From: an uncultured Armatimonadetes bacterium
GTDB taxonomy: Bacteria > Armatimonadota > UBA5829 > DTJY01
Length of the DNA: 64,000 nt
Assembly: GCA_963717145.1 (NCBI GenBank)
Contig: OY970325.1
Coordinates: 4,160,001 to 4,224,000 of the forward strand
Direction of reading: 5' to 3'
Shown: piece after piece, positions 1-64,000 of the stretch
Position numbering within the stretch: position 1 is the stretch's first letter
How the letters are laid out: each line of letters opens with the position of its first letter
Made by a program: the position numbers and the translations under genes
The notes under the pieces: model-generated
What the model was told of the DNA's origin: nothing
The model's database searches: none
Seen by the model: only the letters and a program-made list of their open reading frames with translations

Positions 1-1091
1 GCGATCCGCGGCCCGAGCCATATGGCCAGAACCGTCCCGAGCACATAGCCGATCAGCCCGCCTGCCCCGCCCAGGATGAGCGCCTTGCTGTAGAATATCG
101 AGAGCACCTGCCGCGGGCTCATGCCGATGGCGATCAGCGTGCCGATCTCCTTGCGCCGTTCCTGGACATTGGCGAACATGTAGTTGGCGATGCTCACTCC
201 GCCGACCAGCACGATGATCACCAGGAACACGAGCGAGAACTGCGCCATCATGTTGTTGGTCTTGAGCTGCGTGCTGGCGATCTGCGTGACCGTCACCACT
301 CTGGCGTCCGGCAGGAGCTTGTTGAGCCCCTCGATGAGGCCCTTCGATATCTCCTTGCAGCAGCCGACGACCTCGATCGCGCTGAGCACCCTGCCCTTGC
401 CGAACATGGTCTGCACGGTGTGAAGGTGGGCGAAGATGCGCGAGTCGTCAACCGTCCCGGTCTGCGGCAGCACCTTCCGCACGGTGAAGCTGTTCCCCTT
501 CACGGAGAGCTTGCTTCCCTTTGCCAGGGAGAGAATCCGGGCGGCATCGAAGCCGATGATCGCCTGGTCCTGCCCCAGGTCCTGGATGACCTCTTTGCGG
601 ACGGCTGCCTTGTCGAGCCCGGCATCATCCTGCGTCTTCGCGCCGGGGACTTCGACCGCGCCGCATCCTTGTGGCCTGCTGAAGATGTCCGCCGACATCT
701 GCCATGCGGGCTTGCTCTGGAACTCGTTCTTCGGCAGGATGCCGGTCAGGATGAACTTCCGGCCATTGAGCGTCACCGGCACGCTCAGCTTGGGCGAGAG
801 GTTGTCCACGCCCTGCAGGTCGGAGGCCGTGATCTGATCGACGTATGACTCCGGAAGCTCCTCGCTCGCGAAGTCGGCGCTGTAGTAGTCGCTCACGGTC
901 GCCGACTTGGGCAGGATCAGCACGTTCGCGCCCAGGTTGTCCAGTTCACGTGCGACCGCCTTCTCTGAGAAGTAGGTCACCGTGCGGATCCCCACGATGA
1001 CCGTGATCCCGAGTGTGATCGCGATGAAGCTGGTCACGAGCTGGCTCTTCCGCTCGAGCAGCTCCTTGAAAACGATATCGAGCTTTCTCAT
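1..1091 (-). CDS. ABC transporter permease, MacB/FtsX family (3' end runs off window)
   Basis: Manual translation from ATG 1091: MRKLDIVFKELLERKSQLVTSFIAITLGITVIVG...LGANVLILPK...; FtsX-like C-terminal motif NVQERRKEIGTLIAIGMS; contains EVVGCCKE. Absent from ORF track because its stop lies outside the window. Confidence 0.85.
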   Translation of the reverse strand, partial: MRKLDIVFKELLERKSQLVTSFIAITLGITVIVGIRTVTYFSEKAVARELDNLGANVLILPKSATVSDYYSADFASEELPESYVDQITASDLQGVDNLSPKLSVPVTLNGRKFILTGILPKNEFQSKPAWQMSADIFSRPQGCGAVEVPGAKTQDDAGLDKAAVRKEVIQDLGQDQAIIGFDAARILSLAKGSKLSVKGNSFTVRKVLPQTGTVDDSRIFAHLHTVQTMFGKGRVLSAIEVVGCCKEISKGLIEGLNKLLPDARVVTVTQIASTQLKTNNMMAQFSLVFLVIIVLVGGVSIANYMFANVQERRKEIGTLIAIGMSPRQVLSIFYSKALILGGAGGLIGYVLGTVLAIWLGPRI

Positions 1092-1121
1092 CTTTGAACT
1101 AGGCCCTCCACGTGCATTCAG

Positions 1122-1985
1122 CTACTTTGCCGGGCCGCATCCGCTCGGGCCGCAACCGCTTCCGCAAGAGGCCATGGCGCTCTGCAGGCTTGCCATCAGC
1201 TTGGCCTTGGTCGTGTTGCCGTCGAATGTGCCGAGGACCCTGCCCGGAGGGATGATCATCAGCACCTGTGAGTTCGCTGAGGCGGTGTTGACCTTGCACA
1301 TCTTGAGGAAACTGGACTCCGCCTTGTCAGAAGGGTCGATCTTGACTAGTTGGACCACGCCGGTCAAAGCCTTGTCCGCTTTCATGCCCTCGGCGGCAGC
1401 CACGCTCTCTTTGTTGTACTTGGTCCTGCCATTCTCGAGGCACACCAGCGCGAGCTTGCCGCTTTGGACAGCCTTCAGCACGGCGGCCTGGCCGTCAGAT
1501 ACGAAGGCTTCGGCGACAGCGGTGGAGGTGATCTCTTTCGGATTCTGGTAAGCGCCTGTTGTGGCTCCGTTGGGAGCGACCACGAGCGCCACCGGGATCG
1601 GCGCTCGGTCTACGGCCAGGCGTTTGACCAACGGCTGATTGGCGGTATCGCCGACAGCGACAGTCACGAAGTCCGCGCGACTCGCCAGCTTGCCTTGAAT
1701 GGCTTTTACGGTTGCCAGCATCTTGTTGCTGGCGGCATCGCCTTTCTTGTAGAAAGTGACGAACGCATAGCGATTCTTGCCCGCGGCGGCCCGGACTGCC
1801 TTCTCTGCGGGCGTCTCACTGGGCGCGGCCGGCTTTGCCTGGGCGGCCGGCTTTGCAGATGCCGCCATCGCCTGTTGCTCCAGGCCGCCCATTCCAGGCC
1901 TAGTGTGATGATACGTCGCGACGCTGACCACGACTGCGACGACGATCAGCAGACTTACTGCGTAGAATACCTTACTTCTTAGCAT
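1122..1985 (-). CDS. Exported/membrane-anchored protein with probable tandem thioredoxin-like folds and Cys-rich C-terminal tail
   Basis: N-terminal hydrophobic anchor, Ala/Pro linker, two similar alpha/beta halves (LVVAPNG / LMIIPPG), tail SCGSGCGPSGCGPAK. Confidence 0.6.
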   Translation of the reverse strand: MLRSKVFYAVSLLIVVAVVVSVATYHHTRPGMGGLEQQAMAASAKPAAQAKPAAPSETPAEKAVRAAAGKNRYAFVTFYKKGDAASNKMLATVKAIQGKLASRADFVTVAVGDTANQPLVKRLAVDRAPIPVALVVAPNGATTGAYQNPKEITSTAVAEAFVSDGQAAVLKAVQSGKLALVCLENGRTKYNKESVAAAEGMKADKALTGVVQLVKIDPSDKAESSFLKMCKVNTASANSQVLMIIPPGRVLGTFDGNTTKAKLMASLQSAMASCGSGCGPSGCGPAK

Positions 1986-2046
1986 TTTCTTCCCCTTTCA
2001 GCATCATCCACATGGGGAGATGCAACCACAACTTGCCCTATCATGC

Positions 2047-2412
2047 TCACTCGAACTCTGTCTGCACTCCCGCGATGGAGACCGGCATGCGGTCAAGCTT
2101 GTCCTTCGGCGGGCAGACACTCGCCTCGGTCGGCGCCGCATCGAGTGCCACAATCACATCATCCAGGAAGTCCTTGACGACTCCGGACACAGTCTTCCGG
2201 TTGAGTGAGTAATGCGACCACTGACCCACTCGCTTGACATGCACCAGGCCGGCATGTCTAAGCGTGGCCAGGTGATGGGATGCCGAGGATTGGCTTATCT
2301 CGAGTTCCTCAGTGATCTTGCAGACGCACATCTCGCCGTTAAGGGCAAGCATCTCGACGATCCGCAGCCGTGTGGGATCACCGAGAGCTCTGAAGACGCC
2401 GGCTATCAGCAT
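2047..2412 (-). CDS. arsR: ArsR/SmtB family metalloregulatory repressor
   Basis: FRALGDPTRLRI, EMCVCKI (ArsR-type CVC), SQSSASHHLATLRHAGLV; ATG 2412 has a GGAGG RBS (alternative start 2427). Confidence 0.85.
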   Translation of the reverse strand: MLIAGVFRALGDPTRLRIVEMLALNGEMCVCKITEELEISQSSASHHLATLRHAGLVHVKRVGQWSHYSLNRKTVSGVVKDFLDDVIVALDAAPTEASVCPPKDKLDRMPVSIAGVQTEFE

Positions 2413-2432
2413 GATTCTCGCCTCCATGCGCG

Positions 2433-2484
2433 TATTGACATATGTTCATATACCCATGATACCGCCAAGTCGAAACCTTGTCAA
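2433..2484 (-). promoter_or_regulatory. Sigma70 promoter of the arsR operon with palindromic operator
   Basis: Minus strand TTGACA (2484-2479)-17 bp-TATCAT (2461-2456); imperfect palindrome TATTGACATATGTTCATA 2433-2450 over the predicted +1. Confidence 0.75.
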
Positions 2485-2501
2485 GCCCAATATACCTCGG
2501 A

Positions 2502-2630
2502 AAGAGTTCACGATCAAGGTAGCAGACGTCATTCTGAACGCAGTGAAGAATCTGGCCGTGCGCAAACAGATTCTTCACTGCGTTCAGAATGACATCCGCG
2601 CAGCGCAACTATCAACAATCGTGAACTCTT
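2502..2630. repeat. REP/MITE-like palindrome, family A (GTCATTCTGA...TCAGAATGAC core with AAGAGTTCACGAT outer arms)
   Basis: Core hairpin 2528-2593; outer inverted repeats 2502-2514 and 2618-2630; related cores at 26368 and 29159. Confidence 0.85.
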
Positions 2631-2677
2631 ACATACCTGGGGGGACGATTCTGCTCAGAGATGTGGAGTGCTGCCCG

Positions 2678-3595
2678 TCATGGGGGGAAGGTCCGCACGA
2701 AGTAGTCGTAGGCCGCGAGCAGCGACTTGGCGCCGTCACCCGCGGCGATCACGATCTGCTTACCGGGCACGCTCGTCACGTCTCCAGCCGCGAAGATTCC
2801 GGGGACGCTTGTGCGACATCCGCAGTCCACCTCGATCTCCTTCCAGCGGTTCAGCTTCACCTCGGCAGGCAGGTAATCAACGTTCGGGACCGCCCCGATC
2901 TCGACGAACACGCCTGCTAGTGGGATCTCCGTCTCTGCCCCGGTGTCGAGATTCTTCACTCTGATCCCCTTCACGAACTGATCGCCATAGATCTCGATTA
3001 TCTGTGTGCGCAGCATGATCGTCTTCTTGCCGCCGGCACGCACGCGGTCCTGCAGTTCCACGTCGCCGGTGAGGTGGTCTTGAGTATCGAGGATGTAGAC
3101 GTGACTCGCGAACTCGAGGAGTTGCATGGCGGCATCGAGCCCGGCGTTTCCCGTTCCGACGACGGCGACATCCATATCGCCGTACAGAGGAGCATCGCAC
3201 GTGGCGCAATAGGTCACCCCACGCGCCTTGAACTCATCTTCGCCCACCACGCCAAGTCTTCTGGCTGATCTGCCGGATGCCACTATCACCGACCGACCTT
3301 CGTAGGTGTTGCTGGCTCCCGTCTCGACGGTGAATGCCATCCCGTCGATCCTGAGACTCGTGACCGCTTCCTGGACCACCTCGACGCCGAAGTCCCGAAC
3401 ATGCGATTCGAACTTCTGGACGAGGTCGTAACCCGAAATGTACCGGTAGCCGAGGTAGTTCTCGATCTCGGCCGCCCACATGGCCTGGCCGCCGATCTGC
3501 GGCGCGATAACGACCTGGTCCACCTTCTTGCGCGCCCCATAGACCGCGGCCGTCATCCCCGCCGGGCCCCCACCGATGATGATCACGTCGTGCAT
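2678..3595 (-). CDS. trxB: Thioredoxin-disulfide reductase (TrxB/AhpF-like)
   Basis: GGGPAG FAD motif, YCATCD active site, GTGNAG NADPH motif, TSVPGIFAAGD. Confidence 0.85.
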   Translation of the reverse strand: MHDVIIIGGGPAGMTAAVYGARKKVDQVVIAPQIGGQAMWAAEIENYLGYRYISGYDLVQKFESHVRDFGVEVVQEAVTSLRIDGMAFTVETGASNTYEGRSVIVASGRSARRLGVVGEDEFKARGVTYCATCDAPLYGDMDVAVVGTGNAGLDAAMQLLEFASHVYILDTQDHLTGDVELQDRVRAGGKKTIMLRTQIIEIYGDQFVKGIRVKNLDTGAETEIPLAGVFVEIGAVPNVDYLPAEVKLNRWKEIEVDCGCRTSVPGIFAAGDVTSVPGKQIVIAAGDGAKSLLAAYDYFVRTFPP

Positions 3596-3705
3596 CCCGC
3601 ACCCCTATCCGGACGGTCGTACCGACTGACTTCCAGCCGCCCATACTCTGCTTTTACCCAGAGCCTAACATTCTCAGGGTCGCCGCGGACGCCCGAACTC
3701 CGTCG

Positions 3706-4530
3706 CTACTGAGATGTGGACGTTCGGCGGAAGGAGAAACTGAGACGCAGAACAGAATCCCACTCCCGGAGGCTGATTGCCGATCGAATCAGATTCGTCG
3801 CCTGCCAGTCGAGCCTGAGGAAAAAGCCCGGTGCAAGCTCATAGGCCAGGCCCAGGTCGGAGTCTGTTTTGGTGGAACGCAGGGTACTCATCGGCTGGAT
3901 GACGAGAATGTCCATGGTGAGCGCCAACTTGCTGCTGAGAGGCCTCCTGCCGCGTATCGCCGCGACCAGAGATGGTTGCAGGCCCGTATCTTCGTCGCGC
4001 ACGTTGAGGAGACCGATGCCGATATCGCCTTTGGTCTTGGTGTCGAATTGCTTGCCGATCCCATAGGAGAGAAACTCATAGCCCGATTTCCGGATCTTGC
4101 CCGTCGATGATCCCCTGTCCCGAGCGCTCGTCACGGCGGTCAGAACAGTGTAGTCGCTCTTGTTGCGCATCTGCTCCAACCGGGAATCGAGCCGATAGGT
4201 CAGGACATGCGTCGGACGCTTCACGTTGGTCGCGGTGGTATTGACCGAACCCCGGACGTACCAGGTGCGATCGTTCTTTTTCTCGTCCATCGCGAGTCTG
4301 GCGTACAACGAATCGGCGTCCTGCGAAGTAAATCCGCTCAACTGCGCGTCGATCGTGCGTGTGATAGCGGGCTTCTTCGCTGCCGGCTTGGGCGCCGGTT
4401 TGGCGGGTGCGGTCGTCGGCTTGGCCGGCTGCTCGGCCTGAGGCGGAGCGGTCTCAGCGGCAAACGCGGGTGAGACGGCGGCAAGTAATATGAAGATCAT
4501 GCCTGTGATTGCTGGAAATCTGCGGAACAA
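3706..4530 (-). CDS. Secreted protein, probable outer-membrane beta-barrel (DUF481-like)
   Basis: Signal peptide (PAFA/AE), Pro/Ala/Lys linker, alternating amphipathic strands ending VLRLSFSF. Confidence 0.5.
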   Translation of the reverse strand: MFRRFPAITGMIFILLAAVSPAFAAETAPPQAEQPAKPTTAPAKPAPKPAAKKPAITRTIDAQLSGFTSQDADSLYARLAMDEKKNDRTWYVRGSVNTTATNVKRPTHVLTYRLDSRLEQMRNKSDYTVLTAVTSARDRGSSTGKIRKSGYEFLSYGIGKQFDTKTKGDIGIGLLNVRDEDTGLQPSLVAAIRGRRPLSSKLALTMDILVIQPMSTLRSTKTDSDLGLAYELAPGFFLRLDWQATNLIRSAISLREWDSVLRLSFSFRRTSTSQ

Positions 4531-4585
4531 GAACTACCTCCCAGTGGAACTCGGACGGCGGACGCATGGGCTAGTCCGCCTCTGC

Positions 4586-5848
4586 TTATGACGGTTTCCT
4601 CACCCAATTGTTCATCAGAGACAGCCTGATAACCTGCTCTACCGTCTTGGTCAGCAGTTCCCGCGCCCTCGATTGCGCCTCATCGAGCGGCATCGGGTGG
4701 TTCACGATCGACAGAACTGCGACCGCACCTCGGTCGAGCAACGCGTACCCCTCCGGCTCGATGCCGCCCGCGAGCGCGACCACCGGCACGCCCTCCGACT
4801 CAGCCGCGCGGAGCACCCCGTTGATCGTCTTGCCACCGAGTGTCTGAGCGTCGATCCGGCCCTCGCCGGTGATGATGAGCGATGCCCCACGGATCCGCTC
4901 AGTGAAGTGCGTCGCCTCGAGCACGATCGTAATCCCCGACTGCAGTAGCGCCCCCAGGAATGCCACCGAGGCCGCTCCGAGACCGCCCGCCGCGCCTGCA
5001 CCCGGCATGCTCTCGACGTCGATACCGAGGTCCCGGCGGATGACCTCGGCCAGATTGTGGAGGCCGTCATCGAGCGCCAACACCATCTGCGGAGTCGCGC
5101 CCTTCTGCGGCCCGAACACGGCCGATGCGCCCCGTTCGCCGGTGAGCGGATTGTCAACGTCGCTGGCGACGACGAACTCAGTCTCGGCGATCCGAGGATC
5201 GAGGCCGGACAGGTCGATCGTCCGAATGCGGGCAAGCTCTCCGCCGCCGAAACCAACCTCATTCCCGTCGGCGTCCCTGAAGCGTCCGCCGAGCGCCTGG
5301 ATCGCCCCGACGCCGCCGTCATTCGTGGCGCTTCCGCCGATCCCGAGGATCACGCGTCTGCACCCGGCGTCGAGCGCCGCCCGGATCAGCTCCCCCGTGC
5401 CATAAGTGGTAGTGAGCATCGGATTGCGGCGGTCGGGCGGAACGAGCGGGAGTCCGGAAGCGGCGGCCATCTCGACGACCGCCGTGTCACCGTCGCCGAG
5501 GATTCCGAAGAACGAGTCGATCCGGCCACCGAGAGGATCCGTGGCCGGTGCGCGGACGATCCGCCCATCGGTGGCGGTCACGAGCGCCTCGACGGTTCCC
5601 TCGCCGCCGTCCGCGAGAGGGATCAGGATGGTCTCGGCGTCGGGCATCGCACGGAGGACGCCCTCACGAATGGCTTCGGAGGCTTCCCTCGCGCTCAGAC
5701 TGCCCTTGAACGAATCTGGTGAGATGATGATCTTGATGGGACCTGTGGGGGCGAAGCATTGGCTTCCGGTATCCGACGAGTTTTGAGGTTCCGTAGGGGC
5801 GAAGCATTGGCTTCCGGTATCCGACGAGTTTTCATGTTCGGTGGCCAA
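4586..5848 (-). CDS. glxK: Glycerate kinase (start uncertain; REP-derived N-terminal extension)
   Basis: KIIISPDSFKGSLSA, PLADGGEGT, EMAAASGL, GIGGSATNDGG, GAGAAGG, ITGEGRID. No ATG at the usual start position; nearest in-frame start is TTG 5848. Confidence 0.9.
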   Translation of the reverse strand: MATEHENSSDTGSQCFAPTEPQNSSDTGSQCFAPTGPIKIIISPDSFKGSLSAREASEAIREGVLRAMPDAETILIPLADGGEGTVEALVTATDGRIVRAPATDPLGGRIDSFFGILGDGDTAVVEMAAASGLPLVPPDRRNPMLTTTYGTGELIRAALDAGCRRVILGIGGSATNDGGVGAIQALGGRFRDADGNEVGFGGGELARIRTIDLSGLDPRIAETEFVVASDVDNPLTGERGASAVFGPQKGATPQMVLALDDGLHNLAEVIRRDLGIDVESMPGAGAAGGLGAASVAFLGALLQSGITIVLEATHFTERIRGASLIITGEGRIDAQTLGGKTINGVLRAAESEGVPVVALAGGIEPEGYALLDRGAVAVLSIVNHPMPLDEAQSRARELLTKTVEQVIRLSLMNNWVRKPS

Positions 5849-5862
5849 TGCTTCGCCCCTAC
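5745..5862. repeat. GTAG-type REP cluster, family B (cognate to the RAYT at 45042)
   Basis: GT(A/G)GGGGCGAAGCATTGG twice with 48-bp period plus inverted CCAATGCTTCGCCCCTAC. Confidence 0.85.
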
Positions 5863-5865
5863 GCC

Positions 5866-6669
5866 CTACGTGATGATCGTGTGCAGACGTGTATCGCCCG
5901 CGAGGACAGATGTCGCGTGCATCGAGCATCCCGGCGCCGTGCCTGTGATGTGATAGCCCCTCGGGATCACAACCGTGTCGCCGTCCTCGATCACGTAGAC
6001 CTCGTCCATCGGTCCGGGATCGTTCGGCCCGGTGTAGATGCGGATGAGGCCGAATCCGTGCTGCGGATCCACGCGGAAGTAGCAGACCTCCTCCATCGGC
6101 ACTTCACTCGGCGGGTTGAACGAGTCGTGCTTGTGGGGAACCGCGCTCGACCAGTTGCCTGAGGGAGTCACCCTCTCGGCCACAATCAGCTTGGCGGCCT
6201 TGACGTTCGCCCCGATGGCCTGGTAGACATCCCTTCGCCAGTGGTCCCTGCCGACGGACTCCCTGGCGATGTCGTCGGGCTGGATGACAACCGGCTCAGT
6301 CGTGTGGCCGGTCGCGAGGGCCGAGCATACGGCGATCTCGACCGGCCCTTCCACGACTTTGACGTTATACGATATGCCTGGTGGAAGATATACCGCGCCC
6401 GGCGGTCCGTCGAACACCGATTCCCGCCCGCCGAGTCGCGCACATTTCATCGCGCCCGCTTCAATGGAAACAACGCCCCGGTGGATGTCGAGCGCCTGCT
6501 CGCAATCGCCGGTATCGCCCGACCACTCGCCGGACGTGAGGTAGAGCACCCCGAACTCGAGGTGCTTCAGGCCCTTGTCCCCGCGAGACACGATGCGGTT
6601 GTAGCCCTCATCGAACGGCTTGGCCTTGAACAGGAGATTATCGCTGAAGTCTTCCGCCCGACTCATCAT
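5866..6669 (-). CDS. iolB: 5-deoxy-glucuronate isomerase (IolB/KduI family)
   Basis: GNWSSAVPHKHD, EEVCYFR, GDTVVIPRGYH motifs. Confidence 0.8.
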   Translation of the reverse strand: MMSRAEDFSDNLLFKAKPFDEGYNRIVSRGDKGLKHLEFGVLYLTSGEWSGDTGDCEQALDIHRGVVSIEAGAMKCARLGGRESVFDGPPGAVYLPPGISYNVKVVEGPVEIAVCSALATGHTTEPVVIQPDDIARESVGRDHWRRDVYQAIGANVKAAKLIVAERVTPSGNWSSAVPHKHDSFNPPSEVPMEEVCYFRVDPQHGFGLIRIYTGPNDPGPMDEVYVIEDGDTVVIPRGYHITGTAPGCSMHATSVLAGDTRLHTIIT

Positions 6670-6679
6670 TCCCTCACGG

Positions 6680-6790
6680 GAATGGTCAATGGTTGATGGC
6701 CGATGGTTAATGGGAGTCATTCCCCATCAACCATCAACCATCCGCCATTCCCTTCCCCCATCAACCATCAACCATCGCCCATCAACCATT
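6680..6790. repeat. Short tandem heptamer repeats (CCATCAA) in inverted arrangement
   Basis: ATGGTTGATGG... followed by CCATCAACCATCAACC; same unit near 25155 and 39857. Confidence 0.8.
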
Positions 6791-6792
6791 CT

Positions 6793-7716
6793 CTACAGCT
6801 TTGCCCACGCCTCGTTAAGCACCCTCTTCGCGCCGGCGATGACTATGTCCGAGTCCTCGCCGGAGAGCGGCTTGACCTCGAAGCTGACGACGGGCATCAT
6901 CGTCGGGAGGTCCTTCTTGAAGAAGCCGGTGTCCATCAGCACGCGCAGGAACTCGATCACCTCGTCCACGTCGTTCTCACCGCAGGCGCATCCGAAAGCA
7001 GGGTGCTGGTCGCCGTATGCCGGACTGGACGTGTCGCTCACAACCGCGTTTCCGATGTGCGTATGAACGAGATACGGCGCGGCGGTCGAGACCATCTGCC
7101 CGATCGACTCGTTCAGCAGCGGCTGGTGGCTCAAGTCGACGGTAAGCCCGAAGTTCGGGGACTCCGATCTGACCCTCTTCGCCAGCTCGACCGCCTCGAC
7201 CGTCGGGCCGACCAGGCACTTCTTGTCGATGTCGTAGTCGAACGTCTCGAGGGAGACCATGAGGTCGCCCTTCGACTTTGCGTACTTGCAGATTCGGATC
7301 AGCGAATCGGTCAGCCGGTCGTACGCGGCCTTCTTGTCACCGTCGGCGGGGACCGGGCCGCTCAACAGGGCCAGGACGCTCGCCCCGAGTTCGTACGCCT
7401 GATCGACCGAGTTCTTGCACTGATCGACCGCCCGGGTGCGCTCGGACTCGTCCGCGGCATTGATGTCGAGCTTCTGGGTCAGCAGCGGTGGCTGGCCCGC
7501 GAATACGACGTCCATGTGCGCGCACTTGAGCATCCGGGCGGCCTCAGCGCGGACGGCGTCGTCCTTCATCCAGGTGACTTCGATCGCGCCGAAGTACTCG
7601 TCGTTCAGAATCTTCGACAGCGTTTCGAGGATCGGCCCCTCGCCCTTAATCACCTGCGGGTACGCCATCGGATGGATGACACCCACGTGGAAATACTTCG
7701 AGATCGGCTCTTGCAC
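6793..7716 (-). CDS. Sugar phosphate isomerase/epimerase (xylose isomerase-like TIM barrel)
   Basis: SLETFD, TVDLSH, VHTHIGN, SFEVKP metal-binding pattern. Confidence 0.75.
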   Translation of the reverse strand: MQEPISKYFHVGVIHPMAYPQVIKGEGPILETLSKILNDEYFGAIEVTWMKDDAVRAEAARMLKCAHMDVVFAGQPPLLTQKLDINAADESERTRAVDQCKNSVDQAYELGASVLALLSGPVPADGDKKAAYDRLTDSLIRICKYAKSKGDLMVSLETFDYDIDKKCLVGPTVEAVELAKRVRSESPNFGLTVDLSHQPLLNESIGQMVSTAAPYLVHTHIGNAVVSDTSSPAYGDQHPAFGCACGENDVDEVIEFLRVLMDTGFFKKDLPTMMPVVSFEVKPLSGEDSDIVIAGAKRVLNEAWAKL

Positions 7717-7750
7717 AGGTCTTACCTCCTGATTGTTGTGCAGCGGTCGT

Positions 7751-7815
7751 GTAGTGGCCGTGCCTCTGTGCCGGCCAGCACCGTGTCATGGCCGGCACAG
7801 AGGCACGGCCACTAC
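7751..7815. repeat. GTAG-type REP doublet, family C
   Basis: GTAGTGGCCGTGCCTCTGTGCCGGCC ... GGCCGGCACAGAGGCACGGCCACTAC; second copy at 38312. Confidence 0.85.
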
Positions 7816-7992
7816 GATTGTGCGGTCGGCAGCTTCGGTCGATTATACCCCCATCACTCAGACGTTTCAAGCGCCCGCCGCCCGTTTCGGCTCTCAGGGC
7901 TGGCGGGTAGGCTGTAGTACAGCTTGATCCACTGCCTGCATGGGCATAGAGAACCAGTCAGCGGCAGTGGATCGGCAGGAAGGAAACCGCAC

Positions 7993-9516
7993 ATGCGCAG
8001 ACTCAGCAGAGCGCCGCTCCTCCTTATTGTGGCCCTTGTTCTTTCCGCGGCGATCACTCCGGCCGCGCTCGCCCAGGCCGCCGACAAGCCGTCGCCGGTC
8101 AAGACCCTGGTCGTCATATCCACGAAGGCCGACGATGTCGACGACAGCAAGATCGACGACAATATCTTCAAGTTCCTGGCGGATCGCTTCAAGGCGGCTG
8201 AAGGAGTCCAGGTGCTCGACCTCAAGTCCGCGCTTGGCCCGTCGTCACGGCTCAAGGACGATCAGATCAAGCAGATGCTCTGGTTCCCGGAATTGATCGG
8301 CCAGACCGACCACGTCCGCCGAAACCTCCATGCGGACGGCCTGCTGATCTCGAATGTCATACTGTTCGGCAAGGCGGGCAAGAGCTGGTACATCAGCGCC
8401 GATCTCAGCTACTACGACTTGCGGGCCACCTCGACTGAGAGCGTTCCGGTCGGTTCGATCGACTTCAGGGCGGAGATCGACAAGGACAAGTTCTACCCGG
8501 TCGCCGCCGATGAGATCATCAACCAACTCAAACAGGACGTTCCGGGCTTTCTGTCCGCTAAGCCGGCGCCGGTAGCGGAACCCAGAGTGCTCTGCAATAA
8601 GAACAGCAAGCTCTTCCATCTGCTCCAGTCGCATCACACGCCCGCGCCATCCGTACCCGTGGAGGAGATGACCCGATCGGCGGCGATTACGGCCGGATAC
8701 AACCCGTGCCTGGTCTGCTTCCCGGAGGCTCAGAAGCATCTGGACCCGAATAGCCTCGAGGCGATGATCGAAGCCGAAACCGCCGGCTTCATCGAGTACT
8801 ACTACCGCGTCTCGTACGATCAGGCGCGTCATGCCCGCCTGGAGAAGATCGGCAACCGGATCATCGCCGACAACGGTTTCACGAAGCGCAGATACCTGTT
8901 CACCGCGCTGAACTCCGACGAGATCAATGCCATCGCCGCGCCGGCGGGTTATGTCTACGTAACCACCGGCATGATGGACATTGTGGAATCAGACGATGAG
9001 CTGGCTGCGGTGATGGCGCATGAAATGGCGCACGTCGAACGGCAGCATGGGGTGCAGCAATACCGACGCGCACAGCAGTCGGCGACCCTCGGCCTGCTGG
9101 TGAGCATTCTTTCCGGGGTTAACCTCAGCATCCTGTCGGATTTCGTCCAGGAGCTGGTCCTTCGCGGATACGATCGCCGCTACGAGTCTGAGGCCGACCG
9201 ATACGGCTACATGTATGCCAGGCGAACGAGCTATGACCCCGAGGCGATGTTCTCGGTCCTGGGGAAGCTCTACGATATGGAACTGGCTTCGAATGTGAAG
9301 GTGGTCAGTTGGTTCAGGACACACCCGAAGTCGGAGGACCGCATCAAGAGCGTGACGGCGTACAAGACCGGTTCGGTGGCGGCCTCGCAGTACCTGGCCG
9401 AGCTTGGGCCGGTGGACAGCGGTCTGGCGGCCGCCGTCCACTCGGATGAACTCCGGTATGTGGACCGGATCGATGATCTCAAGAAGTACGTCGAGACGGT
9501 CAAGACACTGCCGTAG
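7993..9516 (+). CDS. Secreted M48 family metalloprotease with Ada-like Zn-binding domain
   Basis: Signal peptide; INAIAAPAGYVYV, HEMAH, ESEAD, THP motifs; NKNSKLFH...AGYNPCLVCFP. Confidence 0.85.
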   Translation: MRRLSRAPLLLIVALVLSAAITPAALAQAADKPSPVKTLVVISTKADDVDDSKIDDNIFKFLADRFKAAEGVQVLDLKSALGPSSRLKDDQIKQMLWFPELIGQTDHVRRNLHADGLLISNVILFGKAGKSWYISADLSYYDLRATSTESVPVGSIDFRAEIDKDKFYPVAADEIINQLKQDVPGFLSAKPAPVAEPRVLCNKNSKLFHLLQSHHTPAPSVPVEEMTRSAAITAGYNPCLVCFPEAQKHLDPNSLEAMIEAETAGFIEYYYRVSYDQARHARLEKIGNRIIADNGFTKRRYLFTALNSDEINAIAAPAGYVYVTTGMMDIVESDDELAAVMAHEMAHVERQHGVQQYRRAQQSATLGLLVSILSGVNLSILSDFVQELVLRGYDRRYESEADRYGYMYARRTSYDPEAMFSVLGKLYDMELASNVKVVSWFRTHPKSEDRIKSVTAYKTGSVAASQYLAELGPVDSGLAAAVHSDELRYVDRIDDLKKYVETVKTLP

Positions 9517-9534
9517 GACGGGGTCTGGAGTGAT

Positions 9535-9603
9535 CTCCCACACTCCCATACCCCCACACTCCCACACTCCCACACTCCCATACTCCCACACTCCCATACT
9601 CCC
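9535..9603. repeat. Octamer tandem repeat (CTCCCAYA)
   Basis: About 8 units between convergent stop codons; same unit at 34132 and 55838. Confidence 0.85.
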
Positions 9604-11087
9604 TACACCGGAGGCGCGCCGATCTGCTTGCCCTCCGGATAGCTCGTTTCCCTCTTCATCCGCTCGAACTCCGCCTTGAGCCTCTTCACGTCGGCGGCGC
9701 GCGCAGGATCCTGCGCAAGGTTGTGCATCTCGCTCGGATCCTTCTCGAGGTCGTACATCTCGTCGATGTCCTTGATGTCCGGGTAGCAGACATACTTGCT
9801 CTTCTCCGTCCGCAGGCCGAGTATCAGCGGCACCCCCGGATACCAGTCCTCTCGGAAGTACTCGTACAGGAACATCTTGCGCCAGGGGGCATGCTTCTCA
9901 CCGCCGGCGAACAAAGGCTTCAGCGAGCGACCCTGCATGGAACTCGGCACCTTCGCGCCCGCCAGGTCCAGGAACGTCGGGCCGAGGTCGATGTTGAGCG
10001 TCATCTCCTCGATCTTCGTCCCCGGCTTGATCATCTTCGGGTAGCGGATCAGCCAAGGGATGCGGATCGACTCCTCGTATGCGAGTCGCTTGTCGCCCTT
10101 CCGATGCTCGCCCATGAAGAACCCGTTGTCGCCCGCGAAGGCGACGACGGTGTCATCGAGCATGCCCTTCTTCTCAAGGGTATCGAGGACCTTCCCGATG
10201 CTCTCATCGACCGCCAGAAGCGTGCGATAGTAGTTGAGCCTTCCCTGCTCCTTGCCACTCCATTCCACCGGTGGGATGGTCTCCGGCACGGGCTTGTCCT
10301 TGGATTCGAGCCACTTGGGCTTCGTGCCGCCGCCAAATGCCATCAGCCTCCGTTGCCACTCCGGTTTCCCTCTGTAGTCATCCTTGAAGCTCGCGGGCTC
10401 CGGGAGCACGGCATCCGACCCGGCATCCTTGTGGCGCTCTGCGGGCGTGAACGGCCCGTGGACCGCCTTGTGGGCGAGGATCATGCAGAACGGCTTGTCC
10501 CGGTCTTTCTCCAGGAACTTCACCGCGTAGTCCGTGAGCAGGTCGGTCATGTAGCCCTCCGCCTGGAACTCGCGGCCGTTCTCGTTCAGTTTGGGATCGT
10601 TGTAGACTCCCTGGCCGAGGAAGCTGAGCCAGTAGTCGAATCCCGGCCTCGGATCGGATTTCCTCTCCATGTGCCACTTGCCGATGTAGGCCGTCTCGTA
10701 TCCCGCCTTCCGGAGCGCCTGTGGGAAGTTCTCCAGCGACGGGTCGGGATCGTTGGCTTCGTTGTTCACGACGCCATGCCGGTGAGCGTATGTGCCTGTC
10801 ACGAAGGAGGCCCGACTGGGGGAGCAGAGCGCGGTGGTCACGAACGCGTTGGTGAGCGTGGCGCCTTCGCGCGCCAGGCGGTCCATATTCGGCGTCTTGA
10901 AAAACGGTACTCGTCCCATGAAGCCCATCGCGTCGTAACGCTGGTCGTCGGTCAATATGAATATCAGGTTCGGACGCTTGGCGGGCGCGGCCTCGAGCGG
11001 CTTGCTCCACCAGGGCAATGTGGCCGCGGCCCCGGCGGCTGCGGCTCGCGTGATAAACTCCCTGCGCGTCAGTTGCTTTTCCGTCAT
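9603..11087 (-). CDS. Tat-exported Cys-type sulfatase (GlcNAc-6-sulfatase-like)
   Basis: TRREFI Tat motif, LTDDQR, CSPSRAS, GKWH, GDKR. Confidence 0.9.
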   Translation of the reverse strand: MTEKQLTRREFITRAAAAGAAATLPWWSKPLEAAPAKRPNLIFILTDDQRYDAMGFMGRVPFFKTPNMDRLAREGATLTNAFVTTALCSPSRASFVTGTYAHRHGVVNNEANDPDPSLENFPQALRKAGYETAYIGKWHMERKSDPRPGFDYWLSFLGQGVYNDPKLNENGREFQAEGYMTDLLTDYAVKFLEKDRDKPFCMILAHKAVHGPFTPAERHKDAGSDAVLPEPASFKDDYRGKPEWQRRLMAFGGGTKPKWLESKDKPVPETIPPVEWSGKEQGRLNYYRTLLAVDESIGKVLDTLEKKGMLDDTVVAFAGDNGFFMGEHRKGDKRLAYEESIRIPWLIRYPKMIKPGTKIEEMTLNIDLGPTFLDLAGAKVPSSMQGRSLKPLFAGGEKHAPWRKMFLYEYFREDWYPGVPLILGLRTEKSKYVCYPDIKDIDEMYDLEKDPSEMHNLAQDPARAADVKRLKAEFERMKRETSYPEGKQIGAPPV

Positions 11088-11219
11088 GGTCTAACCTCCT
11101 CGATTCCAAACGGCGTACGTACATGTTCTCCTCTCCCTCCTCCGACTCCTACTCATACTCATACTCATACTCGAATTTGATCCTGCTCTGATCCTGCCCC
11201 GTTTTCGTGGACAGATCAC

Positions 11220-12089
11220 CTAGGCCGCTCGTTCGAGAGCGGCCGCCTCGAAATCGGCGGGACTCCGATAGCCGAGGCTCGAGTGGAGTCGCTGTCGATT
11301 GTAGAACACTTCGATGTACTCGAAGATATCAGATCTCGCTTCCTCTCGTGAGGAGTATGTTCGATGATGTATCAGCTCGGCCTTAAGCGTCGCAAAGAAG
11401 CTCTCCATCGGGGCGTTGTCATAGCAGTTCCCGGCGCCGCTCATGCTGGCTCGAATTTCGTAGGCTTCGAGAAGCCTACGAAATTCGCCGCTCGCGTACT
11501 GACACCCTCGATCCGAATGATGGATGACTTCGCCGACCGGTCTTCTGTTCTTGTATGCCATCCTGAGCGCCTCACTTGCGAGCACACTCCCAAGCGTCTC
11601 TTTCATCGACCAGCCCACTATCTGGCGCGAGTAAAGATCCATCACCGCCGAAAGATAGAGCCAACCCTCACGGGTATGCACATACGTTATGTCGCTTACC
11701 CAGACACTGTTCGGTCTGGCTACCTCGAAGTTTCTCTTGAGCAGATTCGCCGCCACAGGCTGGTTGTGCCTGGAGTTAGTCGTAACACGGAACTTCCGTT
11801 TCTGTCTTGCGCGGATTCCGTTTGCTGTCATGAGCCTGGCCACACGGCCTCTGCTGCAGGTCTCACCCGCCTGCCGAAGCCGTATGTGAACCCTCGGGCT
11901 ACCGTAGGTGTCTCTGCTCTCGGCGTGGACCTCCCTGATCCGTGTGAGCAGCTTCTCGTTCTTCCTGGCGCGATCGCTTTCGGGACGCCCCTGCCACGCG
12001 TAGTAGCCGCTCCGGCTCACACCGAGCACCCCGCAGATCGTCCCGATCCTGAAGCGGCCGTCTTGAGCAGCGATGAAGGCGTACTTCAC
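11220..12089 (-). CDS. IS3 transposase OrfB (DDE integrase core)
   Basis: WVSDITY, HSDRGCQY, CYDNAPMESFF, YNRQRLHSSLGY. Confidence 0.95.
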   Translation of the reverse strand: MKYAFIAAQDGRFRIGTICGVLGVSRSGYYAWQGRPESDRARKNEKLLTRIREVHAESRDTYGSPRVHIRLRQAGETCSRGRVARLMTANGIRARQKRKFRVTTNSRHNQPVAANLLKRNFEVARPNSVWVSDITYVHTREGWLYLSAVMDLYSRQIVGWSMKETLGSVLASEALRMAYKNRRPVGEVIHHSDRGCQYASGEFRRLLEAYEIRASMSGAGNCYDNAPMESFFATLKAELIHHRTYSSREEARSDIFEYIEVFYNRQRLHSSLGYRSPADFEAAALERAA

Positions 12090-12367
12090 TGCTGCTCCCT
12101 CGCAAAGTACGCCGCCGCTTTTTTTAATATGTCTCTCTCCTCTCGGAGGAGATCGTTCTCCTTGCGGAGACGCTTCACTTCGTCCTCAAGGGACTCTCTC
12201 TTCCTGGGATCGATCTCTCCCAGGCTCTCCTTGTACTTCCTGATCCAGGCGTCCAGGCTGTTGATGTTGACTCCCAGTTCCTTTGCGATCCGAGCTTTGC
12301 TCGCCCTGCCGGAAAAGGCCAACTTCACCGCCTCCGCCTTGAAGCTTTCTGAATACTGCCTCTTCAT
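12086..12367 (-). CDS. IS3 transposase OrfA (HTH)
   Basis: YSESFKAEAV...ERDILKKAAAYF; GTGA overlap with orfB. Confidence 0.95.
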   Translation of the reverse strand: MKRQYSESFKAEAVKLAFSGRASKARIAKELGVNINSLDAWIRKYKESLGEIDPRKRESLEDEVKRLRKENDLLREERDILKKAAAYFAREQQ

Positions 12368-12418
12368 CTTGGGTCACCTCATCTCTTATTATCCGGTGCC
12401 CACTAATTCGAGGCAAGA

Positions 12419-13156
12419 TCAGTATGTTCGATGATGTATCAGCTCGGCCTTAAGCGTCGCAAAGAAGCTCTCCATCGGGGCGTTGTCATAGCAGTTCCCG
12501 GCGCCGCTCATGCTGGCTCGAATTTCGTAGGCTTCGAGAAGCCTACGAAATTCGCCGCTCGCGTACTGACACCCTCGATCCGAATGATGGATGACTTCAC
12601 CGACCGGTCTTCTGTTCTTGTATGCCATCCTGAGCGCCTCACTTGCGAGCACACTCCCAAGCGTCTCTTTCATCGACCAGCCCACTATCTGGCGCGAGTA
12701 AAGATCCATCACCGCCGAAAGATAGAGCCAACCCTCACGGGTATGCACATACGTTATGTCGCTTACCCAGACACTGTTCGGTCTGGCTACCTCGAAGTTT
12801 CTCTTGAGCAGATTCGCCGCCACAGGCTGGTTGTGCCTGGAGTTAGTCGTAACACGGAACTTCCGTTTCTGTCTTGCGCGGATTCCGTTTGCTGTCATGA
12901 GCCTGGCCACACGGCCTCTGCTGCAGGTCTCACCCGCCTGCCGAAGCCGTATGTGAACCCTCGGGCTACCGTAGGTGTCTCTGCTCTCGGCGTGGACCTC
13001 CCTGATCCGTGTGAGCAGCTTCTCGTTCTTCCTGGCGCGATCGCTTTCGGGACGCCCCTGCCACGCGTAGTAGCCGCTCCGGCTCACACCGAGCACCCCG
13101 CAGATCGTCCCGATCCTGAAGCGGCCGTCTTGAGCAGCGATGAAGGCGTACTTCAC
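12419..13156 (-). pseudogene. Truncated IS3 OrfB
   Basis: Same protein as 11220-12089 but stops at HHRTY, on the TGA of the neighbouring IR. Confidence 0.85.
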
Positions 13157-13488
13157 TGCTGCTCCCTCGCAAAGTACGCCGCCGCTTTTTTTAATATGTC
13201 TCTCTCCTCTCGGAGGAGATCGTTCTCCTTGCGGAGACGCTTCACTTCGTCCTCAAGGGACTCTCTCTTCCTGGGATCGATCTCTCCCAGGCTCTCCTTG
13301 TACTTCCTGATCCAGGCGTCCAGGCTGTTGATGTTGACTCCCAGTTCCTTTGCGATCCGAGCTTTGCTCGCCCTGCCGGAAAAAGCCAACTTCACCGCCT
13401 CCGCCTTGAAGCTTTCTGAATACTGCCTCTTCATCTTGGGTCACCTCATCTCTTATTATCCGGTGCCCACTAATTCGAGGCAAGATCA
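12422..13488 (-). mobile_element. Second IS3 copy, truncated (lacks orfB 3' end and right IR)
   Basis: Matches 11355-12421 at offset 1067 with two substitutions seen; ends in the same left IR. Confidence 0.9.
13153..13434 (-). CDS. IS3 transposase OrfA (second copy)
   Basis: Protein identical to 12086-12367. Confidence 0.9.
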   Translation of the reverse strand: MKRQYSESFKAEAVKLAFSGRASKARIAKELGVNINSLDAWIRKYKESLGEIDPRKRESLEDEVKRLRKENDLLREERDILKKAAAYFAREQQ

Positions 13489-13617
13489 CGACCGGCAAGG
13501 CAAGGAATCCCGAGGGATGGCGTGCAGGATTATTTCGGGCCTGCGCATCAGCGCCGGAACACCCGATGATAATACCAGGCAGAAGAATGCCAGAATGCCG
13601 AACAAGGGAGTGTTCTT

Positions 13618-14583
13618 ATGGCGGTCATGCAGAGAGACATCGTCCGGCGGCAGTCGTCGGGACGGGACATCATCCACCGTTGGGAAGGGAATCCCATAAT
13701 CACCGTTGAGGATATTCCCTTCAGGTGCAATTCGGTCTTCAATGCGGGGGCGGCGAGGTACAATGGCGAGTACATCCTGCTTCTGCGCGTGGAAGACCTC
13801 AAGGGCCGGTCCGTGTTCGCGCTTGCTCGCGGCCACGACGGTTTCCACTTCACCGTCGATCCGACTCCCGCCATGGAGCGGGCCGATGTCGAGCCGTTTC
13901 GGACCTACGAGAGCCGGGGGATCGAAGACCCGCGCATAACCGAGATCGACGGCGTCTTCTACATCATGTACACCGCGGTCTCTCAGTACGGTCCGTGCCT
14001 GGCGCTCGCCACGACGACGAATTTCAAGAAGTTCACCCGGATCGGCATCATATCCGAGCCGGAGAACAAAGATGGAGTCCTCTTCCCCAAGAAGATCGGT
14101 GGGAGGTACGTTCGCCTCGACCGGCCTCATGCGGGACTGGGCAACATCTGGGTGTCATACTCCGAGGACCTCAGGATGTGGGGCGATTCCAGGGCGGTGA
14201 TGACCGGTGTCGGCGGCCGATGGGATTGCGACCGGATAGGCGCGTCGGCCCCTCCGATCGAGACCCCTCACGGCTGGCTTGAGATCTACCATGGCGTCAA
14301 ATGCACCTCGGGCGGCCCGGTCTACAGGCTGGGGGTGGCGCTGCTCGATCTCGAAGATCCGTCGATTGTTCTCAAGCGGGCCGCGATCCCGATCCTCTCG
14401 CCTCGCGAGTACTACGAGCGGATAGGGGATGTCGGCAACGTCGTGTTCTCATGCGGCGCGATCGCGGACGAGCGGGACGGCAACATGCTGGTCTACTATG
14501 GCGCGGGCGACACCTGCATCTGCGTGGGCACGACCTCGATCCACGAGTTGATCGAACGCTGCGACGAAAGCGACCCCGACTGA
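13618..14583 (+). CDS. Glycoside hydrolase family 130 (beta-mannoside phosphorylase-like)
   Basis: SVFNAGA, GIEDPRIT, ENKDGVLFP, EIYHGV, YERIGDVGNVVF, YYGAGD. Confidence 0.9.
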   Translation: MAVMQRDIVRRQSSGRDIIHRWEGNPIITVEDIPFRCNSVFNAGAARYNGEYILLLRVEDLKGRSVFALARGHDGFHFTVDPTPAMERADVEPFRTYESRGIEDPRITEIDGVFYIMYTAVSQYGPCLALATTTNFKKFTRIGIISEPENKDGVLFPKKIGGRYVRLDRPHAGLGNIWVSYSEDLRMWGDSRAVMTGVGGRWDCDRIGASAPPIETPHGWLEIYHGVKCTSGGPVYRLGVALLDLEDPSIVLKRAAIPILSPREYYERIGDVGNVVFSCGAIADERDGNMLVYYGAGDTCICVGTTSIHELIERCDESDPD

Positions 14584-14610
14584 GAAACCGATCCTTTTGT
14601 CATATACACC

Positions 14611-14638
14611 GTAGGGGAGGCCTTCAACGGCCTCCCCT
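14611..14638 (+). terminator. GTAG-initiated hairpin (REP-like or terminator)
   Basis: AGGGGAGGCC-ttcaac-GGCCTCCCCT downstream of the GH130 stop. Confidence 0.5.
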
Positions 14639-14668
14639 TCCTGTTTGGATAGCAGTCATCTTGGCATG

Positions 14669-14697
14669 TTGCCAAAAGTGGCGAAGTGAGGTATAAT
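14669..14697 (+). promoter_or_regulatory. Sigma70 promoter of phd-relE
   Basis: TTGCCA-17 bp-TATAAT. Confidence 0.75.
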
Positions 14698-14735
14698 GTT
14701 GATAATAGCTACTTTGGCTACGACGAGGTGGTACC

Positions 14736-14990
14736 ATGACGACGGTGAAATCCAAGGAAGCTCAGAACAAGTTCGGTTCGATGCTGGATGCCGCTCAGAA
14801 GGAGCCCGTGACGATCACGCGGCACGATCGCCCGGTGGCGGTGGTCATGTCAACTGAGCGGTATGCGGAGTTGGAAGCGCTTGAGGATTCCGTGTGGGCG
14901 ATCCGCGCCAGGATGGCCTCCGAGAAGGGGCTGATCGGCGTGGAGGAGACGAGGGAGTTCATCGAGAGGATGCTGAATGCCGGCTCCTAA
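14736..14990 (+). CDS. Phd/YefM family antitoxin
   Basis: EAQNKFGSMLDAAQKEPVTITRHDRPVAVVMS. Confidence 0.9.
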   Translation: MTTVKSKEAQNKFGSMLDAAQKEPVTITRHDRPVAVVMSTERYAELEALEDSVWAIRARMASEKGLIGVEETREFIERMLNAGS

Positions 14991-15249
14991 CCTCTCACCC
15001 GACGCTCGTGACTTCATCGAGAAGCTCCAACACAAGTATGCGAAACAGGTCCTGCTGAAGATCCTCGACCTCTGCCGAGATCCCCAGCCACACGATTCCA
15101 GCCGCCTTAAGTGCCCCGACGAGGGATACCGCCGCGCCAACATCGGCGAGTACCGCATCATCTACCGCGTCGTCGGCGACACGCTCGAAGTCCTCCTCAT
15201 CGGCAAGCGGAACGACGACGAGGTCTACCGCCGGTTCGCTCGAAGGTAG
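14977..15249 (+). CDS. RelE/ParE family toxin
   Basis: YRRANIGEYRIIY...IGKRND; overlaps the antitoxin. Confidence 0.9.
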   Translation: MPAPNLSPDARDFIEKLQHKYAKQVLLKILDLCRDPQPHDSSRLKCPDEGYRRANIGEYRIIYRVVGDTLEVLLIGKRNDDEVYRRFARR

Positions 15250-15344
15250 CGTCTCTCCTCCAACACGGTTGTTGTTGCCCAGGCGGAAATGCGGTACAAT
15301 GCCTGTGATGGACCAGGTTTTCTGGAAGGTCACCGAGGGCTGAG

Positions 15345-15683
15345 ATGAGCAACTTGATCTCCACCGACAAACAGACCGAGTTGGAGCTGAATAGGCTGGT
15401 GAAGCGGATCGCGGACGCCGTGCATCCGATCCGCGTCATCTTGTTCGGCTCGGCGGTCCGCGGCGAGATGGGGCCGGACAGTGACTTCGACCTCCTGGTC
15501 GTGATGCCGGACGGCACTCACCGCCGCCACACCGCACAGCGCATATACAGCACCGTGCGAGGCGTCAGGATTCCGTACGATGTCATGGTAGCCACGCCGT
15601 CGGACCTGGAGAAGCACAGGGACAATATCGGGCTGATCTACAAGACGATCCTAGACGAAGGCAGGGTAGTCTATGCCAGGTGA
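15345..15683 (+). CDS. Minimal nucleotidyltransferase (MNT) antitoxin
   Basis: LFGSAVRGEMGPDSDFDLLVV (GS-x10-DxD). Confidence 0.9.
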   Translation: MSNLISTDKQTELELNRLVKRIADAVHPIRVILFGSAVRGEMGPDSDFDLLVVMPDGTHRRHTAQRIYSTVRGVRIPYDVMVATPSDLEKHRDNIGLIYKTILDEGRVVYAR

Positions 15684-16059
15684 ACTTCAGACGCCTAAGG
15701 AGTGGATGCGCTACGCCAGGAGCGACCTTGCCATGGCAAAGGTCCCGGCCTTTCCCGACATTATGCTGGATACTCTTTGCTTTCATGCTCAACAGGCTGT
15801 CGAAAAGAGCATCAAGGCCGTCCTGATCTCCAAAGGCATCCCATTCCCCAGAACCCACTATATCGACCTCCTGATCGATCTGCTCCCGGCCGATACACCT
15901 CGTCCGCCGGATGATGCCGAAGTGGTAGAGCTAACCCAATACGCCGTCACAATCCGCTATCCCGGACTGGACGAACCGATGACTGAAGAGGAGTACCAGA
16001 AGGCGGTCCGCCTGGCAGATTCGGTGGTCAAGTGGGCTGATGGGTTGCTTGCCAGCTAA
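15673..16059 (+). CDS. HEPN domain protein (MNT partner)
   Basis: CFHAQQAVEKSIKA, PRTH, IRYP. Confidence 0.9.
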   Translation: MPGELQTPKEWMRYARSDLAMAKVPAFPDIMLDTLCFHAQQAVEKSIKAVLISKGIPFPRTHYIDLLIDLLPADTPRPPDDAEVVELTQYAVTIRYPGLDEPMTEEEYQKAVRLADSVVKWADGLLAS

Positions 16060-16078
16060 CAGTTATGAGCAGGTGGGC

Positions 16079-16339
16079 TCACGGCTTGTCGAGCGTCTCG
16101 TCGTGCTTGCCGATGTTGCGCAGGACATAGGCGTCGGTTTCTACCTGGAGAGTCATCCGGCAGGAGCGGTCGACGCGGGCTTCCCAGATGCCGGGAGTCC
16201 CCTCGATCTTCCTGAGGCGTAACCCGGGATGCCTCGGGTGCTCCGCCAGCAGCCTGAGCGCCTTGTCGGCCTTCTTCCGCAGTGACTCCGGCAGCGACCG
16301 GTAGGCGGCCCTGAACCTGCCCGTGAGGATGAATCTCAC
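16079..16339 (-). CDS. RelE-fold toxin
   Basis: HPRHPGLRLRKI, IWEARV, LRNIGKHD; directly downstream of abrB-like gene. Confidence 0.8.
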   Translation of the reverse strand: MRFILTGRFRAAYRSLPESLRKKADKALRLLAEHPRHPGLRLRKIEGTPGIWEARVDRSCRMTLQVETDAYVLRNIGKHDETLDKP

Positions 16340-16342
16340 CGG

Positions 16343-16615
16343 TTACTCCCCTTTGAGACCATCGAGCAGGTCGTCAACCGACTCGAACTCCTCGACATTG
16401 CCGCTAGTGATGTCCTTCTGCGCCTCCGCTTCGCCCTTCTGCCATTCGGGCGACCAGAACCAGGTGTCCCTCTTGTCGATCAGCTTCTTCGGCGTCAAGA
16501 CTATCTGGCCATCATGGACCTCGCAGTCGAGGAGGTCACTGTCCTCGAGGTGAAGAGCCTTGCGAACCCCGGCAGGCAGTGTTATCTGGGCATTCTTTCT
16601 GATCTTGAGCAACAT
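16343..16615 (-). CDS. AbrB/MazE/SpoVT family antitoxin
   Basis: QITLPAGVRKALHL...IVLTP, WFWSPEWQKGEAEA. Confidence 0.9.
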   Translation of the reverse strand: MLLKIRKNAQITLPAGVRKALHLEDSDLLDCEVHDGQIVLTPKKLIDKRDTWFWSPEWQKGEAEAQKDITSGNVEEFESVDDLLDGLKGE

Positions 16616-16768
16616 GCGAAACTCCGAATCTGCGAAATTGCGAAACTCGCAGGGACATTATGCCACAGATTCCGCAGGAGTCCAGCGTTCTTTTTCAAAT
16701 GCGATTGTTGTCATCTCCGAAATGCGGTACAATCGCTAACGAAAGACCGAAAACGGAGAGACGACGAC

Positions 16769-18280
16769 TTGGAACCCACGGATCTGTATTGCCAGGAACT
16801 TCAAACCACACCACAGCCGCAACTCGGCAAGATTCTCGTGACGGGCGCAACCGGGTACGTCGGCGGACGGCTCGTACCGGAGCTTCTCGCGCGAGGATAT
16901 TATGTCAGGGTGATGGTGCGCGCGCTCTCGGCCGAACTGCGCGACCGGTGGCCCGACGTGGAGATCGTGCTGGGCGATGCTCTCGATCCGGAGAGCCTGC
17001 TGCCCGCGTTGAAGGGCGTCAATACCGCATACTACCTGATCCATTCCCTGCTCGGCGGGCACGAGCGGTTCGAAGACCTGGATATTCAGGCCGCAGTGAA
17101 CTTCCGGCAGGCGGCCGATCGCCAGGGGGTCAGCCGTATCATCTACCTCGGCGCGCTGGGGGACGTTCAATCGGAGCTGTCATCGCACCTGCGGAGCAGG
17201 CAGGAGGTCGCCAGGGAACTGAGGCAGGGCAGCGCCAAGTTGACCTCGCTGCGAGCGGCGGTGATAATCGGCTCGGGGAGCGCATCATTCGAGGTAATGG
17301 AACACCTGGCGCGGCGTCTTCCGATCATCCTGCTGCCATCCTGGGCGCAGACACGCTGCCAGCCGATAGCCATCCGGAACGTCATCGCATACCTGGTGGG
17401 CGTCCTCGAGTCACCCGAGACGGCAGGCTGTTCCTGCGACATCGGCGGGCCGGAGATCCTGAGCTACCAGGAGATGCTTCAGACGTTCGCGAACGTATTC
17501 GGACTGAAGAGGCTGTACATTCGCCTGCCAATCTACAATCTCCGCATGACTTCCTATCTCGTCAGCCTGATAACTCCCGTGGCGCACTCGGTGGTCCATT
17601 GCCTACTGGAGAGCGCCGTGAACAACGTCGTCTGTCAGAACAACGACATCCTGGATGTCGTCAAGATCAAGCGACTGCCGTACCGAGAGGCCGTCTTGCG
17701 CGCCTTGTCCCGGGAGGACCAGGACCGCGTGCACACCAGTTGGTCCGATGCATACCCACCCGCCCACGAGTTGATGATGAAACTGGCCGAGATGCCCGCG
17801 GAGAGGCTGTACACGAAGTCGGCGAGTCTCATCACCGGAAAGCCACCCGCCGCTCTGTTCAGCTCCATCTGCCGAATTGGCGGCCGGCACGGTTGGTTCA
17901 ACACGAATTGGCTCTGGAGGCTCAGAGGATCGCTGGACAAGATACTCATGGGCGTTGGGTCGTCGCGGGGCCGACGTGATCCGCGCATGCTCAGGGTGAA
18001 CGATGTCGTGGATTTCTGGCGCGTGGAGGATATCGTCCCTGAGCGGCGACTCCTCCTGCGCGCCGAGATGAAACTGCCGGGCCGGGCGTGGCTGGAGTTC
18101 TGCCTCGATCCTGACACGGCAGATGGAAACAGGCTGTCCGTTCGCGCATACTACGAGCCGTCAGGATTCTGGGGCAAGGCCTACTGGTATGCGGTTTACC
18201 CGCTTCACGCGTTCATATTCCGGGACCTGATCGAACAAATCGAACGCAGCAGCGCCGACGAATCCGATGACTCCGCGTGA
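16769..18280 (+). CDS. NAD(P)-binding SDR with C-terminal DUF2867 (YbjT-like)
   Basis: VTGATGYVG, YYLIHS, HLRSR, IIGSGSASFE, LRAEMKLPGRAWLEF; TTG start with GGAGA RBS. Confidence 0.85.
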   Translation: MEPTDLYCQELQTTPQPQLGKILVTGATGYVGGRLVPELLARGYYVRVMVRALSAELRDRWPDVEIVLGDALDPESLLPALKGVNTAYYLIHSLLGGHERFEDLDIQAAVNFRQAADRQGVSRIIYLGALGDVQSELSSHLRSRQEVARELRQGSAKLTSLRAAVIIGSGSASFEVMEHLARRLPIILLPSWAQTRCQPIAIRNVIAYLVGVLESPETAGCSCDIGGPEILSYQEMLQTFANVFGLKRLYIRLPIYNLRMTSYLVSLITPVAHSVVHCLLESAVNNVVCQNNDILDVVKIKRLPYREAVLRALSREDQDRVHTSWSDAYPPAHELMMKLAEMPAERLYTKSASLITGKPPAALFSSICRIGGRHGWFNTNWLWRLRGSLDKILMGVGSSRGRRDPRMLRVNDVVDFWRVEDIVPERRLLLRAEMKLPGRAWLEFCLDPDTADGNRLSVRAYYEPSGFWGKAYWYAVYPLHAFIFRDLIEQIERSSADESDDSA

Positions 18281-18479
18281 TGACGAGGCTTCGGCGCCAG
18301 TCTTCCCGCAGATGGCCACCCTGATTTGGAGGCGCAGTTAGCCTGAGGTCGAGCTCGCCACTCAATGCCTATTGGCCGACCTCCATCCCACGGTCCTTCA
18401 GGTGGCACTTCAACTCCCGAGACTGCAGGGGACACGCATGCCTTCCGACGACCGTGCAGTGCCGGCGAAGAGTGGAAAA

Positions 18480-18525
18480 CTGGTACTTTTACCAGCTTGA
18501 CGTAGCGAAGTGACTGGTTTATACT
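18480..18525 (+). promoter_or_regulatory. CTGGTA-N4-TACCAG palindrome next to a sigma70 promoter
   Basis: CTGGTACTTTTACCAG 18480-18495; TTGACG 18497-17 bp-TATACT 18520. Confidence 0.7.
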
Positions 18526-18597
18526 AGCCATAGTTGGCGGTCTTAGCAGAGCTTCAAAAGCCAATGCCAGCATGTTCGTATCTTGGAGGAGAAGAAG

Positions 18598-19269
18598 ATG
18601 ATCAAACCCCGTTTGTCGCCAGGCCTCGCTGCTCTTATCGTTGTGTTCGTGGTGTCAGCGTCGCCTGGATACCCGGCCATCAGCGTGTCGCACATAACGG
18701 AGTCGCAGTTTCTGGCGCTGGAGTTCACCCGGCATTTCGTCGCGGAGGGCAGAATCGGAAGCAGCTCGATCGGAGGCTTCACATTCGAGTATGACCTCGG
18801 CCCGGACACGAGCCAGCCGTATCAGACCGGCGAATTCGCGTGGACCAACGGATCCCCTGTTGCGCTCCGCTTGGCATTCAATGGAACAACGGCTGAGTTC
18901 AATGTAGATGGCCGTCCCATACTGCAATATAACCCCGCGGTCACCGCAACCCCCCTGGACATCTTCATCCGGACGCGAGCGGAAGCCGGCAAGTCGACCA
19001 TTGAGGTCAGGGACATCTTTCTCGACGGGGAAAGCGCCGGTGTGTCTCAGGCGCCTCCCACGGATTATCTGTGGATCCGCGGCGGGACACTAGACAGCTT
19101 CGAACTCCTCGGCAACTCACTGATGACCTGGACGGGAGCACCGCCCACTCAGTTGGCGCTGGCCTACCAGATCAAGGTGGGAACAGTCGTGCCTGAGCCC
19201 TCATCGCTGTTCGCGCTGCTCGGTGGCATCGGCGCGCTCGGCGGTCTTCTCATTCGCAGGAGAAAGTAA
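18598..19269 (+). CDS. PEP-CTERM sorting-domain protein
   Basis: Signal peptide; C-terminal VPEPSSLFALLGGIGALGGLLIRRRK. Confidence 0.9.
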   Translation: MIKPRLSPGLAALIVVFVVSASPGYPAISVSHITESQFLALEFTRHFVAEGRIGSSSIGGFTFEYDLGPDTSQPYQTGEFAWTNGSPVALRLAFNGTTAEFNVDGRPILQYNPAVTATPLDIFIRTRAEAGKSTIEVRDIFLDGESAGVSQAPPTDYLWIRGGTLDSFELLGNSLMTWTGAPPTQLALAYQIKVGTVVPEPSSLFALLGGIGALGGLLIRRRK

Positions 19270-19435
19270 CCGGCCCTATTCTCGGCCTGGTGCAACAGCC
19301 CTCGTCGCTCATACAGCGGCGGGGGCTGTGTTGTTTCTGCCGATGGACACAGCCCCAAAGGAACATCCGCCCCTCACGCCTAATGGAGACTTGACACTCG
19401 GCTGCCATCGAGGCAAGCGCACCCGGAGGGCTGGC

Positions 19436-20815
19436 ATGAACTTCATCTTCATCAACTCGGACAGCTTTCGTCGAGACAACCTCGACTGCTACGGGAACAA
19501 CTGGATTCAGACGCCGAATATCGACGAGTTCGCGCGCGAGTCGGTTGTCTTCGATCACGCATACACTGGCTCGTTCCCGACGGTCCCGAACCGCCGGGAC
19601 GTGCTGACCGGCCGATACACGTTTACCTACACCGACTGGGCGGCGCTCTCCAGCGAGGAGATCGTCCTCCCGCAGGTGCTCGGGAAGGCCGGCTACATCA
19701 GCTACATGATCATCGACACGCCGCACATCATGGGCTCATTCGGATATGATCGGGGATTCAACGGCTGGAACTGGATTCGCGGCCAGGAGGGCGATCGATG
19801 GAAGACTCAACCGCGAGAGGTCAAGCTTCCGTGCGACGTGAAGAAGCTCCGAGGGGCGGACCGGACTACTTCTCAGTATCTGCGCAACGTGGCCGATCGT
19901 CGCGGCGAGGAAGACTACTTCGCGCCGATGACGATGCGCGGGGCGATGGACTGGCTCGACGACAACCACAAGCTCGACAAGTTCTTCCTCTACGTCGATA
20001 CCTTCGATCCGCACGAGCCGTGGGATCCGCCCAAGAAGTACAAGGACCTGTACTGCCCCGGGTACAAGGGCGAAGAGGTCATCTACCCGCTCTATGCGCC
20101 GCGCGGATTCCTGACGGACGCCGAACTGGAGCACATCCGCTGCCTCTACGCGGGTGAGGTTTCGATGGTCGATGCCTGGGTCGGCAAGCTCCTGAAGAAG
20201 ATCGAGGACCTCGGCCTGATGGAGAACACGATGGTGATCTTCACGGCGGACCACGGCTTCTACTTCGGCGAGCATGGGATCATCGGGAAGTTCGGACCGC
20301 TGTGGTGCGAGATGAACCGCATCCCGCTGATCGTGCATCTGCCGGGGGTAGGTGCAGGCCGCCGCGCTCAGTTCGTCCAGCCGTGCGACCTGATGCCGAC
20401 TATGCTGGACCTGGCGGGCGTCCAGCATCCGGACACAATCCAGGGTGTGTCGCTGGTCGATGTCATCAAAGGCAGCAAGAAGCAGACCCGGGAGTTCGCG
20501 GTGACATCGGGGGCGATCGTCCATCCGCCGGTCTCCGACAAGCCGATCAGCCTCGACATCTCCAACTGGGACCAGTACGCCCGGTCAGTCAAGGCGAGCA
20601 CGATCACGACTTACGAGTGGACGCTGATCGTCGCAGCCGGCGACCTGATGCCGGAACTCTATCACAATCCGAGCGATCCGCACCAGACGGTCAACGTCTT
20701 CTCGAAGAACAAGGACGTGGCGAAGAGGCTCCATGCGGACTACATCGCACTCTTGGAGTCGCTCGGCACGAAGGAGGAGTACATCGCGCCGAGGAGGGTG
20801 TTGCCGGGGGTGTGA
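19436..20815 (+). CDS. Cytoplasmic sulfatase-like hydrolase with Thr at the nucleophile position
   Basis: NSDSFRRD, GSFPTVPNRRDVLTG, FDPHEPWDPP, TADHG; no signal peptide. Confidence 0.85.
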   Translation: MNFIFINSDSFRRDNLDCYGNNWIQTPNIDEFARESVVFDHAYTGSFPTVPNRRDVLTGRYTFTYTDWAALSSEEIVLPQVLGKAGYISYMIIDTPHIMGSFGYDRGFNGWNWIRGQEGDRWKTQPREVKLPCDVKKLRGADRTTSQYLRNVADRRGEEDYFAPMTMRGAMDWLDDNHKLDKFFLYVDTFDPHEPWDPPKKYKDLYCPGYKGEEVIYPLYAPRGFLTDAELEHIRCLYAGEVSMVDAWVGKLLKKIEDLGLMENTMVIFTADHGFYFGEHGIIGKFGPLWCEMNRIPLIVHLPGVGAGRRAQFVQPCDLMPTMLDLAGVQHPDTIQGVSLVDVIKGSKKQTREFAVTSGAIVHPPVSDKPISLDISNWDQYARSVKASTITTYEWTLIVAAGDLMPELYHNPSDPHQTVNVFSKNKDVAKRLHADYIALLESLGTKEEYIAPRRVLPGV

Positions 20816-20847
20816 TGATTGCCCGGAACCGAAGCGCTTGTGGCAAC

Positions 20848-20931
20848 CTGGTAATAATACCAGTTTTTGGGCAGGCACACGATCATTCCAGCAAAACGCC
20901 AATTGACGGATTCCAGCGGGGATGGTAAAGT
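20848..20931 (+). promoter_or_regulatory. CTGGTA-N4-TACCAG palindrome upstream of a sigma70 promoter
   Basis: CTGGTAATAATACCAG 20848-20863; TTGACG 20903-17 bp-TAAAGT 20926. Confidence 0.65.
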
Positions 20932-20989
20932 GAGTAACTGGGCGAGTTGCCGCAGAGCAGCAGCCACAACAGACAAAGGAGGACAACTG

Positions 20990-21712
20990 ATGAAGAAGGT
21001 GTTTGTGGTCTTGGCAGCAATCGCGTTGTTGTGCATCGGCGGGATGGCGGGGGCCGCCGTCTATGAGGAGCATTTCGACACGGCCGCCGGTAAGTGGTTG
21101 GTGGGGGATCTTGGATGGATCAATGCTCCGGGTTACGCCGGGGACATTCAGGTGACGAACTCGACCGGGCTCGCTAACCCCGCTATCGAGGGCGGTACTG
21201 CGCCCTCCGGCCAGGAGACGGGGGTCGCGAAGGTGTTCAGTCGAGTTCCGACCGCCTCGGGTTATGTCCTGACCGCTAATCTGTACACCACCTCGCACAA
21301 TACAACGTTCGGCTTCGGCGCTGATATGCCATTCCCGGCAGTCTGGGCCGCCTACTGGAGTGCGGTCGTAAGCAACGGTCAAAGCTACTTGCGCTTTGGT
21401 GGATCTGGAATGGACGAGACCCGCTTTGATGTCGCGGGGTACGGTGGCTTGGTGGGTCTGGAGATAAGCGTGGACGAGGCAAACGACCTGGTCCGTGGTA
21501 AGGCGTACAAGTCAGGCATGAGCCCGCTGGACACGGGCTGGGTAAGCTATAGCGGAGCCAACGTATCTAGTGTGGTCTTCCATATAGACGGGCGCTACCT
21601 GAGCGACGATGACCTCGACGACATCGTAGTCACCGCGGTTCCTGAACCCTCATCCCTGCTTGGGCTGGCCGGCGGACTTGGGGTTCTGTTGGGGCTCAGA
21701 AGACGGAGATAG
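20990..21712 (+). CDS. PEP-CTERM sorting-domain protein
   Basis: AAGGAGG RBS; MKKVFVV signal peptide; VPEPSSLLGLAGGLGVLLGLRRRR. Confidence 0.9.
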   Translation: MKKVFVVLAAIALLCIGGMAGAAVYEEHFDTAAGKWLVGDLGWINAPGYAGDIQVTNSTGLANPAIEGGTAPSGQETGVAKVFSRVPTASGYVLTANLYTTSHNTTFGFGADMPFPAVWAAYWSAVVSNGQSYLRFGGSGMDETRFDVAGYGGLVGLEISVDEANDLVRGKAYKSGMSPLDTGWVSYSGANVSSVVFHIDGRYLSDDDLDDIVVTAVPEPSSLLGLAGGLGVLLGLRRRR

Positions 21713-21997
21713 TGGCCCTTCTCTCCTCGGCACATTGCATCATCTCTGGAGCCCACATCGGGTCACCCCGCTGTGGGCTCACACTTTCCGTCTGTCAGAT
21801 CGTCCCCAATTGGCGCACTTGTTCCCGAAGACGGACATCCTTGGGACGAGGGAAAAACCCCTTCGATCTTGCGGAGGGCACAATTTGTCCACCGATGTTA
21901 TCGTAACACGTTCACGGCACACCGGTCTGCCGAGCACTCCTCTGCTCCTCGACTATCGGTGACCCTGCCTGGTATAATGCCGCCGAGGTGACTGCCC

Positions 21998-23041
21998 GTG
22001 GAAACCATGCTCGCTGCCGTTTTGCATGACTTCGATGACCTGAGATTGGAGCAAGTGCCGGTTCCTCGCGCCACGGAATATGGCGATGTGGTGGTGCGGA
22101 TCGCATCCTGTGGGGTCTGTGCGACGGATTTCAAGGCGATCAAGGGCATCCGTCCGAATGTGACGTTCCCGTCGATCCAGGGACACGAGCCTAGCGGTGT
22201 CGTCTCGGAGATCGGCCCGGGGGTCACACACGTGAGGGTCGGCGACGAGGTGATCGTCCAGCCGCTCGGGTACTGCGGGCGGTGCGCTCACTGCCGGTCG
22301 GGGAACACCCACTACTGCGAGAATGCCTTCGTCCTCGGCGGCGATGGGCCGGACGACGTGCGGCCCGGCGCATTTGCTGAGTACGTGCTCACGACCGAGG
22401 GCACGCTCTACCACAAGCCGCCGAGCATCTCGTTCGATGCCGCCGCCGTCACCGAGCCGCTCGCGGGCGCATGGAAGGGCGTCATCCACCACAGCGAGAT
22501 GACGATCGGCGACGACGTGGTGGTCATCGGCGTGGGGAGCATCGGCCTCCTGTGCATGATGGTGGCGAAGGCCGCTGGGGCCGCCCGCCTGATCGCCGTC
22601 GACACGAGCGACTACGCGCTCCAAAACGCCCTCGAACTCGGCGCGACACATGCGGTCAATCCGCTCAGAGAAGATCCCCGAGCGCGCATCCGAGAGATCA
22701 TCCCCGACGGGCCGGACCTGATCGTCGAAGCCGCCGGACCGATCGAGGCCGTCCGCCTGATGGTCGATCTGCGGAGACGAGGCACACGATGGAACGTCTT
22801 CGGCATCACGACCCACGAGAAGTTCGAACTCGACGGCGGGCTGACACATTTCCTCGAGGGTCGCCAGGACGCCAGCTTCGGGACGACCTCGCTCTCGATG
22901 ATGAAGGCGATCCGCCTGATGGAGATCGGCCTCGTGGACACCGAGCGGATCATCTCCCACCGCTTCCCGCTCGACCGCATCCACGAGGCCCTCGACGTAA
23001 TGGCCTCCCCGGAGCGCAACAAGATCATCATCAACCCGTAG
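21998..23041 (+). CDS. Zinc-dependent medium-chain dehydrogenase (polyol/threonine dehydrogenase-like)
   Basis: CATD, GHE, CGRCAHC-x7-C structural Zn site, GVGSIG. Confidence 0.9.
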   Translation: METMLAAVLHDFDDLRLEQVPVPRATEYGDVVVRIASCGVCATDFKAIKGIRPNVTFPSIQGHEPSGVVSEIGPGVTHVRVGDEVIVQPLGYCGRCAHCRSGNTHYCENAFVLGGDGPDDVRPGAFAEYVLTTEGTLYHKPPSISFDAAAVTEPLAGAWKGVIHHSEMTIGDDVVVIGVGSIGLLCMMVAKAAGAARLIAVDTSDYALQNALELGATHAVNPLREDPRARIREIIPDGPDLIVEAAGPIEAVRLMVDLRRRGTRWNVFGITTHEKFELDGGLTHFLEGRQDASFGTTSLSMMKAIRLMEIGLVDTERIISHRFPLDRIHEALDVMASPERNKIIINP

Positions 23042-23071
23042 CGTTCACCTCGGCCACCATCCGATCGCCTG

Positions 23072-23473
23072 CTATCCCGGCAGAAGGCAGAATCCCTGTT
23101 CGCGAAAATGCTCGTCGAACCCGAAGGCATTTCGGATACCGAGCTTGCGCATCACGGCGAAACTCACGCAGTCGACGATGTTCGGCCCCCGCCGAGCGGA
23201 CGAGAGCACGCTGCGCGCACCATCACCGTGCAGGACGATGTCCACCCACTGTATCTGCGCGACGGGCAGCACATCTTCGAGATACGTGCGAACGGCGTCC
23301 AGCCCGGCCCTTCTCTGCGCCAGCGCGCAGGTCTCGACGACGACGTAGTTGGATGTGACGAGTTCCTCGTCCGTGGTCAGCAGCGATTCCCAGGTCTGCA
23401 GGGCAACCGCGTGCTCGTCCGTGGTGCGCGAGAGGACCGCGATGAAAGCCGAGGTGTCAACGAACGTGCTCAT
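23072..23473 (-). CDS. vapC: PIN-domain toxin (VapC family)
   Basis: FVDTSAF, VVVET, IVDCVSF, FDEHF. Confidence 0.9.
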   Translation of the reverse strand: MSTFVDTSAFIAVLSRTTDEHAVALQTWESLLTTDEELVTSNYVVVETCALAQRRAGLDAVRTYLEDVLPVAQIQWVDIVLHGDGARSVLSSARRGPNIVDCVSFAVMRKLGIRNAFGFDEHFREQGFCLLPG

Positions 23474-23717
23474 CAGCCAGGTCCTCCGCCCAGTACTCGT
23501 CATGCCGCCTCGCGATGTCCGGCGCACCGAAGTCGGCGCAACCGGCCGCGCTCAATGCCCGCCTCTTGAGTTCTGCCCGATCGGCAAGCGGCTCGGACTC
23601 GGGCGCGGTTTCCAGTACACGACGCATGATCTCCGCCATGGAAACCCTGTCGCGCTTGGCCATGCGCCGTAGCTTCGCCGCGAGCGCCTCGGTTAGCTGA
23701 AGCTGCGTTCTCACCAT
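23457..23717 (-). CDS. Ribbon-helix-helix (CopG-like) antitoxin
   Basis: MVRTQLQLTE...VSMAEIMRR, DIARRHDEY; overlaps vapC. Confidence 0.85.
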   Translation of the reverse strand: MVRTQLQLTEALAAKLRRMAKRDRVSMAEIMRRVLETAPESEPLADRAELKRRALSAAGCADFGAPDIARRHDEYWAEDLADEHVR

Positions 23718-23791
23718 GATGCCCTCCGTGCTTACACTTCGCGAATATGCTAACACATCCCGCTACGCCTGTCAATAGTGTCCGGAAACCC

Positions 23792-23963
23792 GGGTGCATT
23801 TCCGCAGAGTGGGCTAGCCTCTCGTTATGCCACCAGAGTGGCTACTCGAGGAGAACGGTTGGGTGGTCTGCCAGTGTTTCCAAACCCCAACCGTCTAGTC
23901 TCGAGTAGCCACTCTGGTGGCATAACGAGAGACGGTCGCCACCCACTCAGCTCGAATGCACCC
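23792..23963. mobile_element. 172-bp fold-back MITE-like element with 9-bp target-site duplication
   Basis: Termini GGGTGCATT/AATGCACCC; flanking direct repeat CGGAAACCC at 23783-23791 and 23964-23972; long perfect internal stem. Confidence 0.75.
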
Positions 23964-24028
23964 CGGAAACCCGGCCGCGTCAGGCGGGGGCTTCTCCAAT
24001 AACCCCGCACCCCATACTCACATTCTCA

Positions 24029-25080
24029 TTACCTCGGCCAGCGGAGGTGGACCGGGAGCATGGGCGGGAACTTGGCGTGCGGCTCGATCTGATACCAGTA
24101 GCCGACCGACGCGATGTCGTCCTGAAGCTGCTGGTACTTCCAGTTCGGCCACCAGCCCAAGCGCCTGCATCGTCACGTTGAGGTTCTTCTCGAACCGGAT
24201 CGGATCGAGCATGTGCCAGCGATAGAGCCCGTGCTTCGGGACCTCGCCCGGCTCTTTCCGCCAGAGGGGATACCCCAGGAACGCGGTCGAGAACGTCTCG
24301 CCGAATCCCCACGCGCCGCCGAAGTAGTCCTCCGTGCCGGTGCCGCAGATCGTCGGGGAATCGGGCTTGTCGCCGTCGATGAAGAACTTGATCTCGCCCT
24401 CTCCCCACCAGCCGTTCGCGAGCTGAGTCCAGGCCAGGTAGGTGCCGACGTAGTGCCCCTTGCCCTTGATGCCCTCGAGGATCGTGTGCTCCGGCGCGTC
24501 GATCGGGGTCACCGCGCGCCGCCACTGGGCGTGGAAGTATGCGGCATCATCTGGCACTTCGTCCAGCTCGTAAGTGATCTGGTAGAAGAACCCGCCGATC
24601 TCCTCGAACCGCTGGTTCTCGACCTCGATGCGCGCGCTCTTGCGGAACGGCATCGGCCAGTAGGAGTTGAACCCGCCGCTGGGGTTGACTGCGATCGGGA
24701 TCGAGTTGATGTTGGCCCTGAGCGCGTGGCCGTTCGCGAAGAAGTCGCCGAGCGGGACTTCGACCGACGGGGTCTTCTCACCGTCCCAGTACATGCGAAG
24801 GATGCAGTCGCGGTAGGCCTTTGGATCGACAGGTGATCCAGATGTGGCGGATCGTGCCGGGCCCTTTGATGTCGGCCAGCACGGTGTTCGATTCCTTGGG
24901 GAGCGTGATGCACGGGCGGACCTTCCAGCCCTTGCCGAGCCACGCGCCGGCGTTCGTCTCGTCGGGGACGGCCTGTGCGCCCCCGGCGACCTTCCCGTCG
25001 GGGTTCTCGGCGGATATGCTCCGGGTCTTGCCGTTCGAGACCCGGGCGATGTCGAATAAACCGAATGGCAGCACGGTCAT
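24029..25080 (-). pseudogene. DUF2961 (GH172-like) glycoside hydrolase with two frameshifts (possibly sequencing errors)
   Basis: TRSISAENPDG, GPGTIRHIWIT | LRMYWDGE, WWGEGE, GTGTEDYF | DDIASVGYWYQ; extra bases at 24831 and 24156-24158. Confidence 0.8.
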
Positions 25081-25277
25081 GTCTGTATGGAACCTCCTGC
25101 GTGTTTGTATGCCGGCAACAGATTAGCAGCCCGGCGCGCGGGAGTCAATGGGGAATGGTTGATGGTTGATGGTTGATGAAGGAATGGGAGAATGGGGGAA
25201 TTGGCGAATGGGATTACAAATCCGCACCAACGCCCGTTGTGCTATAATCGGCCAAAGACCATAGTGAGGTGAACTGC

Positions 25278-26294
25278 GTGAAACCGACTTTCGATCCGCA
25301 CGTTTTCTTCCAGCGCGAGTACGAAGGCGTTACTCCCGCTCTCCCGTTTGTCGCCAGGACCTCTGATGAGGCGATCGCATGGCAGAAAAAGGCGCGTGCG
25401 CGCCTCGCGAGGCTACTCGGCGACCTCCCTAAGCCGACCGGGCCGGTGAAGTCGCGCGTCCTCGAAGAGCGAGTATTCCCCGGCTACACGCGCACAAAGC
25501 TCGAACTCGAGACGCAGCCGGGACTCCTGGCGATCGCATACTACCTCCTGCCCGACGACCGGCCTGCGAAGGGTCCGGCGGTGCTCGCGGTCCCGGGGCA
25601 CAGCAAGTCGGTCGAGGAACTGGTCGGCGGCGTCGACGGCGAGGGCGATCCACTCGATTATGCGCTCCAGTGCTGTCGAGCGGGGCTTCCGACCCTGGCG
25701 ATAGAGCAACTTGCGTTCGGCGAGCGGCGTCACGAAGAGGCGATCAGGGCGAACCCGGAGGGCGGCACGTACTGCATCGTCCCCTCATGCGCGGCGCTGA
25801 TGCTCGGCCGGACGATGATCGGCTACCGGGTGCTCGATGCCCGTCGGGCGCTCGACTGGCTCTCGGCGCGTCCGGAGGTCGATCCGAAGCGGCTCGGGAT
25901 GACCGGAATCTCGGGTGGCGGGCAGATCACTTTCTTCACGACCGCGATGGACACCCGCATCAAGGCCTGTCTCGTGAGCGGCTACTTCAACACATTCCGT
26001 GACTCGGTGTACTCGATCTACCACTGCACCGACAACTTCGTGCCGGGGATACTGCGCTGGTACGAGATGCCGGATATGGCCGGGATGATCGCCCCGAGAT
26101 ACGCCTTCTTCGAGCAGGGGGACAAGGACCCGATCTTCCCGCTGGCGGGTTTCAGGCGGGCAGTGAAGAAGGCAACGGAGATCTACGAGGTCTACGGCGT
26201 CCCGAAGCGGATGGGCACGCAGGTCTTCCCCGGTGAGCACCAATGGCACGGCGAGAAGGGCGTCCCCTGGCTGGCAGAGGCGCTGCGGGGATAG
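25278..26294 (+). CDS. Alpha/beta hydrolase (dienelactone hydrolase/acetylxylan esterase-like)
   Basis: GISGGG nucleophile elbow, DPIF, GEH. Confidence 0.85.
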   Translation: MKPTFDPHVFFQREYEGVTPALPFVARTSDEAIAWQKKARARLARLLGDLPKPTGPVKSRVLEERVFPGYTRTKLELETQPGLLAIAYYLLPDDRPAKGPAVLAVPGHSKSVEELVGGVDGEGDPLDYALQCCRAGLPTLAIEQLAFGERRHEEAIRANPEGGTYCIVPSCAALMLGRTMIGYRVLDARRALDWLSARPEVDPKRLGMTGISGGGQITFFTTAMDTRIKACLVSGYFNTFRDSVYSIYHCTDNFVPGILRWYEMPDMAGMIAPRYAFFEQGDKDPIFPLAGFRRAVKKATEIYEVYGVPKRMGTQVFPGEHQWHGEKGVPWLAEALRG

Positions 26295-26295
26295 G

Positions 26296-26332
26296 GTAGT
26301 CAGGCGGGGAGGAATCTCCCCGCCTGACTACC
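26296..26332 (+). terminator. Hairpin directly after the hydrolase stop codon
   Basis: GGTAGTCAGGCGGGGAG-gaat-CTCCCCGCCTGACTACC. Confidence 0.6.
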
Positions 26333-26367
26333 GCATTATTCTTGACACGTCCAAATAAGGCGTACAC

Positions 26368-26444
26368 TGTCATTCTGAGCGTAGTGAAGAATCTGGCCAG
26401 ACGATTCCTCAAACGCCAGATTCTTCACTACGCTCAGAATGACA
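26368..26444. repeat. REP-like palindrome, family A
   Basis: TGTCATTCTGAGCGTAGTGAAGAATCTGGC ... GCCAGATTCTTCACTACGCTCAGAATGACA. Confidence 0.85.
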
Positions 26445-26461
26445 TGAATAATCTGGGCTAG

Positions 26462-28049
26462 CAGCCTGTCCATGAAATAACCTCTGGCGCAAGGTGCCAG
26501 GTATGTAGTAAAATACGGGTATGAGCAAGCCATACCTTCCTTATCAACCTGACCAGATATTGCTGTTGCCGCCCTTGATGTCGGAGTGGCTGCCCGAGGG
26601 ACATCTCGCATACTTTGTGAGCGATGTCGTAGACAGTCTCGACCTTTCCGCGATATACGCCTCATACGAGAAAGAGGCCCGAGGAGCGCCGCCGTTCCAT
26701 CCGGCAATGCTTACAAAGATCATATTCTACGGTTTGTGCCGGGGAGTGTATTCATCTCGAAAGCTCTCCCTGGCCACGTATGAAGATGTAGCCTTCCGGG
26801 TGCTTGCGGCAGGAAATCATCCCGACTTCCGCACGATAAGCGAGTTCAGGAAGAGGCATCTCAAGTCCCTTGCGGACCTGTTTGTGCAAGTGCTCAGGCT
26901 ATGCGCAAGCGCCGGGCTTGTGTCGATGAAACACATAGCCATAGACGGAACAAAGCTGCTTGCCAACGCAAGCAAGCACTCCGCCATGAGCTACTCTCGG
27001 ATGGTCGAGAAAGAAAAAGAGCTTCAGGCTGAGATCGAGGCGCTCCTTGCGAAGGGTCTTTCTGTGGACGACCAGGAAGACGCGGAATATGGTCTTGACC
27101 GCCGAGGAGACGAACTCCCGGAGGAACTCGCAACCAGAGAGAAGCGGCTCGCCAAGATCAGGGAAGCAAAAGAAGCGCTGGAGCGCGAGGCCAAAGAGCG
27201 AGCATCAGCCGAAGAAGCGATGCGAGCCCAAGAGAAGGCGGAGCAGGAAGCATCCGGGAAGAAGCCTCGCGGCAGAGAGCCGGGGCCCGTAAAGACAGAG
27301 CCGGAAGGGAAGGCACAGCGGAACTTCACAGACCCGGAAAGCCGGATAATGAAGGACGCAAAGAAAGCCTTCGTGCAGGCATACAACGGACAAGCTGCGG
27401 TAGACGCAGATCATCAGATTGTAGTGGCGTGTGATCTCACGAACCAGGCAGCGGACTCACCGCATCTTAGTGACATGATCGAGGCAATCAAGGAGAACAC
27501 CGGAAAGAAACCGGAAGAACTATCCGCCGATGCCGGATACTTCAGCAGCGACAACATAGAGATGGTCGAGCAGCAAGGGATCGACGCTTATATACCGCCT
27601 GACAGACAACGTCATGGCAAAGAGCCGACGGCGCCTTCCTGCCTTGATCCGGCAAAGCAATCCGCCGCAGATCGCCAGAGAGCAAAGCTCTTGACTCCTC
27701 TTGGCCGAAAGATCTACGGGAGGCGGAAGGAGACGGTAGAGCCGGTGTTCGGCCAGATCAAGAGCGCACGGAACTTCCGAGGCTTCCTACTCCGAGGCCT
27801 TGCGAAAGCGAAGTCGGAGTGGACGCTTGCGTGTCTTGGGCACAACATGCTGAAGCTATACCGATACGGCGACCGGAAATCGATCTTCGATACGTAGATA
27901 TATGACCTGGATCAGGCTGATTATCAAGGTACAAGGGGTCTTTACAGACCCTCGCCGGAAATCCGGCGAAAAACACTATCGAACAGCAGCCAGCGCGACC
28001 CCGCAGATGGGAAACTCACCCACATAGCGGGGAATTCTCAGACAGGCTG
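26462..28049 (+). mobile_element. IS1182-family insertion sequence flanked by CTAG
   Basis: CTAG-CAGCCTGTC ... GACAGGCTG-CTAG around the transposase. Confidence 0.9.
26521..27897 (+). CDS. IS1182 family transposase
   Basis: GAPPFHP, PDFRTISEFR, AIDGTKL, NFTDPESRIM, ADAGY, VEPVFGQIK. Confidence 0.95.
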   Translation: MSKPYLPYQPDQILLLPPLMSEWLPEGHLAYFVSDVVDSLDLSAIYASYEKEARGAPPFHPAMLTKIIFYGLCRGVYSSRKLSLATYEDVAFRVLAAGNHPDFRTISEFRKRHLKSLADLFVQVLRLCASAGLVSMKHIAIDGTKLLANASKHSAMSYSRMVEKEKELQAEIEALLAKGLSVDDQEDAEYGLDRRGDELPEELATREKRLAKIREAKEALEREAKERASAEEAMRAQEKAEQEASGKKPRGREPGPVKTEPEGKAQRNFTDPESRIMKDAKKAFVQAYNGQAAVDADHQIVVACDLTNQAADSPHLSDMIEAIKENTGKKPEELSADAGYFSSDNIEMVEQQGIDAYIPPDRQRHGKEPTAPSCLDPAKQSAADRQRAKLLTPLGRKIYGRRKETVEPVFGQIKSARNFRGFLLRGLAKAKSEWTLACLGHNMLKLYRYGDRKSIFDT

Positions 28050-28062
28050 CTAGGACTCGAAG

Positions 28063-29031
28063 TTATATCAGCAGCTTCAGCAAGAACGCACCGGTCTGTC
28101 CCAGTCCGTTACGGCCCTCGCACAGAATCTGACCTGAGTTGTTCACACCGACCGCAGCAGTCAGGAACCATCCCGGAGGCAGGCTCGCGGCGGACAGATC
28201 GTTGAGGTCCATGTAGTACCCGTTGGCCCACAGAGCAGCTCTCTTGGTCCCACTTGTGCCGACCATATACCCGGCCACCAGGGTACTGTCGTTTTGGCCG
28301 AGAGCACGTCCGTTCAGCCCCGGAAGGCCGAGCAATCGCCGCACGCCGCTCTTCCACGCAGCCGGTCTCTCGACTCCGTTGACAACGGCGTAACCGACAA
28401 CCTGATTGTTGTTGTTGATGCTGAAGGCCTCTCCCAGCCCCAGATCTGTGGCGACTCCCAACTTCCAGAAGAATGCGTGGTCCTTGAACGCGCCGACAAC
28501 GCAACGGAACTTGTTCACGCCATAAGCCCGACCCTCGCCCGGCGTTGCAGAGTATATGATCGTCTTGCGTCCCGTCTCCCACAGCACCGGCTTCGGGACC
28601 CATGCGCCGCCTTCAAACACCTGCTCTTCGCCGACAATAAGCGAACTCGCCTTGCCGCGGGCAATCGCCTTTCCGCTTGATATCCACTGCTGGCCGAAGC
28701 TGGTCCACTGGCACGCGTAAGGGATGTTGAACGGGGGCACATCCACCCCGAAGTTCTCAAACCCCACGCAGGTGCGGATCTCGTCGATGCCGTATGCCCT
28801 GTCCGGTGTAAGCACAACCATGCCGGTTCCGCTTGACCAGAAGAAAGCACGATCCCCGGATGGACCCGTGAGATAACCGGTCGCCTTGCCCGCGACGTTC
28901 AACGCCGTCGGGTGTACCGAGACTCCCGCCGGTATCGGCAGCGCCAACACCGTACAGTGGTACGCGGCTCCTGCCGCTGTTGCCACCAAGAGCAACGCGA
29001 CAATGCCGATGAATACTAGCCTTCTCTTCAT
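28063..29031 (-). CDS. Secreted HAF-repeat (beta-propeller-like) protein
   Basis: Signal peptide; repeated A.GxN...VG...HAFFW units; DLN...GW.L..A..VN..GQI end motif. Confidence 0.75.
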   Translation of the reverse strand: MKRRLVFIGIVALLLVATAAGAAYHCTVLALPIPAGVSVHPTALNVAGKATGYLTGPSGDRAFFWSSGTGMVVLTPDRAYGIDEIRTCVGFENFGVDVPPFNIPYACQWTSFGQQWISSGKAIARGKASSLIVGEEQVFEGGAWVPKPVLWETGRKTIIYSATPGEGRAYGVNKFRCVVGAFKDHAFFWKLGVATDLGLGEAFSINNNNQVVGYAVVNGVERPAAWKSGVRRLLGLPGLNGRALGQNDSTLVAGYMVGTSGTKRAALWANGYYMDLNDLSAASLPPGWFLTAAVGVNNSGQILCEGRNGLGQTGAFLLKLLI

Positions 29032-29134
29032 GCGTAGATCTCCTCCCTCATATATCCCTTGCCCTGCAACCGCCAAGGCTACATCTGTAATAGTACAAAA
29101 ACGCGCCTTTGTCAAATGAAATCTTTGCAGGTAG

Positions 29135-29229
29135 GAGTTCACGATCGAGGTTAGCTGCTGTCATTCTGAGCGGAGTGAAGAATCTGGCTGTGCCCGGAGG
29201 CCAGATTCTTCACTCCGCTCAGAATGACA
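29135..29229. repeat. REP-like palindrome, family A, left outer arm only
   Basis: GAGTTCACGAT arm at 29135; core hairpin 29159-29229. Confidence 0.85.
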
Positions 29230-29248
29230 AGTGAGGGCATTGGATTGC

Positions 29249-31810
29249 TCAGTCCATCAGCGTGATCTGTGCGAACTGGTTGGGGTCGAGCCAGTTCTCC
29301 TTGCTGCCGGCCCAGACGAGCTGGCACTCCTGTCGGAACGTGTCGAAACTCCCGGGCGAGTCATCGTCATCGAGAGCCGTGGTCAACCCGATGGTCGTGC
29401 CGGGTTTCGCGAGCAGGCTGATCTCCGGCATCGGAATCTTCGCTTCGATGACGTATCCACCGGCCCCGAGCGACTCGTCGTACACGAATGCACATTTCCC
29501 GCCCGGAGACGGATCGCCTGAGTGCTGCCAGTTCCAGACCACCGGGCCCTTGGGGGAGTTGAAGCAGCCGTATTGGAAGTCGTCCGAGGAGTACCGGCGC
29601 TCGGACCGGTCGCCCTGCAAGTCGGTGTCGAGGTTGATCTCGATCCCATCGCTGTTGTAGATCTTCTCGCCCCAGATATCTGCGCTCCGGACGTCATCCC
29701 TGATGCGCGCGGCGACGTAGAGCCACAGCTCGTCCCACATCGCGTAGACGACCCCGCTGCCGTCATCCACGCCCTGCCAGTTCTCAGCGCCGACTGCGAT
29801 CTGCTCCTTGCGGCCGAGATGGATCGGCGCGGCGTCCTTCCACTCATCGAGCTTGCCGTCGATGACGATGGGATTCTTCGCCTTCTTGCAGGCGAGGAAC
29901 GAGATCAGCCGCGTCTGCTCGATCGCCGGCCCCTTGTCCGGGATCACCCTGGCGGTGACGGTATACAGCGTGTCACTGGGCAGACTGGGATCGGCGACAT
30001 CCACCGGTACGCGAGCGGTCCCGGCAGACTCGATCAGGGGCAGATCGACCACCTGGTCTTTCGATTCAGCGGGAGGAGTCGCCGTTACGATCAGTTTGCC
30101 CGTGAATTGCGAGGTCTTTCGGCTTCGGACCTCGATCATTGCCCGACCCGAAGCATCCGGCATGATCTCGACCGCCGCCGGAGGTGTCAGCGTGACCGGA
30201 AGCAGAAGGCTCGCACAGAGCTTCACATCGACGATCACCTCCGCCGGGATGCGGAGGATGTTCCCCGGAGCGCTGTCGGGCGTCTTGATCTTCGCCACGA
30301 GGAGCGCTCTCGACTTCGGTTCGAGAGTAAACGGGATCTCCCTCGGCGTGATGAACTCCGAGTGGATCAGCACCTTGCCCTCGATCGCCTTCTCCCCGGC
30401 ATTGACGGCCCGGAAGCCGACATCGTTGGTCTCATCGGCGGCGACGATCATCTGCGGTGGGAGGAACTGGAACTGGTTGCCGGGCATCACCTGCTCCTGC
30501 GCGAACGGCGACTTCTTCGTGATGTAGCAGGGAAGCTCGGTCAGCGTGAGCGTCACCATGCCGTTGACCGGCTTCAGAACGACGCTGCCGGTCGCAGCAT
30601 AGAACCCGGGACCCTGGGGAGTGGACACATTCAACTTGCCGAAACCTGTTGTGGTCACCTGCTGCTGCCACATCGGGAGGCCGTCGACGGTGACCTCCTC
30701 ATCGCCGACGTAGAGCGTGATGTTCTGCACGCCCTCAGTCGACCACATGACTCCGACTTCCTGCTTCTCTCGGGAGAAGACACGTATTCGTGCCTTCTCC
30801 TCGGTCCAGAGCGAGCGAGAGAACCTCGTGCCCGCCAGGTTCTGAGTCATCGCCTGGTAGGCGATGTAGGCGGGTTTCGGCGAGCCGTCCTGGAACCGGA
30901 TGCCAAAGTTGTCCTCATTGTACGTACGGTCCGGGCCGTCGTTGCCGAACCAGTACCAGAAGATCGTCTCCACCCCGGCGGACATCGACTCGATGTAGGC
31001 CCTGACCAGCATGTTGGCCTGCTTCTCAGGGGTGCTGCCCGTCGACCCGACGTGCGTCGGCCATCCCATCTCGGTGATCCAGAGCGGCTTGTCCTTCATG
31101 CCGTACTTGCTCATCAGGTCTCGGACCTTTACGAGGTCGGCCGCGAGGTTGCTCTCTTCGGGAGTACTTGGGTAGCGGTAGGGATGGACGGAGAGGATGT
31201 CCATGCTCTTCGACGTGCCCTCCTTGAGCACCGCCTCGATGAAGTCGAGCGGGATGCCGGCGGTTGCCAGCCCGATCACCGTGCAGCCGGAGTTGCCCTT
31301 CTTGCACGCCTTGTATGCGGCTTTGAGGAGGCTCGCATAGTCCTTCGGATTGGGAGTCGGCCGCCAGAATCCCTCGCCGTTCGGCTCGTTCCAGATCTCC
31401 CAGTACTTGATCTTGCCCTTGAAGGTTCGCGCCATGAACTCGCAGTACCGGGCGAACCCCTCGACGGCCTCCTTCGACACAGGCGCGTTGTTGTCGTCGT
31501 AAAACTTGTTGCCGTAGTCGAGGATGATCATCGGCTCGATCCCGGCCTTGACGGTGTTCTCGACGTTTTGCAGGATGTTGTCATCGATCTTGAGGACGCC
31601 CTTCTCCCGCTCGACGCGCTCCCAATGGATCTCGTCGCGGATGAGCTTGATCCCGGCCTGCGCGCAGAGGTCGATCGTCGCCTGGTGATTGGCGACATCG
31701 CCCTCCATCGAGTGAAGCTGCATGGCAAACGGCGAGGTAGGCTCCTTCTTCGCGGCCTGCGCCGGGATCGCGAGCACGAGTATCAGTAGTATCAGCGAGT
31801 ACGTTCTCAT
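29249..31810 (-). CDS. Secreted clan GH-A glycoside hydrolase (GH5/GH39-like) with C-terminal CBM9-like domain
   Basis: WEIWNEPN acid/base, SVHPY, WITEMGW nucleophile; IDGKLDEW, WDE..LYVA, DGIE, YVIEAKIP. Confidence 0.8.
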   Translation of the reverse strand: MRTYSLILLILVLAIPAQAAKKEPTSPFAMQLHSMEGDVANHQATIDLCAQAGIKLIRDEIHWERVEREKGVLKIDDNILQNVENTVKAGIEPMIILDYGNKFYDDNNAPVSKEAVEGFARYCEFMARTFKGKIKYWEIWNEPNGEGFWRPTPNPKDYASLLKAAYKACKKGNSGCTVIGLATAGIPLDFIEAVLKEGTSKSMDILSVHPYRYPSTPEESNLAADLVKVRDLMSKYGMKDKPLWITEMGWPTHVGSTGSTPEKQANMLVRAYIESMSAGVETIFWYWFGNDGPDRTYNEDNFGIRFQDGSPKPAYIAYQAMTQNLAGTRFSRSLWTEEKARIRVFSREKQEVGVMWSTEGVQNITLYVGDEEVTVDGLPMWQQQVTTTGFGKLNVSTPQGPGFYAATGSVVLKPVNGMVTLTLTELPCYITKKSPFAQEQVMPGNQFQFLPPQMIVAADETNDVGFRAVNAGEKAIEGKVLIHSEFITPREIPFTLEPKSRALLVAKIKTPDSAPGNILRIPAEVIVDVKLCASLLLPVTLTPPAAVEIMPDASGRAMIEVRSRKTSQFTGKLIVTATPPAESKDQVVDLPLIESAGTARVPVDVADPSLPSDTLYTVTARVIPDKGPAIEQTRLISFLACKKAKNPIVIDGKLDEWKDAAPIHLGRKEQIAVGAENWQGVDDGSGVVYAMWDELWLYVAARIRDDVRSADIWGEKIYNSDGIEINLDTDLQGDRSERRYSSDDFQYGCFNSPKGPVVWNWQHSGDPSPGGKCAFVYDESLGAGGYVIEAKIPMPEISLLAKPGTTIGLTTALDDDDSPGSFDTFRQECQLVWAGSKENWLDPNQFAQITLMD

Positions 31811-31830
31811 TCCTGCCTCCATGCAAAACG

Positions 31831-31874
31831 ATGTCCCCCTTACGAAGGGGGACCGGCCTCTGGGCCGAGGGGGT
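31831..31874. repeat. REP-like double hairpin, family D
   Basis: ATGTCCCCCTTRCGAAGGGGGACCGGCCTCTGGGCCGAGGGGGT; near-identical copy at 58030. Confidence 0.8.
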
Positions 31875-32020
31875 TTCTCTCCGGCTGCCCCCAAGGCGGA
31901 ACCGCCAAGACGCCAAGATCGCCAAGCGGACCTTCACCGAGTCCCCACTTCGCAAGGAGTGGAGCTTCGGCTTCCAGCGGTCCGAGACAATCCTACCGCG
32001 TGCACGCGTCGATGTCAAAG

Positions 32021-34075
32021 TCAGCCGTCCGCTTCATCGGATTCGCCGGGGTGAGGGCGCTTGGCCACCCAGTAGTAGAGTGCCGATCCCAGGCTGGACA
32101 GAACGAGGCCATGGATAAAGAGCATGTCCTTCAATCCTGCCAGCGAAGCCACAAGCTGGACCAATCCCAGCACGGCGGCCATGATCAGCAGGGCGATCGG
32201 CGTCCGCACGAGCACCTGGCGCATGGGTGGCTTCTTCCGCACATGGAGCGTCCCTCCCCCGCCGGTTATGAGATCCTTGATATAGCGCTCGAAGTCGTTC
32301 CGACTGCGCGGGAGCCCCCTTTCCGGCTTCCCGAAGACCCTGACGACAACCCACTGGCGGACCGATTCCACCTCATACCATATCACGACCATCCGCGCTC
32401 CTTCGCCGGATGAGTAGTCGTTGTTCCAGCGCCTGACCTCCAGTTTTCCGTCAAGGGGAATGGCGACCTCTCTCGATTCCGCGAGCAGGACGAGCTTGCC
32501 GTCCCGGATCCCGAGCAGCGCTCCCTGCCAGACATCATCATCACCGGTGAGTCTTGCATCCACCAGCACCATCGAGCCGATCGTTTCTTTCCCATACTTT
32601 TCGGCGAGTTTGGCCGTTACCCTCGACTGCACACGGGCGGTTTTGCGCCTGTTATAGGCCTCGATAGGTGCCACAATGACCAGCGCGGTGGCCAGGACTC
32701 CGGCGGCGATTATGGCAGCCATCCTCCATCCGGACTGCTCGTACAGGACCGCAAGGAAGAACGATCCGAACATGAAGCTGCATGCCAGGACTATCGCTAC
32801 AATCCATATGGCTATCTCGACCGGGCGGCTGCCTCGCTTCTCGACCTCCGACCGGGGTTCCTCATGGAAGGCGATCGCGTACCGGTCGCTCGGGCCGAAC
32901 TGCACCTCCATCTCGGCACGGCGCTTGGCCTCGCCTACCTGATCGACGCTGAGCCCCGATCTGCGGGCGATGGTCTCGATGTCCTCTGCGGCCGTCGGAT
33001 GGGTGCCCAGGATCCTCGACCACCAGGGGCGGTCGATCGGTAGTTCGTTGAGCATATAGAGCTTGTAGAAGCCGGAGATCGCCGCCCCGGGATTCTCCAG
33101 GACCGCGACGTTGGCGTCGGCCTTCCGCTCAGAGTACCTGGAGTACCAGCGGATGACCAGGCCGGGCAGAATGAACATTGCCATCCAATTCAGGTACTGG
33201 AGGGATCGAAGGTCGGGCGAAGACCTGATGGTCCGCTCGATATAACTGACCGCCCCGTACCAGGCCAGGGCGACGATGATGCAGGCCGGATAGCTGTACT
33301 GCCAGAGAACGACGTCTCCAAGGTGACCCACCTCGTGGGCGATGACGGCATCGACCTCATCCTTGTCGAGTTTCGTTATTAGCTCCTCGCCGAGCCCAAT
33401 GCAACTTCCGGAATGTGCGATCGCACCAACGTAGCCCTCGGGGTAATGCTCGAGGATGCGCACATCGTCCACTTGGACCTTGGACTTCGATGCGATCTCG
33501 ATAACGCGCTTGTAGAGGTCACCGGGTGCAAGGGGCTTCCACCGGCCGATCCCCGCTGCCAGCCGCCCGAGTGCCCATTCGCCGATCCTGCCTGCAACAA
33601 CGATGCTGACGAACAGGCTCAGTGTCGGCATGCCGCCGGTCGCTATCACGTAGAGCTGCGCCAGGAATCCCGTGTATATGAACCCCTGTAGAAACAGCAG
33701 GAACGTGAGCGAGAGCAGGCGGCCATTCCCGGCGATGAACAGCCTGGCCGCTGTCAGTCGGTCGATGCTCGCCTCCCGCCGGCGTCGGGAAAGCCTGGAG
33801 GGGAGGTAGCTTGCGAAGATGTAGGTCAGCAGGGGTCCCGCGCTGAAGGCCGCTGCTTCATAGCGAGTGAGTTTCAGACGTGCGAGCGAAATGATTGCGA
33901 TCACTACCAGTCCGGGCGTGATCCAGTCGAGCACGGTGTTGATGTCTCGGAAATCGGCCCAGGAGTCGCCCGTGTCACGTCTGAGCGCCCGAGTGCCGAG
34001 GGCGAGAATCATGATTGTGGGTCCGAAGCCCAGCAGAGCCCACATCAGCCACGATGGTGAACCGAATGCACCCAT
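32021..34075 (-). CDS. Multi-pass membrane M48 (HtpX/Ste24-like) metalloprotease
   Basis: AVIAHEVGH, SERKAD, GTHP; many hydrophobic segments; probable leaderless start. Confidence 0.8.
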   Translation of the reverse strand: MGAFGSPSWLMWALLGFGPTIMILALGTRALRRDTGDSWADFRDINTVLDWITPGLVVIAIISLARLKLTRYEAAAFSAGPLLTYIFASYLPSRLSRRRREASIDRLTAARLFIAGNGRLLSLTFLLFLQGFIYTGFLAQLYVIATGGMPTLSLFVSIVVAGRIGEWALGRLAAGIGRWKPLAPGDLYKRVIEIASKSKVQVDDVRILEHYPEGYVGAIAHSGSCIGLGEELITKLDKDEVDAVIAHEVGHLGDVVLWQYSYPACIIVALAWYGAVSYIERTIRSSPDLRSLQYLNWMAMFILPGLVIRWYSRYSERKADANVAVLENPGAAISGFYKLYMLNELPIDRPWWSRILGTHPTAAEDIETIARRSGLSVDQVGEAKRRAEMEVQFGPSDRYAIAFHEEPRSEVEKRGSRPVEIAIWIVAIVLACSFMFGSFFLAVLYEQSGWRMAAIIAAGVLATALVIVAPIEAYNRRKTARVQSRVTAKLAEKYGKETIGSMVLVDARLTGDDDVWQGALLGIRDGKLVLLAESREVAIPLDGKLEVRRWNNDYSSGEGARMVVIWYEVESVRQWVVVRVFGKPERGLPRSRNDFERYIKDLITGGGGTLHVRKKPPMRQVLVRTPIALLIMAAVLGLVQLVASLAGLKDMLFIHGLVLSSLGSALYYWVAKRPHPGESDEADG

Positions 34076-34223
34076 GGGCACAGTATAGTTCAACAGGCGG
34101 CACTGCGCAAGGCGTAGTGTGCGAGTGCATCTACTCCCATACTCCCACACCCCCATACTCCCACACTCAACCTTGCGCCCCGATGCCGCAAAGCGTTAGA
34201 ATCATTCCCGGAGGCACAGACCT

Positions 34224-35252
34224 ATGATCATCGCAATGAGAGCCGACGCCCGACCTGAAGACATCGACCGCGTACTGCAACGGATCACCGACCATGGCAT
34301 GACCGCGCTCAACCTGCCCGGCGGCGACCGGACCGTCATCGGGGTCGCAAGCTCGATCCCGGCGGACGTGCGCGAGCCGCTCACCGAGACGCTCCAGGCG
34401 CTCCCCGGTGTCGATCACATCACTCAGGTCAGCCGCATCTACAAGCTCGCATCCAGGGAGTTCCATGCGGCGGATACAGTCGTGAACGTGAAGGGAGTCG
34501 AGATCGGCGGCAATCGCGTGGTGGTCCTGGCCGGCCCGTGCGCCATCGAGAGCCGGGAACAGCTCCTATCCGCGGCCGAGGCGGTCAAGGGCGCGGGTGG
34601 TCGCGTCCTGCGGGGTGGGGCATACAAGCCTCGGACGTCGCCCTATGCGTTCCAGGGACTCGGCGAGGAGGGCCTGAAGCTCCTCAGAGAGATCGGCGAG
34701 GCGACCGGCATGCCCACGATCACCGAGGTGCTCGACCAGCACGATGTCGATGTGGTCGCCGAGCACGCGGACATCCTCCAGATCGGCGCGCGGAACATGC
34801 AGAATTTCCCGCTCCTGGTGGCGGTCGGGCGGACGAAGCATCCCGTGGTCCTCAAGCGGGGATCGAGCGCGACGATCGATGAGCTGATGCACTCCGCTGA
34901 GTACATCCTCAACCAGGGCAACCAGAATGTCATCCTCTGCGAGCGGGGCGTCCATCCGCTCGATCGGACCTACATGCGCAACACGCTCGACCTCTCCGCC
35001 GTGCCGCTGATCCAGGAGATCTCGCATCTCCCGGTGATCGTCGATCCGAGCCACTCGACCGGCGACTGGCGGTTCGTGGCCTCGATGAGCCGGGCGGCGC
35101 TCGCGGCCGGGGCGGACGGTCTGCTGATCGAGGTGCACCCCGATCCGAAGGCAGCGCTCTGCGACGGCCAACAGTCGCTCAAACCCGAGCGCTTCGCGGC
35201 GCTGATGGAGAGCCTCGGGGCGATCGCACAGGCAGTCGGGCGAAAGCTCTAG
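34224..35252 (+). CDS. aroF: 3-deoxy-7-phosphoheptulonate synthase, type I-beta with N-terminal regulatory domain
   Basis: AGPCAIE, GAYKPRTSPY, IGARNMQN, LCERG, VDPSH. Confidence 0.92.
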   Translation: MIIAMRADARPEDIDRVLQRITDHGMTALNLPGGDRTVIGVASSIPADVREPLTETLQALPGVDHITQVSRIYKLASREFHAADTVVNVKGVEIGGNRVVVLAGPCAIESREQLLSAAEAVKGAGGRVLRGGAYKPRTSPYAFQGLGEEGLKLLREIGEATGMPTITEVLDQHDVDVVAEHADILQIGARNMQNFPLLVAVGRTKHPVVLKRGSSATIDELMHSAEYILNQGNQNVILCERGVHPLDRTYMRNTLDLSAVPLIQEISHLPVIVDPSHSTGDWRFVASMSRAALAAGADGLLIEVHPDPKAALCDGQQSLKPERFAALMESLGAIAQAVGRKL

Positions 35253-35449
35253 AACGCGGAAACACAGAAGCAGACGGAAACACGGAGATCTCTATCAGGA
35301 AACCAGGAATCTAGGAAGCCAGGAAGGGAATGGGAAAGTGGTAGACCGGATGATCCCGAATCCCCCATTCTCCCATTCTCCCGTTCGTGGCTTCCTGCCT
35401 TCCTCATAGAGAACTCCGTGTTTCCGTGTTCCTCTGTGCTTCTGTGTTC
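35252..35449. repeat. Nested fold-back built from 8-9-mer simple repeats
   Basis: ACGGAAACACGGAG/CTCCGTGTTTCCGT outer, CAGGAA/TTCCTG middle and GGGAATGGGA/TCCCATTCTCCC inner arms. Confidence 0.7.
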
Positions 35450-35454
35450 GCAGT

Positions 35455-35522
35455 CTGAAAGGGAACGGGCCGCCCCGATTGCTCGGAACGGCCCGCGACG
35501 GAGGTAAGTAAGGGACACGCCT
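35455..35522 (-). ncRNA. Candidate small regulatory RNA with anti-Shine-Dalgarno motif
   Basis: CATAAT -10 at 35534-35529; UCCCUUACUUACCUCC; 14-bp GNRA-capped hairpin fully paired only on the minus strand; pyrimidine tail. Confidence 0.55.
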
Positions 35523-35707
35523 ACTAACATTATGGCTGACCTGTAAGACTTACTTAACCGCACAATTACCAGGTTTTCCCAGTTTTTCGGCTTTCCGTCT
35601 CCCCAACACCTATCATCCGCTCTGTAGAGGACTTTCCCCCGGGACGGAGAAAGCGTTATCAGGAGCACACCGACAGTCTGTGTGCGCGGAATCACGTGGA
35701 GGCAACC

Positions 35708-37126
35708 ATGACAGGTCTAAGTCGCAGGGAATTCCTCGGTATGGCGGCGGCAACTACCGCATCGTTCGCCATCAGCAGCAGGTTCAGTCCGGTGTTGGGC
35801 GCAAACGACACGATCCGCGTGGCGGTCGTCGGCATCAACGGCAGGGGCGACTCTCACATCGGCAGCCTCTTGGGGCTCGAGGGCGTGGAGATCGCCTATC
35901 TGGTCGATCCCGATACCCGGCTGTTCGAGCGCAGGAGCAAGAAGATCACGGATGCGGGCAAGCGGGCGCCGACGTGCGTGCAGGACCTCCGCACGGCGCT
36001 CGATGACAAGGACCTGGATGCGGTCTCGATCGCCTCCTGCAACCATCAGCACTGCATCCAGACCATCTGGGCCTGTCAGGCGGGCAAGGATGTCTACGTC
36101 GAGAAACCCCTGAGCCAGACCGTGCACGAAGGGCGGATCGCAGTCGAGATGGCCCGAAAGTACGGCCGGGTCGTCCAGTACGGCACGGACAAGGGTACAA
36201 AGGGCGATTTGATCGCCGCACTTGCGCGAAAGGGCACTTACGGGAAGTTGCTGGTGTCGCGCGGACTCTGCTACAAGCGCCGCACCAGCATCGGCTTCAA
36301 GCAGGTCAAGAGTCCACCGAGCGAGTTGGATTTTGATCTCTGGTGCGGCCCGGCGGCGAAGAAGGACTATCACGAGAACCTGGTCCATTACAACTGGCAT
36401 TGGTCCTGGGAATACGGAAACGGCGATATCGGCAATCAGGGCGCACACGAGATGCACGCCGCACTACATGCCATCCCCGACGCCACTCTACCGCGCAGCG
36501 TCGTGAGCATCGGCGGACGATTCGGCTACATTGATCAGGGCCAGACAGCCAATACGCAGGTGGCGATGTTCGACTATGGTGATACGCAACTGATCTTCGA
36601 GGTCCGCGGACTGGAAACCGATGACTACTACGGGCAGAAGATCGGTAACATCTTCCACTTCGAGGACGGAGTGGTCGCGGGCGACAAGTTCTACCCCAAC
36701 GGCGGCAAGGAGCCCGAGCCGGTCGTCAAGGTCGAGCCGGACAAGACCAGCAGGAGCGCGAGTTTCCCGGAGTTCATCAAGGTGATGCGCAGCCGCGACA
36801 AAGAGCTGTTCGACTGGAATATCGAGACGGCGCACTACTCATCCGCCCTCTGCCACCTGGCGAACATCTCCCAGCGTCTCGGCACGAGGGTCACATTCGC
36901 GGGGATATCGGATCCCTTCCAGGCGAACGAGTTCGGAAACGAGACTTTCGGGCGCATGGCCGAGCACCTGAAGGCCAACGGCATCGAGGTCGAGCGCGCG
37001 TCATACCGCCTCGGCCGGGAACTGGCATTCGATCCTGCGACCGAGAGGTTCATCGGCGACGAGCAGGCGAACTACATGCTGAAGCGTACGCCCAGGCCGC
37101 CCTTCGTGATCCCGGACAAGGTCTGA
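35708..37126 (+). CDS. Tat-exported Gfo/Idh/MocA oxidoreductase
   Basis: SRREFL, VGINGRG, DVYVEKP, GDIGNQGAH. Confidence 0.9.
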   Translation: MTGLSRREFLGMAAATTASFAISSRFSPVLGANDTIRVAVVGINGRGDSHIGSLLGLEGVEIAYLVDPDTRLFERRSKKITDAGKRAPTCVQDLRTALDDKDLDAVSIASCNHQHCIQTIWACQAGKDVYVEKPLSQTVHEGRIAVEMARKYGRVVQYGTDKGTKGDLIAALARKGTYGKLLVSRGLCYKRRTSIGFKQVKSPPSELDFDLWCGPAAKKDYHENLVHYNWHWSWEYGNGDIGNQGAHEMHAALHAIPDATLPRSVVSIGGRFGYIDQGQTANTQVAMFDYGDTQLIFEVRGLETDDYYGQKIGNIFHFEDGVVAGDKFYPNGGKEPEPVVKVEPDKTSRSASFPEFIKVMRSRDKELFDWNIETAHYSSALCHLANISQRLGTRVTFAGISDPFQANEFGNETFGRMAEHLKANGIEVERASYRLGRELAFDPATERFIGDEQANYMLKRTPRPPFVIPDKV

Positions 37127-37182
37127 AGGGACAGGTTAAAGGTGCTGGGTGTCGGCGGGAACCGCCAGGCCTGAGTGTGCCG

Positions 37183-38280
37183 TTACACTTTGAACCTGAC
37201 GACCATGATGTCGCCGTCCTTTATGACGTAATCCTTGGTCTCCAGCTTCATCAGGCTCGCCGCCTTCGCTGCTTCCCAGGAACCGGCCTTCGCGAAGTCG
37301 TCGTAGGAGACGATCTCCGCGCGGATGAACCCTCGCTCGAGGTCCGAATGGATCTTCCCGGCGGCTTCGACAGCCTTGTCGCCTTTGTTGATCGTCCACG
37401 CCTTGACCTCGTCCTCGCCGGCGGTGAAGAATGAGAGCAGCCCTAACGCGCGGTATGCGCTCTGCACGACCTTATTCCGCGCCGGTTCGGTGATGCCGAG
37501 CGCCTCCAGGTACTCCTTCTCTTCGTCCTCGGGGAGCTGGGCGACCTCCGCCTCGATGTTGGCGGCGAGTTCGATCAGCTCCATGCCCTCGCTCTCGCAG
37601 TAGGCGCGCAGGCCTTCGACGAGCGGGTTGGTCTTGCCGATATCATCCTCGCCCACATTCGCCACGATGATCATCGGTTTCAGCGTCAGGAAGTCGAAGC
37701 TCCGGATCGTCTTGGCCTCATCGTTCGACAGATCAAGCTCCTTGAGCGGTTTCTCGTCTTCGAGCTGCTTCCCGATCTTTTGCATTAGCTCCAGCTCCAT
37801 CGTCTGCGGGCTGCCTGGGACGATCTTCCTGTTATGCATGCTCTTCTCGATGCGCTCGAGCCGCGTCTCGACCAGCGTGAGGTCGGCGAGCATCAACTCA
37901 TCGTTTACCTTGCGGACATCACGGAGCGGATCGAGCCCGTTCTCGGGGGCGGGGTGAGCCGGGCTCTCGAACGCGCGGACGACGTGGATCAGCGCCTCGA
38001 CCGCTCGGATCCCGGTGAAGAAGTCCGTCCCGAAACCGCGTTGGGTCTCGACCCCGATCGGGGCCGCGCCGTCGATGACTTCTATGTGCGCCGGGCTGAT
38101 CTTCTTCGGCTTGCAGACCTCGACGATGTGGTCGAACCGCGCATCCGGCACGGCGATCGTCCCGATGTTGGCCTCCGCTCGCTTTGCTCCGAATTCCGCG
38201 ACGGGCGCCTCGCCGTGGGTCAATGCGTTGAACAAGGTTGTCTTGCCGATAGCCGGCAAACCGATGATTCCGACCTTCAT
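37183..38280 (-). CDS. ychF: Ribosome-binding ATPase YchF
   Basis: GIIGLPAIGKTTLFNALT, FFTAGEDEVKAW, AGKIHSDLERGFIRAE, GDIMVVRF. Confidence 0.92.
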   Translation of the reverse strand: MKVGIIGLPAIGKTTLFNALTHGEAPVAEFGAKRAEANIGTIAVPDARFDHIVEVCKPKKISPAHIEVIDGAAPIGVETQRGFGTDFFTGIRAVEALIHVVRAFESPAHPAPENGLDPLRDVRKVNDELMLADLTLVETRLERIEKSMHNRKIVPGSPQTMELELMQKIGKQLEDEKPLKELDLSNDEAKTIRSFDFLTLKPMIIVANVGEDDIGKTNPLVEGLRAYCESEGMELIELAANIEAEVAQLPEDEEKEYLEALGITEPARNKVVQSAYRALGLLSFFTAGEDEVKAWTINKGDKAVEAAGKIHSDLERGFIRAEIVSYDDFAKAGSWEAAKAASLMKLETKDYVIKDGDIMVVRFKV

Positions 38281-38311
38281 GTCGGCCTCCTGAGCATTCC
38301 TACTGAGCGCC

Positions 38312-38376
38312 GTAGTGGCCGTGCCTCTGTGCCGGCCTCCGATGTGGCCTGGCCGGCACGGAGGCACGGCCACTAC
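38312..38376. repeat. GTAG-type REP doublet, family C
   Basis: Arms match 7751-7815. Confidence 0.85.
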
Positions 38377-38479
38377 GGCGATGATGCCATGAAAATGCGG
38401 GCAGCGTCTCGGTTCGCTGCCCGCGTACTTGCTGGTGATCAGTGCTGATTATACCAGATTCCGGCGGATCCTGCAGTTT

Positions 38480-39805
38480 CTACCGCCACTCCAATATCCG
38501 ATGCGCCTCCTCGGCAGTCGTGATGCCCTCCAACACCCTCTGTCGGGCGTCGTCCACCATCGTCTTGAAGCCGTCCGCAACCGCCTGTGCCAACAGGACG
38601 TCCGGATCGACCTGGCCGCTCGCGATCATCCTGCTCAGGTCACGGTCAATGATCAGCACCTCGTGTAGCTGACTTCGCCCGCGGAAGCCGGACCCCTTGC
38701 ACGTCTCGCATCCCTTGCCGCGCTGGAACTTGGCATTCCCCTCGAGTCCGTGCAGACCCAGGAAGCGGAGGGCCTCCTCTGATGGCGTGTACTCCTCCCG
38801 GCAGTCTGGGCACACCATCCGGGCGAGCCGCGCGGCGACTACGCCGATCAGGTTCTGCCCGATGATCCATGGATCCACCCCGAACGCCGCCATGTGCTGC
38901 GGTATTGAGGTGGCATTGCCCACAGAGGTCTGAGTGAGCACCAGATGTCCCGTGTGTGCTGCCTCCGATGCGAGCACCATCGATTCGTAGTCACGCACCT
39001 CGCCGATCATGAGCACATCGGGGTCCTGGCGCAGGTAGGCGCGTACCGCCGACGCGAAGGTGAGGCCGGCTCGGGGGTTCACCTGCGTCTGCTGTATGCC
39101 TCTGAGTTGGTACTCGACAGGATCCTCCACAGACACGATGCTGATGTCGGACCTGGGTAGCTCCAGTATCATGGAGTACATCAGCGTCGTCTTGCCGGAA
39201 CCGGCCGGGCCCGTGCAGACTATGATCCCATTCGGCCGCCGTACAAGTTCCCTCACGGTCTCCAGTTGTTCGTCGGAAAAGCACATCTTGTCCAGGCCGA
39301 GGAGCGGTGTCCCTCTGTCGAAGATGCGCAGTACCATCTTCAAGCCGTATATCGACGGTACGATCGATACGCGCAGATCATACTCCTTGCCGTCTCTCCT
39401 CACGGGAAGCCGCCCATCCTGGGCGATTCGGTTCTCAGTGAGCGATACCTCGGCCATCATCCTGACGCGCGCCGTCACAGCGTCCTGCTCCTTTTTCGAG
39501 AGCGTTCTGTCGGGCCGCAGAACGCCGTCGATCCTATACCTGATGTCCATTCCGTCAGCCGTAGGGTCGAAGTGGATATCTGAGGCGCCGCTCTCGATGC
39601 CTTTCATAATGATCTCGTTGGCCATCTTGATGACCCACACTTCGTCCGCGGCCTGCGTGTCGGCCAGTACGCGCCTGGCCGTCTCGAGTTCGCGCTGGCA
39701 GCCGTGGCACCGCGCCAGGTGCTCGTCGACCTCCTTGCCAAACTCCGCGCTCAACTCGCCCTTCAGATAGGCGATCAACTCATCACGAATCTCTTCGCAT
39801 TTCAT
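38480..39805 (-). CDS. zf-HC2/ZAS anti-sigma domain fused to PilB/GspE-family ATPase
   Basis: MKC...HLARCHGC; ASDIHFDP, RYRIDG, QDGR, GPAGSGKTT, VEDPVE, RQDPDVLMIGEVRD, TGHLV, CPDC/CETC. Confidence 0.9.
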   Translation of the reverse strand: MKCEEIRDELIAYLKGELSAEFGKEVDEHLARCHGCQRELETARRVLADTQAADEVWVIKMANEIIMKGIESGASDIHFDPTADGMDIRYRIDGVLRPDRTLSKKEQDAVTARVRMMAEVSLTENRIAQDGRLPVRRDGKEYDLRVSIVPSIYGLKMVLRIFDRGTPLLGLDKMCFSDEQLETVRELVRRPNGIIVCTGPAGSGKTTLMYSMILELPRSDISIVSVEDPVEYQLRGIQQTQVNPRAGLTFASAVRAYLRQDPDVLMIGEVRDYESMVLASEAAHTGHLVLTQTSVGNATSIPQHMAAFGVDPWIIGQNLIGVVAARLARMVCPDCREEYTPSEEALRFLGLHGLEGNAKFQRGKGCETCKGSGFRGRSQLHEVLIIDRDLSRMIASGQVDPDVLLAQAVADGFKTMVDDARQRVLEGITTAEEAHRILEWR

Positions 39806-39859
39806 CTGATATCCTCCATTGTAGGAAAAGCATGGTTAATGGGCAGACGGCGTGAACCA

Positions 39860-40426
39860 TCAACCATCAGCCATCAACCATTTCCTCAGTATTCTTACTG
39901 CCGCCGACATCCTGGATTTCACGGTTCCAATCGGTATCTCCAGAATCTCGGCGATCTCTGCATACTTCATCTCCTGGAACTGGCTCAACACAAAGACCAG
40001 CCGATAGTGATCCGGCAACTCCGCGATCGCCTGCCTGATCCTTCGATCCTCATACCGCCGAATGAGAAGCTTCTCGAGGCCGGATTCGTCCTCGATAGGC
40101 TGCCATGTCTCCTCAAGGAACATCGCTTCCGGACGGCATTTGCGCCTCCTTAGCGCCGACAGCCAGTGGTTGCGAGCGATCTTGAAGATGTACGACCGGA
40201 ACGCTCCCGTCGGCTCGTATCTGACTCTCGCGAGCCAGAGGCAGACGAACACCTCCTGCGCGTAGTCCTGGGCCGCATCCGCGTTCCAGCACAGGGAGTA
40301 GAAGAAGCCCGAGAGCTGCCGCCGGTACCTGCGGATCAGCTCATCGAACGCTTCCTCGTCGCCCATTTTCACTTGGAGCATCAATTGTGTTTCCGGATCG
40401 CAGCACAGTTGCGCGCATTCCATCAT
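39860..40426 (-). CDS. ECF RNA polymerase sigma factor
   Basis: GDEEAFDEL, DYAQEVF, FKIARN, YAEIAEILEIPIGTVKSRM. Confidence 0.92.
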   Translation of the reverse strand: MMECAQLCCDPETQLMLQVKMGDEEAFDELIRRYRRQLSGFFYSLCWNADAAQDYAQEVFVCLWLARVRYEPTGAFRSYIFKIARNHWLSALRRRKCRPEAMFLEETWQPIEDESGLEKLLIRRYEDRRIRQAIAELPDHYRLVFVLSQFQEMKYAEIAEILEIPIGTVKSRMSAAVRILRKWLMADG

Positions 40427-40490
40427 CGCCGCCTCACTTATACAGAATGCTTTTCGCGCCAAAAGGTTCGCGCAACGCATGAAGGTTTCC

Positions 40491-40519
40491 TTGACAAGCA
40501 ATGTGGGCCACACTACAAT
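40491..40519 (+). promoter_or_regulatory. Sigma70 promoter of trxA
   Basis: TTGACA-17 bp-TACAAT. Confidence 0.75.
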
Positions 40520-40557
40520 GGGCGTCGAACGACATAATGGGATCGAGGAGGAACGAA

Positions 40558-40881
40558 ATGAGCAATGCACTGGCGGTTACCGCCGAGGATTTCGATAAGG
40601 AAGTACTTCAGTCCGAAATACCCGTGCTCGCCGATTTCTGGGCGGACTGGTGTGGGCCGTGCAAGGCCCTGGGCCCGACGATCGATGCGATCGCAGATGA
40701 GACCGCCGGAAAACTCAAGGTAGTGAAGGTCGATACGGACAAGGCGCCTTCCGTCGCCGCGAAGTATGGCATCATGAGCATCCCGACGCTGATCCTGTTC
40801 AAGAAGGGCGATGTCATCGAGCAGATGGTCGGCATGATGCCCAAGCAGTCGATCATGGCGAAGGTAACGCCTCACCTGTAG
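40558..40881 (+). CDS. trxA: Thioredoxin
   Basis: DFWADWCGPCK, SIPTL. Confidence 0.95.
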   Translation: MSNALAVTAEDFDKEVLQSEIPVLADFWADWCGPCKALGPTIDAIADETAGKLKVVKVDTDKAPSVAAKYGIMSIPTLILFKKGDVIEQMVGMMPKQSIMAKVTPHL

Positions 40882-40890
40882 AAACCTATG

Positions 40891-40975
40891 TCCTACTCGT
40901 ACTCCTAATCGTAATCGTACTCGTGAGCGCTTCGTCCCGATCCGAGTACGATTACGATTAGGAGTACGAGTAGGA
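40891..40975. repeat. Inverted hexamer-repeat hairpin
   Basis: TCCTACTCGTACTCCTAATCGTAATCGTACTCG and its exact reverse complement. Confidence 0.85.
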
Positions 40976-41042
40976 ACGCCAAGAAAACGGCTGTGAATTC
41001 TACCACGAACCGGTATCTCAACAATTCTGCGCAAGAACTTGG

Positions 41043-41072
41043 TTGACAGCACGGATTGTACCCGGCTATAAT
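41043..41072 (+). promoter_or_regulatory. Sigma70 promoter of the sugar ABC ATPase
   Basis: TTGACA-18 bp-TATAAT. Confidence 0.7.
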
Positions 41073-41219
41073 CGTGAAGGTGGGCGCAATCTCGGCTCTT
41101 GTCTCCGAAAGCGTCATCTCGCATCCGGAACACGCCGGCCCAACGCAATGCGCCTGCCTTAGCGTTCAGGGCACGAAACGGCGGACGAGTCGGCATCTGC
41201 ATGAGGAGGAACCAGAAAT

Positions 41220-42329
<1,110 letters not shown>

Positions 42330-42362
42330 GTGCGGAATGTGGAGTGTAGAGTGTAGAGTAAG

Positions 42363-42389
42363 TGGCCGGCCTCAGCGCCGGCCATTTTC
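42363..42389 (+). terminator. Rho-independent terminator
   Basis: TGGCCGGC-ctcagc-GCCGGCCA-TTTT. Confidence 0.6.
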
Positions 42390-42418
42390 ATGTCAAACTG
42401 CACACTATGTGACCAATA

Positions 42419-43213
42419 GTGAAGAGACAAAGAGTTAAGACACCGACCCCCTATCAAGATATCAACGATCTGCTCGCCGAATGGATGGAGGGAGCGAAGA
42501 ACATTCTCGGCGTGAATGTGGTCGGTTTGTACTTGTCCGGCTCTCTAACCTACGGCGATTTTATGCCTGGACGAAGCGATATAGATTTGCAGGCCGTGGT
42601 GCATCGCCCGTTGAGCCAAGACGATCTAGAGTCAGTTGAGCATTTGCATAAAGAGTTGAATGAGCGCTATCCGGCGTGGAAAAGCCGTTTGGAATGCTCC
42701 TATGTCCCGCTTGAACTCATGCAGGAAACATTGCCCCCGAAGAATCCCCGGCCGTGGTGGGGTTTTGATACGCTCTACGCGGAAGCTCCGGCAGGCAATG
42801 AGTGGATTATCAATCATTACTTTCTTGCAAAACACGGCGTTGCACTTTTCGGCCCTGATTTCGACACGCTCATTCCTCCCCTCGACATGCGAGAAGTGAA
42901 GAAAGCAAGCGCGCGCGATCTGTTCAAGGAATGGGAGCCGAAAATCAATGATTACGAGTGGCTTTCAGACAGCCATTGTCAAGCGTATATTGTCTTGAAC
43001 ATTTGCCGCATTTTGCATGCGGTCGTTGGCGATGGCCCTGGTTCCAAGAAGGTTGCGGCGAAATGGGTGAAATCAGTCTATCCGCAGTGGATAGACCTGA
43101 TACAGGAAGCTGAGCAGTGGGTATACGGCAAGGAAATGAATCGACAGGCGGAAGCTATAGCCTTCATCAGATTTGCGATTGAGAAAGTGAACCAGACAGA
43201 TCTTCTGAAATGA
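42419..43213 (+). CDS. Aminoglycoside adenylyltransferase-like nucleotidyltransferase (DUF4111 type)
   Basis: GLYLSGSL...SDIDL, VLNICRI, SKKVAAKW; visibly AT-richer than flanks. Confidence 0.75.
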   Translation: MKRQRVKTPTPYQDINDLLAEWMEGAKNILGVNVVGLYLSGSLTYGDFMPGRSDIDLQAVVHRPLSQDDLESVEHLHKELNERYPAWKSRLECSYVPLELMQETLPPKNPRPWWGFDTLYAEAPAGNEWIINHYFLAKHGVALFGPDFDTLIPPLDMREVKKASARDLFKEWEPKINDYEWLSDSHCQAYIVLNICRILHAVVGDGPGSKKVAAKWVKSVYPQWIDLIQEAEQWVYGKEMNRQAEAIAFIRFAIEKVNQTDLLK

Positions 43214-43223
43214 GTACTCAGCT

Positions 43224-44006
43224 ATGACATATGATTTCAATGGCAGGGATTACCGAAAAGCATCCGACCACCAGAAGGAATGGGGTCAACGCATCATTGC
43301 AGAACTGGGCTTGAACGGGCAGGATCGAATCCTCGACCTCGGATGCGGTGACGGCACGCTCACTTCGAACCTGGCCGATCTCGTGCCTCAGGGTAGCGTA
43401 CTGGGCATAGATGCCTCAGAGGGCATGCTCACTGCTGCTCGGCAGCATGTAAAGCCCAACTTGAGCTTCCGCCTGCAGGACATCAATGAGATCGCCTACT
43501 CCTGCGAGTTCGATATCGTCTTCTCGAATGCGACACTCCACTGGGTCAAGGATCATCGCCGGCTGCTGCGAAACGTAATGCATGCTCTGGCTCGTGGAGG
43601 GATCGTCCGATTCAACTTCGCCGGTGACGGGAACTGCTCGAACTTTTTTGCCGTTGTCCGTGAGGTCATGGCGGATGATCGATTCAGCCCTCATTTCGCT
43701 GATATGGAATGGCCGTGGTATATGCCCGCTTTGGCGGAATATGAAGCGCTGGTGCAGGAATTCCCATTTACCGATGTCCAGGTTTGGGAGGAAAACGCAG
43801 ACCGCTTCTTCCCGGACGCGGAGACGATGACCCGATGGATCGACCAGCCGAGCCTGGTGCCGTTTCTACCGCATCTGCCGTCCGAATCCCAGGGGGAGTT
43901 CCGAGACCTGGTCGTTGATCGAATGATTCGGCTTACGGAGCAGCCGGACGGCAGGTGCTTCGAGACGTTTCGCCGAATCAATCTTCTCGCGCGAAAACAG
44001 CCATGA
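43224..44006 (+). CDS. Class I SAM-dependent methyltransferase (Tam-like)
   Basis: ILDLGCGDG, FDIVFSNATLHW. Confidence 0.85.
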   Translation: MTYDFNGRDYRKASDHQKEWGQRIIAELGLNGQDRILDLGCGDGTLTSNLADLVPQGSVLGIDASEGMLTAARQHVKPNLSFRLQDINEIAYSCEFDIVFSNATLHWVKDHRRLLRNVMHALARGGIVRFNFAGDGNCSNFFAVVREVMADDRFSPHFADMEWPWYMPALAEYEALVQEFPFTDVQVWEENADRFFPDAETMTRWIDQPSLVPFLPHLPSESQGEFRDLVVDRMIRLTEQPDGRCFETFRRINLLARKQP

Positions 44007-44881
44007 AGAAGATCATGATCACCGGTGGAAGCGGAATGCTCGGGAGCTACGCGGCGACTCGGGCCGCCGCTCAGGGATGGGATGTCACCGCGACGTACTT
44101 CGGCAATCCCGTCGAACTCCCGGGCGTCCGGATGGTGCGCCTCGACCTCGCCGATCCGTGGGACGTGGTAGGGAGCATCTGCCCGGATGTCATCATCCAC
44201 ACGGCCGCGCGGGTCAAGCCGGACGTCTGTGAGGAAGAGAAGCGGCGCGCATTCGACGCCAACGTCATCGGCACGGACAACCTCCTCCGGTCCGCCGAGT
44301 GCGTCCATGCGCATTTCGTCCACGTCTCGACCGACCTCGTCTTCAGCGGCGAGCACAATCCCTACTCCGAAGGCGATCTGCTCAGCCCGCCGAACTATTA
44401 CGGCCTGACCAAGGCCGCCGCCGAAGCAGCCGTTCTCGCCGCCGGGACCGAGACCGCCATCGTCCGCACCTCGATCATCTACGGCCCGAGGATGTCTGCG
44501 CACCTGAACTCGTTCTCGGACAAGATCATCGAGTCGCTCCGGGCCGGAAAGCCGATGACCGCGTTCACCGATCAGCGCCGGTCCCCGATCCCGGCGCGGA
44601 ACCTGGCGGACGTGCTCCTCGAGATCGCGGATCGTCGGCTCACCGGCATCTTCCACGCGGTCTGTCCAGAGTCGAGCGCGCGGTACGACTTCGCGGTCAA
44701 GGTCGCCGAGACCTTCGGCCTCGACGCGTCGCTCATCCGTCCCGCCACGATGGACCAGTTCCCCTCCGCCGCCTTCCGCCCGCACACCATCATCCTCGAC
44801 ACGTCCGCCACCCAGGCGCGTCTGTCCACCCGCCTCCTCGGCTTCGAAGAAGGTATCATGGCACTACTTCAGCGAACGTAA
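44003..44881 (+). CDS. dTDP-4-dehydrorhamnose reductase-like SDR (RfbD/RmlD family)
   Basis: TGGSGMLG, VSTDLVF, YGLTK, DQRRSP. Confidence 0.8.
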   Translation: MKKIMITGGSGMLGSYAATRAAAQGWDVTATYFGNPVELPGVRMVRLDLADPWDVVGSICPDVIIHTAARVKPDVCEEEKRRAFDANVIGTDNLLRSAECVHAHFVHVSTDLVFSGEHNPYSEGDLLSPPNYYGLTKAAAEAAVLAAGTETAIVRTSIIYGPRMSAHLNSFSDKIIESLRAGKPMTAFTDQRRSPIPARNLADVLLEIADRRLTGIFHAVCPESSARYDFAVKVAETFGLDASLIRPATMDQFPSAAFRPHTIILDTSATQARLSTRLLGFEEGIMALLQRT

Positions 44882-44884
44882 TGC

Positions 44885-45022
44885 GTAGGGGCGAAACATT
44901 GGCCGATCATGCTCCACCGAGTGATCGCAGCACATGCCAATGGTTCGCCCCAGACCAGGCGAACCATTGGCGATTGCCAAGGCAGGTCACCGGTATCAGA
45001 TGGGCCAACGTTTCGCCCCTAC
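44885..45022. repeat. REP doublet, family B, upstream of the RAYT
   Basis: GTAGGGGCGAAACATTGGCC (44885) and GGCCAACGTTTCGCCCCTAC (45003-45022) with internal partial copies. Confidence 0.85.
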
Positions 45023-45041
45023 AGGTAGGTGGGAGGACAAC

Positions 45042-45650
45042 ATGCCGTTTGATCCGGAACATCATCACCGCCGTTCGATCAGGGTGTCAGGCCACGACTA
45101 CACCGTCGGCATGTACTTCGTTACGATGTGTACGCAGGGTCGCCAATGCCTTTTCGGCGAGATCATTGGTGGAACAATGGACTTGAGCCCCGCAGGCAGG
45201 ATTGTGCATGCGTACTGGGAGAGCATACCCAGGCGTTTCCCCCACGTGGTCCCAGATGCCTTTGTGATCATGCCGAATCATCTACACGGGATCCTCTGGT
45301 TCCGAGAACGGGGCGAACCATTGGCGGCTAGATCTGATCAGTTGGTCGACGTTCGAAGGGCCAATGTTTCGCCCCTACACCATGGCGTTGACCGGCGGGC
45401 CAATGTTTCGCCCCTACACGCTACGCCCGACGGAGCCCCTGCCGGTTCGCTCGGAGCTATGATTCAGGGCTTCAAGTCCTCCACGACGATCAGGATCAAC
45501 AGGGTAAACCGCACTCCGGGTCGAACAATATGGCAGCGCAACTACTACGAACACATCGTCCGCAGCGAGAAATCGCTTGATGCCATCCGGCAATACATCG
45601 AGGCCAATCCGACCGGCTGGCTGCACGACCCGGAGTATGTCAACCAGTGA
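45042..45650 (+). CDS. REP-associated tyrosine transposase (RAYT, Y1 HUH)
   Basis: RRSIR, YFVTMCT, VIMPNHLHGI (HUH), WQRNYYEHIVR, YIEANP. Confidence 0.9.
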   Translation: MPFDPEHHHRRSIRVSGHDYTVGMYFVTMCTQGRQCLFGEIIGGTMDLSPAGRIVHAYWESIPRRFPHVVPDAFVIMPNHLHGILWFRERGEPLAARSDQLVDVRRANVSPLHHGVDRRANVSPLHATPDGAPAGSLGAMIQGFKSSTTIRINRVNRTPGRTIWQRNYYEHIVRSEKSLDAIRQYIEANPTGWLHDPEYVNQ

Positions 45651-45663
45651 CATGGAGGAACGT

Positions 45664-46998
45664 ATGCGCACTATCATTACACTGATCGTCTTGATCGTCA
45701 TCACGGTATCGGCCCAGGGGGCGTACCAACCCACGTGGGAATCGATCGATTCGCGGCCCCTGCCGGCGTGGTACGACGACGCCAAGTTCGGCATCTTCAT
45801 CCACTGGGGCGTCTACTCCGTCCCCTCATGGGGGCCGAAGGGCAAGTACTCCGAGTGGTACTGGAACGACATGCAGAACAAGAACGGGGAGACGTGGAAG
45901 TATCATGTCGAGAAGTATGGCGAGAAGTTCCAGTACCAGGATTTCGCTCCGATGTTCAAGGCCGAGCTGTTCAACCCCGACCGGTGGGCCGACATCTTCG
46001 CCCGCTCAGGCGCGAAGTACATCGTCCTGACCTCGAAGCATCACGAGGGATTCTGTCTATGGCCGAGCGCTGAGTCCTGGAACTGGAACAGCGTCGATAT
46101 CGGCCCGCACCGCGACCTCTGCGGTGATCTCTCAGCATCCGTGAAGGCAAAGGGCCTGAGGATGGGTTTCTACTACTCGATGTACGAGTGGTTCAACCCG
46201 ATCTACCGCTCCGATCCCAAGCGCTATGTCGAGCAGCACATGCTTCCCCAGATGAAAGACCTGGTGACGCGGTACCAGCCGTCGCTCGTCTGGACCGACG
46301 GCGAATGGGATCACCCGAGCGACACGTGGCGCAGCACGGAATTCCTCGCATGGCTCTACAACGAGTCGGCGGTCAAGGATGAGGTCGTCGTCGATGATCG
46401 GTGGGGCAAGGGCACTCGCGGCAAACACGGCGGGTTCTACACGACCGAGTATGGCGGCGGTGTTGATAACCCCGCACTCGCAACGCACAAGTGGGAAGAG
46501 TGCCGGGGCATGGGCGCGTCGTTCGGCTACAACCGCAATGAGGACCTGGGCGATTACAGGTCCGCGACCGAGATGATCCACCTGCTCGCAGACCTCGTCA
46601 GCAGGGGCGGAAACCTGCTCCTCGACATCGGCCCGACCGCCGATGGGCGCATTCCAGTCATCATGGAGCAGCGGCTGATCGAGATCGGCGACTGGCTGAA
46701 GGTCAACGGCGAGGCGATCTACGGCACTAGGCCCTGGAGGATCACGTCCGAGAACGACGTCTGGTATACATCCAAGGGCGACACGGTCTACGCGATCGTA
46801 AAGCGTTGGCCGGGCAAGGAACTAGTCCTTAGCGAACCGAGAGCCTCCGCAGGCGCGGCCGTCACGATGCTCGGGGTGGCTCAGCCGCTGAAGTGGAAAA
46901 GTAAGGACGCCATGATGTACATCGAGGTTCCGCAGCTCTCCGTAGATGAAATCCCCTGCCGCCATGCGTATGCCTTCAAGCTCACTGGCGTGGAGTAG
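45664..46998 (+). CDS. Secreted alpha-L-fucosidase (GH29)
   Basis: KFGIFIHWG, TSKHHEGF, WTDGEW, GNLLLDIGP, EAIYGTRP. Confidence 0.92.
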   Translation: MRTIITLIVLIVITVSAQGAYQPTWESIDSRPLPAWYDDAKFGIFIHWGVYSVPSWGPKGKYSEWYWNDMQNKNGETWKYHVEKYGEKFQYQDFAPMFKAELFNPDRWADIFARSGAKYIVLTSKHHEGFCLWPSAESWNWNSVDIGPHRDLCGDLSASVKAKGLRMGFYYSMYEWFNPIYRSDPKRYVEQHMLPQMKDLVTRYQPSLVWTDGEWDHPSDTWRSTEFLAWLYNESAVKDEVVVDDRWGKGTRGKHGGFYTTEYGGGVDNPALATHKWEECRGMGASFGYNRNEDLGDYRSATEMIHLLADLVSRGGNLLLDIGPTADGRIPVIMEQRLIEIGDWLKVNGEAIYGTRPWRITSENDVWYTSKGDTVYAIVKRWPGKELVLSEPRASAGAAVTMLGVAQPLKWKSKDAMMYIEVPQLSVDEIPCRHAYAFKLTGVE

Positions 46999-47050
46999 GA
47001 TGTGGAGTGCGGAAGCGAAGTCTCTGGACGGAGCTTCCGCTTTTCCCGAA

Positions 47051-49687
47051 TCACGGCGCTGTAAAGGTGAACGTGTATGCCGAAGCGGTCGTTGCCCACG
47101 CCGGAACCCCATATGGATCATGCCAGTCAACGACACCCTCGTCCAAGGCGACCGTATACTGCAGGCCAGACACAAGTGGAGTCGAGGGCAACATCGCCAT
47201 GTGATAGGTGTGGCTGCCAGGATCATACGAGAAGTTGTCTTTGTCCGCCCAGGCCTCCGCGCTCAAGCGGACCCCTGATCGGTAGATCACAGAGTCCCAA
47301 CCGTTGATTGGACGGTCCCACGTGACGTCAATTGAGTCGCCATCGCATGTGGCCGACAGCACTTGAGGATGCCCGAAATAAGGCGATACAGGGTCGGGCG
47401 ACACTCGATGGAGTGTCACCGGTATCGCGCCGCCGGTGAATGTGTACGTTCCGGCAAGTGTGTCACCGTCAAGGGTCAACGAAAGACTGATCGCACCGAT
47501 CTGGTCGCTAATCACAAAGTGGCCTGTGAGGACGTTCCCATTCATCGCTCCGTCTGCTATAGCAGCACCACGCACGCTGCCTTGGACTGCTGTGCCTTGC
47601 TGAGTGAGAAGCATCCCTACGACGCCTCCCTCCCCAGATGTACCGGTTATCTCCCACCTACCAGTGACGCCATCCGTCGGATTGGAAGCAATCACTCCGA
47701 TGCTTGTGACTCTCAGTAGCCTCGCATGTTCATCGCCCATCTTCTTGATCGAGATGATTCCTGTCACGGCCGCATACTGCCAGGCGGGATTGGCCAGTAT
47801 TGTCGTTGGTGTCACGCAAGTGACCAAGGCGTCTGAGCCGTCGTCGATGGTGAATGTGTGGGCGTCCACGTATGTAAGAGAGCCTGTTATCTTCGCCAGC
47901 AGGCCGATGTTGTTCAAGCCGACTCCGCCCGTGACGCCGATCTGCCCCGCTCCTGTAGGCGAGTCATAGTGCCAGTTGCTGCCGCCGAGAGCTTTGTTAG
48001 TCAGACCGAGAGGCTTGGCATCCACTGTCCATCCCGACGTGTGTGGATCGACCGCCGTGGCCTCGACGTAGCGCTCGCCGGTCGTATCGGTCTTCATGGC
48101 GCCGGTCACCACATACCTCTTCCCGACGCTCACTTCACCGGTCGAGTCGACTCGAATGCCGCACGCCCGCTCGGGACTCGAGATGCCGTCCTGCTGGAGG
48201 TAGAACGAGCCGTCGAACACTGCGCTCACCACTCCACCGCCGATGATCACGGAGAGATCGTTCCCCTTCTTCTTCGCCTGGGAGACGGTGATCGCGGACC
48301 GATCGGCTACCAACGCTTGTGTCGTAGAGAAGAAGTCCGGAACTCCGGCGGGGAGGTGGATCATGGATACAAAGCGGCCGTCTGCGCTCATGAATCCGCC
48401 GGCGTCCCAGCCCGGCAGAGGAGCGCCCTCGCTATCGACACCCAATCTCTCCAGGCCTGTTCCATCCTTGTTTACGATGTATACATCCAGGACTCCGTCG
48501 CCTCCCGGCAGCAGGTCGCCGGCCCAGTTATGGAACGCGATCTTGTTTCCGTCGGCGGAACATGAGGGATCGTTGCTTGTCGCATTGCTCTGGCCGCCCA
48601 GCCAGTTGAGCGAGACCCTCCGGGTAGTGTGAGCGTTCCGATCCCTGACGAACACATCGTTCTGGCCGTTGGTATCGGGCGTGATCGAATCGAGGTTGGT
48701 CGCAAACGAGGAGAATACGACGACCGAACCGTCGTTGCTGATGATCTGGTTGTTGCCCCAGCAGAACCCGTTGCCCTGCTGCCCACTCGTGGAGACTGAC
48801 GCCCTCTCAGTAACCCCTGAGCCATGGTTGGTTGCGTTCACATCTCGCACGAACATGTCGTAGGTGTCGTTGGTGTCGCCGGGAACCAGGTTAGTTGCAC
48901 TGGAGGCGAATGCGACGTGCAGGCCGTCGCCCGATATCCGGGCGGTGATGTCGCTGTCAGGAATGCCGCCTGTGTGGTATATCTCCTGACCGGTGGCCTG
49001 CGCGCCGGACGAAGACAGACTGGCTCTGTAGGTGTTGCCGGCGGGAAGGTCTCTGAGGAACACGTCGGCCGCGCCGTTCGTGTCCCCACTGACCAGATTC
49101 GTGGCCACGGATGCGAACGCGACGTGAGCGCCGTCACTGCTGATGCTGGGATAGCAGCTTACCCCGTTACTCTGCACCTCCGATGACGAGACGGAAACCC
49201 GCTCCGTCGTGTGGTTGACCGTGTCTCTGACGAATATATCTCGGAGTCCATTCACATCACCGCTCACCAGATTGCTCGCCGACGAGGAGAACACCACATA
49301 CCTGCCGTTGCCGCTGATACATGGTTGATCCCATACCTCGTCATCCAGCAGACTGAACTCGCAGGAGGGTCCGTTCGCCTGTCCGCCGGGGTCTCCCGAG
49401 GCGACCGAGACGCGCTCCGTGACGCCGGTTTGGCGGTCGAAGACGAAGACATCCCTCACGCCGTTTGTGTCTCCCGGAACTACGCCGTCTACGTCTGAAA
49501 CGAACACGACGTATCGCCCATCGGCGCTCATGTTGCCGGGGCCGCCGTTGACGGGAACGCCGGTCGAACTCATCGAGACTTGCTCTGTGATAATGGCCGA
49601 CGCACTGCCGGCCAGGATGCACGCCAGCAGCACTGAGACCAGGATCGACAGGCGCAGGCGATCCATTATGCGTACAGGGTGAAACAT
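47051..49687 (-). CDS. Large secreted protein: TolB-like beta-propeller plus C-terminal beta-rich modules
   Basis: Repeated ISxDGxxVAFxSxATNLVxGDTNxxxDVFVRD; FYLQQ...CGIRV and GLNNIGLL region. Confidence 0.75.
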   Translation of the reverse strand: MFHPVRIMDRLRLSILVSVLLACILAGSASAIITEQVSMSSTGVPVNGGPGNMSADGRYVVFVSDVDGVVPGDTNGVRDVFVFDRQTGVTERVSVASGDPGGQANGPSCEFSLLDDEVWDQPCISGNGRYVVFSSSASNLVSGDVNGLRDIFVRDTVNHTTERVSVSSSEVQSNGVSCYPSISSDGAHVAFASVATNLVSGDTNGAADVFLRDLPAGNTYRASLSSSGAQATGQEIYHTGGIPDSDITARISGDGLHVAFASSATNLVPGDTNDTYDMFVRDVNATNHGSGVTERASVSTSGQQGNGFCWGNNQIISNDGSVVVFSSFATNLDSITPDTNGQNDVFVRDRNAHTTRRVSLNWLGGQSNATSNDPSCSADGNKIAFHNWAGDLLPGGDGVLDVYIVNKDGTGLERLGVDSEGAPLPGWDAGGFMSADGRFVSMIHLPAGVPDFFSTTQALVADRSAITVSQAKKKGNDLSVIIGGGVVSAVFDGSFYLQQDGISSPERACGIRVDSTGEVSVGKRYVVTGAMKTDTTGERYVEATAVDPHTSGWTVDAKPLGLTNKALGGSNWHYDSPTGAGQIGVTGGVGLNNIGLLAKITGSLTYVDAHTFTIDDGSDALVTCVTPTTILANPAWQYAAVTGIISIKKMGDEHARLLRVTSIGVIASNPTDGVTGRWEITGTSGEGGVVGMLLTQQGTAVQGSVRGAAIADGAMNGNVLTGHFVISDQIGAISLSLTLDGDTLAGTYTFTGGAIPVTLHRVSPDPVSPYFGHPQVLSATCDGDSIDVTWDRPINGWDSVIYRSGVRLSAEAWADKDNFSYDPGSHTYHMAMLPSTPLVSGLQYTVALDEGVVDWHDPYGVPAWATTASAYTFTFTAP

Positions 49688-49751
49688 TGTGTCCTCCGGG
49701 TGAACCGTTCTGTGAAGATGAGACGCGGATAGTTCAAGTCGCGCCTGATAA

Positions 49752-49795
49752 GTATAGCAGGCATCTCAGGGGCTAACAACTGGTAATATTACCAG
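49752..49795 (-). promoter_or_regulatory. Perfect CTGGTAATATTACCAG palindrome abutting a sigma70 promoter
   Basis: Palindrome 49780-49795, then on the minus strand TTGTTA-17 bp-TATACT. Confidence 0.7.
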
Positions 49796-49810
49796 CATTC
49801 AGGCAAGCAA

Positions 49811-49842
49811 TTGGGGCGGGACCTGTACAGGTCCCGCCCCAA
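49811..49842 (-). terminator. Hairpin downstream of the VIT gene
   Basis: TTGGGGCGGGACCTG-ta-CAGGTCCCGCCCCAA. Confidence 0.6.
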
Positions 49843-49869
49843 GTTAGAAGGAGGACTCGGAGAGTGTTG

Positions 49870-52343
49870 TTACTTGGTGGGCTTCCCGCCGCCGTATTCG
49901 GGAACGCGGACCTGCTGGACGAAGTCGAGCTTCGAGACCTCCTCCAGCTTCTCGATCGGCACCCAGGCGAGGATCGCCTTCGATGCGGCAGACGACGTCT
50001 TGATCTCGCAGCCGAGGTCCTTGAGCTTCTTGATGTTCGCGGTCGTGACAGACGACGCCCAGATCATCACCTGCGTCTTGCCCGACTCTATCTTCGCCTT
50101 GCAGTCCTTCGGGGCCTTGCCGTCCGTCTTCCAGGCTTCCATCAGCTTCGCGAGTTCGGGATCGAGCTTGACTGATAGCGACCCGATCTCGTCGCCGCCT
50201 GCGTAGAGGTAGCTGGTCCCGGCCGACATCGGGGGGCCGCCGAAGCCGTTGGGGCGGACATGCTGTAGTTCAGGTTTGCAGATGTCGAGGGCGACGGAGC
50301 TGCCAAGCGCGCGCCCTTGGCGATTCCACCGTACGCGCCTATTATCTTGTCATCCCTCTCCCCGAAGATGCCCTCGTAGCTGACTCCCTGAGGCATCTCG
50401 ACCGGCACAGTGATCTTGACCGGCTTGCCACCCTGGGTGACGATCTTCTCCTCGACCGCGACGAACGACGTGTACTGGCTCATCAGGCGGAAGTCGAGCG
50501 CGGCCTTGATGATCGAAGCTTTGATCTGAACATCCGGTTGCCCCTTCTGGATGCCTGCGAGGTCCTGATCCGTCAGGTCACCGATATATGCTCGAGCCCA
50601 CAGGGCAGGCAGTGCCGCATGGCGCACGTCGACAGCGGGCAGGTTGACGTCGATTGTCTGGCTCCACGGTTCGTCACCGCAGCGGCCTCGGACGGTGATC
50701 TTCCCGGCGACCGGCTTCGAATAGCGTCCCTTGATGATGAGGGGCTTCGCGCTGAAGAGGTCGGACGGCGTCTCGGGGTAGATCTGGCGCACATCCAGGC
50801 CGCCCCAATCGACGGTGATGTCGGTGAGCAGCGGGTTGCCGATCCGGTCGCCGAACCGCTTGGCCGATTCACTGCCCGGAGCGCCGAGCGTCACGTATTC
50901 GACCGCGCCCTTGCCGATCTTCGCCATGCCGTCCAGGAGATACCGGTTGACGCTCGATCCGACTCCGAATGAGAAGATCCTGGCCTGGCCGAGGTCCTTC
51001 TTGATCACATCGAGGATCTCCATATCGTTGCCGACATAGCCGTCGGTCATGAAGCAGACGATCCGCACGCGGCTCGGGTCAGCGGGGATGGCGAGCACCT
51101 CTTTGACCGGCTTCAACATCTCCGTCCCGCCGCTGCCCATCCGGTCGCGCAGGAACGTGAGTCCCATGAGCTGATTGTCCGGCGTGTTCGGCTGCGGCGT
51201 ATCGAAGAGCTTCGCCGTATCGTTGGCGAAGCAGATAAGCTGGAAGGTGTCGTCCGGATTCATCTGCCGGATGCAGAGGTCCATCGTCTCCTTCGCCTTC
51301 TCGATCGGCTCGCCCATCATCGAGCCCGAGCAGTCGATGACGAAGATCATCTCCTTGGGGATGATCTGCGAGATCTGCGGCTTGGCAGGCGGCTGGACGA
51401 TCAATGTGAAGAAGCCGTCGCCATCCGCGCGGGTATGTGTCAGCACGCCGGTCTCGATTCCCTTCCCACCGGCGCTGTATCGCAGGATCAAATCCTTGTT
51501 CGGGATGGTATCGTTCTGCCGGAGAGTAACGTCCGCGGCTGACTTACCGTGCCGTTTGACGTCGATCTGGTGCTGCTTCGCGGTGATGTCGGTGATCGGC
51601 GTCCCGGAGTCGATGTGGACTTCGACCGAGATGTCGTGCCCGGCCCGAGTGCCTTTCGCTGTGATCGGCGGGCTGATCTTCGAAGCGTCCGGCACTTCGG
51701 TGGTATCGGGATACATGCCGGTTCCTGACTGGCCGACTGCATTTCCAGGCATGTATCGCGGGCCGACGACCATCGGGAATACGAATTCGTAGTAGCCGTC
51801 CTCGTAGTTGAGCACTTCGAGGTAGCTGATGGTCACGATCACCGTCTCGCCGGGCATGATGTTCGCGACCGACTGAGTGAAGATGTTCGGGCGCTCCTGA
51901 TCGAGGAGGGCGGCGACGTGGCCTTCGTTCTTGGCCTGCTCGTAGATCTTCCTGGCCTCCTCGCGCTCCTTGATGTCGCCCTTGATGGTCCGCTCGCCGA
52001 CCTTCATCTCCATCCAGTCGACGGCGGCCTCATCCGGCAGCGGGAAGACGTAGACGGCCTCGATCTTCTCCTGGGTCGGGTTCACGAACTCCTGGGTGAC
52101 CTTGACCCGCGCGCAGCATCCCGGGATGTCCGCGACGACCGAGGTATGCTTGAGCGGACAAGTGCTCGTCACCTGCCCCTTCGGGCCGACGATCTGCAGT
52201 TCGCCGGACGTGCCGACTCCCGGCGTGATCGGGTCGTCACCCTGTGCGCTCGCGGTTCGGCTGTACTGAACTATCGCGAGGCTGGTGAAGATGAGGATGC
52301 CCAGCAGGATTGTTGCTCTTCTGCGGAAGCTCTTTCTGTTCAT
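49870..52343 (-). CDS. Secreted VIT + vWA domain protein (frameshift at G6 run 50231-50236)
   Basis: CPLKHT, EAVYVFPLP, QERPNIFTQ (VIT); DCSGSM, GGTE, TDG (MIDAS); SQYTSFVAVE; tail continues in ORF 49870-50229. Confidence 0.85.
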
Positions 52344-52434
52344 GATGTCGTAGACCTCCTTGAGGACGATGTTCTGTGAGTTATGACCCGGTATGGGACG
52401 GAAACCTTCAAATGTGGCTACCCTTGAAAACGCT

Positions 52435-52559
52435 GGTTCGGGCGGATTTGCAATCCAGCCCGCATTGGCAATCCGGGGATCTGTGATCCCGCGACGCCCC
52501 GGATGGCATCAGAGATGCCGGCTTGCCACCGGGTGCTGGACTGCAAATCCGCACCAACC
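52435..52559. repeat. REP-like doublet, family E
   Basis: GCGGATTTGCAATCC / GGACTGCAAATCCGC arms; a single arm at about 25211. Confidence 0.65.
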
Positions 52560-52624
52560 GGCGTTTTCATAGGAATGCCGTGGTACAACGATGAGACGTT
52601 GTGGAGAGCAGGGAAGTTACACTC

Positions 52625-52714
52625 GGGAGGGCGAGGCTCCGTCCGAGCCGCGGGGTGGCGGAGGCATATGGTGGTCTCAGCCACCCCGCGGCTCGGACGG
52701 AGCCTCGCCCTCCC
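52625..52714. repeat. REP-like doublet, family F
   Basis: GGGAGGGCGAGGCTCCGTCCGAGCCGCGGGGTGGC and exact reverse complement. Confidence 0.85.
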
Positions 52715-53626
52715 CTACAACTCGCGCACCGTCGGCTTCCAGTCGAGCTGCCTGAGGAGGTCGAGGTAGTCGTCGGGCGTCATCTCCTCGGGACGCCTGC
52801 CCGAAAGCGCGATCAGTATGCCCTCGATCACGTTCGTCCCCGGCGTGCGACCATCAAACTCCCACGTGCCGGTGACCAGAGTCTTCACTCCTCTATCCCT
52901 CAGGTTGCCGACTTCGGCCTGCGTGAGGGTGTTTGTGATCACCATCTTTCCCTTGAGCGCGCCCGATTCGGTGGTGGGCATGAACCGGCCGATGATCTTG
53001 TTGTCCCCCGCGATCACATCGGCCCAGCGGAAGTAGTTCTCGTGCTTCGGAGTGATCTGTTCCTGCTTCTCGCCGGTGGGATAAATCCATTTGAACGGAA
53101 GACGGCTGACGATCGGCAGGAGTGTGCGGGCGACGAACATCAGCGCGCCGTAGGATTTGATCGGGATCGGGATGCCGCAGTTGAACATCAGGTCGCCGAA
53201 GACGACCGATTGGGCGAGTCGGGTCGCGGACTCGGCCATCCCGAAGCGGTCCACTCCGCAGACGACCAGGATGTTCTTATCTGAAAAGTCGATGATCCCC
53301 TGGCGCTGGATCCACTCGAAGGTCTCGCGCTCGAGAGTGTTCTTCAGGCCGCTGCCGTCTACAACCGGAGTGATCTTGGCATTGGCGGCGAGTTTGGCGG
53401 CATCGCGGATGGTGTAGCGGTGCTTCCCGGCATAGAGGTATAGGTCGATGCCGCCGAGACCGATCGCGTCGACTTTGCCGTCGAGTTCGCGCATCAGCTC
53501 GGCATATCTCTTGAGGTCGCCGTTAGTACCGATGCGGGACACCTCGATCTCCTGACCGAGGATCGTCTTTGTGGCGCAGAAATCGCCCTTCGGAGAGCCC
53601 AGGCTGACGCTGACGACTTTCTTCAT
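52715..53626 (-). CDS. Conserved protein of the family usually labelled 'quinate 5-dehydrogenase' (function unverified)
   Basis: VVSVSLGS, RIGTNGD, IGLGGID, VVDGSGLK, VDRFGMA, TNVIEG. Confidence 0.7.
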   Translation of the reverse strand: MKKVVSVSLGSPKGDFCATKTILGQEIEVSRIGTNGDLKRYAELMRELDGKVDAIGLGGIDLYLYAGKHRYTIRDAAKLAANAKITPVVDGSGLKNTLERETFEWIQRQGIIDFSDKNILVVCGVDRFGMAESATRLAQSVVFGDLMFNCGIPIPIKSYGALMFVARTLLPIVSRLPFKWIYPTGEKQEQITPKHENYFRWADVIAGDNKIIGRFMPTTESGALKGKMVITNTLTQAEVGNLRDRGVKTLVTGTWEFDGRTPGTNVIEGILIALSGRRPEEMTPDDYLDLLRQLDWKPTVREL

Positions 53627-53675
53627 ACGCTGGTATCTTTCGGGGGCTGAGGCCGAATTCCTTTTTCAAGGAAAT

Positions 53676-53755
53676 GGGAACCCACCCGGGCGCTGTTCGT
53701 ATTAAGGTGTAAGCACGGTTTTGCAGGAGTCGGCCACCACTCCTGCGAAACCGTG
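53676..53755 (+). promoter_or_regulatory. ECF-type promoter followed by a 5' UTR hairpin
   Basis: GGGAAC-16 bp-CGTA (53676-53701); 17-bp stem 53714-53755. Confidence 0.5.
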
Positions 53756-53786
53756 TCACAGTTTGATTCCTCAAAGGAGAACCACG

Positions 53787-54584
53787 TTGAAAAGGAAAGT
53801 AACAATCGGAGTGGTGACGCTTATGCTGGTTGGAGCGGTCATCCTGGCGGCGAGCGCATTCCACCTCGTAGGTGCGGAGGCTCAAGGGATGGGATGTTGC
53901 GCGACCCAGCAGGGCGTCGCGGATCAGTCATGTCCCATGGTGTCGGTCGCGGGCGATGGTGCGCAGGCGCTCAGCCCGAAAGACGGCGCCATGTGCGACC
54001 TGAAGAAGGCGTTGAACCTGACGCCCGAACAGGACCAGAAGATATCAACGGCAATCAAGAGTTTTATGGCCGATGAAGCGACCGTAATGGGCGACCTGAA
54101 GGCCAGGCGCGCGGAGTTCCACAAGATGATCATCACCGGCAGACCCACCAAGGCGCAGGTGGCGTCCAAAGTGGATGAGATCACTACTCTGCAGAGCAGG
54201 TTGATGCTCGATGCGGCGGACCGGTTCACCGAGGTGAAATCGGTCCTGACTCCCGCTCAGTTGAAGTCCCTTGCTGAGAACCCCGATCAGTTCGGCCCGA
54301 TGTGCCTGGGAATGGGCGGACAGTGCGGCATGATGGGTGGCTGTGGCATGACGGGCGCCGGTCATAAGATGATGGGCGGCGGTCCTCCGATGGTTCCAGG
54401 GCAAACGGTCAAGCCGCCTGCGGGGAACAAGGTCGAGTCGGCCGTCTGCCCGGTGATGGGGAACCGGATACCCGACGTCAGCAAGGCGGCCGGTCACAGC
54501 GTATACAAGGGCAAGACTTACTATTTCTGCTGCGCAGGCTGCAAACCGTTGTTTGACAAGGACCCCGGGAAGTATGTGAAATAA
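53787..54584 (+). CDS. Exported Spy/CpxP (ZraP-like) protein with Met/Cys-rich linker and C-terminal YHS domain
   Basis: LNLTPEQ / VLTPAQ motifs; MCLGMGGQCGMMGGCGM; CPVMG...YYFCCAGC...FDKDPGKY. Confidence 0.8.
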   Translation: MKRKVTIGVVTLMLVGAVILAASAFHLVGAEAQGMGCCATQQGVADQSCPMVSVAGDGAQALSPKDGAMCDLKKALNLTPEQDQKISTAIKSFMADEATVMGDLKARRAEFHKMIITGRPTKAQVASKVDEITTLQSRLMLDAADRFTEVKSVLTPAQLKSLAENPDQFGPMCLGMGGQCGMMGGCGMTGAGHKMMGGGPPMVPGQTVKPPAGNKVESAVCPVMGNRIPDVSKAAGHSVYKGKTYYFCCAGCKPLFDKDPGKYVK

Positions 54585-54714
54585 GCGCCGTGTGGATGGT
54601 AGCGTGGATCGGAAGGGGCGGGAGATGTGTCTCTCGCCCTTTCCCCATGTGTGGCGAAGGAATCAGGGGGCGTGAGCGCCAACTGATGAGTAAAGCCACC
54701 CAGGAGTATAGGAG

Positions 54715-55830
54715 ATGAATATGACCAGGCGCAGAACGATTCTGCTTGCACTTATTGCATTGGTGCTGCTGACCTCGGCCTCATGGGCCGCGACCCCAAA
54801 GAACGTCATCCTGATGATCGGCGACGGCATGGGACTCGCCACGGTGACGCTGGCGCGACTCTCACTCGCCGCGCCGTCGACTTCCCTGAGCATGGACTCG
54901 ATGAAGTACACGGGGTTCGCCATGTCGCACTCCGCCAATGCTACTGTGACCGACTCCGCGGCCGCCGGGACCGCGCTTGCGACCGGGTACAAGACCAACA
55001 ACGGGATGATCAGCACCCTTCCCGATGGCACGGTCGTTCAGACGATTCTCGAAGCGGCGGGCAGGAAGAACAAGGCGACCGGCCTCCTGACCACAGTCAC
55101 GATCACCCACGCGACACCGGCTGTCTTCGGCTCGCACGTCAAGGCGCGAGCGGACGAGGCGGAGATTGCGCCGCAGTATCTCGACAGGAGGATCGACGTC
55201 CTCATGGGCGGCGGGCGATACTACTTCATGCCGAAGTCGCAGGAGGGAAGCAAGCGAGCCGACGAGCGTGACCTGCTTGCGGAGGCGAAGACCGCCGGGT
55301 ATTCCGTCGTCGATACTCCGGAGGCCATGACCGGTGTGACGACCGGCAAGCTGCTCGGCCTCTTCCAGATGAGTTCCCTCAGCGCGGACGGCCCAGTTCC
55401 GCCGCTCGCCGACATGACCGCCAAAGCGATTGAGTTACTCTCGCAGGACAAGGATGGATTCTTCCTGATGGTCGAGGGCGGCCAGATCGACTGGCAGGCG
55501 CACAATAACGACCAGGCCGGCACGGTCAGGCATATGATGGACTTCGACGCCGCAGTCGCCAGGGCGCTCGAGTTCGCACGGAAGAAGAAAGATACGCTGG
55601 TGATCGTTACCGCCGACCATGAGACCGGCGGCCTGACGATCATCTATCCGGACAAAGACAGCACCGATCCGTTCAAGTGTGCCTGGACAACGAAAGGCCA
55701 CTCGGGGTGCAACTTGCCGATCCTGGCGGACGGCCCCGGCGCTGAGATGTTCACCGGCGTTCTCGACAATACAGATATCCCGAAACGGATCGCCAAGCTC
55801 TGGGGCATCCCGGCCTTCGGAAGCCGCTGA
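54715..55830 (+). CDS. phoA: Alkaline phosphatase
   Basis: MIGDGMG, TDSAA, THATPA, VEGGQID, TADHETGG. Confidence 0.9.
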   Translation: MNMTRRRTILLALIALVLLTSASWAATPKNVILMIGDGMGLATVTLARLSLAAPSTSLSMDSMKYTGFAMSHSANATVTDSAAAGTALATGYKTNNGMISTLPDGTVVQTILEAAGRKNKATGLLTTVTITHATPAVFGSHVKARADEAEIAPQYLDRRIDVLMGGGRYYFMPKSQEGSKRADERDLLAEAKTAGYSVVDTPEAMTGVTTGKLLGLFQMSSLSADGPVPPLADMTAKAIELLSQDKDGFFLMVEGGQIDWQAHNNDQAGTVRHMMDFDAAVARALEFARKKKDTLVIVTADHETGGLTIIYPDKDSTDPFKCAWTTKGHSGCNLPILADGPGAEMFTGVLDNTDIPKRIAKLWGIPAFGSR

Positions 55831-55837
55831 CGCGGAC

Positions 55838-55918
55838 TGTGGGAGTATGGGAGTGTGGGAGTGTGGACTCCCCACTCCCACACTCCCATACTCCCACACC
55901 CCCATACTCCCACACTCC
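55838..55918. repeat. Inverted octamer (CTCCCAYA) repeat array
   Basis: TGTGGGAGTATGGGAG... followed by CTCCCACACTCCCATA... Confidence 0.8.
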
Positions 55919-55959
55919 GATGTGAAGGTTCCCCCCGCCACAGGGTCTAAGCTATCGGA

Positions 55960-56712
55960 ATGATTTGCAAATCCGACGTGGTCGTGCTAGCATGGAGGCC
56001 GAACGAAACGATGCTGAAGCATGTGCTTCGGCCCAATGCTCAGGACTGCGTTACGGCGCTCATGAATAATCCTGCACAGGAAACCGACCTGATCCGCGGC
56101 GATCGTCCGGTCGCGGCGGAGACGGCGAATAGCATCGCCCGGGACGGCGACTCGGACCTAGAGCTGGTGATCCGCTCGCAGTCCGGGGACGTCGCGGCGT
56201 TCGGGCAACTGGTGGACCGCCACAAGCGGATGGTCTACGGCATCATTTCACGCATGGTCAATAACCGTGATGACGCCGACGACCTCGCGCAGGATGTGTT
56301 CGTCGCTGCATACAGACATATCGGGGGCTTTCGGCGGGATGCCAAGTTCACGACGTGGCTGCATACGATCACGGTGAATACTACCTTGAAGCGGTTGAAC
56401 AGGATGAAGCGTCAGACAACGGTCTCCATAGACGATCCGGACACCGGCCTCGAGCCGGTGATACATGACGAGAACGAACCGTCCCCGATGGACCTGCTTC
56501 AGGACAAGCAGCGCGCGGAAGCCGTGCGCAAAGCGGTAGATTCTCTTCCGGATAAGCATCGGATCGTCGTTGTTATGCATTATTTCGAGCAATACTCCTG
56601 CGATGAGATTGCGGCTGCGCTCAAGTGCTCGATCGGGACGGTCTGGTCCCGCCTGCACTATGCATGCAAGAAACTGCAGAAGGAGCTGTGCTGGATCGAA
56701 CAGGGGTCATGA
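55960..56712 (+). CDS. ECF RNA polymerase sigma factor (start uncertain)
   Basis: GDVAAFGQLV, DLAQDVF, FTTWL, EIAAALKCSIGTVWSRL. Confidence 0.9.
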   Translation: MICKSDVVVLAWRPNETMLKHVLRPNAQDCVTALMNNPAQETDLIRGDRPVAAETANSIARDGDSDLELVIRSQSGDVAAFGQLVDRHKRMVYGIISRMVNNRDDADDLAQDVFVAAYRHIGGFRRDAKFTTWLHTITVNTTLKRLNRMKRQTTVSIDDPDTGLEPVIHDENEPSPMDLLQDKQRAEAVRKAVDSLPDKHRIVVVMHYFEQYSCDEIAAALKCSIGTVWSRLHYACKKLQKELCWIEQGS

Positions 56713-56713
56713 T

Positions 56714-58029
56714 ATGAAGTGTTCAAAGTTCCGAAAACTGCTGATGCCGTATGCCGAGGGCTCTCTCTCGAAAGAGATTGCCGACTCCCTCGATCAACAT
56801 CTGGCGGAGTGCGAGTCGTGCGCCCGGGAGCTTCGATCGCTCGCCTGCACGGTCGGCGTACTCAAGCAGGTCGAGTACCCGGCGATGGATCCGGCGATTG
56901 ACCTGCGTAGTCGGGTATTGGCGCAGATATCCCCGCAGCCCGCGCGCAAGTCATGGTGGCAGTCGGCGAGGCTTCAGGCGTACTCGGCGGCGGCCGCCGG
57001 ACTGCTGCTGATCGCCCTCGTTGGTGGCGGAATGTGGTCGATGCTCGAACGCGGCATGGAGGTCACTGCAACTCGGGAAGTCGGCCAGAGCGTGGACACT
57101 CCGGAGCAGCCTTCGAAGGCCCCTGCGCCTTCTGAGCCGCAAATCGTGCTCCAGGGGCCGCAGCCCGGTGTCTCACCGCGGAAGTCGGCCGTGAAGAAGA
57201 TCGAGCGCAGATCGCCGGGAGAGAAGGCCGTGTTCCCACTTATGACACGCAACTGGTCAGATGCCGACGGGGATCGTGCATATGGTATGTACCGGGATTT
57301 CGGCAATCGGTTTGACCGTAGCGCACCGGCTGTGTCATCGCCAGCGGACGAGGAGCCCGCGCCGTGCCGGAGTCATCCGCCAACCACTGGAATATGTTCG
57401 GGTACGACGCCGTCGGGGATGAACCCCAGCCGCCCGCAGGGCCTTCTCGGCCACCGTCGCAGGAACTGGCCGAGAGCACCAAGCAGTCGGATTCCGGAGG
57501 AAACCAGTTCTTTGCGTACCGTGGTGGGTCGGAAGGCGGCTATGCCGGGAGACCGATGGCCAACGCCACTGGCGAAGCGGCCTCCCCGACGCTTCCCCCA
57601 GGAAATGTTAGGGGTGCTCTCACTGCCGACCAGCCGGTGGCCGGGACGGACTTCAGCCTTAGCATGAAATCGGACGCCCGCATGGCCGCCGGAAATGCCA
57701 CCTCGTTCGCGGATGAGATGCTCGGTGTGGACATGGATGCTCTCGAGACGAAGCTCAGGGACTTCCCATCGAGCGTGACCACGATCACCGATCTGATGCT
57801 GAAGTACCGTGAAGCGGGGCGTCCGAGGGATGAGTATCAGATGGCGCAGAGGCTCACGAAGCTCGATCCCGACAACTCGGGTCACTGGCTGTCGAGGGCT
57901 CAGGCGGCGGACCGAGTCCCGATGCCGAAAACGGCGGAGATGTGCTACCGGCGAGCGATCAAGCTCGGCCTGAAGGGCGAGGAACTCGGCCGCGCTCAGG
58001 AGCGTGTGAAGGTGCTGGAGAAGAAGTAG
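56714..58029 (+). CDS. ZAS anti-sigma factor, single TM helix, C-terminal TPR-like domain (frameshift near 57360)
   Basis: MKC...HLAECESC; TM AAAAGLLLIALVGGG; TPR-like LTKLDPDNSGHWL..A...YRRAIKL in ORF 57364-58029. Confidence 0.75.
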
Positions 58030-58073
58030 ATGTCCCCCTTGCGAAGGGGGACCGGCCTCTGGGCCGAGGGGGT
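58030..58073. repeat. REP-like double hairpin, family D
   Basis: One mismatch from 31831-31874. Confidence 0.8.
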
Positions 58074-58092
58074 CTCCGGGTGTGGGGATATC

Positions 58093-58978
58093 CTATGACT
58101 CCCGCTCCACCACAAACCGGGCGATCGCACGGAGCGGATCGGCGCGGTGATCGAAATCGCGCAGCGCGTCGAGAGCTTCGTTGAGCGCGGTCTGAGCCAA
58201 TTCCCTCGACTTTTCGAGTCCCAGTAGCGCGGGATACGTCGCCTTCCGCTTCCGAAGATCACTGCCCGCGCTTTTCCCCAGCCTCTCGGAATCGCCCACG
58301 AGGTCGAGGATGTCGTCGGTGATCTGGAACGCCGAGCCCGGTCCGAGCGCCATAGGTGGTAAGCGCGTCCAATTGTGCCTCCGTCGCGCCGCCGAGCATT
58401 CCCCCGCATACGACCGCGGCCTGGATCAGCATCCCGGTCTTGCGGCTGTGGATCGACCGCAGTTCGTCGATGTCGACCTGCTTCCCCTCGGACTCCATGT
58501 CCACCACCTGGCCGCCGATCATGCCCTCCCATCCAGTGGCGGCCGCCACGCGGATGAGCACCCTCAGCGCCGTGTCCGCCGGCGCGCCCGTGGTCTGCCC
58601 CGAGATCACCTCGAAGGCGAGCGCCAGGAGCGCATCGCCCGCAAGGATCGCGACCGCCTCTCCGAAGACTCTGTGGCTCGTCGGTTTGCCGCGCCGAAAG
58701 TCGTCGTTATCCAGCGCGGGGAGGTCATCGTGGATCAGGGAAAACGCGTGGATCAACTCGATGGCGCATGCGGTTGGGAGCGCCTGTGCCTGATCGCCGC
58801 CGACTGCCTCGCAGCCGGCGAGCGTCAGGATCGGGCGAAGACGCTTTCCGCCCTGCGTGACGCTGTATCGCATGGCACGACTGATCGTAATCGGAGGGCG
58901 ATCCTCCGGCGGCAAGTATCGATCGAGCGCCGTGTCTATGATGTGGCGGCTATCGGCCAGGTATGTCTGCAGATCCAA
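58093..58978 (-). CDS. ispA: Farnesyl/geranylgeranyl diphosphate synthase (frameshift near 58333)
   Basis: [32 protein letters not shown]; second motif [10 protein letters not shown] and KATYP in the shifted frame. Confidence 0.9.
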
Positions 58979-58993
58979 CCGTTGCGCTCCTGC

Positions 58994-60493
58994 CTAGAAC
59001 GAGAAAGACGCACGAAGCTCGAACTCAGTGCCGTCCTCGACGGATGAGCCGGGCGCGGTGATCTTGAATGGGGCGATCCGGACCGCCAGGGACTTGTCCG
59101 GTGCGATGTCATAGGCCGCTGTCAGAGAGAGCAGTCGCCTGGATCCACGCTCCGGCGGTCCTGGGTCGTTCTGCCGCTGATTCAGGTATTCGCCGATGAG
59201 ATCGAACTTCTCTGAGATTGTATACTCGCCCCTGAGATAGAGTGCCTGTGAGTTCGGGCCGATCGGACTCCCGATGATATTGAAATCGTGAATGTATGCC
59301 AGTTCGGGGACCTCGGCTCTCGTTGCGCCGTATGTCAGCCGATCGATCAGTGTGTATTCAGCCACGAACAATGAGTGTCTCCTCCCGCCGAATGGTTGAG
59401 GGATGGAAGCTCCGAAGGTGAATCCCGCCTTCCGGGGCCTTGTATTGCTCTTCCCGAAGATCCTGGGCGACGTAATATCGTCAATGACCAGTTCGCCGTA
59501 CAGCTCCATCCCGCTGGGAGTCCGATACGTCAGGTCTGCGCCGGCAAGGTTGTTGATCTCCTCATCCTCCGTGAGGAACAGATGCTGGTAAAGATAGAAG
59601 GGCATCACGAGAATAAGCGGGTTCGGTGTCTCATTCATCTTGGCCGTTTCACTGATCCCCAGATGCCAGCGGTCAGAGAGGCGCTTCTCGTACCTTCGCC
59701 CGAAGAGGTAAAGCCTTTGGTGGACGTCTTCGAACGTGCTTGCGAACTCCGTGATCTTGACGCTGCCTATCAGTGTCCCGAAATCGACATCCTTGCTTCC
59801 GCGAATCTGCCAGAACGCCGGCGCGTTCTCCGACATAATGAGCGATCCGGCATAGGAAGGCCCCCAGTTGGCATATGCGCGTCCGATAAGCCACGAGACA
59901 TCGCCCACGGCTCCCCCGATGAAGGACTTGTCGAACTTGGTGGTCACTCTGGGGTCATGGTAGAATCTCTCCTCGTGTTCAGCCAGCGTGTATATCCCGA
60001 AAGTGCTGCCGGAGAAGTTCAGGAACGCGGAGGCTCTGTATGATGTGTCCGGGGCAGACTCGTCCCTCAGGTCTTTGACGGCCAAGCCCGTGAGATAGCC
60101 GAGGGGAATTGCCTCGAATTTGGTCTGTCCGCTCGACCACTGGCCGACGGTCTCGGGCGCGACTTCCGTCAACTCAGGTCGGAACTCCGAGACGAGGTGG
60201 TTGATCAGTGCGCGCTGTCTGGAGTTCGGATGCGTAGACTCCGCGGACTGAAGGATCGACGCGATGACGCCGGCCATCTCCAGCCGGTTGAACCGTCTGT
60301 CGCCCTCGAAGAGCCTGGCGGACATCCCGGGAACGAGACCATCCGCGGCTAGGCTGATCATCGCATCGTGTGTCCAGTCGCCCAGCGGAACTCGGTCGGT
60401 CGAGGCGACGCTTCGTGTCGCGGACGCCGAGGAGATGATGGAGAGCACGATGAAGCTCAGCAGGAAGACTCTGAATGCGGCATACTTGCCCAT
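58994..60493 (-). CDS. SLH-like domain fused to a capsule-assembly Wzi-like outer-membrane barrel
   Basis: Signal peptide; VPLGDWTHDAMISLAADGLV...FNRLEMA; GR...WGP...GSLIMS.NA, YGELVIDD, GSPIGPNS; ends RASFSF. Confidence 0.7.
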   Translation of the reverse strand: MGKYAAFRVFLLSFIVLSIISSASATRSVASTDRVPLGDWTHDAMISLAADGLVPGMSARLFEGDRRFNRLEMAGVIASILQSAESTHPNSRQRALINHLVSEFRPELTEVAPETVGQWSSGQTKFEAIPLGYLTGLAVKDLRDESAPDTSYRASAFLNFSGSTFGIYTLAEHEERFYHDPRVTTKFDKSFIGGAVGDVSWLIGRAYANWGPSYAGSLIMSENAPAFWQIRGSKDVDFGTLIGSVKITEFASTFEDVHQRLYLFGRRYEKRLSDRWHLGISETAKMNETPNPLILVMPFYLYQHLFLTEDEEINNLAGADLTYRTPSGMELYGELVIDDITSPRIFGKSNTRPRKAGFTFGASIPQPFGGRRHSLFVAEYTLIDRLTYGATRAEVPELAYIHDFNIIGSPIGPNSQALYLRGEYTISEKFDLIGEYLNQRQNDPGPPERGSRRLLSLTAAYDIAPDKSLAVRIAPFKITAPGSSVEDGTEFELRASFSF

Positions 60494-60539
60494 GCGGCGA
60501 CTCCTTCTTTGGGAAACGGGGTGGGGCGCAGATGATGCA

Positions 60540-61739
60540 TCAGCGGCTATCGATGCCTGTCGGGGTACGCTCCCGATCCCGGGAGAAGATCCGATCATCC
60601 ACGGAGGCCAGTATTCCGTATGGTTGGCTGGTCGAAAGCATCGGGGATGACCGGTATTCGCGATACTGGTCGGTAACGAAGCTGAGTATCTGCGATTTGA
60701 ATACGGACACATCGAACATCTCGGCATGCGAGCGGATCATATAGGGATCAAACGTCGATGGATCGAGATCCGTCACCGCATGAGCCAGAGACTCGGGCGT
60801 CTGCTCGTGGAAGAACTTGCCGGTCACTCCGTCGACCACCGTCTCCAGCGCGCCGCCGGCAGCAAATGCCACAACGGGTTTGCCGCATGCCATCGCCTCG
60901 ACAGGCGTGAGGCCGAAGTCCTCGAGCCCCGGGAAGACGAGCGCCCTGCACTCGCGAAGACATCTTTTCGTCTCCTTCTCCGGCAGATGACCCAGGAACT
61001 CGACTGTCGGCCCGGCGTTCTTCTTCAGCCGTTTGGAGTCGCGCCCGTTGCCCACGATCTTCAGCGGCAATCTCAGGCGGTTGAAAGCCTCGATGGCGAC
61101 GTCTATCCGCTTGTACGGCAGCAGTCTGGAGAGGATCAGGAAGTACCCTTCGTCCTTTTCGCTCACTGTGAACCTGGAGGTATCGACTGGTGGATGGATA
61201 ATATCCGAGTCGCGCCGATAGTATTTCCAGATTCGCCGCCTGATCTCGTTCGAGATGGCTACGAAGTAATCGACGCGGTTCGAGGTGATCTCGTCCCATC
61301 GTCGCACCCGATGGATGACATACGGAAGGCAGAATCTCACGAATCGCGACAGCGGTTCCTGCTCGATGTACGTGTGATAGTTCCACGCGAAGCGCATCGG
61401 CGTGTAGCAGTAGCTGATATGGCAGGTATCCGGCGATGTAATGACTCCTTTGGCGAACGACGATGAGCTACTCAGGACTACATCGTATCCCGATAGATCG
61501 AACTGCTCGAAGGCGTAGGGGTACAGAGGAAGATACCGCCGGGCGTGCCTGCCTATCATGGGCAGATGCTGCATGAAGGAGGTTCGGATGTCGGCCGTCC
61601 GGAACGATGGACACACGGCGGAGGGAACGTAGACCGATGTGTAGATAGGAGCCTCGGGAAAAACCTCCCGAAATACCTTGACTACCTGCTCAGCGCCGCC
61701 CATCTGATTCAGGAAATCGTGGACAATTGCTACCTTCAT
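60540..61739 (-). CDS. Glycosyltransferase family 4
   Basis: HDFLNQMGGAE, CYTPMR, EDFGLTPVEAMACG. Confidence 0.9.
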   Translation of the reverse strand: MKVAIVHDFLNQMGGAEQVVKVFREVFPEAPIYTSVYVPSAVCPSFRTADIRTSFMQHLPMIGRHARRYLPLYPYAFEQFDLSGYDVVLSSSSSFAKGVITSPDTCHISYCYTPMRFAWNYHTYIEQEPLSRFVRFCLPYVIHRVRRWDEITSNRVDYFVAISNEIRRRIWKYYRRDSDIIHPPVDTSRFTVSEKDEGYFLILSRLLPYKRIDVAIEAFNRLRLPLKIVGNGRDSKRLKKNAGPTVEFLGHLPEKETKRCLRECRALVFPGLEDFGLTPVEAMACGKPVVAFAAGGALETVVDGVTGKFFHEQTPESLAHAVTDLDPSTFDPYMIRSHAEMFDVSVFKSQILSFVTDQYREYRSSPMLSTSQPYGILASVDDRIFSRDRERTPTGIDSR

Positions 61740-61760
61740 AGCCTGCTATCCCCTCGTCTT

Positions 61761-62849
61761 CTATGTGCCTTGGTAGATATTCAACGTCTGCCTGGCTGTT
61801 TCCTCCCACGTGAAGCTATGTACCCGGTTCAAGCCCTTAATACTCATGTCCCGCCTAAGATCAGGCGCCTGCAGGACTTTCAACATGGCAACGGCCAACT
61901 CCTCGACACATCGAGGCTCTACCATGATACCGGCGTCCCCGACCACCTCCGGGAGCGACGAGGCGTTCGATGTGATGACCGGAGTGCCGCATGCCATCGC
62001 CTCCAGCGGAGGAAGACCGAAGCCCTCGTACAGGGATGGGAAAACGAACAACTCCGCCGAGTTGTAGAGCAGAGGAAGCTCGGAGTCGGGGAACCCCCTG
62101 AGGAATACCGCCCGATCCGACATGCCGGCTGCCTCGATCCTTGCCCCGGTCCGTTGGCAGTCTTGGCTCCCGTCATCGAGCAGGACGAGCGGGTGGGGCA
62201 CATCGCCTCGGATCCGTGCCAGCGCATCGACAATCGAAGGGACGTTCTTATGCGGCTTGTGGTTGCCCACGTACAGGAGAAAACGGTCGGGGAGACTATG
62301 CCTGGACCTGAACTCCGCCTTCTCGGAGTCGCTATATGGCTGGAAGCGATCTTCGACTCCGAGGGGAATAACACGGATTTTGGACTCCGGAGCGCCGAAG
62401 AACTTGACTATATCTGCTCGGGCGGATTCCGAATGCGTGATCACGACACGGGCATTTCGGATCGACAGACGGATGGCGATCTCATAGACGGCTCTCTTGG
62501 CGACGGAGAGGCTCCGGGGATAATACGAATAGATGGTGTCGAAGATGCTCACGACATAGGGCATCGGGAGGCGATATGGATGCAGGAAATAGGGGAAGTG
62601 CGCGAGGTCGCTTCCCTGCAGCAGCGTGGGCAGCCCGGTGAACACTCGGGGCGAGAACTGGGGGATGTCGGTTTCCACTCGATGGAAGCGCCCATGGTCG
62701 GCCAACTCATCGAGTGCTCCGGGCCGACAAAGGATGGAGTACTCGTCCTCGGTATCCAGCTTGGTGAGGGCTCTCAGCGTGCTCTGAACCACCCTGCCGA
62801 TGCCGGTCGGCGATGAGAGTACCAGTCTCCCGTCGACTGCGATCCTCAA
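61761..62849 (-). CDS. Glycosyltransferase family 4 (mannosyltransferase-like)
   Basis: PHKN, PSLYEGFGLPPLEAMACG. Confidence 0.9.
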   Translation of the reverse strand: MRIAVDGRLVLSSPTGIGRVVQSTLRALTKLDTEDEYSILCRPGALDELADHGRFHRVETDIPQFSPRVFTGLPTLLQGSDLAHFPYFLHPYRLPMPYVVSIFDTIYSYYPRSLSVAKRAVYEIAIRLSIRNARVVITHSESARADIVKFFGAPESKIRVIPLGVEDRFQPYSDSEKAEFRSRHSLPDRFLLYVGNHKPHKNVPSIVDALARIRGDVPHPLVLLDDGSQDCQRTGARIEAAGMSDRAVFLRGFPDSELPLLYNSAELFVFPSLYEGFGLPPLEAMACGTPVITSNASSLPEVVGDAGIMVEPRCVEELAVAMLKVLQAPDLRRDMSIKGLNRVHSFTWEETARQTLNIYQGT

Positions 62850-63700
62850 TGCGCCTTTCCTTCTTCTTCCATCAGTAGCCGGACCTTGGCATCGGTCACG
62901 ACTTCATAGAAAGCGGAGAGCACACTGAGCTGGAGTCCCGCTTTCCCGTCCAGGAACCCGAGTTTGAAGAAATACATCCACAGAAACCTCAGGATCGGCT
63001 GGAATGGCAGGAAATGCTTCAGGTAGGAGGCCTTCGATGATCTGGGAATCCTCTTGTCCGCAAGAACCTGCCGGAAGCCGAGCTTTCCCTTTCTGGCGGT
63101 GATTCTGTCTCTCGCCTCCAGCGTGGTGTAGTTGTTCAGCCTCGCGACATACTGCTCCATGCTCGAGTAGCAGTAGTGAAGAATGTCCGCCTTGATGACT
63201 CCGGCTTTCCCTTCGTAGAGGAGCTTCGTGTGAATGCCCTTCCGGTCGTCGAACCTGGCCGTTCCTCGCCGGAAAAGCTGCGGATGCACCAGATCAGGAT
63301 ACCACCCGCAGTGCTTGATCCACCTTCCCAGGAATATGTTCCTTCTGGGGATGAAGTAGGCGTCGTACTCGTTCCGGTCCTCTGCCAGAATCTCCCTGAT
63401 TGCCGCGATCAGCTCGGGGGTGAGTCTGTAATCGGCATCCTGTTTGAAGATCCAGTCACCCGTGGCGGCGTCTACTCCGACGTTCCATTGTGTCGCCATG
63501 TTGATCTTGTGGTTCTGGATCAACTTGACCCCGGCCGCTCGGCAAATCTCCGCAGTACCATCCTCGCTGAACTCGTCCACCACGACGATCTCATCGGCGA
63601 ATGAGTTTCCCTCGAGAAACTCCGCCATATTGGCTTCTTCGTTCTTTGTGATGACGACTATGGAAAGCGTTTGCACTGATTCTTTCTCACTCCGTTCCAC
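62846..63700 (-). CDS. Glycosyltransferase family 2
   Basis: ITKNEE, VVDEFSEDGT, DAD, GWYPD, GFLDG. Confidence 0.9.
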   Translation of the reverse strand: MERSEKESVQTLSIVVITKNEEANMAEFLEGNSFADEIVVVDEFSEDGTAEICRAAGVKLIQNHKINMATQWNVGVDAATGDWIFKQDADYRLTPELIAAIREILAEDRNEYDAYFIPRRNIFLGRWIKHCGWYPDLVHPQLFRRGTARFDDRKGIHTKLLYEGKAGVIKADILHYCYSSMEQYVARLNNYTTLEARDRITARKGKLGFRQVLADKRIPRSSKASYLKHFLPFQPILRFLWMYFFKLGFLDGKAGLQLSVLSAFYEVVTDAKVRLLMEEEGKAH

Positions 63701-63748
63701 TGCTTAGGTATACGACGCTTGGACAGCAATACCCTGGTCGCGGGCGCG

Positions 63749-64000
63749 CTACTTCCACCGTTTCAGTGCTCGGCGAACGACCTTAGCCGTCAAGAGTTGC
63801 AGCAACTTGCGGGCGGGTATGCTCTCTCCGCGCATGAATCCGGGGTGGACGACGTCGATCATCCTGTCATCTCTATTCTGCGAGCAGGTCAGCAAATCGG
63901 GGTAGGCCGCGAGCTTCTCCGCACAGACGTAGAAGAAGAGCATTCTGGCAGTACCACGGCTGTATCCCGGGGATCTGCCATATCCTCGGACGCAACGCAT
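63749..64000 (-). CDS. 3' end of a probable glycan-locus SAM methyltransferase (partial; frameshift near 63940)
   Basis: ALRPRIW...PWYCQN in one frame continues as FFYV...YPDL...DVVHP in the next, a C-terminal pattern I recognise from this family. Confidence 0.5.
   Translation of the reverse strand: MRCVRGYGRSPGYSRGTARMLFFYVCAEKLAAYPDLLTCSQNRDDRMIDVVHPGFMRGESIPARKLLQLLTAKVVRRALKRWK

Follow-up and report, generated by a model that had tools for sequence, protein, structure and literature searches.

Two adjoining genes in the window (the whole 64,000-nucleotide stretch of Armatimonadota DNA that was analysed) encode an ECF sigma factor and a protein of 441 residues (38480..39805, minus strand; N-terminus MKCEEIRDEL) in which a ZAS-type zinc-finger domain runs in frame into the core of a GspE/PilB-type secretion ATPase (Table 1). 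Both genes are on the minus strand among the ORFs of the window, a detail absent from the original prediction. The 54-bp gap between them and the separate ribosome-binding site noted for the second gene can both be read in the sequence, with the GGAGG placed 7 nt ahead of the ATG. The sigma gene probably starts at the ATG at 40426, because the conserved promoter falls within the longer ORF of 236 residues that would otherwise be read. Downstream of the pair, a terminator-like hairpin would close a two-gene operon ahead of ychF; this call comes from a consensus scan, which returned three such sites in a 4-kb region against 2.5 expected.

Table 1. Features of the sigma/fusion unit, listed in the direction of transcription (positions are those of the window).
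Feature	Position	Strand	Basis
ECF-type promoter	40444..40469	-	GAACCTTTT (-35), N10, GCATTCT (-10); sigma ATG 17 nt downstream
ECF (group IV) sigma factor, 188 aa	39860..40426	-	stop 39860-39862; Sigma70_r2 and Sigma70_r4_2
54-nt spacer, sigma stop to fusion start	39806..39859	-	sequence; GGAGG ribosome-binding site at 39813-39817
ZAS anti-sigma domain, residues 1-55	39641..39805	-	zf-HC2 match; three helices; ligands C3, H29, C33, C36
N2 domain of GspE/PilB-type ATPase, residues 56-172	39290..39640	-	T2SSE match from residue 52
C-terminal ATPase domain (CTD), residues 173-441 and stop	38480..39289	-	Walker A, Asp box, Walker B, tetracysteine
Intrinsic-terminator-like hairpin	38397..38424	-	10 pairs (9 G-C), then ATTTTC; 56 nt past fusion stop

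The sigma factor consists of regions 2 and 4 only, both scoring over their Pfam cut-offs (Sigma70_r2, 51.6 bits; Sigma70_r4_2, 61.4 bits), and matches TIGR02937 at 97.4 bits against a cut-off of 42.9. None of the NCBIfam equivalog cut-offs is reached, the best being PRK12513 (123.3 versus 206). The solved structures nearest to it by profile comparison are 6in7_B, whose deposited name is 'RNA polymerase sigma-H factor', and 8z6g_B, followed by SigW and RpoE.

The surroundings hold no recognisable secretion or pilus genes. The nine flanking ORFs scanned (32021-46998) contain no pilus or T2SS family, and none of the genome's 18 matches to the platform family T2SSF lies within the window, which agrees with the earlier remark that pilin, platform and secretin genes are missing nearby. 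A second, ordinary ECF and zf-HC2 pair is present in the same window with an identical layout. There is no GC anomaly at the locus, tblastn returned no match to the N-terminal 75 residues of the fusion in plasmids or phages, and PADLOC gave only weak P-loop matches. Seven sequencing runs share sampled words with the sequence, each at a low fraction (0.05-0.07), and no RNA run is listed among them, which bears neither way on expression. A thioredoxin gene lies divergently upstream of the unit in the window and in three close relatives; it was considered as a conserved partner and rejected, since it adjoins the unit in four related genomes only and at none of the other loci examined.

A zinc-finger domain joined to an N1-less ATPase core

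Both parts of the predicted in-frame fusion next to the sigma gene score well over their Pfam cut-offs within the single ORF. The zf-HC2 domain (PF13490) matches residues 3-37 with 32.5 bits against a cut-off of 22.2, and the T2SSE domain (PF00437) matches residues 52-436 with 339.8 bits against 24.9. Among 27 aligned members of the family, 26 have a zf-HC2 match (E <= 0.001) and all have T2SSE. The zinc-ligand residues form an H-x3-C-x2-C motif with an upstream cysteine, and they are close to invariant, C3 being present in 55 of 56 family members and H29, C33 and C36 each in all 56. In an AlphaFold model of the fusion (mean pLDDT 91, pTM 0.84), which is without a disordered linker, the ZAS domain is predicted to form helices at residues 3-14, 20-32 and 34-53. 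The next helix (56-71) starts two residues past the last of these, leaving no linker between ZAS and N2, and is itself the first helix of the N2 fold. In class I anti-sigma domains it is the fourth helix that is said to bind sigma region 2. The model, with three free helices, implies that this role would have to fall to the first N2 helix.

A search with the family profile against the PDB gave modest matches, to the sigma-binding domains of RslA (E 1.2e-4), RsiW (0.0047), ChrR (0.012) and DdvA (0.025), with only RslA below 1e-3. The NCBIfam RsrA model is matched weakly (26.1 bits against a cut-off of 62.5). The positions that correspond to the redox determinants of RsrA are occupied in the window protein by A31, R32, Q37 and R38, which are neither acidic nor leucine, and the family consensus, EHLARCxGCRRELE, resembles that of the redox-insensitive RsiW. 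Taking the homology, the invariant ligands and the strict gene pairing described below together, the ZAS domain is probably the anti-sigma domain of the neighbouring sigma factor.

The remainder of the protein is a secretion ATPase core (N2 plus CTD, residues 51-438), which aligns to PilF, GspE/EpsE and PilB with E values of 1e-80 to 1e-92. Each of the predicted motifs, including the CPDC/CETC tetracysteine, is found in the translation, and most are conserved across the 56 family members: Walker A (G199-P-A-G-S-G-K-T-T207; lysine kept in 52), the Asp box (E227-D-P-x-E231; 51-56), Walker B (D261-P-D...G268-E269; Glu269 kept in 51), the tetracysteine (C332/C335 and C366/C369; 54-56) and the N2 arginines R91, R113 and R132 (all 56). 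With the catalytic residues complete in most members, the protein may still be a working motor. The altered His box is also as described: it reads TGHLVLTQTS, with H287 present and the second histidine replaced by S294. Compared with 77 canonical proteins, which are the best canonical matches to the fusion and not a balanced sample, the fusions have relaxed positions that are otherwise invariant (second His, 42/56 versus 77/77; R126 in N2, 23/56 versus 77/77) and higher column entropy in both N2 (1.72 versus 1.05) and the CTD (1.46 versus 0.85).

The N1/MshEN domain, which links the motor to its machine, had been reported missing from the fusion, and there is indeed no match to PF05157; the canonical proteins among the database matches listed all have MshEN. 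As for the claim that the protein lacks a transmembrane helix, none is found, the top Kyte-Doolittle mean over 19 residues being 1.41. Equivalog cut-offs for the canonical families are missed by wide margins (TIGR02533, 416.5 versus 630.25; TIGR02538, 371.2 versus 675.65). The genome has four canonical ATPase loci (at 2.50, 3.01, 4.52 and 4.74 Mb), each of which adjoins a platform gene. The fusion ATPase evolves faster than canonical PilB: its core is 57, 54, 46, 41 and 43% identical to that of five relatives, whereas a canonical paralogue in the same five genomes is 85, 77, 77, 75 and 71% identical.

Conservation of the pair and of its promoter

The architecture recurs far beyond chance. It is present in 38 of 120 protein clusters among the matches listed, and fusions make up 26 of the best 30 loci found among 401 genomes of this phylum, so that its occurrence is not limited to the present assembly. 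Recurrence in separate clusters and genomes also rules out an assembly artefact or chimeric frame. The expected co-occurrence with ECF sigma genes is complete: a sigma gene is adjacent at all 26 fusion loci, upstream and on the same strand at 25 of them, the exception being one genome (L037/L060) in which it lies 360 nt downstream of the fusion. The fusion with its adjoining sigma recurs in 25 further genomes. Both results, on points named beforehand as possible refutations, favour the original prediction. Among the best 150 matches in a 50%-identity library there were 13 full-length representatives, every one with both domains, and the ESM Atlas, queried with a homologue (P0034) in place of the window protein, holds a fusion cluster of 165 members. 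A further protein, P0175, was suspected to be a natural sigma-ZAS fusion and discarded, since it carries Clp_N repeats instead. That the conserved operon and the fusion are real is, in our judgement, virtually certain.

The two genes are frequently closer together than in the window, with an ATGA overlap at 10 of 21 loci and a fusion start that overlaps the sigma stop or lies no more than 3 nt away at 15 of the 21. No other gene cluster is common to at least four of these loci within about 7 kb. The identity matrices of the sigma and ZAS sequences are correlated (r = 0.85; none of 2000 permutations as high), which shows co-inheritance only. In a tree of the ATPase core a single branch (SH-aLRT 98) splits 58 fusion rows from 43 canonical rows, a topology that is compatible with a single origin of the fusions. 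In one relative a further copy of the ATPase, without a ZAS domain, follows immediately downstream. Of ten fusion proteins looked up in databases four are named, as TadA, GspE or PilB. Because annotation pipelines assign such names, counts of pilus and secretion genes in Armatimonadota may be inflated by a regulator.

A motif of the form GAAC(C/A)TTT(T/C)-N10-xC(A/G)TT lies 5' of the sigma gene at 13 of 21 loci, with the fuller form GAAC(C/A)TTTT-N10-GC(A/G)TTCT. We scanned the entire 5.37-Mb genome with a PWM and with strict and loose patterns, allowing up to two mismatches. The operon's own promoter is the sole exact match; there are no one-mismatch sites and 14 two-mismatch sites, which is about the chance level, so that beyond the operon itself the scan contains chance-level sites only. 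Judged by the ORF listing, the genes under the few partial sites have no pilus or thiol theme, and across the genome the motif is found at no thioredoxin or thiol gene. In three of five relatives searched, one of them with a genome of 8.2 Mb, it again occurs just once, in front of the sigma gene. Autoregulation of the operon is suggested by this conserved motif, which stands before the sigma gene and nowhere else in the genome.

A proposed working and its alternatives

The explanation we favour, to which we would give an even chance, is a soluble anti-sigma factor with a repurposed secretion ATPase as its sensing module, encoded in an autoregulated two-gene operon. The operon would be self-contained, co-expressing the ECF sigma factor with a cytoplasmic anti-sigma of the zinc-binding CHCC kind, most like RsiW and RslA, fused to an N1-less GspE/PilB-type ATPase. 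The three-helix ZAS domain would bind the sigma factor 1:1 and keep it away from RNA polymerase, while the ATPase part would no longer drive a pilus or secretion system and would act as the input module. Binding or hydrolysis of ATP would lead to N2-CTD closure and hexamer assembly and so shift the N2 helix adjoining the ZAS domain, the position of this helix deciding whether the sigma factor is held or freed. Once freed, the sigma factor would act at the operon's own promoter and at any still unrecognised targets. Candidates for the signal, all of them speculative, are the energy state or nucleotide state, attachment to a pilus or T2SS platform that stands idle, and mixing into PilB hexamers. 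This picture retains the gist of the original prediction of a soluble anti-sigma built on a repurposed ATPase, in which 'soluble' is borne out by the lack of a membrane helix and 'repurposed' is favoured by the missing N1 domain and platform gene, the relaxed positions and the faster divergence. That the ATPase is a sensor or gate and not the output is a tentative view, to which we assign somewhat less than an even chance. We are more doubtful still of an extension in which the hexameric ATPase would serve as a nucleotide-gated sigma cage, a FlgM-like checkpoint that reports machine status or energy charge to RNA polymerase. Here up to six sigma factors would sit on the face that N1 domains normally turn towards a pilus or T2SS platform, and would be released jointly upon a change in the nucleotide state of the ring, or by its docking to or mixing with the cell's real pilus or T2SS machinery.

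Since the sole recognisable promoter is the operon's own, there is no visible output beyond the ATPase itself, and this fits equally well a reading in which the ATPase is the product. The sigma factor would then transcribe essentially its own operon, as a feedback device controlling the level of a specialised pilus or secretion ATPase that lacks N1 and is PilT-like in layout: the ZAS domain would tether the sigma factor, with each new ATPase molecule shutting off one, and occupancy by sigma may also regulate the ATPase, as is thought for N-terminal signalling domains in PilB-like proteins. The solitary promoter in this genome and in three relatives speaks for it, as do the retention of most catalytic residues, the existence of other T2SSE clusters with N-terminal Response_reg or cNMP_binding domains, and the ZAS-less ATPase copy downstream in one relative. 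We nevertheless consider it unlikely. The fusions vary at His-box and N2 positions where canonical proteins do not, and they diverge faster; the protein has neither an N1 domain nor a platform, pilin or secretin partner nearby. Moreover, ECF sigma factors often have target promoters that are weaker than the one under autoregulation, so that a promoter scan without matches does not amount to an empty regulon.

Two other readings concern the zinc finger itself. It could be an RsrA-like thiol switch, in which oxidation of the zinc-binding cysteines frees the sigma factor, with the ATPase as a mere passenger or as an effector. Redox sensing is common among soluble ZAS proteins according to two published accounts (PMC8999054, PMC7406223), and the divergent thioredoxin gene and the weak RsrA match point the same way; but the determinants given for RsrA in a further paper, E39, E40, L45 and E46 (PMC3177212), are replaced here, the consensus is RsiW-like, the thioredoxin gene does not accompany the unit beyond four related genomes and the promoter motif is found at no thioredoxin or thiol gene, all of which makes a redox switch improbable. 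More improbable yet is that the finger does not bind sigma at all and only caps an orphan ATPase, in a structural or oligomerising role, co-transcription with the ECF sigma gene being coincidental and the ATPase perhaps under the control of that sigma factor. The shortness of the three-helix domain, with no free helix IV, and its weak similarity to solved anti-sigma domains would suit such a cap. Invariant CHCC ligands with RsiW spacing do not, nor do the zf-HC2 scores over cut-off in 26 of 27 members, the strict adjacency with frequent start/stop overlap that is typical of sigma/anti-sigma pairs, and the ordinary ECF and zf-HC2 pair of the same layout elsewhere in the window.

The literature searched contains no description of a ZAS-T2SSE fusion next to an ECF sigma gene, although the group-by-group supplements of Casas-Pastor 2021 (PMC7826278) could contain one. 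The earlier statement that no described ECF group has this architecture agrees with these searches and with passages of the ECF papers. For soluble anti-sigma factors three mechanisms are reported in a review, namely conformational change, partner switching and a mechanosensing complex (PMC8999054). If the favoured explanation is true, an anti-sigma fused to the P-loop motor of T2SS and type IV pili would extend this list by a mechanism gated by ATP or by assembly, and would connect a secretion-motor fold with transcription directly and physically. In Armatimonadota the conserved two-gene unit may couple gene expression to a machine driven by ATP. With two genes, one unique promoter and no membrane parts, the system should lend itself readily to reconstitution in vitro or in E. 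coli, and the sigma/fusion pair could be used as an orthogonal switch that possibly responds to nucleotides.

Relation to known systems

RsiW-SigW of Bacillus subtilis (5wuq) and RslA-SigL of Mycobacterium tuberculosis (3hug) likewise have an N-terminal zinc anti-sigma domain, encoded directly after the ECF sigma gene and, as in the fusion, with a cysteine as the third residue and, some 26 residues further on, H-x3-C-x2-C. RsiW and RslA are the best PDB matches of the family profile, and SigW is among the best of the sigma profile. Both proteins are anchored in the membrane, RsiW being released by regulated proteolysis, whereas the fusion has no membrane helix and continues into the ATPase directly after the third helix of its ZAS domain. 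RsrA of Streptomyces coelicolor, the partner of SigR, is a soluble ZAS protein with CHCC ligands spaced as in the fusion. Its ligand numbering begins with C11 and H37. It has no fused enzyme, and its redox-determinant residues flanking the cysteines are missing from the fusion; the ligands H37, C41 and C44 are numbered as in the work on these determinants (PMC3177212). The closest precedent in logic is ChrR-RpoE of Rhodobacter sphaeroides (2q1z/2z2s), in which, according to PMC8999054, a soluble protein combines an N-terminal ZAS domain, the part that binds the sigma factor, with a C-terminal cytoplasmic sensor. The C-terminal module of ChrR is small and cupin-like, however, and that of the fusion is a P-loop ATPase of about 385 residues from a hexamer-forming family.

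On the ATPase side, GspE/EpsE, PilB and PilF (4ksr, 5tsg, 5oiu) share with the fusion the N2 and CTD domains, Walker A and B, the Asp box, the N2 arginines and the tetracysteine. Unlike them, the fusion has ZAS in place of N1/MshEN and no adjacent platform gene, falls below the NCBIfam equivalog cut-offs and evolves faster, and the window protein has a decayed His box, as do 14 of 56 members. Clusters in the ESM Atlas that combine Response_reg or cNMP_binding with MshEN and T2SSE likewise have a regulatory domain grafted N-terminally onto the T2SSE core. These retain MshEN, and the domains added to them serve to receive signals; a ZAS domain would instead bind a transcription factor, so that the ATPase could pass information on to transcription. 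The FlgM-sigma28 checkpoint embodies a comparable idea, the coupling of an anti-sigma to the state of an export or assembly machine, FlgM being a secreted substrate. It is not an ATPase and is unrelated in sequence to the fusion, so the likeness is one of analogy only.

Composition and spread of the fusion family

Both genes of the unit lie on the minus strand. The translated fusion contains the full motif list of the original prediction (C3/H29/C33/C36, Walker A GPAGSGKTT, Asp box, Walker B with Glu269, both CxxC pairs and the altered His box TGHLVLTQTS). The spacer after the sigma gene measures 54 nt and has a GGAGG 7 nt 5' of the fusion ATG. The protein has no predicted transmembrane helix (its 19-residue hydropathy peaks at 1.41) and Pfam returns no match to the usual N-terminal MshEN/N1 domain, in line with the absence claimed for both, and we also found no pilus or secretion gene among the flanking genes identified. 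For the sigma factor, the ECF superfamily model is the sole NCBIfam model whose cut-off is reached. A second ECF sigma gene of ordinary type is present in the window (55960-56712, plus strand), directly followed by a gene for a 317-aa zf-HC2 protein (56714-57667, plus strand) whose C-terminal part has no recognised family; this pair (55960-57667) is a convenient internal comparator for sigma/ZAS gene layout.

Features of the sigma-fusion locus (positions in the window, or residues of the fusion protein where stated)
Feature	Position	Strand	Details
ECF-type promoter	40469..40444	minus	17 nt 5' of sigma ATG
ECF sigma ORF	start ATG at 40426; ends 39860	minus	Sigma70_r2 + Sigma70_r4_2 (Pfam)
Fusion ORF	38480..39805	minus	441 aa, N-terminus MKCEEIRDEL
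zf-HC2 in fusion	residues 3-37		Pfam 32.5 bits, cut-off 22.2
T2SSE in fusion	residues 52-436		Pfam 339.8 bits
Terminator-like hairpin	38424..38397	minus	3' of fusion stop
Flanking genes			ychF, thioredoxin, M48 peptidase, DAHP synthase, GFO/IDH/MocA oxidoreductase, MalK-type ABC ATPase, nucleotidyltransferase, methyltransferase, RmlD, fucosidase

The fusion is a real, conserved family and not, as the original prediction had allowed, unique to this assembly: it recurs both in protein clusters and in genomes. Fusion-type entries (H-x3-C-x2-C within the first 70 residues and length <520 aa) account for 38 of the 120 best clusters from a 5.8-billion-protein collection, at 41-76% identity, the remainder being canonical MshEN + T2SSE proteins of 550-680 aa except for five shorter ones without the motif. 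In a 27-member alignment T2SSE is matched in 27 and zf-HC2 in 26. When 1.84 billion 50%-identity representatives were screened with a profile built on the first 60 residues, the best 150 matches included 13 full-length proteins (436-452 aa), all with both domains above Pfam cut-offs. In the ESM Atlas, a cluster of 165 members combines the zf-HC2 and T2SSE families, with Armatimonadota as its commonest phylum, and protein names and named genome records place the family in that phylum. Four of ten proteins looked up carry a name at source, which is TadA, GspE or PilB-like and never anti-sigma. When 401 genomes of the phylum were searched with the first 75 residues, the fusion gene was found in 26 of the 30 best loci (own genome counted), spread over 14 families; one other locus ends at a contig edge inside the ZAS domain and three encode different ZAS proteins. 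The distribution is patchy, since within the window's own family only 2 of 10 other genomes have the fusion, plus one in which it is interrupted by a contig end.

Two further architectures were seen. A representative-library protein (P0175; 471 aa, C-terminus cut) has two Clp_N repeats ahead of zf-HC2 and T2SSE, and the ZAS-ATPase module can therefore bear an extra N-terminal adaptor-type domain. Among the best ZAS-profile matches (P0121-P0270), many have a length of 300-480 aa and carry three distinct ZAS-like segments, an arrangement unrelated to the fusion.

Pairing with the sigma factor and the promoter of the unit

Co-occurrence with an ECF sigma, proposed as a check on the original prediction, is strict: a sigma homologue adjoins the fusion in 26/26 loci. 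In 25 it is the gene immediately upstream, in the same orientation, and in the remaining genome (L037/L060) it lies 360 nt downstream. In this reversed locus (L060:7001-9255, plus strand) the sigma gene has its own GAACC...GTATAAT-like element. Of the 21 loci analysed closely, 10 have the sigma stop overlapping the fusion start as ATGA, and in 15 the two overlap or stand at most 3 nt apart; no further gene cluster is common to at least four of the 21 within ~7 kb each side, so the unit is just two genes. Sigma and ZAS correlate in their pairwise identities (r = 0.85; 0/2000 permutations equal or higher), which shows co-inheritance and not binding. A scan of a genome collection found the pair in three Armatimonadetes/Armatimonadota records, one of them truncated within the ZAS domain by a contig edge, and in one labelled uncultured Desulfobulbus sp. 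(L067). The latter shares the neighbouring ABC ATPase (81% identity) and thioredoxin (58%) with the window, at a GC content of 43% versus 61%; unless the block was transferred, its taxonomic label looks questionable.

In 13 of the 21 loci the region upstream of the sigma gene displays GAAC(C/A)TTT(T/C)-10 nt-xC(A/G)TT, with a -10 element that is mostly GC(A/G)TTCT. By eye, seven more distant loci have GAACC at this position, followed after a spacer by a -10-like element that contains GTT, and one locus has no such element in the 460 nt examined. We take the shape of this promoter to resemble that of RpoE/AlgU-type promoters. Its position settles where the sigma gene starts and excludes a longer 236-aa ORF. 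Across the whole 5.37-Mb genome the only exact match is the operon's own; there are no one-mismatch sites and 14 two-mismatch sites, roughly the chance number, and the scan yields no nameable target beyond the operon. In three relatives (one genome of 8.2 Mb) the pattern is present once each, at the sigma gene; the search gave no match in two relatives with variant -10 elements. Because the site is conserved and single in the genome, the operon is very probably autoregulated. Back to back with the ECF promoter stands a near-perfect sigma-70 promoter, TTGACA-17-TACAAT (11/12; 40491-40519, plus strand), before the divergent thioredoxin gene; apart from the window, only three close relatives have thioredoxin and the MalK-type ABC ATPase upstream of the sigma gene.

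A relaxed secretion ATPase core

Residues 51-438 align to the N2 + CTD cores of PilF, GspE/EpsE and PilB (E 1e-80 to 1e-92). The closest NCBIfam models are GspE (416.5 bits) and PilB (371.2 bits), both far below their equivalog cut-offs (630 and 676). In an AlphaFold2 model built on 27 sequences (pLDDT 91, pTM 0.84), helices 3-14, 20-32 and 34-53 are followed two residues on by helix 56-71, the first of N2, such that the anti-sigma domain is predicted to abut the moving N2 domain without a linker; a fourth anti-sigma helix, if any, is in this model part of N2.

Comparison of 56 fusion with 77 canonical sequences revealed that nucleotide-binding residues are mostly retained (Walker A Lys 52/56, Glu269 51/56, R91/R113/R132 56/56), whereas constraint is relaxed at S291/T292/T295/N296 and R126 (23/56), positions that do not vary among the canonical sequences. 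The second His of the His box, also invariant there, is kept in 42/56 fusions and is Ser in the window. Column entropy is higher in fusions for both N2 (1.72 vs 1.05) and CTD (1.46 vs 0.85), and in five relatives identity to the counterpart is 57, 54, 46, 41 and 43% for the fusion core, against 85, 77, 77, 75 and 71% for a canonical PilB-type core from the window's genome. In a quick, unrooted maximum-likelihood tree whose canonical rows were chosen as best matches, a single branch (SH-aLRT 98) parts 58 fusion rows from 43 canonical rows, which is compatible with a single origin.

Besides several PilT-like genes, the window's genome encodes four PilB/GspE paralogues of full length. Four ATPase loci (2.50, 3.01, 4.52 and 4.74 Mb) have an adjacent T2SSF platform gene; for the fusion there is no such gene in the window. 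Elsewhere in this genome (G000:C1:2504586-2505808, minus strand), a GspE/PilB-like core next to a platform gene is matched as two neighbouring segments that differ in reading frame (T2SSE positions 3-130 and 122-368) and may be a frameshifted or split gene. In one relative (the genome of G085/L043), a 389-aa ZAS-less ATPase of the fusion clade lies directly 3' of the fusion gene (L066:4557-5723, plus strand), with T2SSE only and a core 54% identical to that of the window; neither the window's genome nor the remaining four relatives that were searched showed such a copy.

Possible roles and known systems

The family profile matches the solved sigma-binding domains of RslA (E 1.2e-4), RsiW (0.0047, spanning Met1 and Cys3 to the HCC motif), ChrR (0.012) and DdvA (0.025); the window sequence alone has no significant match to solved anti-sigma domains. 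The closest solved relatives of the sigma factor by profile are 6in7_B and 8z6g_B, then SigW and RpoE. The ZAS domain is likely to be the anti-sigma of the adjoining sigma, and a zinc cap that does not bind sigma seems very improbable. Only slightly less improbable is a redox (thiol) switch, which we rate low because the residues beside the cysteines (A31, R32 / Q37, R38) match none of the four redox determinants of RsrA named in the available text of Jung et al. 2011 (PMC3177212) and look like those of RsiW instead.

For the ATPase, we tentatively suggest an input module, in which nucleotide state, hexamer assembly or pilus/T2SS docking would gate sigma release. The main rival makes the ATPase the product of a self-limiting loop, a reading that arises because no promoter is visible besides the operon's own; we consider it unlikely.

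Full-text literature searches gave no description of a ZAS anti-sigma fused to a GspE/PilB-type ATPase. The terms ATPase, T2SSE, pilus and Armatimonad are absent from the available main text of Casas-Pastor et al. 2021 (PMC7826278), its group-by-group supplements apart, and the available portion of Casas-Pastor et al. 2020 (PMC7406223) mentions neither ATPase nor secretion. The former reports soluble anti-sigma factors in 10 ECF groups; a 2022 review (PMC8999054), in the part available, gives three mechanisms for soluble anti-sigma factors and mentions the soluble ZAS groups ECF270/271 as unstudied, without detail. The fusion would thus be a soluble ZAS anti-sigma with an unusual C-terminal module, which we call new because the literature searched, those supplements apart, has nothing on this architecture. 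The nearest precedent in logic for a ZAS domain with a C-terminal module is ChrR, in which the ZAS domain is joined to a cupin.
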